A DNA stretch of 64,000 nucleotides, taken from the human T2T-CHM13v2.0 reference genome, Homo sapiens. Shown piece after piece: positions 1 to 64,000 of this stretch. A program made the translations under genes and the position numbers. Below the pieces are notes generated by a model. It was not told the DNA's origin. It ran no database searches and worked only from the letters and a program-made list of their open reading frames with translations. Location: NCBI RefSeq assembly GCF_009914755.1, contig NC_060946.1; one strand, 5' to 3'. Positions within the stretch are counted from its first letter, which is position 1, and the number at the start of each line of letters is the position of its first letter.

Positions 1-39
1 AAATTCTTTTAGTCAGACTGAGAATGGCAAAGCCTCAAT

Positions 40-480
40 CCCAATTTCCAGGGAGGGTTGACAGCCTCAGGTGGAGTTGATCACCAATAGCCTATGGTTT
101 AACCCATCATGCCTATAGAATGAGGTCTCCATAAAAACCCAAAAGGACTGGGTTCAGGGAGCTTCTGGATAACACTTCCTGGAAGGTAGTGCGCCCCTCC
201 CCACATGCCGGGCCCCACATTTATTTCTGAGCTTTTTGCAATGTCCGCTAAAATACAACGGCAAATGTGAGTGTTTCCCTGAGTGCTGTGAGCTCTTCCA
301 GCAAATGAATGCAACTAAATCTGGGAGTGGTGGCAACCTGATTTATAGCAAGTTGCTGAGAAGCACAGGTGAAACAACGTAGGGCTTCCCATTGTTATTA
401 GTGTGGGAGGCCTGTCTGGCGGGACTCGGCCCTTTGGAATCTAATGCTATGTCCCGGTAGATAGCGTCACCATTGAATTA
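40..480 (+). mobile_element. LTR fragment, MER21-like (present in every unit)
   Basis: catcatgcctatagaatgaggtctccataaaaacccaaaaggactgggttcagggagcttctgg resembles the recalled MER21 consensus; boundaries approximate. Confidence 0.6.
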
Positions 481-664
481 GAAGACACACATATGTTGAG
501 AATAATCTTTCTGGTCATTTGCCGCATGTCCTATTTACAATATGTAATCAAATTCTTTATCCTGACCTTATGGCACCTGGGTTGAGAACCATGATTTGAA
601 CCAAACATTGGTCTGTCACTTTCGGAGTTGGAAACTTTATTTTGCCTTTAGCGTTTTGCTATTG

Positions 665-962
665 CTTTTTCGTTTTCTTTTGTTTCGTTTCGTTTCTAAG
701 TGCTGGGGTATACGTGCAGGATGGGCAGATTTGTTACTAAGGTAAACGTGTGCCATGGTGGTTTGCTGCACCTGTCAACCCATCACCTAGGTATTAAGCC
801 CAGCATGCAGGAGCTGTTTTTCTTAACGCTCTGCCTCCCGAAAGGCCCCAGTGTGTGTTGTTCCCCTTCCTGTGTCCATGTGATCTCATTTTTCAGCTCC
901 CATTATAAGTGAGAATGTGGCGTTTGGTTTTCTTTCCCTGGATTAGTTTGCTGAGGATAATG
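665..962 (-). mobile_element. L1PA 3'-end fragment with degenerate tail (present in every unit)
   Basis: T-rich tail followed by ggggtatacgtgcagg...ggtaaacgtgtgccatggtggtttgctgcacc...cctaggtattaagccc...tttgctgaggataatg. Confidence 0.85.
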
Positions 963-1349
963 ACCACACATCACCACTGATTTGTTTTTTAGTATAAAGA
1001 GTAGTATTTTATTGAATAAGATTTGCTCACAGAAAAATAAGCTTAAATCTACAATGAATGCCAGACTCTACAGCAGAAAGCAATTTTCTCACTTTTCCAC
1101 ACACAATGGTTCCTACTAAGTGAAAAAAGCCATAAAATTTCATTCACAAATGTACTACTCTGTCTCAAAACATCTCACATAATCATGCACTGTACTAAAG
1201 CCATTAGATCAGTTCTTCAGTCAGGTTAAAGAAGTATCCCTCTAATAACTGACTTTTGTAATGCTATCAGTAGGCACTCCCAATCAGTCTGCCATTGTTA
1301 ATGGTGTACAGCATTACTGCATACACTGGAATTGATGACACCCATATCC

Positions 1350-1460
1350 ACGGACAAACCGAGACTTATGATGGTTTGATTCATGATTTTTCAACGTTAT
1401 GATGGGTTTATTGGAATATTAGATGCGTTTCTGAGTTACACTGGGTTTATGAGTATGCGA
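1350..1460. mobile_element. Tigger/MER8-like DNA transposon fragment (present in every unit)
   Basis: gacttatgatggtttgattcatgatttttcaacgttatgatgggtttattgg resembles Tigger3/MER8 terminal sequence. Confidence 0.4.
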
Positions 1461-1704
1461 CCCTATACTCCAGAAACAGCTGTATAAGGAAAAACAGGTG
1501 TACCTAATAAAAATATGCTTAGTGACTTGGGATAAACCAATAGATGTTCACAACTGATGGAGAGCCGTGAAAGAGAGATAGCGGTAAATAGTTACAATAA
1601 CACAAGTTTCCTGCACCTGTCGAGGATTTCCCCAAAAAAACGCAGAATGTGGGATGCACCTAAGGCATATGAAAGAGAGAGGGCAGAAGGAGTAAGAGAG
1701 AAAT

Positions 1705-1806
1705 AGGAGGAAGGAAGGAAGGAAGGAAAGAAGGAAGGTAGGAAGGAAGGAAGGAAGGAAAGAAGGAAGGAAGGAAGGAAGCAAAGAAGGACGAACGGAA
1801 GGAGGA
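1705..1806 (+). repeat. (GGAA)n purine microsatellite (present in every unit)
   Basis: Directly visible interrupted GGAA run. Confidence 0.95.
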
Positions 1807-1867
1807 AACACCCGGTGTTACTAAAACCCCCCAAAAATATGGTTTCCCCCTGTGGGTAAGCCTACAG

Positions 1868-2195
1868 TGTGGATGAATCTTGAAAATATTGTGCTACGTG
1901 TTATGTCAGTCATAACAGCTCACCTATTGTGCAATTCCGTTTATAGGAAATGTCCACAATATGGAAATCTATGCATATGGGGTTGATCGCACTAGGTAGT
2001 TGCTACCTAGGGCTGAGGGTCAGGGAGAGGGTTTGAGACAGAATGAGGAGTGACTAATGTCTACAGGGTTTTTCTCTGGTCGGGGGTGATAAGACGTTCT
2101 ACAATGGATTGCGAATTAAAATTGAATGTGCACAACCACAGGTATACTAAAAGCCACTCAATTCATGACTTTTAATGGGGGAATCTTATGTGGCG
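1868..2195 (+). mobile_element. Old L1M (L1MB-like) 3' UTR fragment (present in every unit; truncated in the last)
   Basis: tggatgaatcttgaaaatattgtgct...attccgtttataggaaatgtcca...tgcacaac...tatactaaaagccact motifs. Confidence 0.7.
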
Positions 2196-2402
2196 CACTC
2201 TTAGGGAGACCACGGCAGACATAGTGAGAGAGAAAAAGGCGAGTATATATCTGAAACGGAGGCAGAAACAGAGAGAATGAAAAGCCCTGTGAATGGAAGG
2301 GAGAGCGAAAAGGGAAAATGGTCCTATTTACAAATGACAGATGTGAAACTGGGGTTCACATCAACAGTGTCACTGCCAGGAAGGAGGGTGATGCTAGCCA
2401 TG

Positions 2403-5240
2403 TCACCGGTAGTGTGTCCCGCAGGGACGCCGTCCTGCTGGAGCGTCATGCCAGCATGGGCTCTGGCAGCCACGTGGGCCAGCAGGAGGGTCCCGCTGCA
2501 CAGCTGTGGGGTGAGGATAGACTGGGTGGTGATATCGGCCATGACAGGGGCCTCTTCTGCTGGCAAGAGTGTGACAGTAGCAAGTAGATGGACAGGCCTG
2601 CGTGTGAGGACGGAATGCAGGAGCGGCTCTTGTGTGGCTGGGTGTGGGGCCATCACAGGAACCGTGGAGTAATGGCCAGGTAACTGCGTCATGTGGGCTA
2701 GAAGATTGGCCAGGGCTTCGAACAGAAGGACAATGACGGGGAGTAGCTGTCAGGCCCTGGGAGTGTCTGAGTGTAAGTGGAGATGGGTTTGGGGTCACTG
2801 AGGGATGCGTGGGAGCCATCCCTGTATAGGTACAGGTCATAGGGAGATAGTCTCGTGTGGCCTGTGAGTGTCTAGGGTTGTCCTGGGTGCCTGGGGCTGA
2901 CTGTGGCAGAAATCTGGGGAAGGCTGGAGAGAAGCTGGGAGACCCAGGAGAGTCCCTGAAGGCAGGGGGTGAAGAGGTGCAAGAAATGGGGGAGGGTTGC
3001 AGTAAGGTCCGTGAGTTTGTAGGTGATTCCTGGGTGCGGGAAGCTGACTCCAGGTGAAATCTGGAGATGGTTGGAGAGCAGCTGAGAGAGACAGAAGAGT
3101 CTCTGAGGGCTGGGGATGAGAACATGAGGGAGACTGGGGAGTAAGTCAGTGAAATTCGTGAGTTCGGTGGTGTATCGTGGGTGCCTGGAACTGACTCCAG
3201 CTGGAATCTAGAGAAGTTTTGAGAGTAGCTGCAAGAGACACAAGAGTCCCTGTGGGATGAGGGCAAAGACCTGAGAGAGACCAGGGAGGACGTCAGTGAA
3301 GTCTGTGAGTCCGTAGGTGATTCTGGAGTGTGGGAGGCTGACTCTCGCTGAAATCTGGGCGTGGTGGGGGAGTAGCTGGGACAGACAGGAGAGTCCCAGG
3401 GGTCTGGGGGTGAAGACATGAGAGAGACTGGGGAGTAACTCAGTGAAACTGCTGAGTTTGTAGGTGATACCTGGGTGCCTGGAACTGACTCACGCTGAAA
3501 TCTGGGCATGGTTGGAGAGTAGCTGGGACACACAGGAGAGTCCCTGAGGGCTGGGGGTGAAGACGTGAGAGAGACTGGAGAGTAATTGAGTGAAATTGGT
3601 GAGTTTGGTGGTGATTCCTGGGTGCCTGGAACTGACTCCCGCTGAAGTGTGGGCGTGGTTGGAGAGTAGCTGGGACACACAGGAGAGTCCCTGAGGGTTG
3701 GAGATAAAGACGTGCTAGAGACTGAGGAGTAACTGAGTGAAATTGGTGAGTTTGGTGGTGATTCCGGGGTGCCTGGAACTGACTCCAGCTGCAATGTGGG
3801 CGTGGTTGGAGAGTAGCTGGGACAGACGGGAGAGTCCCTGAGTGATGGTGAAGACATGAGAGAGACTGGGGAGTAACGTAGTGAAATTGGTGAGTTTGGT
3901 GGTGATTTCTGGGTGCCCGCAATGGACTCCCGCTGAAGTGTGGGCGTGTTTGGAGAGTAGCTGGGACAGACAGGCGAGTCCCTGAGGGTTGGAGATAAAG
4001 ACGTGCTAGAGACTGGGGAGTAACTCAGTGAAAGTGGTGGGCTTGGCGGTGATCCCTGGGTTCCTGGAACTGACCCGCGCTGAAATGTGGGCGTGGTTGG
4101 AGAGTAGCTGGGACAGACTGGAGGGTCCGTAAGGGCTGGGGGTGAAGACGTGAGAGAGACTGCCCAGGATCTCACTGAGGTCTGTGAGTTTGTAGGTGTT
4201 TCTGGGGTGTGGGGTACAGACTGCCGCGGAAATCTGGGCGTGGTTGGAGAGTAGCTGGGACAGACAGGAGAGTCATGGGTGGCTGGGGGTGAGCTGCTGG
4301 ATGATGGCAGTAAGAACATATGGTATATTATTGATGAATGAGGTGACTGTGAAGAATCTCCAGAGGAGGACACGGGAGAACACAATGACATGAGTGACTG
4401 TCCTGCTTGGTTAGGAAAGGGAAACGTAAAGCTGTGGAATTCTGTTGATGATGGATGTGAGAGTGGTGAAGCCCTGCGGGATGATGTAGAGTACTTCCAC
4501 ATCCCTGGTGAGGAGCTGCCCGTTGGGTCTGAGTTTCTGGGAGGGGAGAGGGAGAAGCTGGGTGAGGCAGGCATGAATCTTGAGGAGTCAGGGCTGGGGG
4601 ACCGCTCATATTCTCCCGAGACCTGTGAGTCTCTGGGGGACTCCTGGGTGCATGGGGCTGACTCCCGCAGGAACCTGGGGATGGCTGGAGAGTAACTGGG
4701 AGCCACAGGAGAGTCCCTGAGGCCTGGGGGTGAAGAGACGAAAGACACAGGGGTGGAGCACCGTGAGGCCCGTGAGTTTGTAGGTGATTCCTGGGTGTGG
4801 GGGGCTGACTCCAGCTGAAATCTGGGGTTGTTTGGAGAGTAGCTGGGAGACACAGGAGACCCCCCGAGAGCTGGGGGTGAGCTGCTGGGTGATGGCAGTA
4901 AGAACATGTGGTATATTATTGATGAACGTGGGGACTCTGAGGAATCCTCAGAGGAGGACACGGGAGAGCCCGATGGCTTCATTGATTGCCCATCACGGTG
5001 AGGACAGGGAAATGCGAGCTTGTGGGATTCTGGTGATGACAGAGGTGAGTGTGGTGAAGCCCTAGGGGATGGTGAATGGCAGCTCCGGATCCCTGGTGAG
5101 GAGCTTCCCCTTAAGCCTGAGCTTCTGAGAGGGGAGAGGGAGAAGCTGGGTGAGGCTCGCATGGACCTTGGGGAGTCCGGGCTGGGGGACCGTTCATAAG
5201 AAGAGCCAGACAAGACCCTACTGTTCTTAGGTGCAGACAT
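2403..5240 (-). CDS. Candidate 945-aa Ser/Pro/Thr-rich disordered protein with 49-aa (147-bp) repeats containing YSPTTP motifs, copy 1
   Basis: 2838-bp stop-free frame; ATG with A at -3 (ctaATCATGt); repeat spacing is 147 bp with a single 144-bp (one-codon) variant; core promoter upstream. Translation is not demonstrated. Confidence 0.7.
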   Translation of the reverse strand: MSAPKNSRVLSGSSYERSPSPDSPRSMRASPSFSLSPLRSSGLRGSSSPGIRSCHSPSPRASPHSPLSSPESHKLAFPCPHRDGQSMKPSGSPVSSSEDSSESPRSSIIYHMFLLPSPSSSPPALGGSPVSPSYSPNNPRFQLESAPHTQESPTNSRASRCSTPVSFVSSPPGLRDSPVAPSYSPAIPRFLRESAPCTQESPRDSQVSGEYERSPSPDSSRFMPASPSFSLSPPRNSDPTGSSSPGMWKYSTSSRRASPLSHPSSTEFHSFTFPFPNQAGQSLMSLCSPVSSSGDSSQSPHSSIIYHMFLLPSSSSSPPATHDSPVCPSYSPTTPRFPRQSVPHTPETPTNSQTSVRSWAVSLTSSPPALTDPPVCPSYSPTTPTFQRGSVPGTQGSPPSPPLSLSYSPVSSTSLSPTLRDSPVCPSYSPNTPTLQRESIAGTQKSPPNSPISLRYSPVSLMSSPSLRDSPVCPSYSPTTPTLQLESVPGTPESPPNSPISLSYSSVSSTSLSPTLRDSPVCPSYSPTTPTLQRESVPGTQESPPNSPISLNYSPVSLTSSPPALRDSPVCPSYSPTMPRFQRESVPGTQVSPTNSAVSLSYSPVSLMSSPPDPWDSPVCPSYSPTTPRFQRESASHTPESPTDSQTSLTSSLVSLRSLPSSHRDSCVSCSYSQNFSRFQLESVPGTHDTPPNSRISLTYSPVSLMFSSPALRDSSVSLSCSPTISRFHLESASRTQESPTNSRTLLQPSPISCTSSPPAFRDSPGSPSFSPAFPRFLPQSAPGTQDNPRHSQATRDYLPMTCTYTGMAPTHPSVTPNPSPLTLRHSQGLTATPRHCPSVRSPGQSSSPHDAVTWPLLHGSCDGPTPSHTRAAPAFRPHTQACPSTCYCHTLASRRGPCHGRYHHPVYPHPTAVQRDPPAGPRGCQSPCWHDAPAGRRPCGTHYR
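2860..4900. repeat. 147-bp periodic satellite block (ACRO1-like); also at ~9027-11067 and ~15190-17230
   Basis: The anchor agctggg(a) or a variant occurs at 2933, 3080, 3227, 3374, 3521, 3668, 3815, 3959, 4106, 4253, 4694 and 4841: spacing 147, once 144, once 3x147. The 147-bp unit and ANKRD20A/SNX18P context match recalled ACRO1. Confidence 0.85.
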
Positions 5241-5301
5241 GATTAGGAAACCTGCAGCTCCCAGGGGCCCCTACTAATTTTCTAACTCGCAGAAGGAAGG
5301 A

Positions 5302-5419
5302 GTGTGTGTGCGTGGGTGTGAGTGTGTGCGTGTGTGTGCGTGTGTGTGTCTGTGTGTGTGCGGTGTGAGGTATGTGCCCCTTAAGAAAATGGAAATCAAC
5401 CAACCAATGAGACAGACAC

Positions 5420-5452
<33 letters not shown>
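5302..5452. repeat. (TG)n and (CAGA)n microsatellites in the predicted 5' UTR/intron
   Basis: Directly visible; unit 2 has one fewer CAGA, which gives the 6163-bp period. Confidence 0.95.
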
Positions 5453-5573
5453 GATTCACTTGCCCAAGTGTTCTGTCCTGTCCTCTGAATCCGCTTCCAA
5501 GTCGCAAGACGCCGTGAGCTCCAAGTCCACGCACAGTCCGCCAAACGCTCCGGCCGCTGATCCGCTCCGCGAA

Positions 5574-5670
5574 GATCTGAGTACAGGCCAGCCAGGGTGG
5601 GTTTAAATACCCTCGGGCGCAGCCTAGCAGCGGAAAGGGCGGAGCTTCACCCCTCCTTTCCGTCAGTCAC
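5574..5670 (-). promoter_or_regulatory. Core promoter of the 945-aa ORF, copy 1: TATTTAAA, Inr, GC box, CRE half-site
   Basis: Minus-strand TATTTAAA at 5609-5602 starts 31 nt upstream of Inr TCA(+1)GATC (A at 5578; matches YYANWYY). GGGCGGAG at 5637-5644; TGACG half-site near 5661-5665; CpG-dense 5490-5700. Confidence 0.7.
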
Positions 5671-6106
5671 CCCCAACTTTCCCAGGCTACACCTCGTAGG
5701 AAACTGTTCTCCTGCTTTGATTTCATGCGCCACCTTTGGGACAATCTAAGAACTTCCAAGTTTTCTTGGCCAGATATATTAGGAATTGTATGCACTGAAA
5801 CACTGAAAAGCAACTAGTGGTTCTGTGGTTCCCACGTTGTGGTTTTGACACCAGCAGCATCCTTGCCACAATCAAACCCCGGAGATCCACAGATCTGTGT
5901 TGTAACAAGACCTCCCCCTGACCCTGATGCATGGCAGTTTAAGAAGTCTTTCCGTGTAAGCGAAAAGACTTTGAAGAAAGGGTGGAGATATGCGTTGTAT
6001 AAACATTCTTTTGCTCCGGAACCACGTGGAGTCTTGGGAGCCAGTTGGGTGGAGCATTCGTTGGATGAGGGTGCTCGGGTTCGGAATATCAAGGTGTGGT
6101 TCCAGA

Positions 6107-6117
6107 TAATCCAATCA
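6107..6117 (+). promoter_or_regulatory. DUX4-type double-homeodomain motif TAATCCAATCA (also 12270-12280 and 18437-18447)
   Basis: Exact match to TAAYYYAATCA, ~530 bp upstream of the predicted TSS. Confidence 0.55.
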
Positions 6118-8569
6118 TCTAATTAAGATTCCAGTTGTGCTCATCTGTTTTAAAATTCCGTTTGGGTAAATTCTTTTAGTCAGACTGAGAATGGCAAAGC
6201 CTCAATCCCAATTTCCAGGGAGGGTTGACAGCCTCAGGTGGAGTTGATCACCAATAGCCTATGGTTTAACCCATCATGCCTATAGAATGAGGTCTCCATA
6301 AAAACCCAAAAGGACTGGGTTCAGGGAGCTTCTGGATAACACTTCCTGGAAGGTAGTGCGCCCCTCCCCACATGCCGGGCCCCACATTTATTTCTGAGCT
6401 TTTTGCAATGTCCGCTAAAATACAACGGCAAATGTGAGTGTTTCCCTGAGTGCTGTGAGCTCTTCCAGCAAATGAATGCAACTAAATCTGGGAGTGGTGG
6501 CAACCTGATTTATAGCAAGTTGCTGAGAAGCACAGGTGAAACAACGTAGGGCTTCCCATTGTTATTAGTGTGGGAGGCCTGTCTGGCGGGACTCGGCCCT
6601 TTGGAATCTAATGCTATGTCCCGGTAGATAGCGTCACCATTGAATTAGAAGACACACATATGTTGAGAATAATCTTTCTGGTCATTTGCCGCATGTCCTA
6701 TTTACAATATGTAATCAAATTCTTTATCCTGACCTTATGGCACCTGGGTTGAGAACCATGATTTGAACCAAACATTGGTCTGTCACTTTCGGAGTTGGAA
6801 ACTTTATTTTGCCTTTAGCGTTTTGCTATTGCTTTTTCGTTTTCTTTTGTTTCGTTTCGTTTCTAAGTGCTGGGGTATACGTGCAGGATGGGCAGATTTG
6901 TTACTAAGGTAAACGTGTGCCATGGTGGTTTGCTGCACCTGTCAACCCATCACCTAGGTATTAAGCCCAGCATGCAGGAGCTGTTTTTCTTAACGCTCTG
7001 CCTCCCGAAAGGCCCCAGTGTGTGTTGTTCCCCTTCCTGTGTCCATGTGATCTCATTTTTCAGCTCCCATTATAAGTGAGAATGTGGCGTTTGGTTTTCT
7101 TTCCCTGGATTAGTTTGCTGAGGATAATGACCACACATCACCACTGATTTGTTTTTTAGTATAAAGAGTAGTATTTTATTGAATAAGATTTGCTCACAGA
7201 AAAATAAGCTTAAATCTACAATGAATGCCAGACTCTACAGCAGAAAGCAATTTTCTCACTTTTCCACACACAATGGTTCCTACTAAGTGAAAAAAGCCAT
7301 AAAATTTCATTCACAAATGTACTACTCTGTCTCAAAACATCTCACATAATCATGCACTGTACTAAAGCCATTAGATCAGTTCTTCAGTCAGGTTAAAGAA
7401 GTATCCCTCTAATAACTGACTTTTATAATGCTATCAGTAGGCACTCCCAATCAGTCTGCCATTGTTAATGGTGTACAGCATTACTGCATACACTGGAATT
7501 GATGACACCCATATCCACGGACAAACCGAGACTTATGATGGTTTGATTCATGATTTTTCAACGTTATGATGGGTTTATTGGAATATTAGATGCGTTTCTG
7601 AGTTACACTGGGTTTATGAGTATGCGACCCTATACTCCAGAAACAGCTGTATAAGGAAAAACAGGTGTACCTAATAAAAATATGCTTAGTGACTTGGGAT
7701 AAACCAATAGATGTTCACAACTGATGGAGAGCCGTGAAAGAGAGATAGCGGTAAATAGTTACAATAACACAAGTTTCCTGCACCTGTCGAGGATTTCCCC
7801 AAAAAAACGCAGAATGTGGGATGCACCTAAGGCATATGAAAGAGAGAGGGCAGAAGGAGTAAGAGAGAAATAGGAGGAAGGAAGGAAGGAAGGAAAGAAG
7901 GAAGGTAGGAAGGAAGGAAGGAAGGAAAGAAGGAAGGAAGGAAGGAAGCAAAGAAGGACGAACGGAAGGAGGAAACACCCGGTGTTACTAAAACCCCCAA
8001 AAAATATGGTTTCCCCCTGTGGGTAAGCCTACAGTGTGGATGAATCTTGAAAATATTGTGCTACGTGTTATGTCAGTCATAACAGTTCACCTATTGTGCA
8101 ATTCCGTTTATAGGAAATGTCCACAATATGGAAATCTATGCATATGGGGTTGATCGCACTAGGTAGTTGCTACCTAGGGCTGAGGGTCAGGGAGAGGGTT
8201 TGAGACAGAATGAGGAGTGACTAATGTCTACAGGGTTTTTCTCTGGTCGGGGGTGATAAGACGTTCTACAATGGATTGCGAATTAAAATTGAATGTGCAC
8301 AACCACAGGTATACTAAAAGCCACTCAATTCATGACTTTTAATGGGGGAATCTTATGTGGCGCACTCTTAGGGAGACCACGGCAGACATAGTGAGAGAGA
8401 AAAAGGCGAGTATATATCTGAAACGGAGGCAGAAACAGAGAGAATGAAAAGCCCTGTGAATGGAAGGGAGAGCGAAAAGGGAAAATGGTCCTATTTACAA
8501 ATGACAGATGTGAAACTGGGGTTCACATCAACAGTGTCACTGCCAGGAAGGAGGGTGATGCTAGCCATG

Positions 8570-11407
8570 TCACCGGTAGTGTGTCCCGCAGGGACGCCGT
8601 CCTGCTGGAGCGTCATGCCAGCATGGGCTCTGGCAGCCACGTGGGCCAGCAGGAGGGTCCCGCTGCACAGCTGTGGGGTGAGGATAGACTGGGTGGTGAT
8701 ATCGGCCATGACAGGGGCCTCTTCTGCTGGCAAGAGTGTGACAGTAGCAAGTAGATGGACAGGCCTGCGTGTGAGGACGGAATGCAGGAGCGGCTCTTGT
8801 GTGGCTGGGTGTGGGGCCATCACAGGAACCGTGGAGTAATGGCCAGGTAACTGCGTCATGTGGGCTAGAAGATTGGCCAGGGCTTCGAACAGAAGGACAA
8901 TGACGGGGAGTAGCTGTCAGGCCCTGGGAGTGTCTGAGTGTAAGTGGAGATGGGTTTGGGGTCACTGAGGGATGCGTGGGAGCCATCCCTGTATAGGTAC
9001 AGGTCATAGGGAGATAGTCTCGTGTGGCCTGTGAGTGTCTAGGGTTGTCCTGGGTGCCTGGGGCTGACTGTGGCAGAAATCTGGGGAAGGCTGGAGAGAA
9101 GCTGGGAGACCCAGGAGAGTCCCTGAAGGCAGGGGGTGAAGAGGTGCAAGAAATGGGGGAGGGTTGCAGTAAGGTCCGTGAGTTTGTAGGTGATTCCTGG
9201 GTGCGGGAAGCTGACTCCAGGTGAAATCTGGAGATGGTTGGAGAGCAGCTGAGAGAGACAGAAGAGTCTCTGAGGGCTGGGGATGAGAACATGAGGGAGA
9301 CTGGGGAGTAAGTCAGTGAAATTCGTGAGTTCGGTGGTGTATCGTGGGTGCCTGGAACTGACTCCAGCTGGAATCTAGAGAAGTTTTGAGAGTAGCTGCA
9401 AGAGACACAAGAGTCCCTGTGGGATGAGGGCAAAGACCTGAGAGAGACCAGGGAGGACGTCAGTGAAGTCTGTGAGTCCGTAGGTGATTCTGGAGTGTGG
9501 GAGGCTGACTCTCGCTGAAATCTGGGCGTGGTGGGGGAGTAGCTGGGACAGACAGGAGAGTCCCAGGGGTCTGGGGGTGAAGACATGAGAGAGACTGGGG
9601 AGTAACTCAGTGAAACTGCTGAGTTTGTAGGTGATACCTGGGTGCCTGGAACTGACTCACGCTGAAATCTGGGCATGGTTGGAGAGTAGCTGGGACACAC
9701 AGGAGAGTCCCTGAGGGCTGGGGGTGAAGACGTGAGAGAGACTGGAGAGTAATTGAGTGAAATTGGTGAGTTTGGTGGTGATTCCTGGGTGCCTGGAACT
9801 GACTCCCGCTGAAGTGTGGGCGTGGTTGGAGAGTAGCTGGGACACACAGGAGAGTCCCTGAGGGTTGGAGATAAAGACGTGCTAGAGACTGAGGAGTAAC
9901 TGAGTGAAATTGGTGAGTTTGGTGGTGATTCCGGGGTGCCTGGAACTGACTCCAGCTGCAATGTGGGCGTGGTTGGAGAGTAGCTGGGACAGACGGGAGA
10001 GTCCCTGAGTGATGGTGAAGACATGAGAGAGACTGGGGAGTAACGTAGTGAAATTGGTGAGTTTGGTGGTGATTTCTGGGTGCCCGCAATGGACTCCCGC
10101 TGAAGTGTGGGCGTGTTTGGAGAGTAGCTGGGACAGACAGGCGAGTCCCTGAGGGTTGGAGATAAAGACGTGCTAGAGACTGGGGAGTAACTCAGTGAAA
10201 GTGGTGGGCTTGGCGGTGATCCCTGGGTTCCTGGAACTGACCCGCGCTGAAATGTGGGCGTGGTTGGAGAGTAGCTGGGACAGACTGGAGGGTCCGTAAG
10301 GGCTGGGGGTGAAGACGTGAGAGAGACTGCCCAGGATCTCACTGAGGTCTGTGAGTTTGTAGGTGTTTCTGGGGTGTGGGGTACAGACTGCCGCGGAAAT
10401 CTGGGCGTGGTTGGAGAGTAGCTGGGACAGACAGGAGAGTCATGGGTGGCTGGGGGTGAGCTGCTGGATGATGGCAGTAAGAACATATGGTATATTATTG
10501 ATGAATGAGGTGACTGTGAAGAATCTCCAGAGGAGGACACGGGAGAACACAATGACATGAGTGACTGTCCTGCTTGGTTAGGAAAGGGAAACGTAAAGCT
10601 GTGGAATTCTGTTGATGATGGATGTGAGAGTGGTGAAGCCCTGCGGGATGATGTAGAGTACTTCCACATCCCTGGTGAGGAGCTGCCCGTTGGGTCTGAG
10701 TTTCTGGGAGGGGAGAGGGAGAAGCTGGGTGAGGCAGGCATGAATCTTGAGGAGTCAGGGCTGGGGGACCGCTCATATTCTCCCGAGACCTGTGAGTCTC
10801 TGGGGGACTCCTGGGTGCATGGGGCTGACTCCCGCAGGAACCTGGGGATGGCTGGAGAGTAACTGGGAGCCACAGGAGAGTCCCTGAGGCCTGGGGGTGA
10901 AGAGACGAAAGACACAGGGGTGGAGCACCGTGAGGCCCGTGAGTTTGTAGGTGATTCCTGGGTGTGGGGGGCTGACTCCAGCTGAAATCTGGGGTTGTTT
11001 GGAGAGTAGCTGGGAGACACAGGAGACCCCCCGAGAGCTGGGGGTGAGCTGCTGGGTGATGGCAGTAAGAACATGTGGTATATTATTGATGAACGTGGGG
11101 ACTCTGAGGAATCCTCAGAGGAGGACACGGGAGAGCCCGATGGCTTCATTGATTGCCCATCACGGTGAGGACAGGGAAATGCGAGCTTGTGGGATTCTGG
11201 TGATGACAGAGGTGAGTGTGGTGAAGCCCTAGGGGATGGTGAATGGCAGCTCCGGATCCCTGGTGAGGAGCTTCCCCTTAAGCCTGAGCTTCTGAGAGGG
11301 GAGAGGGAGAAGCTGGGTGAGGCTCGCATGGACCTTGGGGAGTCCGGGCTGGGGGACCGTTCATAAGAAGAGCCAGACAAGACCCTACTGTTCTTAGGTG
11401 CAGACAT
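8570..11407 (-). CDS. Candidate 945-aa repeat protein, copy 2
   Basis: Translation in the ORF track appears identical to copy 1. Confidence 0.7.
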   Translation of the reverse strand: MSAPKNSRVLSGSSYERSPSPDSPRSMRASPSFSLSPLRSSGLRGSSSPGIRSCHSPSPRASPHSPLSSPESHKLAFPCPHRDGQSMKPSGSPVSSSEDSSESPRSSIIYHMFLLPSPSSSPPALGGSPVSPSYSPNNPRFQLESAPHTQESPTNSRASRCSTPVSFVSSPPGLRDSPVAPSYSPAIPRFLRESAPCTQESPRDSQVSGEYERSPSPDSSRFMPASPSFSLSPPRNSDPTGSSSPGMWKYSTSSRRASPLSHPSSTEFHSFTFPFPNQAGQSLMSLCSPVSSSGDSSQSPHSSIIYHMFLLPSSSSSPPATHDSPVCPSYSPTTPRFPRQSVPHTPETPTNSQTSVRSWAVSLTSSPPALTDPPVCPSYSPTTPTFQRGSVPGTQGSPPSPPLSLSYSPVSSTSLSPTLRDSPVCPSYSPNTPTLQRESIAGTQKSPPNSPISLRYSPVSLMSSPSLRDSPVCPSYSPTTPTLQLESVPGTPESPPNSPISLSYSSVSSTSLSPTLRDSPVCPSYSPTTPTLQRESVPGTQESPPNSPISLNYSPVSLTSSPPALRDSPVCPSYSPTMPRFQRESVPGTQVSPTNSAVSLSYSPVSLMSSPPDPWDSPVCPSYSPTTPRFQRESASHTPESPTDSQTSLTSSLVSLRSLPSSHRDSCVSCSYSQNFSRFQLESVPGTHDTPPNSRISLTYSPVSLMFSSPALRDSSVSLSCSPTISRFHLESASRTQESPTNSRTLLQPSPISCTSSPPAFRDSPGSPSFSPAFPRFLPQSAPGTQDNPRHSQATRDYLPMTCTYTGMAPTHPSVTPNPSPLTLRHSQGLTATPRHCPSVRSPGQSSSPHDAVTWPLLHGSCDGPTPSHTRAAPAFRPHTQACPSTCYCHTLASRRGPCHGRYHHPVYPHPTAVQRDPPAGPRGCQSPCWHDAPAGRRPCGTHYR

Positions 11408-11736
11408 GATTAGGAAACCTGCAGCTCCCAGGGGCCCCTACTAATTTTCTAACTCGCAGAAGGAAGGAGTGTGTGTGCGTGGGTGTGAGTGTGTGCGTGT
11501 GTGTGCGTGTGTGTGTCTGTGTGTGTGCGGTGTGAGGTATGTGCCCCTTAAGAAAATGGAAATCAACCAACCAATGAGACAGACACACAGACAGACAGAC
11601 AGACAGACAGACAGAGATTCACTTGCCCAAGTGTTCTGTCCTGTCCTCTGAATCCGCTTCCAAGTCGCAAGACGCCGTGAGCTCCAAGTCCACGCACAGT
11701 CCGCCAAACGCTCCGGCCGCTGATCCGCTCCGCGAA

Positions 11737-11833
11737 GATCTGAGTACAGGCCAGCCAGGGTGGGTTTAAATACCCTCGGGCGCAGCCTAGCAGCGGAAAG
11801 GGCGGAGCTTCACCCCTCCTTTCCGTCAGTCAC
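11737..11833 (-). promoter_or_regulatory. Core promoter, copy 2
   Basis: Same motifs; TATA at 11772-11765. Confidence 0.7.
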
Positions 11834-14732
11834 CCCCAACTTTCCCAGGCTACACCTCGTAGGAAACTGTTCTCCTGCTTTGATTTCATGCGCCACCTTT
11901 GGGACAATCTAAGAACTTCCAAGTTTTCTTGGCCAGATATATTAGGAATTGTATGCACTGAAACACTGAAAAGCAACTAGTGGTTCTGTGGTTCCCACGT
12001 TGTGGTTTTGACACCAGCAGCATCCTTGCCACAATCAAACCCCGGAGATCCACAGATCTGTGTTGTAACAAGACCTCCCCCTGACCCTGATGCATGGCAG
12101 TTTAAGAAGTCTTTCCGTGTAAGCGAAAAGACTTTGAAGAAAGGGTGGAGATATGCGTTGTATAAACATTCTTTTGCTCCGGAACCACGTGGAGTCTTGG
12201 GAGCCAGTTGGGTGGAGCATTCGTTGGATGAGGGTGCTCGGGTTCGGAATATCAAGGTGTGGTTCCAGATAATCCAATCATCTAATTAAGATTCCAGTTG
12301 TGCTCATCTGTTTTAAAATTCCGTTTGGGTAAATTCTTTTAGTCAGACTGAGAATGGCAAAGCCTCAATCCCAATTTCCAGGGAGGGTTGACAGCCTCAG
12401 GTGGAGTTGATCACCAATAGCCTATGGTTTAACCCATCATGCCTATAGAATGAGGTCTCCATAAAAACCCAAAAGGACTGGGTTCAGGGAGCTTCTGGAT
12501 AACACTTCCTGGAAGGTAGTGCGCCCCTCCCCACATGCCGGGCCCCACATTTATTTCTGAGCTTTTTGCAATGTCCGCTAAAATACAACGGCAAATGTGA
12601 GTGTTTCCCTGAGTGCTGTGAGCTCTTCCAGCAAATGAATGCAACTAAATCTGGGAGTGGTGGCAACCTGATTTATAGCAAGTTGCTGAGAAGCACAGGT
12701 GAAACAACGTAGGGCTTCCCATTGTTATTAGTGTGGGAGGCCTGTCTGGCGGGACTCGGCCCTTTGGAATCTAATGCTATGTCCCGGTAGATAGCGTCAC
12801 CATTGAATTAGAAGACACACATATGTTGAGAATAATCTTTCTGGTCATTTGCCGCATGTCCTATTTACAATATGTAATCAAATTCTTTATCCTGACCTTA
12901 TGGCACCTGGGTTGAGAACCATGATTTGAACCAAACATTGGTCTGTCACTTTCGGAGTTGGAAACTTTATTTTGCCTTTAGCGTTTTGCTATTGCTTTTT
13001 CGTTTTCTTTTGTTTCGTTTCGTTTCTAAGTGCTGGGGTATACGTGCAGGATGGGCAGATTTGTTACTAAGGTAAACGTGTGCCATGGTGGTTTGCTGCA
13101 CCTGTCAACCCATCACCTAGGTATTAAGCCCAGCATGCAGGAGCTGTTTTTCTTAACGCTCTGCCTCCCGAAAGGCCCCAGTGTGTGTTGTTCCCCTTCC
13201 TGTGTCCATGTGATCTCATTTTTCAGCTCCCATTATAAGTGAGAATGTGGCGTTTGGTTTTCTTTCCCTGGATTAGTTTGCTGAGGATAATGACCACACA
13301 TCACCACTGATTTGTTTTTTAGTATAAAGAGTAGTATTTTATTGAATAAGATTTGCTCACAGAAAAATAAGCTTAAATCTACAATGAATGCCAGACTCTA
13401 CAGCAGAAAGCAATTTTCTCACTTTTCCACACACAATGGTTCCTACTAAGTGAAAAAAGCCATAAAATTTCATTCACAAATGTACTACTCTGTCTCAAAA
13501 CATCTCACATAATCATGCACTGTACTAAAGCCATTAGATCAGTTCTTCAGTCAGGTTAAAGAAGTATCCCTCTAATAACTGACTTTTATAATGCTATCAG
13601 TAGGCACTCCCAATCAGTCTGCCATTGTTAATGGTGTACAGCATTACTGCATACACTGGAATTGATGACACCCATATCCACGGACAAACCGAGACTTATG
13701 ATGGTTTGATTCATGATTTTTCAACGTTATGATGGGTTTATTGGAATATTAGATGCGTTTCTGAGTTACACTGGGTTTATGAGTATGCGACCCTATACTC
13801 CAGAAACAGCTGTATAAGGAAAAACAGGTGTACCTAATAAAAATATGCTTAGTGACTTGGGATAAACCAATAGATGTTCACAACTGATGGAGAGCCGTGA
13901 AAGAGAGATAGCGGTAAATAGTTACAATAACACAAGTTTCCTGCACCTGTCGAGGATTTCCCCAAAAAAACGCAGAATGTGGGATGCACCTAAGGCATAT
14001 GAAAGAGAGAGGGCAGAAGGAGTAAGAGAGAAATAGGAGGAAGGAAGGAAGGAAGGAAAGAAGGAAGGTAGGAAGGAAGGAAGGAAGGAAAGAAGGAAGG
14101 AAGGAAGGAAGCAAAGAAGGACGAACGGAAGGAGGAAACACCCGGTGTTACTAAAACCCCCAAAAAATATGGTTTCCCCCTGTGGGTAAGCCTACAGTGT
14201 GGATGAATCTTGAAAATATTGTGCTACGTGTTATGTCAGTCATAACAGTTCACCTATTGTGCAATTCCGTTTATAGGAAATGTCCACAATATGGAAATCT
14301 ATGCATATGGGGTTGATCGCACTAGGTAGTTGCTACCTAGGGCTGAGGGTCAGGGAGAGGGTTTGAGACAGAATGAGGAGTGACTAATGTCTACAGGGTT
14401 TTTCTCTGGTCGGGGGTGATAAGACGTTCTACAATGGATTGCGAATTAAAATTGAATGTGCACAACCACAGGTATACTAAAAGCCACTCAATTCATGACT
14501 TTTAATGGGGGAATCTTATGTGGCGCACTCTTAGGGAGACCACGGCAGACATAGTGAGAGAGAAAAAGGCGAGTATATATCTGAAACGGAGGCAGAAACA
14601 GAGAGAATGAAAAGCCCTGTGAATGGAAGGGAGAGCGAAAAGGGAAAATGGTCCTATTTACAAATGACAGATGTGAAACTGGGGTTCACATCAACAGTGT
14701 CACTGCCAGGAAGGAGGGTGATGCTAGCCATG

Positions 14733-17570
14733 TCACCGGTAGTGTGTCCCGCAGGGACGCCGTCCTGCTGGAGCGTCATGCCAGCATGGGCTCTGGCAGC
14801 CACGTGGGCCAGCAGGAGGGTCCCGCTGCACAGCTGTGGGGTGAGGATAGACTGGGTGGTGATATCGGCCATGACAGGGGCCTCTTCTGCTGGCAAGAGT
14901 GTGACAGTAGCAAGTAGATGGACAGGCCTGCGTGTGAGGACGGAATGCAGGAGCGGCTCTTGTGTGGCTGGGTGTGGGGCCATCACAGGAACCGTGGAGT
15001 AATGGCCAGGTAACTGCGTCATGTGGGCTAGAAGATTGGCCAGGGCTTCGAACAGAAGGACAATGACGGGGAGTAGCTGTCAGGCCCTGGGAGTGTCTGA
15101 GTGTAAGTGGAGATGGGTTTGGGGTCACTGAGGGATGCGTGGGAGCCATCCCTGTATAGGTACAGGTCATAGGGAGATAGTCTCGTGTGGCCTGTGAGTG
15201 TCTAGGGTTGTCCTGGGTGCCTGGGGCTGACTGTGGCAGAAATCTGGGGAAGGCTGGAGAGAAGCTGGGAGACCCAGGAGAGTCCCTGAAGGCAGGGGGT
15301 GAAGAGGTGCAAGAAATGGGGGAGGGTTGCAGTAAGGTCCGTGAGTTTGTAGGTGATTCCTGGGTGCGGGAAGCTGACTCCAGGTGAAATCTGGAGATGG
15401 TTGGAGAGCAGCTGAGAGAGACAGAAGAGTCTCTGAGGGCTGGGGATGAGAACATGAGGGAGACTGGGGAGTAAGTCAGTGAAATTCGTGAGTTCGGTGG
15501 TGTATCGTGGGTGCCTGGAACTGACTCCAGCTGGAATCTAGAGAAGTTTTGAGAGTAGCTGCAAGAGACACAAGAGTCCCTGTGGGATGAGGGCAAAGAC
15601 CTGAGAGAGACCAGGGAGGACGTCAGTGAAGTCTGTGAGTCCGTAGGTGATTCTGGAGTGTGGGAGGCTGACTCTCGCTGAAATCTGGGCGTGGTGGGGG
15701 AGTAGCTGGGACAGACAGGAGAGTCCCAGGGGTCTGGGGGTGAAGACATGAGAGAGACTGGGGAGTAACTCAGTGAAACTGCTGAGTTTGTAGGTGATAC
15801 CTGGGTGCCTGGAACTGACTCACGCTGAAATCTGGGCATGGTTGGAGAGTAGCTGGGACACACAGGAGAGTCCCTGAGGGCTGGGGGTGAAGACGTGAGA
15901 GAGACTGGAGAGTAATTGAGTGAAATTGGTGAGTTTGGTGGTGATTCCTGGGTGCCTGGAACTGACTCCCGCTGAAGTGTGGGCGTGGTTGGAGAGTAGC
16001 TGGGACACACAGGAGAGTCCCTGAGGGTTGGAGATAAAGACGTGCTAGAGACTGAGGAGTAACTGAGTGAAATTGGTGAGTTTGGTGGTGATTCCGGGGT
16101 GCCTGGAACTGACTCCAGCTGCAATGTGGGCGTGGTTGGAGAGTAGCTGGGACAGACGGGAGAGTCCCTGAGTGATGGTGAAGACATGAGAGAGACTGGG
16201 GAGTAACGTAGTGAAATTGGTGAGTTTGGTGGTGATTTCTGGGTGCCCGCAATGGACTCCCGCTGAAGTGTGGGCGTGTTTGGAGAGTAGCTGGGACAGA
16301 CAGGCGAGTCCCTGAGGGTTGGAGATAAAGACGTGCTAGAGACTGGGGAGTAACTCAGTGAAAGTGGTGGGCTTGGCGGTGATCCCTGGGTTCCTGGAAC
16401 TGACCCGCGCTGAAATGTGGGCGTGGTTGGAGAGTAGCTGGGACAGACTGGAGGGTCCGTAAGGGCTGGGGGTGAAGACGTGAGAGAGACTGCCCAGGAT
16501 CTCACTGAGGTCTGTGAGTTTGTAGGTGTTTCTGGGGTGTGGGGTACAGACTGCCGCGGAAATCTGGGCGTGGTTGGAGAGTAGCTGGGACAGACAGGAG
16601 AGTCATGGGTGGCTGGGGGTGAGCTGCTGGATGATGGCAGTAAGAACATATGGTATATTATTGATGAATGAGGTGACTGTGAAGAATCTCCAGAGGAGGA
16701 CACGGGAGAACACAATGACATGAGTGACTGTCCTGCTTGGTTAGGAAAGGGAAACGTAAAGCTGTGGAATTCTGTTGATGATGGATGTGAGAGTGGTGAA
16801 GCCCTGCGGGATGATGTAGAGTACTTCCACATCCCTGGTGAGGAGCTGCCCGTTGGGTCTGAGTTTCTGGGAGGGGAGAGGGAGAAGCTGGGTGAGGCAG
16901 GCATGAATCTTGAGGAGTCAGGGCTGGGGGACCGCTCATATTCTCCCGAGACCTGTGAGTCTCTGGGGGACTCCTGGGTGCATGGGGCTGACTCCCGCAG
17001 GAACCTGGGGATGGCTGGAGAGTAACTGGGAGCCACAGGAGAGTCCCTGAGGCCTGGGGGTGAAGAGACGAAAGACACAGGGGTGGAGCACCGTGAGGCC
17101 CGTGAGTTTGTAGGTGATTCCTGGGTGTGGGGGGCTGACTCCAGCTGAAATCTGGGGTTGTTTGGAGAGTAGCTGGGAGACACAGGAGACCCCCCGAGAG
17201 CTGGGGGTGAGCTGCTGGGTGATGGCAGTAAGAACATGTGGTATATTATTGATGAACGTGGGGACTCTGAGGAATCCTCAGAGGAGGACACGGGAGAGCC
17301 CGATGGCTTCATTGATTGCCCATCACGGTGAGGACAGGGAAATGCGAGCTTGTGGGATTCTGGTGATGACAGAGGTGAGTGTGGTGAAGCCCTAGGGGAT
17401 GGTGAATGGCAGCTCCGGATCCCTGGTGAGGAGCTTCCCCTTAAGCCTGAGCTTCTGAGAGGGGAGAGGGAGAAGCTGGGTGAGGCTCGCATGGACCTTG
17501 GGGAGTCCGGGCTGGGGGACCGTTCATAAGAAGAGCCAGACAAGACCCTACTGTTCTTAGGTGCAGACAT
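14733..17570 (-). CDS. Candidate 945-aa repeat protein, copy 3
   Basis: Translation in the ORF track appears identical to copy 1. Confidence 0.7.
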   Translation of the reverse strand: MSAPKNSRVLSGSSYERSPSPDSPRSMRASPSFSLSPLRSSGLRGSSSPGIRSCHSPSPRASPHSPLSSPESHKLAFPCPHRDGQSMKPSGSPVSSSEDSSESPRSSIIYHMFLLPSPSSSPPALGGSPVSPSYSPNNPRFQLESAPHTQESPTNSRASRCSTPVSFVSSPPGLRDSPVAPSYSPAIPRFLRESAPCTQESPRDSQVSGEYERSPSPDSSRFMPASPSFSLSPPRNSDPTGSSSPGMWKYSTSSRRASPLSHPSSTEFHSFTFPFPNQAGQSLMSLCSPVSSSGDSSQSPHSSIIYHMFLLPSSSSSPPATHDSPVCPSYSPTTPRFPRQSVPHTPETPTNSQTSVRSWAVSLTSSPPALTDPPVCPSYSPTTPTFQRGSVPGTQGSPPSPPLSLSYSPVSSTSLSPTLRDSPVCPSYSPNTPTLQRESIAGTQKSPPNSPISLRYSPVSLMSSPSLRDSPVCPSYSPTTPTLQLESVPGTPESPPNSPISLSYSSVSSTSLSPTLRDSPVCPSYSPTTPTLQRESVPGTQESPPNSPISLNYSPVSLTSSPPALRDSPVCPSYSPTMPRFQRESVPGTQVSPTNSAVSLSYSPVSLMSSPPDPWDSPVCPSYSPTTPRFQRESASHTPESPTDSQTSLTSSLVSLRSLPSSHRDSCVSCSYSQNFSRFQLESVPGTHDTPPNSRISLTYSPVSLMFSSPALRDSSVSLSCSPTISRFHLESASRTQESPTNSRTLLQPSPISCTSSPPAFRDSPGSPSFSPAFPRFLPQSAPGTQDNPRHSQATRDYLPMTCTYTGMAPTHPSVTPNPSPLTLRHSQGLTATPRHCPSVRSPGQSSSPHDAVTWPLLHGSCDGPTPSHTRAAPAFRPHTQACPSTCYCHTLASRRGPCHGRYHHPVYPHPTAVQRDPPAGPRGCQSPCWHDAPAGRRPCGTHYR

Positions 17571-17749
17571 GATTAGGAAACCTGCAGCTCCCAGGGGCCC
17601 CTACTAATTTTCTAACTCGCAGAAGGAAGGAGTGTGTGTGCGTGGGTGTGAGTGTGTGCGTGTGTGTGCGTGTGTGTGTCTGTGTGTGTGCGGTGTGAGG
17701 TATGTGCCCCTTAAGAAAATGGAAATCAACCAACCAATGAGACAGACAC

Positions 17750-17782
<33 letters not shown>

Positions 17783-17903
17783 GATTCACTTGCCCAAGTG
17801 TTCTGTCCTGTCCTCTGAATCCGCTTCCAAGTCGCAAGACGCCGTGAGCTCCAAGTCCACGCACAGTCCGCCAAACGCTCCGGCCGCTGATCCGCTCCGC
17901 GAA

Positions 17904-18000
17904 GATCTGAGTACAGGCCAGCCAGGGTGGGTTTAAATACCCTCGGGCGCAGCCTAGCAGCGGAAAGGGCGGAGCTTCACCCCTCCTTTCCGTCAGTCAC
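17904..18000 (-). promoter_or_regulatory. Core promoter, copy 3
   Basis: Same motifs; TATA at 17939-17932. Confidence 0.7.
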
Positions 18001-21000
18001 CCCCAACTTTCCCAGGCTACACCTCGTAGGAAACTGTTCTCCTGCTTTGATTTCATGCGCCACCTTTGGGACAATCTAAGAACTTCCAAGTTTTCTTGGC
18101 CAGATATATTAGGAATTGTATGCACTGAAACACTGAAAAGCAACTAGTGGTTCTGTGGTTCCCACGTTGTGGTTTTGACACCAGCAGCATCCTTGCCACA
18201 ATCAAACCCCGGAGATCCACAGATCTGTGTTGTAACAAGACCTCCCCCTGACCCTGATGCATGGCAGTTTAAGAAGTCTTTCCGTGTAAGCGAAAAGACT
18301 TTGAAGAAAGGGTGGAGATATGCGTTGTATAAACATTCTTTTGCTCCGGAACCACGTGGAGTCTTGGGAGCCAGTTGGGTGGAGCATTCGTTGGATGAGG
18401 GTGCTCGGGTTCGGAATATCAAGGTGTGGTTCCAGATAATCCAATCATCTAATTAAGATTCCAGTTGTGCTCATCTGTTTTAAAATTCCGTTTGGGTAAA
18501 TTCTTTTAGTCAGACTGAGAATGGCAAAGCCTCAATCCCAATTTCCAGGGAGGGTTGACAGCCTCAGGTGGAGTTGATCACCAGTAGCCTATGGTTTAAC
18601 CCATCATGCCTATAGAATGAGGTCTCCATAAAAACCCAAAAGGACTGGGTTCAGGGAGCTTCTGGATAACACTTCCTGGAAGGTAGTGCGCCCCTCCCCA
18701 CATGCCGGGCCCCACATTTATTTCTGAACCTTTTGCAATGTCCGCTAAAATACAACGGCAAATGTGAGTGTTTCCCTGAGTGCTGTGAGCTCTTCCAGCA
18801 AATGAATGCAACTAAATCTGGGAGTGGTGGCAACCTGATTTATAGCAAGTTGCTGAGAAGCACAGGTGAAACAACGTAGGGCTTCCCATTGTTATTAGTG
18901 TGGGAGGCCTGTCTGGCGGGACTCGGCCCTTTGGAATCTAATGCTATGTCCCGGTAGATAGCGTCACCATTGAATTAGAAGACACACATATGTTGAGAAT
19001 AATCTTTCTGGTCATTTGCCGCATGTCCTATTTACAATATGTAATCAAATTCTTTATCCTGACCTTATGGCACCTGGGTTGAGAACCATGATTTGAACCA
19101 AACATTGGTCTGTCACTTTCGGAGTTGGAAACTTTATTTTGCCTTTAGCGTTTTGCTATTGCTTTTTCGTTTTCTTTTGTTTCGTTTCGTTTCTAAGTGC
19201 TGGGGTATACGTGCAGGATGGGCAGATTTGTTACTAAGGTAAACGTGTGCCATGGTGGTTTGCTGCACCTGTCAACCCATCACCTAGGTATTAAGCCCAG
19301 CATGCAGTAGCTGTTTTTCTTAACGCTCTGCCTCCCGAAAGGCCCCAGTGTGTGTTGTTCCCCTTCCTGTGTCCATGTGATCTCATTTTTCAGCTCCCAT
19401 TATAAGTGAGAATGTGGCGTTTGGTTTTCTTTCCCTGGATTAGTTTGCTGAGGATAATGACCACACATCACCACTGATTTGTTTTTTAGTATAAAGAGTA
19501 GTATTTTATTGAATAAGATTTGCTCACAGAAAAATAAGCTTAAATCTACAATGAATGCCAGACTCTACAGCAGAAAGCAATTTTCTCACTTTTCCACACA
19601 CAATGGTTCCTACTAAGTGAAAAAAGCCATAAAATTTCATTCACAAATGTACTACTCTGTCTCAAAACATCTCACATACTCTTGCACTGTACTAAAGCCA
19701 TTAGATCAGTTCTTCAGTCAGGTTAAAGAAGTATCCCTCTAATAACTGACTTTTATAATGCTATCAGTAGGCACTCCCAATCAGTCTGCCATTGTTAATG
19801 GTGTACAGCATTACTGCATACACTGGAATTGATGACACCCATATCCACGGACAAACCGAGACTTATGATGGTTTGATTCATGATTTTTCAACGTTATGAT
19901 GGGTTTATTGGAATATTAGATGCGTTTCTGAGTTACACTGGGTTTATGAGTATGCGACCCTATACTCCAGAAACAGCTGTATAAGGAAAAACAGGTGTAC
20001 CTAATAAAAATATGCTTAGTGACTTGGGATAAACCAATAGATGTTCACAACTGATGGAGAGCCGTGAAAGAGAGATAGCGGTAAATAGTTACAATAACAC
20101 AAGTTTCCTGCACCTGTCGAGGATTTCCCCAAAAAAACGCAGAATGTGGGATGCACCTAAGGCATATGAAAGAGAGAGGGCAGAAGGAGTAAGAGAGAAA
20201 TAGGAGGAAGGAAGGAAGGAAGGAAAGAAGGAAGGTAGGAAGGAAGGAAGGAAAGAAGGAAGGAAGGAAGGAAGGAAGCAAAGAAGGACGAACGGAAGGA
20301 GGAAACACCCGGTGTTACTAAAACCCCCAAAAAATATGGTTTCCCCCTGTGGGTAAGCCTACAGTGTGGATGAATCTTGAAAATATTGTGCTACGTGTTA
20401 TGTCAGTCATAACAGCTCACCTATTGTGCAATTCCGTTTATAGGAAATGTCCACAATATGGAAATCTATGCATATGGGGTTGATCGCACTAGGTAGTTGC
20501 TACCTAGGGCTGAGGGTCAGGGAGGGGGTTTGAGACCGAATGAGGAGTGACTAATGTCTACAGGGTTTTTCTCTGGTCGGGGGTGATAAGACGTTCTACA
20601 ATGGATTGCGAATTAAAATTGAATGTGCACAACCACAGGTATACTAAAAGCCACTCAATTCATGACTTTTAATGGGGGAAAAGTGAAAAGAAGCAATCAC
20701 AGGTATATGAAAATTTAAGTTCTTGTTTAATATTAGGTTTTTTTTTTTGCTTTACTAACAAAGCATAGTCCAAATGACATGACCTTTCAGACTATACCTT
20801 TAGAATCCAATAGATCATAATTTTATATGTAATTTTTAAAACATCATAACCAGTTATGAAACTTAAGATATTCTTACTATCTCGAGTAACTATTAGTTAT
20901 TCTAGTAATTCTTAGTATCTCTAGTAACTCATAGCTGTCTTTACCCTTGGAATTGAGGCAAGAAATTTTCAGAATTATCTTGCTGTTTTATTTATATAAC

Positions 21001-21906
21001 CTTACTCATAATACACAAGGTAACATGAAGTATTGGGTCATATTACTGAGGAATAGAAATTATGAACAGTTTAACAACAATGGCCACTGAGTTAAACTAG
21101 TGTTAAAGGAGTCATCATTGCCAGTGCTTCAAAAGTTGCAGTTTTATATTGCTGGTCACCAGTGCCGAGGTTAAAGATTTATTCTGTTTTGTGGTCACCA
21201 GTTGACTTCTGTGTCTGTGTTCAGGGAGTGAATGGGGTCATAAAAGTCAATGCAGTTGCCTATTAAGAGAATCCTACCTTGCAGAATGGGATCTTTGGTG
21301 TCAGGGTGTGAACAATAACTTTATTTCAACATAAATACATAGTAAACATTACTAAAATTTAAAAAATCCAAACCCTATCACTACCGGAACTTAAAATATA
21401 TTAAAAGTGGATATAAGCAGAAATTCTATCTAGATACATAACACTATCATAGTATATCATTTGAATTAGAATTTAAAATTTTGATTCTCTTTCTTATTGG
21501 TGTTCAGTTTAGCTCTTAATAATTTAGTGTTTGCCTAGTGCTCTAGTTAATCTTCAGAAATAAACATGCACTGTAGGGGCTTACTCTTTCTGGTATGCTG
21601 AGGTAAAGTCTTTGTAAGAGAGGGAGCTTTTATAATACTACCTATCATCTTTGAATTCATTTCTGGTAGATTTTACACAAATGCATTAAGTTTAGTCCAA
21701 ACAGACACTGAGAGTTCAGCTTGCTGGTTCATGTTTCTGTCCTATGTTAAGCCAAGGCAAATTATTTTTCACTTTTTAGTCACAATCCCATAATTTAAGA
21801 GTAGCAACACATAGATTAAGTTTCACAGTTAAATTTTAACTATTTTCTAATATTTCTTTGTTTATACTTGATTAAAGCTAATTTTAAAACATGCACTCTG
21901 ACAGAA

Positions 21907-23011
21907 AAGACATCTGAGAAACAAAACAAGCAAATTTGTTTTCCATTTTGCACCTGCCCCCCCCCCAAAAAAAAAGTCTCAAGAACCAGAACTGGGTAAG
22001 AACAGTGATAAAGGGAATCAATCTATATATTCATGACTTTCTTTAATATTCATTACAAACAAGTTCAAGCTGAATATTGGTAAAAGTTCTGAAAACTCCA
22101 AAATTACTGCTTGCCCTGAGGAAGAGCTCCTACATGGTAACTCTAAAGAGGGATGAACAAAAAAGGAGTGCCCTCTAGTCTGATGAATCATGTCCCTGAT
22201 TGTGAGGAGAAAAATGTATCTGGAGGGTCTAGCTCTGTGGCAGTCCAGGCAGCGCCTGAACAGAGGAAGCCCATGTCAAATGTCTTTTTATTCGATTCAC
22301 ACTCTAGGTCCCTGAAATACACTTACCAGTCATCTTCTAAGCTTCATTTAAATTAAAATAAATCAGACTATAAAAATGATAACAAACAAGACACACAGCT
22401 TGTTTCTAACACAGATGATGGAAATTTTTGTTATTATATAGAAACTGAAAAAGTAAGGAACCCAGTAATTATGATTGAAATGAAAGATGATTAAGAGTTT
22501 GACATGCAAATGGAAAAATATATAAACCCAAATACTACTAATTGGAAATTAGACATTAGGCATTGGTCTCAGTCTAGAGATCCAGAAAGTCTTTTTGATT
22601 TGTAGTTTACCCACCCCAAAGAAATGAAGCATATGATTCAGATAGAAAGTCACAGTATTTCTGCTGCTACAGATACTTATAAAAACAGAAAACCAACATA
22701 GTGCTTATTCCAGAAGCCGCTGTATGACAATCCCAGTGTTAATAACTACAAAACCATCAATCTTGAATTATAAAATGCGGGTTATTCTTTGCCACATAGT
22801 GAGAGAACATCAAAAATATAGTTAGAAGACTTACAGCAAGATATTCCAAGGTCACTAACATAGCACATGTATACATATGTAACAAACTTGCACATTGTGC
22901 ACATGTACCAGAACTTAAAGTATAATAATAGTAAAAAGAATGAGGTAGGCATGTTACAAGTAGAGTTCCTGGCTTTGGAGAAAGAGAAAGTCCAACTTCA
23001 AAAAGACAGAG
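21907..23011 (+). pseudogene. Decayed CCDC144/ANKRD26-like large exon within the ANKRD20A-type intron
   Basis: Translates in pieces to ITACPEEELL..., VPDCEEKNVSG..., QSSSKLHLN*, VRNPVIMIEMKDD*EFDMQM and KNEVGMLQVEFLALEKEKVQLQKD, similar to recalled CCDC144A; contains several stops. Confidence 0.7.
22858..22935 (+). mobile_element. Very short L1PA 3'-terminal insertion
   Basis: gcacatgtatacatatgtaacaaacttgcacattgtgcacatgtacc...aacttaaagtataataat. Confidence 0.85.
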
Positions 23012-24941
23012 GTTCACTTGCTGCTTCTTTTTTCTCTTTATCAATTATTTGATTTAGTCAAATTTTCTATTCAAGAAAATCTCATGTGTACAGTTACAGC
23101 GGGGTTTTCTAAATGTGTAATTATGTGTCAAAGTAGATTAGTTCTGCTATCTAAACAAAGGTTCTGGAGAATGTTCTCATAATGTTTCTTCATTAATCAA
23201 CCTAAGTCTCACTCTCAGTCTTCCAAGTGGCATATGAGCTGGGAAACTAATTCAGCCATATACCATGTGACCTTCTGAACCAGATCAACATAAAGAAATT
23301 GCTAAAGAAATAAGCTTTAGATTCTAGATTCTTTTTTCTGTATTCATCTAGAGATGAATTACATTTATTTGATGATAGAATGGGAATACAATGAGAGGGA
23401 AGCAATGACTGAGATGAGCCACAAAAACACGTCTAGCCTTGAGAGTTGCAATGAATATTCCCAGCCAAATGAGTCTGTTTAATGTGTTTTCATGCACGCC
23501 AGTTTATCTGCTTAGCTCAAACTGTTTGAATTTATAGTTCCATCATGGTTATTTCCAATATTTTGAAAACAAATATATACATCCACATATTTTAAAAAAT
23601 CACCACTCCAATATTTCTGTTGAATCAGACCTTACATTATGTTGTTTAATAAAGTATGGTAAGTTTTGGCATGTATGATTTTTATCATGTAAGAAAGAAG
23701 CATAATTTCTTAGCTAAAAATTTAGCCTTTGACTCTTTAGTAGAAAGTTGAGTTCTGTACATTGTGTTCTAAAGATAGACAAAAATCTAGAGATTTTCTT
23801 CTTTCAAAGTAAAAGCAGATGAGGCCTTTTCCCACCCTCTGAGGTGTTAAATTGCTTTGCTCAAGTTAGACTTTTAATATATCTGACTAATTTGATAAAT
23901 TTATCTGGTAATTTATGTAATTCAGCAATATGGAATTGTATCATGTTATTTGGTGCCGTGAAATGCTAGGGAATGCCACCTCAAGAGCTCTGGATGAAAC
24001 ATTTCATATGTCTTGGTTGGTTTGACTCCCATTTTCAGTAGATAATGGGGCTAAAGTAGATAACTGTACCGTATGTTTTCCACCTATAAACGTTTGTGGT
24101 AATTGAATATGAAATCTGGGAAGCATCTCGTTTTCCAGAATTCTGCACTAGAAACTCAGCAGTTTCACTCTGCTTCTTGTGTTGTGGCAAACATTGGTTC
24201 CCATAGTTCAGGGAGAACTTTCACTTTTTTGATATCCCAGGATCCAAAAAAAAAAAAAAAAAAGAGAGAGATAAAAGGCAGTGGGGAAAAGAATAGCTCA
24301 GTGCAGAAAAGGGAAAACTTCTTTACTCTTCCTGAAGGCCTACAAGGTCACATCCTCTTAATCTGGCTATTTCATGTAAAATCCAGGTGGCAAAGACAGA
24401 AGATATATGTTATGCCTGTGTCTTTTTATTTCTCTGTTTCTGCCAGTCAGATAGCATAAACATTTATATCAGATAGCAAAGAGTGGATGCGAATAAAAGC
24501 ACAAAATGGAGAAGAGTCTTTTTTGAAATTTTGGAAAATTATTCCATTCACTCAAACAGAAATGAGCAGACTTGACAAAAATTTCAATGATAAAATGATA
24601 AGTATCTTATAATTATTATGTATAATGATAAAGTAAGCACAAAATAGTTTTATCATTAAAATGGTGATAGTTAACCTGAATCAAGTGAAAAAATCAGGGA
24701 AAAAGGTTTTATAGAATAAAATAATAATTATTATTCATATTACTTTTATTAAAGGTCAAAGAAGGAAATAATACAAACAAAAGTGAAAAAATACAACTAT
24801 CAGAAAATGTATGTCATAGTACATCTTCTGCTGCTGCTGACAGATTAACCAAACAAAGAAAGGTTGGGAAAACGTATCCTCAGCAATTTCCCAAGAAACT
24901 GAAGGAAGAGCATGATAGGTAAGTAAGCCTATAGCAGTGTG

Positions 24942-25259
<318 letters not shown>

Positions 25260-28200
25260 ACCTATAGCAGTATTTCTCAGCGGATAATTGTCATTGTGCT
25301 ATAAACTAATTCAAAATTGGACTAATGTTCCTTATGATTAACAAGTTTTATAGTTTTACCAGGGATATTTAGCCCTGCCTGGTAATCAGAAAAATGCAAA
25401 TTAACATAAAATAAGATATATTTTGTAAAGTCATGCTGATATTGAAAAAGTAATTACTACCATTGAAAATGTGAGGAAAAAGGCATTCTCATACACTGTT
25501 GGTATATGAAATTTGTAAATTATTTCTGAAGGGTAACTTAGTGCTGTGTATCAAAATTTCAAATAACCTGACATCCCTTTAACTCAACAACTCCACTTCT
25601 GGGACTAGATTTCACAGGAAAACATAACTTGTGTAAACATACACACACTTATTAAGGGCATTAATTATATATTACACATAATGAACAATAGCTTAATAAA
25701 TATATAAAATATATGTAATAAGAAGGTGAATTGGAAGTATTAAGAAAGAATTATAAAAAGTGTGGGGTAACAGATGTTAGACTCTTTAGCCTAGTTTTAG
25801 ATGACAATCATCTGCAGATATAGTTTGTGTGAGAGACATCTTACTCTGTAAATCATTTGGAGAGACACATACAATATTTCATAGAGATGAAAATTTATTT
25901 CTAGTGAACTTATACGCTTGTCAATAAATCGTAACTTTAAAAATTTAGTTGATTGTAAATGATCTTTTCTTATCGGGGAGTAATTATGACTGTGTGATTT
26001 GAAAAGGTAATTTTGAACTTCTAACTATACTGAATTATTTCCAGTATCCTTTTTTATAATACATACTAGAGTGACTAGTAACAAAAACTTTAGCAGAATA
26101 TTCTTTCCTTACTACTTTTCAAGTATATACATTCGTTTGAAGATGTTGAAGTGAGAAATTAAATATCTGAGAACTACAAAGGAAAAATAATCCAGCACAT
26201 AGAAATTTTATTAGGATGATAAGGAGCATCTGCAGAGGTAGATCACAGGATGATCTCTTTGTTTTTTAACAAAATGAATTTTAAGATAAATGTCTTTATC
26301 TGCAGATGCATCTTAAGACAAGAAAGTGAAGAAAAAACAAATGTTAATATGCTGTACAAAAAAATAGAGAAGAATTAGAAAGGAAAGAGAAACAATATAA
26401 GAAAGAAGTTGAAGCAAAACAACTTGAACCAACTGTTCAATCACTAGAGATGAAACTGAAGACTACAAGAAATACTCCAAATCAGATAAATCAATCTTTG
26501 GTAAAAATTCTATATTTTAAACTTTATTTTATCAATGTTACTTATAATATCCTCTTGATTTAATATATAATATTTTGGTCTAAAACAAACCAGAAATGTT
26601 ATCTCATTTTCAAAAAATGAATGATGACACTTACAGGTACAATTATTAATATTTATTATAAATAATGGCATCCACATAGGATATTATTTTATTACAAAGA
26701 GCTTTTGAAAACAATAATATGCCATAATATATACTTAGTGATAACCTATTGATAAAGATTTTTTCCCAGTAAAGTTGTTCCTTGTACTTCCCACTATTTC
26801 ATATTGATTACTGTACCTAATACTATAAAGAGGAAACAAATTATTGCAATCACAAGTAATCTCATTATATTCTAAGAAGAGCTCTATAAATTTTATCTTA
26901 TTTACCATTGGTGTTTTGAAATAAAAGTTTTCTTTCGTATTGATACATTTACACCACAGAAGTAACTGTGATCTGTCAGAGAACTAGAAGTAGAGTCAGA
27001 AGTCCTGGGGAAAATCCTATAGCTTGCTTATATTTTTAACATCTCTTTTTCAAAATTGTGGTAACTAGATGAGTTCATCAATGAATGTATATAGGAGTGA
27101 CTAGTATAATGTCTAGATTTATGATTTAGTAAATGTAATTCTTACAACTGACTATAAAAGTGTTAAAAGAGTCAAATTGAAATAGAATGTTATCAGTGAA
27201 ACAGAACTGTAGTAACTCTGGGAAATTTTATCTGTCCAAATACGTGTGAAGTAAGTTTCTTACTATAGGGTGGTGTATGGGTTAGATATCAAAGTGTAAA
27301 TGCAATTTTTTGATATATTTTAATTTAGTCAAATTTGTTAATGCCTTAATTTATGCTTTTGAGTTTGTTATAATTCAGGGAAAGGCTTTTCCAATTCTGA
27401 AATTCTTAAAAATTCTCTGGTGTGCGTGTGTGTGTGTGTTTACTTTTATAAATTCATTGACTTTAAATAAATTTCTGAACTTTTTGGAACTTATGCTCTA
27501 TAAGGTTCAAAGTCTTGCTTCAACTATTTCTCCAGTTGGATATCCACTTACAGTAAGCTTTTTAGTATATGGATGTGCAGGTTATTCTTTAACTTCAGAG
27601 GTAATCATGATATGTTATTTTATTGAGTACTAGCTAAAACTTTCTTTTGTTTTATTTAGGATTTTCATAATCACGAAGAAATGAAAGATCTGATGGATGA
27701 AAATTGCATTTTGAAGACAGATATTGCTATACTCAGACAGGAAATATGCACAATGAAAAATGACAACCTGGAAAAAGAAAATAAATATCTTAAGACGTTA
27801 AAATTGTTAAAAAAACAAATGCTGTCCTTGAAAAGTATATAAAACTCAATGAGGAATTGATAACAAAAACAGCATTCCGGTATCAACAAGAGCTTAATGA
27901 TCTCAAAGCTGAGAATACAAGGCTCAATTCCGAACTGTTGAAGGAAGAAGAAAGCAACAAAAGACTGGAAGCTGAAATTGAATCATCAGTCTAGACTGAC
28001 TGCTGCTATAAGTAAACACAGTGAAAGTGTGAAAACAGAAAGAAACCTAAAACTTGCATTAGAGTGAACACAAGATGTTTCCGTACAAGTAAAAATGAGT
28101 TCTGATATTTCCGAAGTAGAAGATAAGAATGAGTTTCTTACTGAACAACTTTCTAAAACGGAAATTAAATTCAATACCTTAAACGATAAGTTCCGTAAGA

Positions 28201-28649
28201 AAAGAGATACTCTCAGAAAAAAGTCATTGGCTTTAGAAACTCTCCAAGCGACCTAAGCCAAACACAGCAGCAAATAAAGGAAATGAAAGAGATGTATGAA
28301 AATGCAGAAGCTAAAGTGAATAATTCCACTGGAAAGTGGAGCTGTGTAGAAGAGAGGATATGTCAACTCCAACATGAAAATCCGTGCATTGAACAGCAAC
28401 TAGATGATGTTCATCAGAAAGAGGATCATAAAGAGATAGTAACTAATATCCAAAGAGGCTTTATTGAGAGTGAAAAGAAAGACCTCATGCTAGAAGAGAA
28501 AAATAAGAAGCTAATGAATGAATGTGATCATTTAAAAGAAAGTCTCTTTCTATATGAGAGAGAGAAAGCAGAAAGAGTAGTAAGTATCAAGGAAGATAAA
28601 TATTTTCAAACTTTTAGAAAGAAAATTTAAACATTTGGTTCTGGATACA

Positions 28650-28980
28650 TGTTGAACTTAGTTGAATATAAAAATCAATGGATAAAAAGTGTGTTTACCA
28701 TACTGTATAATTCCATTTACATGAAGCATCCAGAAAAGATAAACGTATAGGGACAAAAAGTAGACTAATGTTTGCAAAGGGCTGGGTCTGAAAGCTGGTA
28801 GTGACTGCTAATGGGCGTGAGGGATCTTGCAGTGATGGAAATGCTGTAAAGTTGGATTGTAGAGATGGCTGCACAACTCAGTAAATGGACTAAAAAATCT
28901 TTTAACCTTAAGTTAAAACAGATACATTCTATAGTATGTAAATTATATTTCAACAAAGCTGTTTTAATAAAAAAAGGAAA
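28650..28980 (+). mobile_element. L1M 3' UTR fragment
   Basis: catactgtataattccatttacatgaagcatccagaaaag...gatggctgcacaactcagtaaat...gtatgtaaattatatttcaacaaagctg. Confidence 0.7.
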
Positions 28981-30924
28981 ACCGTGTTTACTATACCAGC
29001 TTAGAAACGTGTCTCATTTCTAGGAAATCAAAGGTAGAGGTGAGAGATGATTTACTTTGAGAAAAGACATTGTGTCACCTATGAAATTTTATTAGGCACA
29101 GAGTCGTATTTTAAGGTAGATAGTTCTGTACTGCTGAAATAATAATTTTAATGACTTTATGTTGCCACATGTTAAGACCATAATGTAAGTATAAATGGAA
29201 ATGTTTACACCTGAAATGAGTATTTTCAAATTAAAATTTAATTGATTTTCTTTGACACTTAATTCTAGATTTCCCAGATGAACTGAAGTGTATTGCTTTG
29301 TCTTGTAATACCTTGCTTTAAGTAGCTTTTTATGTATTTTAGTTGGTATATCTTTGTTATTAATCATATTAATTTAACAAATCTGAAAATATGTCAAATT
29401 ACATATTTTTATGACTATGTAATGTTTTAAAGGCACCTACTTGTTATAAAATCATAATTTAGGATACATGTGGTAATATTTAGCAAAATTATATTTGGTT
29501 TAGTCTTCCCACTGGTATTCATAGTTTACTTTGAATATTTATATTAATAATTAGCTCCTAATTTTTATTTCAAGGCTCAATGACTATCATTGGAATATAA
29601 TTTTGTTCAGTACAAAGATACTTGTAACTGCCTGTGATTTATGAGTAAGGCATTAGATCCCTATTTTCAGACTGAGGGGTGGCAGGCTTCACGTACAGTG
29701 GGAATGGAGTAATTGCAGGAGGGAGTTGTAGGAGCTTTGAAGTCAGAGAGGGATGTAGAGACCTGTTTACCTAGGACCTCAAAGGCCATTGAAATTTTAC
29801 TTTTATTCTGAGATAGGAATCTGTTGGAAGGATTTGAACAGGTGATTGAATATGTCAGGAAGTTTGAGGTTGAGATGAGCTTCTAAGATGATTGAATGGT
29901 GGGATGAATCTGTTATGTAAGTAAGAGAATACCAACTTGGCAGGAAGAGAACATATTGTGCATCCCTCACTGAATTCAGTAATAAATACAAATGTGTACA
30001 TGTGATTAAAAGAAGGTGAATTTATATGTGTGGTGATAATTTTCAAAGTAGGTATGTTAGAGTTAAATATTATTAACATAATTTAATAATAAGGCAATTT
30101 ATAAAATCAGTAACAAAAATATTTTCTCAGGTGGTTGTGAGACAACTTCAACAAGAAGCGGCTGACAGCCTAAAAAAATTAACTATGTTAGAGTCTCCAC
30201 TGGAAGTATATCACATTATCACATTAATTTGGATGAGACACAGGTCCCAAAGAAGAAATTATTTCAAGTGGAAAGTCAAGTATGTATGGAACTTAGCATG
30301 TCAACTGTTATTCTGTAGCTAGTTGAATTACATAACATGTTTTAGGATACTAATTATGGCAGAAGCTTGATTTTTTATTTTCATTACAATGAATTATTTC
30401 CATTTTACTATCTCTATAATGTACTTATTTTTATAAAGTGACTTTCATTCTACCATTTTGAAAAACCATTGCATACCTTTTCTCTTACAATATGTACCCT
30501 TGGAAAAGTTGAGAATTATACATCATTCCTCATAGAAAACTGACTTTTGTCCTGTTAAAACAGTATTTTTAAGTAATTTTTGTATTGCTCTGATGAGGCA
30601 GGCCAGATTAAATCAGAGAAGAATGTTTCATGGAATGTTCCAGAAAATTGTCTTATTTCTTCACTTTTGTGAGTGGACACAGAATCTGTGTCTATTTATT
30701 TCACAGATTCTAGGTTAACTTGTACAGAAAGGCCATTATACTATTCTTTTAAAAGTGCATGTTTTAGGTTAATTTACAAACTATTTGAAAAGTTAAGCAT
30801 TTTCTTTATTTATCTTTTATTTAAAATATACTATAAAACTGTGGAAATATTTAAATTTGAGATAACATGTACATCAAAAATTGAGAGTTGAGAAAATTAT
30901 CTTGATCCTGCCTTTGGATTTTAA

Positions 30925-31425
30925 AAACAGTTTCACTGAGATATCATTCACATTTGAGAGAGTTCAACCATTTAAAATGTACAACTGAGTATCTATTAGT
31001 ATATTCACAGCATTTTCATCACCCTGAAAAGCAACCCCACATCTCCTAGGCATGACTGCAGCCTTCCTCCATGTCCCTCCACCTACCTCCGTTGTAGGCA
31101 ACCACCATCTATCTACTTTTGTCTCCATATGTTTGCCTGTTCTGCTTATTTCATATACATAGAGTTATACAATACGTAGTCCTCTGTGACTGGCTTTTTC
31201 ACTTAGCATAATGTTTTCAGAATTCACTTAGCGTAATGTTTTAGCACACATTGGTAGTTTATTTCTTCTTATAGTTAAATGATATTCTATTCCATGGCTA
31301 TACTGGTTTTCCATTCATTCATCAGTTGATGGACCTTTAGGTTAGTTTCCACTTTTTAGCTCTTATGAAAAATGCTGCTGTGAACATTCACTTACAAGTT
31401 ATTATGTGGACACAGGTTTTTATTT
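30925..31425 (-). mobile_element. L1M fragment
   Basis: tggctttttcacttagcataatgttttc...cattcatcagttgatggac...aatgctgctgtgaacattc. Confidence 0.75.
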
Positions 31426-32511
31426 ATCTGCCATTGGACTTTATCCTCAGAGTTAATTGGGCAGATTTCAGCACTTGTCTTGCTCATGCTATTCTTTCTA
31501 CCTTTTCAGTTTCTGTTCATCTGGCCTCATTCACTCAGATGTGGCAGACAATTTATTGTTTTCATGAAGCTTTCTCTGACTGTTCTCTCATTGACCTTAT
31601 GTGTTAGCAATCACTGTCTAGTCTGCGCAGAAAAACTTAGTTCTTAATTTTACATGGCTTTTTTTTATGGAAGATAATTTTCTCTCATTATAAATTTGCT
31701 TAATGGGGGAATAATATATAATATGTATGCCACCTATCCTTGCATACATTGAAAATATTTTAGCTTAGAAGTTTGTAGCATACAATTCAATACTTTATAC
31801 CATACCAATTATTTCTTCTTTGAGACCTTGACACAGTAAGGTTTATATTCTAAGTGTGTTTTTAGCAATTATATATCAAATCTAAACCAATTAGTTTAAT
31901 ACAGGAGACTTGTTAAATCACATATTTATGTTTTTCTCTCTATGAAAAAGAATCTAAATTGGCCTTTTTTCACTATGCAGCAGAACTGTATTTCTGGACT
32001 GCTACCAGTTTGCCAGCTGAACAGTTCTGGGTGCAGCTTGTCTGATGACGGATAGCACAGCACCTCAATCTGAGTGCTCAGCAGAGTGCTTGTGAAGGCA
32101 GCACCACAGCAACAGTTGCTCAGAGGGAACGGATTCAGGAGCCTTGATTTAGCAATAGAGTCCAGGGTTTTCAGCTCAGTGTCTTTAGCCTGTCTCTGCT
32201 GGTCATGTCAGTTATGTACTCTTCAATCCAGGAGGTGATGTTTACATTGTAGTACATACATAGTCATTGCCTAATGAGTCATACAGAGAGAAAAGTAAGT
32301 TATAAATTATGTCCCCCATTTGCTGCAACTCTCAGTGGTAAGAATGATTCAGTGCAGCTATAGGAGAGTACTTCCATTGGCATGCCACCTGCCTAAAATA
32401 CACAATTTTGTTAAGATATGCAATAAAATTATTATGTTAATAGCAAATATTTTATGTAGCTCACTATGTTCCACGTAGTCTTCTAAGTGTTTCATGTTAG
32501 TCCCCAGTTAA

Positions 32512-32782
32512 ACACCTGGTTTTGGAAGGTTGAAGCAGGAGGATCGTTTGAGCCCATGAGTTTGAGACCAGCCAGAGCAATATAGTGAGACCCTGTCTCA
32601 AAAAAAAAAAAAATTAAACACTTATCTGAGGCATGGTGGTGCACGCCTGTAGTCCCAGCTACATTGGGAGGCTGTGGTAGGAGGGTCGTTTGAGCTTGGA
32701 ATATTGAGGCTGTAGTGAACAGTGATCAAGCCACTGCACTGCAGGCTGGGTAACAGAGGGAGACTCTGTCTCATAAATAAAA
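32512..32782 (+). mobile_element. AluJ-like element, 5' truncated
   Basis: ggaggatcgtttgagccc...gagtttgagaccagcc...cctgtagtcccagctac...ccactgcact. Confidence 0.85.
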
Positions 32783-33170
32783 CGTTTTGTATAGATTCCC
32801 ATAGAAATGAGTTAGACATCAGTCATAGAATTATTAGCCACTTTGATGTCTACCTTGGGAGTAAAACATATAATAAGGGGCAGCGTTAAACCATCTCAAT
32901 CAATAGCCTCCAACTTCTCGAGAAGGTTCTTATTTCATGAATTTCTAAACAAGCCACTACCTGGATTAAGACATTTGGTGGACACCATTTTGAGATGAAG
33001 AATCTTGAGTGAGAAGAAGGGAGATTTCTACTTACTGAAGCTTCCCAATGACATAGTTAAGTGTCCCCCAAAAGAAACTTTAGAACAAGACTTTCATCAT
33101 GCCATATCTCTATGGAAAAGGAATTTCTTTAAAAGAAAACAAAGTCAAACAATTGATAATATGATTCTCA

Positions 33171-33629
<459 letters not shown>

Positions 33630-33864
33630 TCAAAGTAACATTAATGAGAACCAACATAAAATAGACAACATTCACTATCTACAAAAGTAATCTGCACCAA
33701 TTAGCAATGTATGAGCATGTGGTCGAGAATATTTTCTATAATATATGTACTAGAAGGAAGAGACCTCAAGAAAATGGTCAGAGCTGGAAATGTAGATTAG
33801 GGAATCTAGGTCAAAGTTTTGAGATTTTAGGAGTCCTGAGAGAATTTAAAAAGAGAAATAGCCA

Positions 33865-33958
33865 CCAGGCATGGTGGCCACACCTGTAATCCCAGCACTT
33901 TGGGAGGCCAAGGCAGGAAGATCATGAGGTCAGGAGTTCAAGACCAGTCTGGCCAACA
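33865..33958 (+). mobile_element. Alu left-arm fragment
   Basis: ccaggcatggtggccacacctgtaatcccagcactttgggagg...ggccaaca, then joins L1 abruptly. Confidence 0.85.
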
Positions 33959-33959
33959 A

Positions 33960-34412
33960 GTTTCTTATATAGGTAAACGTGTTCCATGATGGTTTGCTGC
34001 ACCTATCAATCCATCACCTAGATATTAAGCCCTGTGGGCATTAGTTATTGATCTTGATGCTCTCCCTCCTGACCCCAACAGGCCCCAGTGTTTGTTGTTC
34101 CCCTCCCCAAGTCTATGTGTTCTTATTGTTCAGCTCCCGCTTATAAGTGAGAAGATGCAGTGTTTGGTTTTTTCTTCCTGCATTAGTTTGCTGAATATAT
34201 CAGCTTCAGGTTCATCCATATCCCTGCAAAGAGCATGATCTCATTCATTTTTATGGCTCCATAGTATTCCATGGTGTATATATACCACATTTTCTTTATC
34301 CCATTATCACTGATAATGTCCATCTGGGTTGATTCCATGTCTTTACTATTGTGAAGAGTGCTGCAGTGAACATGTAAATGCATGTATCTTTATAATAGAA
34401 TAATTTATATTC
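33960..34412 (-). mobile_element. L1PA 3' fragment
   Basis: ggtaaacgtgttccatgatggtttgctgcacc...tagtattccatggtgtatatataccacattttctttatcc. Confidence 0.85.
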
Positions 34413-35094
34413 CAACGTATGGTAATTTTAAATCAGTTTTGGTATTAAAAATCATGCATTTTGGAAAATATTGATAATGGAAAAATCCAAATTCTGCCAA
34501 AATATGTTGAGAAAATAGAGGGTAAATATATCTTTTCAAACTTTAAATGCCTCAGGCTCTTAGTTAATCTTCCCCAGATCTGGGAAGACCTAGAAGGGGA
34601 GAGATTGGGCTACCTTAATGAGGGCCATTTCAATCTCTTGGCCCTGCAGCAGCCATTTCAAAATAAGTCAAAAAAATATATTTGGGGGTAAAATATTTTG
34701 ATTTCCTTCAGCTTCTTCTCTCTGTGATGCTGCACCAGAATCAGATTAGAAAGGAAGCCACATTATAAGTGTTAATAAAACCCATCTGATGAGATTTGAT
34801 AGTTTGAAGGGTGTGTTTCCCAGACCCTTTAGATAGAAATTGGGGCCAAAGAAAACAAGGTCTTATTCCTCTATATAAATCTGTCAGTGCTTTAAGCAGT
34901 GAAAGAAAGATTTTTCATTTAATTTTACAGACTTGATACTAATGAAAAGGATAGCTTGTAAAATATAAATCTCTTTTTCTATAAAAAGGACATGTTGTTG
35001 ATTCTCTTAGACCTTGAACCCCGGCCAGGGATTTTAAACCAAGCAGTACCTATCTCCAGATCTCTAGTACCAAATTAATTTGGGGTGGGGATAA

Positions 35095-36870
35095 CAGGTT
35101 TATTGAGAAATAATGAACACGCCATGCAATTCACTCATTTAAAGTATACAATTCATTAACTTTAGTATTTTCAGAGAGTTATGCCGTCATCATTACAATT
35201 AATTTTAAAACATTTTCATCACCCTAAAAACAAACCCCACAACATTTAGCCATCTTCACTAGTTTTCCCTTCCTCCCTCAGCCCTAGGGAACCACCCACC
35301 TTCTTTGTATAGATTTGCCTATAAGCCTCTGAAATAAAAAGCAAGTGGTCTGCTGGGACTGGCTTATTTCACTTAGCATAATTTTTCATGCTGCATCTGT
35401 GCTGTAGCAGGTATTGATGCCGGGTTTTTGCTCCTTAGTTCAGCTACATCTGGGTTCTTCTCTCATGACCAGGAAAAATCAAGCATGCAGACACATTGAG
35501 GAGGGCAGAATTTATTTGTGAAAGGACAGCTCTCAGCAAAGAGAGGGATCCTGCAAAGAGGTTTCCACCTCACAATTGAATACCAGGATCACATGAGCTG
35601 AAGTGGCCAGGCTCCTCCTCTGCATAAGGTGTGAATTCCTGGTGACTCCACCCCATCCCCCCACTGCATGTGGGCCTCCGGTCTGCTGCGGGCATGTCCA
35701 GGCAAGACAAGTCCAGGTTCCCTTATCTGCACATAACATCTGGTGTAAACACTTGTGGGGCTGGTTGGAGATTCTCCGGGGACCCTTCCGTATCTGTCTA
35801 GGCATTTTGCTGTCTCCTCCTAATACGGTATCTGTACTTAATTTCTTCTTATTGCTGAGTAATATTCCATTGTATGGATACATCAAACATTTTATTTATC
35901 CATTCGCCAGGTGATGGACATTTGGGTTCTCTCCCACCCAAAGGTGACAGACGTTCTGGTTCTTTCCACCTTTTGACTACTATTAATAATGCTGTTGTAA
36001 ACATTTATGTATGAGTTTTTGTGCTTGCCTATGTTTTTATTTTTCTGGAGTATATACTTATGACTGGAATTTCTGTGTCATATGGTAACTTCATGCTTAA
36101 CCCTTTAAGGAGCTGCCAGTTTGTTTTCCAAAGTGGCTGCATCACTTTACATTCCCAGCAGCATCAGATAAGGGTTTTAATTTCTTTACATTTTTCCTAA
36201 CACTTTTTTTTCTTGAACAAAGATTTTATCCTGTGTTGTGAAGTGATACCACATGTGGTTTTGATTTACATTTTCCTAATGACTAATTACATTAAGCATC
36301 TATTAATGTGCTTATCCATCTTTATATCTTCTTTGCAGATATATCTATTCAAAATCTTTGCCCATTTTTTAAAATTGGCTTATCTTGTTATTTATTAATT
36401 GCAATAGTTATTTATATTTCCTATATATGTAAGTCCCTTATCAGATACACGCTTTTCAAATACTTTCTTCTACTTGGCTTCTTACCTTTTCACTTCTTCA
36501 TACTGTCTTCTGAGACACAGCAGTTTTCAATTTTGAAGTCCATTGAATCCATTTTTCCTTTGGAGTCATAGCTAAGAAAACACTGGCAAATGCAGTCACA
36601 AAGATTTATGCCAGTGTTTTCTTCTGAGGGATTTATAGTTTTAGCTTTTACAGTTAACTATTTTATTTTGAGTTAATTATTAAATAAGATATTTGGTCGA
36701 ACTTTATTTATTTTTTGCTTATGGATACCCAGTTGTCCCAGCACCATTTGTTGAAAAGACTATTCTTTTCCCATTTTGTTCTTTTGTTAAGCTTGTATAA
36801 AATCAATTGACTGTAAAAGTGCAGTCTTATTTTTAGATTGTCAATTCTTAGCTTGTTTATGTCTATTCTT
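35095..36870 (-). mobile_element. L1M (L1MB-like) fragments, interrupted by an LTR-like insert at ~35415-35822
   Basis: Antisense L1 ORF2-end/3' UTR motifs, e.g. cccagcaccatttgttgaaaagactattc; the GC-richer insert interrupts the L1 sequence. Confidence 0.7.
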
Positions 36871-38624
36871 ATGTCAAGGCCCAATCGAATTGAATGGGAA
36901 GTTTTTTTCAATCATGTTGCATATTACCAGTTGTCTTATGTCATAATAAAAATTAAATTTAGTGGAATGTCTGTAACTTCACCTTTTTTGTCACAAAGGA
37001 GTCTCTGGCCAGCTTATACCTTACTTCCTCTAAGACATGATCAGACGCCAGGCTTACAAGACACACTTAATTTCTTTTTTTCTCCATTCAAGCCTTTAGT
37101 CTCTTTTCCATTGCCTCCCACTATAGTTACATTTTCAGTAAGTTTTGGTTACAGGTTCTGCTGACATAGTCTAATATTCAGTGCAGTATGATTTACTAAC
37201 TCATTATAATTCATAGAACCTTCCATAGATGTTTACCATCTAGGAAGGAGAAGTTTAAGTCTGAGCCACCAGCTTTCCTCAGTGGAAATCAAGTGAAGTC
37301 ATCATCTTGCAGTTTACAGACCCTCTTTCCTCCTGGTAGCTGGTTCTCTTGGGTAGCACTGTGGCTAATCCTTTTCTTAGTGCAGATCTTGCATTCTCAG
37401 AAACCACAGTTCCCTGTATTGACCTCCTTTTACTGAAACAGAGATGCACAGCTCTGCTTTCTATCTCAGTAGAGGATTCTTGGAATAAAACGTTTAACTC
37501 ATTCCAAGAAAGTCTTAGGAGTGCAGCACTTCAAAATCAGGTAACGTTCAGGCAATTTATCAGAGACACATAGTAGATTAGTATTTTGACTTTCAAAATT
37601 TCAGAGCCAAGTTGTGTGCTATAGAGAAGCATTGTGGCATAACATAGAGATGGGATGGTCTTAACTTCTCCATACAAACAAGCTTGGAGTAAGGTAAAGG
37701 AGAAATTGCATTTGTGTCTTAACACTCAAAACACACTATGCTTATTTTACTTCTGTGAAGAATAAAAATCATTCCATAATATTCTCCTTATTTCCTCATT
37801 TAGAAAAGAAAATGAAAATTGAATACTAGGTTGATTAATAAATACTCAAAACTTCTTCTTTTAGAATTTTAGTTAATTGAAATCAGGTAAATGTCTGATT
37901 TTGCCTATGTCACCCAGTATTTCTAGTTGTTTTTCAAATCATACATCTTCTTGCTTCCCAGTCTTACTTCCTAACTTGAGGGGAAATTGTAAGAAGACAC
38001 CCTTGCCTTGTTTTCAGAGTTCATAATTGAAGGAGTTTTAGGAAAATTCCTCCTCAGCAGCTTATGTCTCTCTCCTGGTTATCTACTGCTTCTCAATAAT
38101 GTTTGACATCAATAAATAAATATCAACATTTATTAGATCCTGCTTTAAAGGAGACTCTTTTCTGCTGCATAAGTTATGTTTCCTGTTGTCTCTTTTTAAT
38201 ACTTATTTTCCTAACAATTACCCAGAGTCTTGTGGCTTGAAAGAAAAACATCTATTTTGTTCATGAACCTGTGGTTTGGGAAAAACTTGGCCAGGACAGC
38301 TTGTCTTTGCTCCCTTCAGCTTCCCTAGGAACAGCTGATCAGTTGGGGAAATGGAATCCTCTGAAGCTTTGGTCACCCACTTGTTTGATGGTTGATGCTG
38401 GCCATCGGCTGTAAACTTGGTTGGGACAGGCAGCGTGAACACTGACACAGGCACTTTCAGGCTATCTTTGTGGCCTGATGGCTCTCACAATTGGGGCTGG
38501 GTTCCAAGAGAAAACAGTCTGAGATAGAGAAGCCACATGGTATCCCTTTCACTACATTCTACTCATTAGAAGGAAGTCAGTAAGGCTGGCCTATATTCTG
38601 TTTTTTTAAATGGGATGAATGTAG

Positions 38625-40365
38625 CTTCTCTTTTGTTTTAATTGACACATATATACATAATTATGGGCTATAGAGTGATATTTTTATACACGTATATAGT
38701 GTGTAATGATCAAGCTAACTAGCACATTTACTACTTCAACCATTTTTCATTTCTTTGAATTGTGAACATTGAAAATTTTCTGGCTTTTTAAAAATATACA
38801 ATAAGTCATAGTTAACCATATTCACCCTACAATGCCACAGAACACCAGAACTCACTCCACTTATCTAACTGTAATTCTGTATCCATTAACCAGCCTCCCC
38901 TCCCCTACTTCTGTGAGCTTTTTTTTGTTAAGAGACAAGGTCTTGCTAGTGTAGTCTGGGCTCTGGGCAACTGTAGTCACCCAGACTGGAGACAGTGGTT
39001 TGATCATAGTTCACTGCAGCTTCAAACTCTTGGGCCCATCTGATCCTCACACCTCAGCCTCCTGAGCAGCTGGCATTATGGGCATGCACCATTGCACATG
39101 TCTGATTTTTGACTTTGTGGAGATATCTCCCCATGTTGCCCAGGGAGCTCTGGAACTTTTGGTCTCAAATGATTCTCTTGCCTTGGTCTTACAAAGAGCT
39201 AGGAAATTACAGGCATCAGCAATATTGCCCAGCCTTCAATTTTCCTTTAGCTCCCTTACATGAGTAAGAATGTGCAGTATTTTTCTTTCTGTGTCTGCAC
39301 TTAACATAACATCCGTCAGACTGATCCACGTGGCCACGAATAACAGGATTTAATTCCTTTATACGGTGAATAGTATTCCACTGTGTTTGTGTGCCACAGT
39401 TTTTCGTCCATTCATTTGGTGATGGACATGTAGGTTGATTCCATACACAAGCTGTTGTGGATAGTGCTACAGTAAACATATGAGGACAGATATCCTTTTG
39501 ATCTATTGTTTTCTTTTCTATTGCCTGAATGCCCAGTAGTGAGGTTGCTGGATCCCTCGGCAGTCCCATTATTAGTTTTTTTGAGAAAACCTCCTGTTGT
39601 TCTCTATTGTGGCTGCACTAATTTACCTTCCCACCAACAGCATGTAAGAGTTTACTGTTCTCTGGAGCCTCACCAGCATTTGTTTTTTTTTTTGTCTTTT
39701 CAATGACAGCAATTTATTCAAATTGAAGCAAGATTATATCACATTGTAGATTTGATTTGTATTTCCCTGAGGATTAGTGATACTGAGCATTTTAAAATTT
39801 ATTTATTGGCTATTTGTATTTCTTTTTCTAAAAAAAAGTATAGTTAGATATTTTGCCCAATTTTAAACTCAGATTTTTTTTTACTGTGAAGTTGTTTGAG
39901 TTTTTTTGTATATTTTGTATATTAGTCCCTTATTAGATGAATAGCTTGACAATATTTTCTCCTATTCTACAGGTTTTCTCTTCACTCAGTTGTTTGCTGG
40001 ACAGAAGCTCTTTAGCTTAATGTAGTGTCTTTTGTCTATGATTTGTTGTTTGCCTATGCTTCTGATGTCTTACCCATAAAAATCTTTGTGCAGACTAATG
40101 TCCTCAAGCATTTTCCCTATATTTACTTAGAGTAGTTTGATAATTTTGGGCCTTACATTTCAGTCTTCAATCGATTCTGAGTTTATGTTGTTATATGGTG
40201 TTACATAGGAAGCTAATATCGTTCTTCTCCATATGGATATTTAGTTTTCCCAGTGTCATTCATTTGAAGAGGCTGTCCTTTCCCCAGCGTATGTTCTTGG
40301 CATGTTCGTCCAAAATCAGTTGGCTGGAAATATGTGGATTTATTTCTGGGTGCCGTATTCTATGG
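38625..40365 (-). mobile_element. L1MA-like element split by an Alu
   Basis: Antisense L1 3' end and ORF2 terminal motifs, e.g. atttaccttcccaccaacagc and cagaagctctttagcttaat. Confidence 0.75.
38918..39235 (-). mobile_element. AluJ-like element inserted in L1
   Basis: Diverged antisense Alu motifs. Confidence 0.8.
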
Positions 40366-40479
40366 TCTTTACCCCAAGAATCATTACTTCTTAAAATGCA
40401 ATTCAAATTAGCATGAAACATTTGCAGTTAAAGGAAAGGCTTATAGCATCAGAATCCTTAATCATAGATTTCATTATTT

Positions 40480-40772
40480 TGTGTTTTTTTTTGAGATAGG
40501 GTCTTTGTCTGTCATCCAGGCAGAAGTGCAGTGATAATAATTCACTGCAGCCCTGAACTCTGGGTACAAGCCATCCTTTTGCCTCAGTATCCCAACTAGC
40601 TGGGTCTACAGGCATGAGCCACCATGCCCGGGTAATTAAAAAACATTTTTTTTTTTGTAGAGATGGGGGTCTCACTATGTTGCTCTGGCTGATCTCAAAT
40701 TCCTGGCCTCAAGTGATCTTTCTGCCACAGCTTTTTAAAGTGCTAGGATTACAGGAATGAGCCACCATGCCT
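40480..40772 (-). mobile_element. AluJ-like element
   Basis: Antisense dimer. Confidence 0.85.
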
Positions 40773-41122
40773 AATATAGAGTGTAATATCACTTTCAAAG
40801 TCTTATTCCTAGACCCATTTATTGACTTTGGCCTAAATAACTCAATATGATATCTCTGAAACTTTTTTTGACATACTGTGGGGAATGATAATGAAGGAAG
40901 GGGGTTAGACACTTTTTACTAGGAGATAACTTTGTGCCATTTAAGGAGGAACAAAAATGAATTATCAGAAAAATAAAAGTAAAATGAAGTACAAAAATTC
41001 TGTGGCAAAGATGATGATAGTAAAGAATATATTTTTATGACTCATGGTAGCTTTAACTTTGTTCTTAAAATTCTGAGTAATTTAAGGGTTCACATTTGAA
41101 GAATCTGCTGCATTACAGATAA

Positions 41123-41680
<558 letters not shown>

Positions 41681-42161
41681 TAGAAAAAAATGGTATCTGT
41701 TTTTTCTTTTAAATATTTAAATTTCCATTATTATTATAACAAAATCAATCTTTCAGAGTAATGATTCTCATTATGGAGTCATTTGATGATTAAGACCAGT
41801 TGGCACAGGAAAAAATTGTGATTTAGAAATTATGTGATAATTATGAATTGGTCTTAAGCTACAGTGTTCATTGATCACTTTTTAAAACTATGAATGGATT
41901 CTATTACTTTTTATATGACCAGATTACATTAATACTAGCATAATTATGATTTCAAATTTTTACAAGTCAGACTTAATTCTGAATTCAGTTATTACTTTTG
42001 ATATTGCTGAAATATTTTAAACTTCATCCTCTTTTTTAACATATTCAAAAATACTCTTTGAATCACTGACTCAAAATGAAAGGCAACTAACATAATAATT
42101 AGGTTATAATTGTTTTAAAAGTGTATTATTTTCCTCTGTTTTAGGAACAAGCACAATATAA

Positions 42162-42359
<198 letters not shown>

Positions 42360-43704
42360 TAAGTCAAAACATACACTCATAGAAAATGAATTAAGCTCAT
42401 TAATTTGTTTCAAAAGCATAATTTTTAGTGAGATGGCTTCAGGAGATTAGAAGGAAGTGAATGCTAATTTGACAATGTAATTTTGAAAAATAATGTTAGT
42501 AAATAATTTTACCTTTAAAATGTTAGTCAAAGATAGTTTTTGTCTCTCCTCTCATTTTTTTTTTTGCTTTTGTATGGCTTTTTTTCCTGAAAAGTCTCAT
42601 GTAATTAACCTGATCTGTTAGTTTTTTTCACTAAGTATTTTTGAAGCTTTATAATTAATGAAGTGATCTTGTTATAAAATTACTTGTCAGAATTTCCCTA
42701 AATAGAAATATTAATATGTTTAATTTACTTTTCAGTGGATCACAACCTAAATGCAAAGTGGTACTGCTACTCTGGGCACAATTGTTTTTGATTGTGATCT
42801 TTAGTATTATCACCAGAGGGTGCCTCAAGAAAGACTATTTGTGTAACATATTCAAGATGTTACAGAAAGGCACCCTTGTGAAATAGGGAATAATTATCAC
42901 AGGAATTTAAAGAACTGTAATTCACAAAGCTGTTAAAAAATAACACCTTGTTCAGCCTGAAGCGGTGTGTGGAAGGCAGAAAGAACATGCCCCACCTCCA
43001 GGGCCTTGGTCACAGTGTTGGGGGCTAATAGCCTTCAGAGATGCTTTAGTTCTTTTTGATCACCAACCAGACAATCTAGTTCTCCCCTAGGAGTTGTTGC
43101 TCTGAATTATTCCTCAGTGCCAAATGTTTAATTGGTCCTAGATAATGGGTGAAATGTACAAGAGTGAAATCCAAAACTGGTTTACTAAACACAAGTATTC
43201 CTAGATTTTTTTTCATTCATTTTAGTTTTCTTAACCTACATTAAGGAGTACAACATGATGTTTTGATATAATTATTTCTAATGAAGTGGTTCTTATAATC
43301 AAGCAAATCAACATATTCATTTTCCCACATTATTACCCTTTAAATACAAGTATTTCTAATGGAATCTTCAGAATCTTACAAGTAGAGCCATTTTAGAAGG
43401 CAGGAAGTTTTACCTGTTGAGCCATACATCACTGATAGCCATTTCTCTTCCCTGTCTACTTTGTTTGAACTGCTTGTTCAGTAGAAATCACCTTAGAAAC
43501 AATGGTGCTTCTTTAGAACGATTTTAAAATTATAATTCCTTACAACAGGTATGCTCTTACACATCTTCGGTGTGAAAACACTATTTAGTGGGTAATTTGG
43601 TTTACTCTCAGGGTAAGTTTTTAAAAACTGCAAGTCATTAAGAATCATTTAAGGAAAAATGAAATATTAAGCATTTGTCTTTGCTATCTTTACAGATCGA
43701 ATAA

Positions 43705-43908
<204 letters not shown>

Positions 43909-44267
43909 TGACTGAGGTTAGTTATATGACCGTTTCTCTTTAGGGTTTCATTTCTCTAGCGTAATTCTTGTTTATAATTTGGTGAAATACTGAGTTGTTC
44001 TGTTGACTTTTGCATGTGAAGTAAAGATCATAATTAGCTGTGTTAACACAGAAAGGAAATGGGAACTTTACATTTTTTAATTCCCTGGAGCTCTCATTTT
44101 CAAGAGATATCCATTTGCTAACTTTATTCAATAAATGTGACTAAACTGACACGTTTGAAATGTCTTTAAAAGCTGCATTTAAGTTAGGTTTTAGAAATTG
44201 CATGTTATTGCCTGATAAGTGATGATATACTTTGAGATGCTTTGGCTTACTCTCTAATTGATTGTAG

Positions 44268-44590
<323 letters not shown>

Positions 44591-44619
44591 CATGCCACTT
44601 TTAAAGTTTCTTTGCACCA

Positions 44620-44924
44620 GCCAGGTGTGGTGGCTCATGCCTGTAATACCAGCACTTTGGGAGGCTGAGGCAGGTGTATCACGAGGTGAGGAGTTCAAGA
44701 CCAGCCTGGCCAAGATGGTGAAACCCCATCTCTACTAAAAGTACAAAAAAATATATTAGCCTGGTGTGGTGGTGGGCACCTGTAATCCCAGCTACTAGGA
44801 AGGCTGAGGCAGAGAATTGCTTGAACCTGGGAGACGGAGGTTGCAGGAGCTGAGATTGCACCACTGCACTCCAGCCTGAGTGACAGGGCAAGACTCCATC
44901 TTGAAAATAAAAAAAAAATAAAAA
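44620..44924 (+). mobile_element. AluS with target-site duplication
   Basis: Full Alu flanked by aaagttt(c/a)tttgcacca on both sides. Confidence 0.95.
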
Positions 44925-45103
44925 AGTTTATTTGCACCATCTCAATTCTTCCCACCCATAATCACAACTGAATGATTGGCATCCAAACACTTTGCCACAT
45001 ATGGATGTTTATTATTTAGTAGAATCCAAAATAATTACATTTTATGAATTAAACAAAACACTAAAATGTTCATTTCCATTTTTATGTTAAAAGCTTTGTG
45101 CTT

Positions 45104-45398
45104 GGCCAGGCATGGTGGCTCACACTTGTAATCCCAAAATTTGGGGAGGCCGAGGCAGGTGAATCACCTGACATCAGGAGTTTGAGGCCAGCCTGGCCAA
45201 CATGATGAAACCTGTCTCTAGTAAAAATACAAAAATTAGCAAAGCTTGTTGGCAGGCATGTGTAATCTCAGATACTCAGGAGGCTGAGGCAGGAGAATCA
45301 CTTGAACCCAGGAGACAGAGGTTGCAGTAAGCCAAGATCATACCACTGCACTATAGCCTTGGTGATGGAGACTCTGTCTCAAAACAAAACAAAAAAAA
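45104..45398 (+). mobile_element. AluS
   Basis: Full Alu flanked by tttgtgctt. Confidence 0.93.
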
Positions 45399-45434
45399 GG
45401 TTTGTGCTTTTCTTACATAAGAGTACATCTTCTG

Positions 45435-46580
45435 ACTATAAAAATCCTTGAAGAAAACCTAGAAAATACTCTTCTGGATATCATATTTGTCAATTAATTT
45501 ATGGCTAAGTCCTCAAAAGCAATTGCAAGAATAACAAAAATTGAAAAGTGTGATCTAATTTAGCTAAATAGCTTCTGCACAGCATGAGAAACTATCACGG
45601 GATTAAACAGACAGCCTAAAAGAATGGAAGAAAATATTCACAAAGTATGGATATAGCAAACACCTATTATCCAGAATCCATAAGAGACCTAAACAAATCA
45701 ACAAGCAAAAAATAAATAAGACCATTAAAAATGGACAAAGGACATGAACAGACAGTTCTCAAAATAACACACGTAAGTGGCCAACAAACATTAACAAATG
45801 CTTACCATTGCTAATCATCAGAAAAATGCCAAACAAAACATCAATGAGATACCATTTCACACCAGTCAGAATGACTTTTGTTAAAAACAAATAATAAATA
45901 AAAACATAAATAAGGATATTGGGGAGGCTGTGGAGAAAAAGGAACACAGACCGTTTGTGGCAATGTAAATTAATTCAGCTACTATGGAGAGCAGTTTGGA
46001 AATTAAGAACTAAGAATGACTGTTGGATGCATCAACCCCATTACTATACTAGGGGTATACCGAAAGGACAATAAATCATTGTAACAAAAAGATGTATACA
46101 CATGTATGTTCATTGCAGCACTATTCACAATAGCAAAGATGTGGAGTCAATCCAGGTACATCCAAGGTAGATTGAAAATCCAAGGTAGATTGGAAAATTC
46201 CATATATACCATGGAATACTATGCAGCCATGAAAAGAACAAAATCACGTCATTTGCAGCAACATGAATACAGCTGGAATCCACTCTCCTAAGCAAACCAA
46301 CGCAGAAACAGAAACCAAATATCTCATGTTTTCACTCATGTGGGAGTTATATATTGGGTGCACATGGTCATAAAGGTGGGAATAATAGACACTGGGAAAT
46401 AAGAACGGGGAGGGACAGAGTGGGCCAGGGTTGAAAAACTACTTCTTGGGTCCTATGCTCACAACCTGTGTGATAGGTTTAATTGTACTGCAAACCTCGG
46501 TATCCCTCAATATGCCTTTGGAAGAAACTTACAGAGGTACCACGTTAATTTGGAATACAAACTAGAAAAAAAAAAAAGAA
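45435..46580 (+). mobile_element. L1P (L1PA/PB) 3' portion with poly-A
   Basis: gaagaaaacctagaaaatac...atgttcattgcagcactattcacaatagcaaaga...ccatggaatactatgcagccat...A-tail. Confidence 0.9.
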
Positions 46581-46726
46581 AAGTTTACTATAAGTAGAGA
46601 ACAGAAATTTCTTTTTAAGATAAAATTTATTGAAGTAAAAAATGGATTAAACTTTTATAAAGGGCAGAGTTTTCTAAGAATTTCAAAGCAATGCATTCAT
46701 TGCAAAAGATGGCTTTAATTACTTAA

Positions 46727-47100
<374 letters not shown>

Positions 47101-50002
47101 TAGATCAATATTAACTGCATTTTTGTCAGATTACTCTAAACAGCATTACACATATACATCCTCTGTTATCTAAACTTAAAATAAGTAGAAATTTTATTTT
47201 ATTTATGTGATTATTTTTCTATTTAAGCAAACTTCAAGTTATGTCTAGTCACTAAAAATACTAAAGGCCACATTTTGTAAGTGATACATGATTTTCATGA
47301 TAATGTTACTTGTTTAATTTAGACATTATTATTATTTTTACTTATTTTAGATGGGGCCGGACTGTGTAGAATAAATAATTAGAGAAACAAAGAGAAATAC
47401 GTTGACAAAATTTATTAATTAAATTTAGGTTTATTTTAGAAATAAAGTGTAAATAGCAAATGGCATTACTTTTCATTCTTGGGTTAGTAGATACTACATC
47501 AATATTTTTTTTCTTACACACATCTAATGAAAGATGTGAAAACAAAAACTTTCACAGAGAAGACTGTACTTATGCACCATAAATTCATCATGTTCCAAAG
47601 CTTAAACAGTTCCCAAGAAGTCTGTGCATCTCTTTTTCACTGGCTCTACACTTTCTTAAGTTTTGCCATCCTCATGGAACTGTCAGCCAGCACACTGAAA
47701 CGATTCTCAGAAAACAAATGCATCATCAAGTTCTCAGGGTTTCAGTAGAGATTGAAGGCCAACAGACCTAAGACTCATTCAGAAATACTTAGCTGAGCAA
47801 TAACCCTTCATAAGCAGTCACTTGACAGGTGACATTTTAAATCTCCTGTCATTTACTGTGTTATTGGCTTACACTTGTTCTCAGGAAAAGTTCCAAATTT
47901 TTCACCATGAAATAAAAACACCCATGTCAATGTGATTCTTGTCAAGTTACTCAGCCTTGTTTCTCACCGCTTACTGCACTCTGCCCTTTGCTCTAGCACC
48001 AAACTGGATGGAGTGGAACTCTGCAGGGCTCTTCCTCACCTCAGGCTCTTTGCCTTTGCCTCTTTCCTCTATCTGGGAAGCTTTTCCTTGTCCTTCAGGT
48101 ATCAACCTATGTTATCTCCTCCACCAGAAAGCCCATGATATTGACATAAAAGTGGATAGATGTCCCTTCTCTGTGTTCCAGTAGTGCCCTGCTCTATACC
48201 TGTCATGGTATCTATGACTCTATATGGACATTGCCTGCCTGTCTGTTTTTTAGGTTAGAGCTTATGACTGTTGGGAGGTGGACCATGCCATCTTCATCTT
48301 GTAATTCCAGTGCTGGTTCTAGTACCTTAGCATGTGGCTGTTGATTACATGAATGAAGACTGAAAAAGCTCTGATATTTAAACACAATTAGAATTAATGC
48401 CATGTGTAAATTATTAAATAGTAATTCTGTATTGTAAATGTACATACATATCTCATTCTTATTAACTCTGATAAAGTTCTCAAGTCTTTAGTTTTTAAAC
48501 TCATACTTAGTTAACTGAAGTGTTTTAGGTAAAGAACAAAATTCTTTATTTTTCTTTCCAGCCGTTGCTGTATTGTACACTTGCTCCCATCTGCTTTCTT
48601 CTCTAGAATCCACGGGTAAGCCACATCTAATGAAGAGAATATTTAACCATAAAGTCTTAAGGAAAAATTCTATGATGATTTAAAAGATTATAAAACTTTA
48701 TTACTGGGCTATTTACACATTTTAATTGTTTCTCATAAAATATATAACATTCCAATATTTACTGAAGTAGGATATTTTTGTATCACATGTATGATTATAA
48801 TTTATAGGGTATTTTAAATGATGTTTTTTGGCCTCCTTAAGTTTTAAGTGGATCTTGCAAATGAAAACCAGTATTATTGAGTTTGACATACTCAAATTGC
48901 CCAAATGTCAGCTGTTTAAACAATCAAGTCATCATTGATACTTTAGTAAAGGTTAGTAAAGGTCATCGAAGGTTTATTTGCATTTTACAGTTTTTATTAC
49001 TTAGGAGAGTTAAGGAGTACCTGCCAGGTTTGTCCATGCTAATGTTACAATTTTCTTTATGTAGTTCAACCGTATTTTGTATGGAGATACTTTGAGGCTC
49101 TGTAAATATCTGGTTACTCCTCAGAACCCACTAGATTTAGCATTTCATGGATGACTTGTGTTTGAACAATTATTACTATGATGGTTACCAGATGATTATT
49201 TTCTTATTCTCTTCTTTGTTCTACATGGAGAAATAAAACCAATAAATAAGGGAGAAGGAAAGCTCATGATTCTGATGCTCCAATTCCCCAAGATTAGGCC
49301 AGTAGTAGACATTCCAAGCTGACTTTATGTCTCTTTGATTTGTCTCCATTACTCTGTTGGCACTTTTTTACTTTCTGGCAGAAGATGTTCTAAGCTCAGC
49401 TTGTATTTTCTCTGCGCCAGCTCTGGAATGAGTAATTTTTTTTAGAAGAAGAGGTGGAGCCACTGAGGAAGCACAGGTGAGCCCTCCCCATTGTGTACTC
49501 ACTGGTCCCCAACAGAAGAACCACTGCCACATCCACTGAGGTACCAAGAAACTAGCAAAGGGCCTTCTGGCTGTCTGGGGAGAGTCCTCATGTGGTCCCT
49601 GGCTGTCTCAGAGGTTCTGGATTAGTCTTCCTGTAGCCTCTGTGTTGTGTGTTTAGATCGGGGCTCTGTGGGAAGGGCCCTGAGAGACCCAACAGCACAG
49701 CATGCCTTATCTGCCAAATGTCCCTCCCTTCCTCACACTCTGACACTCAGGAATAGGGTAGATGGTGTGTCCAGGCAGTGTCAGGCCACCTCACTTTCTC
49801 CTTTGAGACGGGCCCAGAGGGCCTTTGGGGTGAGTGTGGAGCTGGGAACCTGGAGCCTGAGGCCAACTGTCTCTCCCTGTGTCTTGGAGGAAAAGCCATG
49901 TCCCAAAAAAAACCCCAGGGCCTGACCTCTGGGAACACATGCAGGGAGGGAGGGTCTATGATCTGAGGGGGACATTGTAATGAGACTTTGAACCCCTTTG
50001 CT

Positions 50003-50645
50003 CTGGGGCCTGGTCAGTGGACCATGGTCAGAAATGACCTGGTCATCAGGACCTAGTCATTTGGGACCTGATCAGCAGGGGCCTGGTTAGTGGCGGCCTC
50101 CTCAGTAAAGGCCTCATCAGTGGGGACCTGGTGACCTAGTCATTGGAAGCCTGGTCAGTGGGGGGACCTAGTCAGTGGTGGCTTTATTAGTGGGGCCTGA
50201 TCTGTTGGAACATAAACAATGAAAAACAGGTTGGTGGGGCATACACAATATATCACGGGCCTGGTCAGTGTGGGGCCTTACTGGCTTGGAGCCTGGTCAG
50301 TGATTGCCTGGTCAGAGGGGGCTCGGTCAGCTGGGTACTCCTTCATGGAGAATTGTTCAGTGGGGGGTCGGGTGAGCAGCAACCTGGTAAATTGTGGTCT
50401 TGTCAGTGGGAACCCGGTCTTGTCAATGGGGACCAGGTCAGTGGAAAACTGGTCAGTGGGGTCTGGCCCATGAGGCCTATTAAGTGTGGGCCTGGTTAGG
50501 AAGACATGGTCAGTGGGGACTTGATCAGTGGGACCTGGTCAATGGAGGAGTGTTCATTAGGGGCCTCATCACTCATCACTGGGAACCTGGTCAGGGGCAG
50601 TTGGTCAGTACCTGGCCTGTTGGCCACTATGTGACCTCAGGCAGG
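50003..50645. repeat. Degenerate G-rich minisatellite, core ~ggcctggtcagtggg
   Basis: Many (c)ctggtcagtgg variants at short spacing. Confidence 0.85.
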
Positions 50646-50983
50646 GGGGTTGTCTGTGGAGCCTCCTTGCCTCCATCTGCAGGGAAAGTGAGTCAGGGCA
50701 CCCTGGAGGGTGGCTGGAAAGAGAAGGTGAGAAGATGTGTTGAATCCAATACTGCTTGGCAGACCTACAACTTTACAAATGACCTGTGTTCCACCTAGAG
50801 AGGGTGCCAGCCCTCTCAGCATTATGAAGTGCCCCTCCTCTGTCTGCATCCCCAGGACCACCATGGGTGGGGAGGGCAGAGATTGGGGAGCACCTATAGA
50901 GGCTCTAATGCTCTAAGGTGACAGTGATGAGGACCTGGGTGCACCCATGAGTGGAGAAGCTAGGCCTGTCCAGAGAAGCAAGA

Positions 50984-50986
<3 letters not shown>

Positions 50987-51031
<45 letters not shown>
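50987..51031. repeat. (CA)n microsatellite
   Basis: Directly visible. Confidence 0.97.
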
Positions 51032-51033
<2 letters not shown>

Positions 51034-52517
51034 CACACATGCATACTCAAATACATTGCATACACACATGTCAGTTCAGGGGATAGAGGACACTGACTCT
51101 GGGCCCTGTTGACCCAAGCAGACTCCCATGGTGGTGGGTTGTGTCACCCCACAATGTCACTGTTGCTGAGTTCCCATCGCCTCTGTGTTGTGGAGCAGTT
51201 AGAGACACACAGCAGTGTCTGTGAGTAGCTCTGCGTGAAGGACCATTTTCTAGATGAGAGGCACATCTCAACACAGCTCACTGATCAGATTCAGGTGAGT
51301 GGGACCTGCTCTTTTCTCTTCCTCCTGGCTTGGGAAAAGTCACTATCAGGTGGGTGGTTTTGGCCTCTGGGCAGCTACTGAGGGTAATCCCTGAACACTC
51401 ACCAGCTGCCTGTTATGTGCTGACAGTCATCTCATTCATCCTCGCAGCAATTCCATTTTGCATCTTTTCTGATCACCTCCGTGACCACACAGGACAACCC
51501 CATCAGGGCCCTGTCACCAGGCCCAGTCTAGCTCCAAGATAACCAAGACAGAGGTCCAGAGACAATCGTCCTACATTGTGCCTGCATCTGACCCCCCTTG
51601 GTAGGTAGTGACCAGCACAACATGGAAGAAGCCAGGGCAGCATGCAGCCAGCTGCTCTGCAGCCCCAAATGGCTCCTGGGACTTGGGAAGTCATTCATAA
51701 AGGGGAAGCTGGTCACTTTGAGGTCCCTGAAGGGAAGGGTGAACGTGTATCCCAACAGCCCTGGCAGCCAGCAGCATGCCATACATCTTCTCACCCAACC
51801 TGTGTGACAGAGGTCCCGTCCTGGGGCACAAGTCCCATACCTAAAGCATCCTGTCCCAGTCGGACCTCATCCTGAGCCCTGGGAGGGGAGGGGCACCATG
51901 GGCCCCCCTGCAGCAGCCAGGATTACCACCCAGGGGACTCGGCCTTCTGTGGCCCTGGCCAGACTTAGAATTTGGCCCAAGACAAACTTACTTGGAGCAG
52001 CTTCTCAGTACCTGGGGCCTGTGCATGCCAGGCAAGGCCAAGCTGGCTCAAAGAGCAACCAGCCACCTCTGCAAGCGTGTGCCAGGAGCAGGTGGAGCAG
52101 TCACCAACCTCACCCACTCAAGGAAACAGGGATGGCCAGTTTCCCACAGTCTGAGTGACCACCACCTGACAGCTGATGGAGTGGAGGCCTGAGGAAAAGC
52201 AGATGGCACTGGGGCTCCACCTCCAGGGCAGAATAACTGATTTACCCTGACTGGCAGGGAGTGACCTTAGTGGCTGCTCCACTGGCTCCTGGCACACCCT
52301 TGCAGAGGTGGGTGGTTGCTCTTTGAGCCAGCTTGGCTTTGCCTGGCATGCACAGGCCTCAGTGCAACAAATGTGCTGCAAATGGAGCCACATAGAGGAA
52401 ATGAGCAGCAGGCTCAGAACTGGGGTGTGTGCCGCCTTTGGGGCTCCAGTCCAAGCATCGGGGCTTCTACAGCACTGTGGGCTTCTCAGGTGCCAAGAGG
52501 CAGACCACAGGCCATCT

Positions 52518-52686
52518 TGAGGAGGACTCTGGTAAGAGCTTCCTTGTGTATGTGGATGATGTCCAGAATGTTGGCCTGGTGTCCCTGAGACAGCACTAAC
52601 AGGTCCATGACTGGGTCCAGATCCTGCCTGGGTTGATGGGCAAAGAGCTCACTGACAGTGTGGAAGGCATCTATGGCGAAGTGGAT
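52518..52686 (-). pseudogene. SNX18P: Inverted duplicate of an SNX18 BAR segment
   Basis: Reverse complement of ~53078-53245; the ORF track shows [16 protein letters not shown] on both strands. Confidence 0.88.
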
Positions 52687-52691
52687 CTATG

Positions 52692-53815
52692 TTCAAGTGC
52701 AGAAAGAGCCCAATCTTGTAGATGAACCACACAGCCAGCTTCTGGATGCAGGTGCAGTGCCACATTTTTTGTCACTTCCTGATGTGCCCCACCAGCACTG
52801 AAGAGATAGCCTGGAGACAGGGCAAGAGGAAGGCTGAGAAAGATGAGATGGTGAGTGCCAGATTCTTCCTGGCCCTGAGCCCACCCCCAGTGTGACACTC
52901 AACTTTTAGGAGTGGGAGAGCAAGACTGATGGCTTCAAGTGCTTCACCAAGAAGATGGACAACAGGGCACTCAGCTCAACTTCACAGCCAATGAGTGGTG
53001 GCAGGCTTTGAGAAAGAGCATCAGAAGCCTGACAGTTCTTCTTCAGCCTCAGCCAGGCCTTGGAGCTGGACCAGGCCATCCACTTCAGTATAGATGCCTT
53101 CCACTCTGTCAGTGAGCTCTTTGCCAGTCAGTCCAGGAAGGACCTGGACCCAGCCATGGACCTGTTAGTGCTGTCTCAGGGACACCAGACCAACATCCTG
53201 GACATCATCCACATACACAAGGAAGCTCTTACCAAAGTCATGGAGAGCAGGCAACATGTGGCCGAAGGGAAGACAGAGGTGCAGAGGCTGATGACGTCAG
53301 AATCACAGGAACAGGATTTCTTTGGCCACTTTGGCTGAAATTCACCACTTCCATCCAATTCCAGTGAGAGACATGGACTCACAGATGCAGGATTTCTTGC
53401 AACAAGAGATACTACTTTTTCAAAAAGTCACCCAGGAATTGATAGTGTTGAACGACTCGATACTCGATCGTGGACGGTTTCCAGTTCAAGGATACTTTCT
53501 ACAGCAGAATAATAACACTAGCAAAGAGCTAGTACAAGGATGGTTTTGTGCTCAACTGAAATCCAGCTGAATATAGAATTGTATAGGAAACAGTTAATAT
53601 GGTGATAGAATAGAAACAGTAGCAATCGTGAACTAAATCATACTATGAAAGCCTAAACTACTGCTGTAACTTTTGGAAAAATGATACCACTTTATTGCTT
53701 TTTGAAGTATGAATATTTTAGTGTATATGCTCTAGACTTCAAACTCTATAAAGATTCTCAAAGAAGTTGGCTGGATAAAGCCTACTGTGGATGTCTTTAT
53801 ATTCAAAGATTGATG
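52692..53815 (+). pseudogene. SNX18P: Processed SNX18 pseudogene fragment (end of PX domain, BAR domain, probable 3' UTR)
   Basis: Translates to [86 protein letters not shown] and [37 protein letters not shown], matching recalled SNX18. It runs through the parental splice junction with no intron and is frameshifted. Confidence 0.9.
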
Positions 53816-56800
53816 ATGCAATTTGAATATGTGTCCCCACGGAATCTCATGTTGAATTATATTTCCTAATGTGGAAGGTGGATCCTGGTATAAGGTGATT
53901 GAATTATGAAGGCAAATTTCTCATGAATGGTTCAGCACCATCCCCTTGTACCATCCTCACAATAATGAGTGACTTCTCATGAGATGTAGTCACTGAAATC
54001 TCTATATCACCTCCCCACTCTCTGTGTTTTCCCCTTGCCATGTGAGACAATTGATTCTTTCTTTGCCTTCCATGATTATTGAAAGATTTCTGAGGCCTAG
54101 AAGCAGAAGCACTGTGCTTAGAACCATGAGCCAATTAAACCTCTTTTTCAAAATAAATCATACAGAAAATGGCAAATGAGGACTGGAGCGTTGCTATAAA
54201 GATACCTGGAAATGTGGAAGCAGCTTTGGAACCAGGTAATGGATGGAGGTTGGAAGAGTTTGGAGGGCTCAAAAGAAGACAGATGAGAAAACTTTTGGAC
54301 CATCTTAGAGTCTGGTTCAATGGTTGTGACAAAAATCCTGACAGAAACATGGACAGTGAAGGCCAGGCTGAGGAGGTCTCAGAGAGAAATAAGAAGCTTT
54401 CTGGAAAATGTCTTCCTTTTGGATATGGAAAGCTTACACAATGCCTGCTTTTTATTTCAGAGACTCATAGGCAAAAGAGACTGTAGCCTTGACCCATATG
54501 AGACTTTGGACTTTGTAACTTTGAGTTAATGCTGAAATGAGTTAAGACTTTGGGAGACTGCTGGCAAGGCATGTTTGTATTTTGCAATGTGAGGACATGA
54601 GATTCATCGGGTCAAGGACAGAATAATACGGTTTTTGTCTATGTCCCTACCAAAACTCATGTGGAATTATATTTTGGAATGTTACAGGCAAGGTCTAGGT
54701 GGAAAAAGATTTAGTCATAAAATGGTGCAGGTAGATACTTCACGAATGATAAAGAACCATCACCTTGATGCTATCCTCCTGATAATGAGTGAGTTCCCAT
54801 GAGATCTTGTTGTTTAACAGATCTCATCCTCCTGCTCCTGCTTTAGGAGACATCTCATTGTCCCTTGGCTTTCTGATATAATGAGGAGGCTTCCTGATTC
54901 CTCCCAGAAACAGAAGACACTATACTTCCTTCACAGCTTGCAGAACCATGAGTCAATTACACCTCTTTTATTTACAATAATACAGAAAAGTAGAACTGCA
55001 GAGAGGAGCTGTGAAATGCCTTCAAGGCCTTTTTCCCTTTGTTTTGGCTATTAGCACAGGGCTTCTTTATATGCAAATTTCTGAAATCTTCTTGAATGTT
55101 TCCCCTTAAATGGGATTTTTCTTATTGCTACATAGACAACCTGCTATACAGATTTCTGAAAAAGTAGAAGCAGGCTCAGTAGTGGGTAGCAATCAAAGAT
55201 TGGAAGGGTTTGGAGGGATTAGTTTATGAGAGGGAGTGGGAGGGAGTGATTTAATCATGGATGGGTGGGGGTGGATGTGGAAGGGAAAAAGGGGTGGGTA
55301 GGGTGGGAGGGAGTAGACTGGCTGTACGGTGGTGGGAGGGTGGTGGGTAGTAGGAAGGGGTAGTAGCCTGCTGCAGAGGCAGAGTCTCATGGAAAATCCC
55401 TACTAGGGAAGCGCAGCTGTGGCTTTGCAGGTTTGAGCCCCAATGGCTGCTCTCATAGACTGGACTAGTGTTGAGTGCCTGTAGCTTTTCCACATGGAGG
55501 GTGCAAGCTGTTGGTGGGTCTATGTATCTGGGGTCTGGAGGGTGGTGGCCCCCTGCATGGGGGCTCCAAGTCCATATTTTCCTTCTGCACTGCCCTAATA
55601 GAGGTTTCCCAAGAACGCTTCATCTGCAGCAGGCTTCTGCCTGGAAACAGTGGGAGGTGGGGGTGGGAGACAGATCCTTCACCAATGGTTAGGCAACATC
55701 TTCTTGATGCTGTCTTCATGATAGTGTGTTCTCATGAGATCTGGTTATATAACAGGGGGTGGCACCTCTTTCCTCTCTCAGTCTTTCTTCTACCCCTGCC
55801 ATTTGAAACATCTCATTGCCCCTTGGCCTTCTGGTATGATTGGAAGGCTTCCTGATCTGATCCTCCCAGAAGCAGAAGCCACTGTGCTTCCTTTACAGCC
55901 TGCTGGACCGTGAGCCAATTAAACCTCTTTTCTTTATGATCATGCAGAAAATTAGTACTATGAAGTGGAGCCATGAAATGCCTTCAAGGCCCTTTCCCCT
56001 TTGTCTTGGCAACCAGCACTCAGCTTCTTTTCATGCAAATATCTGAATCCTTCATGAACTTTCCCCCTGAAAATGGACTTTTCTGTTTTACCACATTGCC
56101 AGGCTGTGATAAAGATAGCTGACAATGTAGAACCAGGTTCAGAAGTGGGTAAAAGACAGAGGTCAGAAGAGTTGGAAAAACTTAGAAGACAGCAAGATGA
56201 GGAAAATATTGGACCACTATAGAGAATTGTTAAATACTTGTGATAGGAAGGCTGACAAAAGTGTAAACACTGAAGTCCAGACCTAAAAGTTCTCAGATGA
56301 AAATGAGGAATTTCCTATGAACAAGAGACAAGATTACATTTGATTGGCCTTAGCAAAGAAGCTGGCTGCATGGGGACCCTGCCCTGGAGATCTGTGAAAC
56401 TATGAACTTGGGGGTGATGATTTAGGATGTATCTGGTGAAATGAACATCTAGGCAGCATAGCACAAGAGGTGTCCTGCCTACATTGAACAGCTTGTGTTC
56501 TTATGGGTGACCTAAGAAGTGACTTCAAGTTGGAACTTCAAGTGGAGATCTAAAGTTTGGAAAATGTGGAGCCTGGCTAAGTGGTCAAAAAGAAAAGCCG
56601 ATTTTGAGAGGGAAAATTCAAGAAGGCTTAGGGTATTTGTATAAAAAGGAACCCAGTGCAAAAAGCCAAGACAGTGGGAAACCGGCCTTGAAAGCATTTT
56701 AGAGATGTCTGCAGCAGCCCTTGCTGTCACAGGCCCTGGGGCCTAGGAGAAAAGTATGGTTTCCTAGGCCACTCCCATGGCTCTGCTGCTGTGCTCAACC

Positions 56801-59800
56801 GCAGGACACTGCTGCCAGCATCCGTGCAGCTCCAGCACCAGCCATGGCTGAAAGATGCACAGGTAAACTTGGGTCATTGCTTCAGAGGTGGCTCAAAGTC
56901 TTGATGGTTTCCATATAGTGTTAAGCCAGTAGGTGCACAGAGAAAGAGATTAGAGGCTTGGGAACTCCCGTCTAGACTCCAGAAGATGTACAGAAAATCC
57001 TGGATGTTCAGGAAGAAGCTTTTCCAAGAGGCAGAGCTTCATGGGGAACCTCTACTAGAGGAGCAAAGAAGGGACCTATAGGGTTGAAGCCCCCACACAG
57101 GGAGGCATCATTCTCTAAACCCCAGATTCATAGACCCATAAACAGCTTGCACCCTCAGTGTGGAAAAGCTATGGGCACTCAACAACAGCCCTGTCCATGA
57201 GAGACAGCCGCAGAGGCTGAACGCTGCAAAGCCACAGGTGCAGATCTGCCCAAGGCCTTGGGAGCTCAGCCCTCACAGCCCTGTGCCATGGATATGGGAC
57301 AAGGATTCAAAAATGGTGATTTTGGAGCTGTAGCATTAAGTGACTGGCCTGCTGGGTTTTGGACACTTATGTATCCTATGAGTCACCCACTGCCTGTACA
57401 ATCATTGTACCTTGGAAGTAGTAAACTTGCTTTATAATTCACTGGCTCATGGGCAGGAGGGACTGTAGACTTGTCTCAGATAAGACTCTGGGCTTTGTGC
57501 ATTTGAGTAAATGCTGGAATGAGTTAAGATTTGAGAGATCCTAGGGAAGGCATCATTACATTTTGCAATGTGAGAAAGACATGAACTTTGGGGGACCAGA
57601 GACAGAATAATAGGTTTTGGCTCTCTGTTTCTACCAAAGCTCATGTGGAATGTTAATGCAAAATGTTAAAGGTGGGGGCTGATGGAAGGTGATTTAATCA
57701 TGGTGGAGAGTGGAGGTTGGATGGTTGGGGGCACCGGGAGGGTGGGGGGGATTCTGGGGTGGAGAGGGTTGGAGGGAATCGGGGGTGGGGAGGGTTGGAG
57801 GAGATTGTGGTGGGGTTGGGGGTGAAAGGCAGGGGTGGGGGTGGATCCTTCACAAATGGTTAAACACCATCTCCTTAATGCTGTCCTTGAGCTGTGAGAT
57901 TGAATGAACACTGACGTACTGGATTTTGGATGTCCATTGGGCCTGTGGTCCCATTTGTGTTATTTTTCTTGGAAATTTCTTCCCTTTGGATTGAGAAAGT
58001 TTACCCAGTACCTATACCATCATTGTACCTTGAAAGAAACAAACACCCTTTTAACTTCAGGGACTCATAGGCAGAAGAGACTGTAGCCTTGTCTCAGATG
58101 AGACTTAGAATTTTTTACATTTGAGTTAATGCAGGAAGGAGTTAAGCCTTTTGGAAACCTTTGAAAAGGCATGATTGTATTTTATTCTGTGAAAAGGATA
58201 TGATATTTGGGGGGTCAAGGTCAGCATAATATGATTTGGCTGTGTGCCCCTGGAAAAACTCATGTGGAATTGTAATCCCAAATTTTGGAGATGGGGCCTG
58301 GTGGGAGATTATTTAATCATGGATGGGAGGGGTAGGGGTGGAAGAAAAAAGGGGTGGGTAGGGTGGGGAAGAATAGGCTGGCTGTAGGGCGGTGGGAGGG
58401 TGATGGATAGTAGGAAGGGGGAGTAGCCTGCTGCAGGGGCCGAGGCTCATGGAAAACTTCTACCAGGGCAGTGCACCTGTGGCTTTGCAGGCTTTAGCCC
58501 CCATGGCTGCTCTCATGGGCTGGGCTGGTGTTGAGAGCCTATCACTTTTCCATACTGAGGGTGTGAACTGTTGGTAGGTCTATGAATCTGGGGTCTCGAG
58601 GATGGTGGCCTCCTGCATAGTCAGTCAAAGCCCTTATTTTCCTTCTGCACTGCCATAGTACAGGATTCCCAAGAGCCTCTGCCTCTGCAGCAGGCTTCTG
58701 TCTGGAACACTAGGAGGTGGAGCTGTGTTGGGGGGCGGATCCTTCACCAATGGTTAAGCACCATCTTCTTGATGCTGACCAAGTGATAGTGAGTTCTCAT
58801 GAGATCTGGTTATATAACGATGTGGCACCTCTTTCCTCTCTCAGCCTTGCTCCTACTCCTGCCGTATGAAATATTTCATTGTTGTTTTCCTATTGGTATG
58901 ATTGGGAGTCTTCCTGAGTCCTCCCAGAAGCAAAAGCCACTATGCTTTCTTTACAGCCTGCAGAACCATGAGCCAATTAAACCCCTTTTCATTATGATCA
59001 TACAGAAAATAAAGTACTGCGAAGTGGAGCTATGAAATATCTTCAATGACATTTCCCCATCGTCTTGGCTATTAGCACTGGACTTCTTTTTAATGCAAAT
59101 ATCTGAAGCCTTTTTGAAGTTTCCCCCTGAAAATGTACTTCTTTTTCTTCTACATTGTCAGGCTGCAACAAAGATAGCTGAAAATGTAAAGCAGGTTCAG
59201 AAGTGGGTAACAGCCAGAGGTTGGAGAGTTTGGAGAGCTTGAAAGAAGACAGGAAGATGAAAGAAATTTTGGACCATCGTAGGCATTTGTTGAATAGTTG
59301 TGATTAAAAGGCTGGCAGAAGGATGGACAGTGAAGGCCAGGCTTACAAGGTCTCAGATGAAAATGAGGAAATTACTGGGAACAGGAGCCAAGGTTACTTT
59401 TGTTTTGCTGTAGCAAAGAACATGGCTGCAGGGCGACCTTGCCCTCGAGATCTGTGAAACTTTAAACTTGAGGATGATGATTTAGTGCAAATCTGGTGGA
59501 ATGAACTTCTAGGCAGCATAGCACAAGGGGGATCCTGTCTGCATCAACCAGCCCGTGTTCTTGTGTGACCGAGGTTATGTGTGTCTGAGGAAATGACCTC
59601 AAGTTGGAACTTATATTTAAATGACAAGCAGAGCTGAAAAGTTTAGAACCATTTGCAGCCTGGCCAAGTGGTCAAAAAGAAAAGCTGATTTTCAGGGGGA
59701 AAATTCATGAAGGCTCCAGAAATTTGCAGAAAATGGAGGCCAGTGCTAATAGCCAAGACAATGGGGGGAAAAAGCCTTGGAGGCATTTCAGAGATGGTTG

Positions 59801-62800
59801 CAGCAGCCCTTGGTGTCACAGACCCTGGGGCCTAGGAGAGAAGAATGGTTTCCGGGGCCAGCCCCATGGCCCTGCTGCTGTGTGCAGCCTCAGGACACTG
59901 CTGCCTGCATCCCAGAAGCCCAGCTCCTGCTCCGACCTTGGCTGAAAGATACACAGCTACAGATTGCATCACTGCTTCAGAGGGTACAAGCTATAAGGCT
60001 TCATGGCTTCCACATAGTGTTAAGCCAGCGAGTCCATAGAGCACTAGCCCAGAGGCTTTGGAGCCCTCATATAGATTTTGGAAGATGTACGAAAATGCTT
60101 GGGTGTCCAGACAGAAGGCTGCCAAAAAGCAGAGCCTCTTGGGAAACCTCTACTAGGGCAGTGCAGAAGGAAAATATGGGGTTGGAGCCCCCACACCGGA
60201 GGCCACCATCATGCAGACCCCAGACTCATAGACCCACCAAGAGCTTTGTACCCTCTGTGGGTGAAAACTACAGGCACTCAACACCAGCACAGCCCATGAG
60301 GGCAGCTGTGGGGACTGAAAACTGCAAAGCCACAGGTGCAGACCTGCCCAAGGCCTTGGGAGCCCAGCCCTCATGCCCTTGTGCCCTGGATGTGGGGCAA
60401 GGATTAAAAAAGGATGACTTTGGAGCTGTAGGTTTTAATAACTGGCCTGCTGGGTTTTGGATTTTCATGGGACCTGTAAGTCCCATTTGTGTTTCATTGC
60501 TTCTCTGGCAAAAATCTTCCTTTAGGGTGGGAATTCTTACTCAATGCCTGGACAATCATACCTTGGAAGTAGTTAACTTGCTTTGTATTTCAGAGGCTCA
60601 GGAGCAGAAGGGACAGCATCTTTGTCTCAGATGACACTTTGGGCTTCAGACATTTAAGTAAATGCTGGAATGAGTTAAGACGTTGGGGGTTTTAGCCAAG
60701 ACGATGGGGAAAAGTCATTAAAGGCGTTTCATAGCTTCACTTCACAGTACTAATTTTCTGTATGATCATAACAAAAAGGGGTTTAATTGGCTCATCGTTC
60801 CACAGGCTATAAAAAAAAAAACATAGTGGCTTGGGGAATGGTAAGTAAGGCATCACTGTATTTTGCAAAGTGAGAAGGACATGAGATTTGGGGAGGCAGG
60901 GACAGAAGAATAAGATTCGGCTGTGTGTCCCTATGGAAACTCATGTGGAATTGTAATCAGAAATGTTAAAATTGGGGCCACGTGGAAGGTGATTTAATCA
61001 TGGAGGGCACTGGGTGTTGGAAGGTGGAGATTGGGGATGATGGGTGGATTATGCTGGGGGTGAGGGGTGAAAAGTGGGGGTGGGGGGATGATCCCTCACA
61101 AGTAGTTAAACACCATCTCCTTAATCCTTTCCTCATGATGGTGAGTTCTCGTGACGGTTTTGGAGCTGTGAGATTGAATGGATACTGGCCTCCTGGGTTT
61201 TGGACTTGCGTTGGCCCTGTGATCACATTTGTGTTATTTTCCTGGCAAACTTCTACCCTTTGGATTGAGAAAACTTACCCAATGCCTGTACCATCATTGT
61301 ACCTTGAAAGAAAAGAACTCACTTTTAAATTCAGGGACTTATAGGCAAAAGGGACTGTAGCCTTTTCTCAGGTGAGACGTGGAACTTTTTACATTCGAGT
61401 TAATGCTGAAATGACTTAAGACTTTTGGCAACTTTTGAAAAGGCATGATTGTATTTTACTCTGTGAGAAGGATATGATATTTGGGGGATCAGGGTCAGAA
61501 TAGTGTGATTTAGCTGCGTGTCCCTACCTAAACTCACATGTAATTGTAATCCTGAATGTTGCAGGTGGGGCCTGGTGGGAAGTGACTTATTCATGGATGG
61601 GAGAGGGGTGGGGTTGGAAGTAAAAACAGGTGGGTAAGGTGGGGAGGCGTAGGCTGGCTGTAGGGTGGTGTGTAGCAGGAGGGGAGTAGCCTGCCACAGA
61701 GGCAGAGGCTCATGGAAAACCTCTACTAAGGCAGTGCACCTGTGGCTTTGCAGGGTTTAGCACCTGCAGCTGCTCTCATGGGCTGGGCTGCTGTTGAGTG
61801 CCTGAAGCTTTTCCATACTGGGGGTGTGAGCTGTTGGTAGGTCCATGACTCTTGGGCTGGAGGATGGTGGCGTGGGGGCTCCAAGCCCATATTTTCCTTT
61901 TGCACTGCCCTAGTAGAGGTTTTCCAGGCGGATCTGTCTCTGCCTCAGGCTTTTGCTTGGAAACAGTGGGTAGTGGATATGGGGTGGTGGGCGGATCCTT
62001 CACCAACAGTTAAGCACCATCTTGATGCTGATCTTCTGATAGTGAGCTCTCATGAGATCTAGTGGTATAACTGGATATTGCACTTCTTTCCTCTCTCTGT
62101 CTTGCTTCTACTCCTGCCATATGAAACATTTCATTGCTGCTTGGCCTTCTGGTATAATTGGGAGGCTTCCTGAGTCCCCCTACAAGCAGAAACCACTATG
62201 CTTTCTTTACAGCCTGAAGAACTGTGAGTCAATTAGACCTCTTTTCTTTATGTAGATACAGAAAATTAATGCTGTGAAGTGAAGTTATGAAATGACTTCG
62301 AGGAATTTCCCCCATTCTCTTGGCTATTAGCACTGAGCTTTTTTCAGTGCAAATATTGGAGGCCATCTTGATGTTTCCGCCTGATAATGGACTTTTCTTC
62401 TTTTACCACATTGCCAGGCTGCAGCAAAGATAGCTGACAGTGTAGACGCAGGTTCCAAATTGGGTAGTGGCCAGAGGTTAGAGAGTTTGGAGAGCTTGGA
62501 AGAAGACAGGAAGATGAGGGAAAGTTTGGACCATTGCAGAGACTTATTAAATAGTTGTGAGTAAAAAGCTGACAGAAGGATGGACAGTGAAGACCAGCCT
62601 TGTAAGGTCTCAGATGAAAATGAGGAACTTACTGGGAAAAGGAGCCAAGGTTTTTTTGTTTTGACTTAGCAAAGTAATTGGCTACACAGTGACCCTTCCC
62701 GGGAGATCTGTGAAACTGAACTCGAGGGTGATAATTTAGGGTGTATTTGGTGGAATGAACTTCTAAGCAGCAAAGTTCAAGAGTTGTACTGCCTACATCG

Positions 62801-64000
62801 AACAGCCTGTGCTCCTATGTGTGGTGAAAGAAATGACCATAAGTTGGAACTTATATTTAAATGAGAAACAGAGCTTCAACATTTGGAAAATTTGTAATCT
62901 GGACAAGTGGTCAAAAAGAAAAGCTGATTTTCAGGGGGAAAATCAAGAAGGCTTAGGATATTTGCATAAAAAGGAGCCCAATGCTAATAATTCAAGACAA
63001 TGGGAAAAAGGCCTTGAAGGCATTTCAGAGACCTTTGTAGCAGTCCTTGCTGTCACTGGCCCTGGGGTTTAGGAGAAAAGAATAGTTTCCTGGCTCAGCC
63101 CCATGGCTCCACTGCTGTGTGCAGCCTCAGGACACTACTGCCTGCATCCCTGCAGCTCCTTTTCCAGCTTCAGCCATGGATGAAAGATGTACAGGTACAG
63201 CTTGCATCACTGCTTCAGAGGATGCAAGCTCCAAGCCTTGGTGGCTTCTACATAGTGTTAAGCCAGCAGGTGCATAAAGCACAGGACTAGAAGCTTCAGA
63301 GCCTTCGTCTGGACTCCAAAGAATATATCAGAAAGCCTGAGTGTCTAGCCAGAAGCTTTTCCAAGAGGCAGAGCCTCATGGTAAATCTCTACTCAGGTAG
63401 TACACAAGGAAAGTATAGGGTTGGAGTCCCCATAGAGGGAGGCACCATTTTCCAGACCTCAGTTTCATAGACCCACCAGCTGCTTGCACCCTTAGTGTTG
63501 AAAAGCTACAGGTACTCAACGCCAGCCTAGCCAATGAAGTCAGCTGTAGGGGGAAGATTCTGCAATGCCACATGTGCAGAGCTGCCCAAGGCCTTGGGAT
63601 CCCAGCCATCACAAAACGCTGTGCTCTGGATGTGGACATAGATTCCAAAAAGATGATTTGGAGCTGTATGATGGAATGCCTGGCCTGCTGGGTTTTTGAC
63701 TTGCAGGGGGTTTGTAAGTCCCATCTGTGTTTTGTGCTTCTTTCTGGGAAATTTCTTCTTTTTGGCTTGGAATGCTTACCCAATGCCTGTACAATCATTG
63801 TAACTTGGAAGTGGTTAACTTGCTTTGTATTTCAGAGGCTCAGGGCAGAAGATATGGCAGCCTTGTCTCAGAGGAGACTTTGGCCTTTGGACATTTGAGT
63901 AAATACTGGGATGAGTTAAGATTTGGGGGACTCTAGGGAAGGCCTCATTGCATTTTGCAATGTGAGAAAGACATGAACTTTGGGGGACCAGGGACAGAAT
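53815..64000. mobile_element. Rearranged, tandemly amplified ERVL-MaLR (MST-type) LTR and internal sequences
   Basis: Repeated LTR motifs (ttctcatgagatctggtt, cagaaccatgagccaattaaacctctttt) and internal motifs (tggacagtgaaggccaggct, gtctcagatgaaaatgaggaa, ctgcccaaggccttgggagccca). Confidence 0.88.

What the first reader, a model, noticed from the sequence alone, without database searches (positions are those of the whole stretch)
2403..17940. A 147-bp 'satellite' array that looks like a tandem multicopy protein-coding gene (945-aa ORF per 6.17-kb unit)
Seen: each full unit carries a 2838-bp stop-free minus-strand frame spanning the whole 147-bp (49-codon) block plus non-repetitive N- and C-terminal ends. 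Monomers are visibly diverged, yet none has a stop, and the only length variant among the anchors is exactly -3 nt (3815 to 3959). The ATG is the first one after a TATA/Inr promoter. Known (recalled): ACRO1 is catalogued as a non-coding 147-bp satellite within a composite repeat on acrocentric arms. Inference: the satellite is the coding repeat of a hidden gene family organised like D4Z4/DUX4 or RS447/USP17L, missed because it is repeat-masked and multi-mapping.
Basis: partly seen in the sequence, partly recalled or inferred. Interest (0 to 1): 0.95.

Follow-up and report, generated by a model that had tools for sequence, protein, structure and literature searches.

The report
Human satellite DNA hides gene family
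A human repeat catalogued as non-coding satellite DNA (ACRO1) carries one unbroken reading frame of about 1,000 codons in most copies examined and has protein relatives in marmoset and rabbit databases, so it is likely a hidden gene family of over a hundred copies, predicted to be switched on in early embryos and to make a floppy protein resembling the tail of RNA polymerase II.

Summary
Three identical 945-codon minus-strand ORFs lie at the stated places, one per 6.17-kb ACRO unit. Each has a TATA box, an initiator 29 nt downstream, no upstream ATG and a DUX4-type motif. In CHM13 the start site occurs 227 times. Of 150 scored copies, 110 have full-length frames that step by about 49 codons, 23 are short and 17 are unclear. 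A marmoset model is colinear (71% identity over 528 codons, one in-frame gap), where neutral decay predicts 5-8 stops plus 5-8 frameshifts. A rabbit protein shares the 49-residue period and a Cys/His motif, so the family predates primates. The 147-bp monomer is 7 x 21 bp, seven Pol II CTD-like heptads. Against: dN/dS is about 1, dispersed copies and some distal chr15/chr21 copies are broken, the rabbit protein has no YSP, and no RNA or peptide data could be tested. Partly anticipated: Boots 2020 saw the CTD likeness, and a 2025 preprint calls it a putative coding gene in one line. Verdict: likely a real, uncharacterised macrosatellite gene family (about 0.7 that it is translated); a CTD-like role is inferred.

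The parts
2403..5240 (-). ORF copy 1, 945 aa, 24% Ser and 18% Pro, 5 Lys, predicted disordered
8570..11407 (-). ORF copy 2, identical to copy 1
14733..17570 (-). ORF copy 3, identical to copy 1
2881..4292 (-). 147-bp (49-codon, 7 x 21 bp) ACRO1 monomer block of unit 1; also 9048-10459 and 15211-16622
4026..5198 (-). Internal duplication of about 196 codons (aa 15-210 and 211-405), gap-free at about 25% divergence
2523..2594 (-). Cys/His cluster (aa 883-906) kept in the marmoset, titi monkey and rabbit proteins and in unnamed record P0041
5602..5609 (-). TATA-like box of unit 1; also 11765-11772 and 17932-17939; present in 34 of 34 loci checked
5574..5580 (-). Initiator-consensus match 29 nt after the TATA box (predicted start of transcription); present in 34 of 34 loci
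5252..5459 (-). Possible 5' UTR intron holding the two microsatellites: a single GT donor at 5459 and several candidate AG acceptors (inferred only)
6107..6117 (+). DUX4-type 11-mer (consensus recalled), about 500 bp upstream of the TATA box; also 12270 and 18437; in 32 of 34 loci; 0.027 expected per shuffled unit
2171..2176 (-). ATTAAA poly(A)-signal candidate about 230 nt after the stop, repeated in each unit and at the array edge (20668-20673)
1..20680 (.). Extent of the ACRO composite array in the window (three full ORF units plus partial flanks); a further, broken unit lies just before the window (L010)

Best explanation
Each 6.2-kb ACRO unit holds an intact reading frame behind a TATA/initiator and a DUX4-type motif, and is likely a gene that DUX4 switches on around the 4-cell stage to make a predicted disordered Ser/Pro protein, which would act as a Pol II CTD-like phosphorylation scaffold or decoy. 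Shown: the ORF, the promoter-like elements, the 7 x 7-residue repeat register, the copy ladder (945/993/1042 aa read directly; 1091 and longer inferred from frame lengths), marmoset and rabbit relatives, and a conserved C-terminal Cys/His cluster. From the literature: ACRO1 RNA peaks at the 4-cell stage and DUX4 activates ACRO1 transcription; the strand is not stated in the passages read. Inferred: a minus-strand mRNA of about 3.4 kb from 5578 to just past 2171; its translation (about 0.7); and phosphorylation of its 93 [ST]P sites by proline-directed CTD kinases, with titration or concentration of CTD readers while the embryonic genome is activated. High copy number would supply a short, large burst. 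Selection would act on frame, length and Ser/Pro spacing, not exact residues, which would explain dN/dS near 1.
For: Frame retention beyond neutral expectation: monomers P(0 stops) 0.004-0.016; human versus marmoset 377 of 528 identical codon columns with one 1-aa gap against 5-8 stops and 5-8 frameshifts expected; a 196-codon internal duplication with no internal gap and dN/dS 0.70. Copy survey: 110 of 150 scored copies on the 49-codon ladder and 28 of 30 best-matching loci read as intact. Deep homologs: rabbit P0044 (named by nr) matches the non-repeat C-terminus (E 3e-15 pairwise; z 14 against shuffles) and its top period is 49 aa; unnamed P0041 aligns end to end with the short chr2 copy (38%, E 2e-46). 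CTD likeness: the six highest autocorrelation lags below 147 are the six multiples of 21; 13 of 14 PDB hits of the repeat block are RPB1, best E 2.6e-6; SP pairs are enriched at 7/14/21/28 spacing. Promoter elements in 34 of 34 loci and the DUX4 motif in 32 of 34. Expression literature: PMC6545021, PMC8990217, PMC5832720. AlphaFold mean pLDDT 38, 829 of 945 residues under 50, consistent with disorder, though the alignment was only 11 rows.
Against: dN/dS is 1.08-1.41 among 23 distinct intact human ORFs and not different from 1 (2 x delta lnL = 1.1); it is 0.92-1.18 among monomers. Marmoset identity (71%) is no higher than neutral simulation gives (74-82%). Within human copies, stop depletion is weak: 6 distinct nonsense variants against 10.6 expected. 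ORF indels (5 per 322 substitutions, 3 frameshifting) are only modestly rarer than flank indels (12 per 341). Five of 6 hand-picked dispersed or distal copies are broken. There is no perfect YSPTSPS and no two Tyr-heptads in a row. YSP counts fall from 14 in human to 5 in marmoset, 1 in P0041 and 0 in rabbit, so the CTD likeness is not what is best conserved. The marmoset sequence is a predicted model with a local frame switch near residues 606-672. The same strand blocks Pol II elongation in HeLa reporters, and no stable transcript was found there (PMC7714431). No RNA, ribosome or peptide data were testable.
Confidence: 0.45

Rival explanations
1. The units are translated genes, but the protein does not work through CTD mimicry. 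It is a generic disordered Ser/Pro spacer or condensate scaffold whose working part is the conserved Cys/His C-terminal cluster (possibly metal-binding) or the N-terminal block.
For: The Cys/His cluster is kept from human to rabbit while YSP is not. P0041 has a single monomer. The human chr2 copy (358 aa) keeps both ends in frame and has lost most repeats, and a near-identical intact record P0006 exists. In P0084 the same N-terminal block is joined to a DUX-like C-terminus instead.
Against: Rabbit, marmoset and human all carry the 49-aa period, and primates keep a 7-residue sub-period. The human repeats give RPB1 as almost the only PDB match.
Confidence: 0.27
2. The family was coding in ancestral mammals and early primates but is a relic in humans. 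Frames stay open only because the arrays were amplified and homogenised recently from an intact copy, and little or no protein is made.
For: dN/dS about 1; weak stop and indel depletion within human copies; broken chr15/chr21 distal copies and chr19/chr1 copies; array copies differ by only 2-4%. The ape acrocentric preprint warns that gene conversion can keep or restore ORFs.
Against: The lineage leading to today's arrays had to stay open up to their recent common ancestor. Length changes among array copies fall on the 49-codon ladder. Promoter elements are intact in 34 of 34 loci. ACRO1 RNA is induced in embryos.
Confidence: 0.2
3. ACRO1 is a non-coding satellite whose RNA binds Pol II and silences itself, as Boots et al. 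propose; the long frame is a by-product of a C-rich, stop-poor monomer, perhaps captured recently from CTD mRNA.
For: SELEX enrichment and cis-silencing reported in PMC7714431. The strand is stop-poor in all three frames. No Pfam match: best E 0.3 for the window protein, none for 7 relatives.
Against: It does not explain the frame running through non-monomer ends with a fixed ATG and stop, colinearity with marmoset, or a rabbit protein with the same period and Cys/His motif. The rabbit protein also argues against a primate-only recent origin. The RNA effect can coexist with coding as a somatic brake.
Confidence: 0.08

Closest known systems
ACRO1 satellite / ACRO composite (ACRE, ACRO_Comp)
   Same: 147-bp monomer in a 6-kb unit on the acrocentrics and chr1, 2, 3, 4 and 19 (PMC7714431, PMC2588610). 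One FISH primer printed in PMC2588610 matches the window exactly at 4884-4903.
   Different: Described as gene-free (PMC2588610), as an RNA aptamer and primate-only (PMC7714431), or as holding a 'putative protein coding gene' in one line (PMC12746033). Here it has a full ATG-to-stop frame, a promoter layout and a non-primate relative.
D4Z4/DUX4 and RS447/USP17L macrosatellite genes
   Same: One ORF per tandem unit, homogenised arrays with decayed dispersed copies, and a link to embryonic genome activation (D4Z4 from listings; RS447/USP17L recalled).
   Different: No folded domain or Pfam family; the inner satellite monomer is itself the coding repeat; amino acids evolve at the neutral rate; no protein has been shown.
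RPB1 (POLR2A) C-terminal domain
   Same: Seven-residue register with SP at positions 2-3, YSPT[TM]P heptads, and best PDB hits to RPB1. Marmoset and rabbit models carry the name RPB1.
   Different: Not attached to a polymerase; heptads are degenerate, with Tyr in only 2 of 7; no perfect YSPTSPS; extra N-terminal block and Cys/His C-terminus.

Membership tests
ACRO1 / ACRO composite | 147-bp monomer in 1.3-2.4-kb blocks inside a unit of about 6 kb | tested here: met
   definition from PMC7714431 section 7
ACRO1 / ACRO composite | Arrays on acrocentric short arms plus chr3 and chr4, scattered on chr1, 2, 19 | tested here: met
ACRO1 / ACRO composite | Sequence identity with the published repeat | tested here: met
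   exact match of one 20-nt primer from PMC2588610 at 4884-4903, read by eye
ACRO1 / ACRO composite | Dfam match and L1PA10/MER21B/L1MB8 components | not testable with these tools
   no Dfam or RepeatMasker available; components named
Macrosatellite-encoded gene (D4Z4/DUX4 type) | One intact ORF per unit in most array copies | tested here: met
   110 of 150 scored copies on the ladder, 23 short, 17 unclear; the sample is biased to copies close to the query
Macrosatellite-encoded gene (D4Z4/DUX4 type) | ORF kept in other species | tested here: met
   marmoset and rabbit protein models; their DNA was not seen
Macrosatellite-encoded gene (D4Z4/DUX4 type) | Purifying selection on amino acids (dN/dS below 1) | tested here: not met
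   1.08-1.41 among paralogs, 0.92-1.18 among monomers, 0.70 for the internal duplication
Macrosatellite-encoded gene (D4Z4/DUX4 type) | Sense-strand mRNA and protein detected | not testable with these tools
   only repeat-level expression in papers
Direct DUX4 target | DUX4 motif near the promoter | tested here: met
   32 of 34 loci, 0.027 expected per unit; consensus recalled
Direct DUX4 target | DUX4 binding and induction at this promoter | not testable with these tools
   secondary statements only; the primary paper was not held
RPB1 / Pol II CTD | Joined to the RPB1 catalytic body | tested here: not met
   no Pfam domain; PDB hits lie only in the CTD region
RPB1 / Pol II CTD | Tandem consensus YSPTSPS heptads | tested here: not met
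   no perfect heptad; Tyr in heptads 1 and 5 of 7
RPB1 / Pol II CTD | Seven-residue SP periodicity in a disordered chain | tested here: met

The most novel reading that the evidence does not exclude
ACRO is a placental-mammal gene family, amplified to well over a hundred intact copies on human acrocentric arms, that DUX4 fires at embryonic genome activation to flood the nucleus with a free-standing Pol II CTD decoy. Its dose would vary between people and in Robertsonian carriers, and it would be re-expressed as an unrecognised protein and antigen in FSHD muscle and DUX4-positive cancers.
Probability: 0.3. Interest if true: 0.95.

Novelty: new variant of a known kind. Interest (0 to 1): 0.82.

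Why it matters
If translated, this would be one of the largest protein-coding families in the human genome, with no gene call at these three copies in the RefSeq table supplied. It sits in the repeat described as the most acrocentric-specific in great apes, which peaks in 4-cell embryos and is reported to be DUX4-activated. It would give a reason why ACRO is kept on rDNA-bearing arms, add a candidate effector to embryonic genome activation and FSHD, and overturn the 'primate-only, non-coding' label. It is directly testable: existing DUX4-induction proteomics, embryo ribosome profiling and long-read RNA can be re-searched with this ORF.

Tried and rejected
Pfam: nothing for the window protein (best E 0.3) or for 7 relatives. 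ESM Atlas: the window protein's first hit is a 993-aa 'putative extensin-like' cluster of 70 members (score 0.94, low recognition), probably its own family, so it is not counted as independent evidence; P0041 gave no usable hit. AlphaFold gave no confident fold, so no fold search was run. dN/dS was expected to support coding and did not. The indel and nonsense spectra within human copies were weak. The three window copies were rejected as independent evidence. Many of the 81 representative-library hits are near-identical to human or read as frame mosaics, so they were not used as species evidence; P0005 is labelled Plasmodium but is 92-97% identical to the human ORF and was treated as contamination. 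Antisense and alternative-frame ORFs of 101-131 aa in the unit were not pursued. A recent primate-only origin from CTD mRNA was judged unlikely because of the rabbit protein; an older origin from POLR2A was not tested. A PDB search with P0084 found nothing. Only 36 of the 227 start-site copies were read as DNA.
Full report
OBSERVATION. Three minus-strand ORFs of 945 aa lie at 2403-5240, 8570-11407 and 14733-17570. They are identical in nucleotides, and whole units differ at only 3-6 bases plus one 4-base microsatellite step, so they count once. The array ends at 20680. The repeat block has a 147-bp period; anchor spacings are 147 except one of 144. The unit is the ACRO composite: its size, monomer and chromosome spread fit PMC7714431 and PMC2588610, and a primer printed in the latter matches 4884-4903 exactly (read by eye).

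GENE ANATOMY. On the minus strand a TATA-like box starts at 5609, an initiator-consensus match follows 29 nt later, and the first ATG is the ORF's. One GT donor at 5459 and several AG candidates suggest a 5' UTR intron (inferred). An ATTAAA lies about 230 nt past the stop. A DUX4-type 11-mer (consensus recalled) sits about 500 bp upstream of the TATA box in every window unit. Among 34 loci with enough upstream DNA, TATA, initiator and donor are present in 34, the DUX4 motif in 32, and no upstream ATG in 33; shuffling gives 0.027 motifs per unit. These loci are close relatives, so this shows retention, not independent origin.

THE PROTEIN. It is 24% Ser and 18% Pro, with 93 [ST]P sites and 5 Lys. 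It has no Pfam family, and AlphaFold gives mean pLDDT 38 on an 11-row alignment. Its layout is a duplicated N-terminal block of about 196 aa, nine to ten 49-aa monomers and a Cys/His-rich C-terminus. The six highest DNA autocorrelation lags below 147 are 21, 126, 105, 84, 42 and 63, so the monomer is seven heptads. Five of the seven usually have SP at positions 2-3, and two begin with Tyr. Thirteen of 14 PDB hits of the block are RPB1, all in the CTD region, best E 2.6e-6. No heptad is a perfect YSPTSPS.

COPIES IN CHM13. A 25-base start-site pattern (up to 2 mismatches) matches 227 places, and the reversed control none; only the first 100 were listed. Of the 30 best DNA matches, 28 read as intact ATG-to-stop ORFs of 944-945, 993 or 1041-1042 aa, and two are broken. 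A search with the C-terminal 165 aa scored 150 of 296 candidates. Of these, 110 have stop-free frames on the 49-codon ladder, 17 are unclear and 23 are short. Seventy-eight of the 110 fall in length classes that I confirmed by reading DNA; 32 (1100, 1101, 1149, 1248) are inferred from the ladder. Both samples favour copies close to the query. Of six further copies picked by hand, five are broken (two on chr19, one on chr1, one distal chr15, one distal chr21), and the chr2 copy is an intact 358-aa form that has lost most repeats in frame. This is the pattern of intact arrays with decaying outliers.

IS THE FRAME UNDER SELECTION? Amino acids are not conserved above neutral. dN/dS is 1.08-1.41 for 23 distinct intact ORFs over 709 codons, variable sites are 57/62/60 by codon position, and fixing the ratio at 1 costs 0.55 log units. 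Among monomers it is 0.92-1.18 (that 12-row set includes two half-homologous rows). Within 12-13 human copies, broken ones included, 6 distinct nonsense variants were seen against 10.6 expected, and 5 ORF indels per 322 substitutions against 12 per 341 in flanks; this is weak. The frame itself is retained in deeper comparisons. Ten monomers (tree length 1.23) should carry 5.6-6.9 stops; P(0) is 0.004-0.016 in 1000 runs of each of three models, or up to 0.039 for any frame. The model over-predicts one control frame (12-16 against 5 seen), so these values are approximate. The internal duplication aligns over 196 codons without an internal gap at pN 0.22 and pS 0.29. The marmoset model P0004 (832 aa) has the same start and is 71% identical over 528 non-array codons with one 1-aa gap; neutral evolution at 10-16% divergence gives 5-8 stops (P(0) at most 0.005 in 200 runs) and 5-8 frameshifts at the flank indel rate. 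P0004 is a predicted model with a frame switch near residues 606-672, which may be real, an assembly error or a modelled intron.

OLDER THAN PRIMATES. A profile search of 1.84 billion representatives gave 81 hits, many near-identical to human or frame mosaics. Several are distant. P0044 is named RPB1 of Oryctolagus cuniculus by nr. It matches the non-repeat C-terminus (36%, E 3e-15 pairwise; z 14 against 500 shuffles), keeps the Cys/His cluster, and its strongest period is 49 aa. Unnamed P0041 aligns end to end with the chr2 form (38%, E 2e-46) and has one monomer. This contradicts, at the protein level, the statement in PMC7714431 that no non-primate homologue exists. It rests on one named non-primate record whose DNA I could not see. 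YSP counts are 14, 5, 1 and 0 in human, marmoset, P0041 and rabbit, which weakens the CTD-mimic reading.

HOW IT LIKELY WORKS. Papers report that ACRO1 RNA peaks at the 4-cell stage (PMC6545021), rises in the early embryo after sperm hypomethylation (PMC5832720), and is activated by DUX4 (PMC8990217; FSHD preprint; both cite other work). The strand is not given in what I read. My best reading is a DUX4-fired multicopy gene making a disordered, proline-directed phospho-scaffold that competes for or gathers Pol II CTD factors during genome activation (0.45). Coding with another function is 0.27, a human relic 0.20, and non-coding 0.08. The cis-silencing by this strand's RNA in HeLa (PMC7714431) may be a somatic brake and does not exclude coding.

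PRIOR ART. PMC7714431 (abstract, passages and section 7 read) translated the consensus monomer, found 23 of 49 residues identical to the CTD, and read it as an RNA-binding code; 'open reading' does not occur in its text. [quoted passage not shown] A term search of its two held supplements found nothing more, and its Supplementary Figure 11 was not seen. PMC2588610 lists ACRO among arrays without genes (passages). The T2T repeat preprint, the ape acrocentric preprint, PMC12058530, PMC13558733 and PMC6581058, all seen as passages only, do not describe the ORF there. Databases already hold predicted proteins. Ten searches found no study of the full ORF, its promoter, its copy integrity or its non-primate relatives. 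The library lacks most subscription papers, one primary DUX4 paper was not held, and bioRxiv supplements were closed.

VERDICT. Translation and function remain unshown. It is a new variant of the macrosatellite-gene kind, hinted at but not worked out in the papers I could search. Interest 0.82.

Noticed in passing
P0084 (unnamed record), residues 494-591; L035:492-1418: A distant relative joins the ACRO-type N-terminal block and its own 103/83/20-aa repeats to a C-terminus 46% identical to the end of a human DUX4-like pseudogene (E 2e-12 pairwise). The DUX label is recalled from the homeodomain-like and C-terminal motifs. It may be a natural fusion with a DUX activation domain; source unknown.
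   Followed up: partly
L033 (G000:C2:161739000-161743300): The chr2 copy keeps an intact 358-aa frame with most repeats lost, its promoter and its DUX4 motif; a near-identical intact 361-aa record (P0006) exists. It resembles the short layout of P0041 and is a uniquely mappable copy for expression tests.
   Followed up: partly
L036 (chr15 distal) and L037 (chr21 distal): A subfamily with longer monomer blocks is frameshifted or carries an early stop, yet the shifted frame stays open for hundreds of codons, so frame length alone misleads there.
   Followed up: partly
window 20668-20681: The array ends 7 bases upstream of the unit's ATTAAA, and the predicted lncRNA LOC128966699 starts at 20681 on the other strand.
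   Followed up: no
P0041, P0088, P0051 N-terminal extensions: The stretch before the start Met translates like the human CA-repeat leader, suggesting that the 5' leader is conserved with the ORF.
   Followed up: no
window ORF, P0004, P0041, P0044: Lysine is nearly absent in all four (5 of 945, 4 of 832, 1 of 355, 1 of 575); whether this exceeds what the base composition gives was not tested.
   Followed up: no
G000:C19:47232560 and 47284466: Two inverted, broken copies 52 kb apart on chr19 are the most diverged human copies read (5-8% from the window).
   Followed up: partly
window 41219-41683 (+) and 60095-60634 (+): The only other ATG ORFs of 150 aa or more; the first lies in the annotated ANKRD20A12-like pseudogene exon.
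   Followed up: no
P0005: A protein labelled Plasmodium ovale is 92-97% identical to the human ORF over about 300 aa, which looks like human contamination of that assembly.
   Followed up: no
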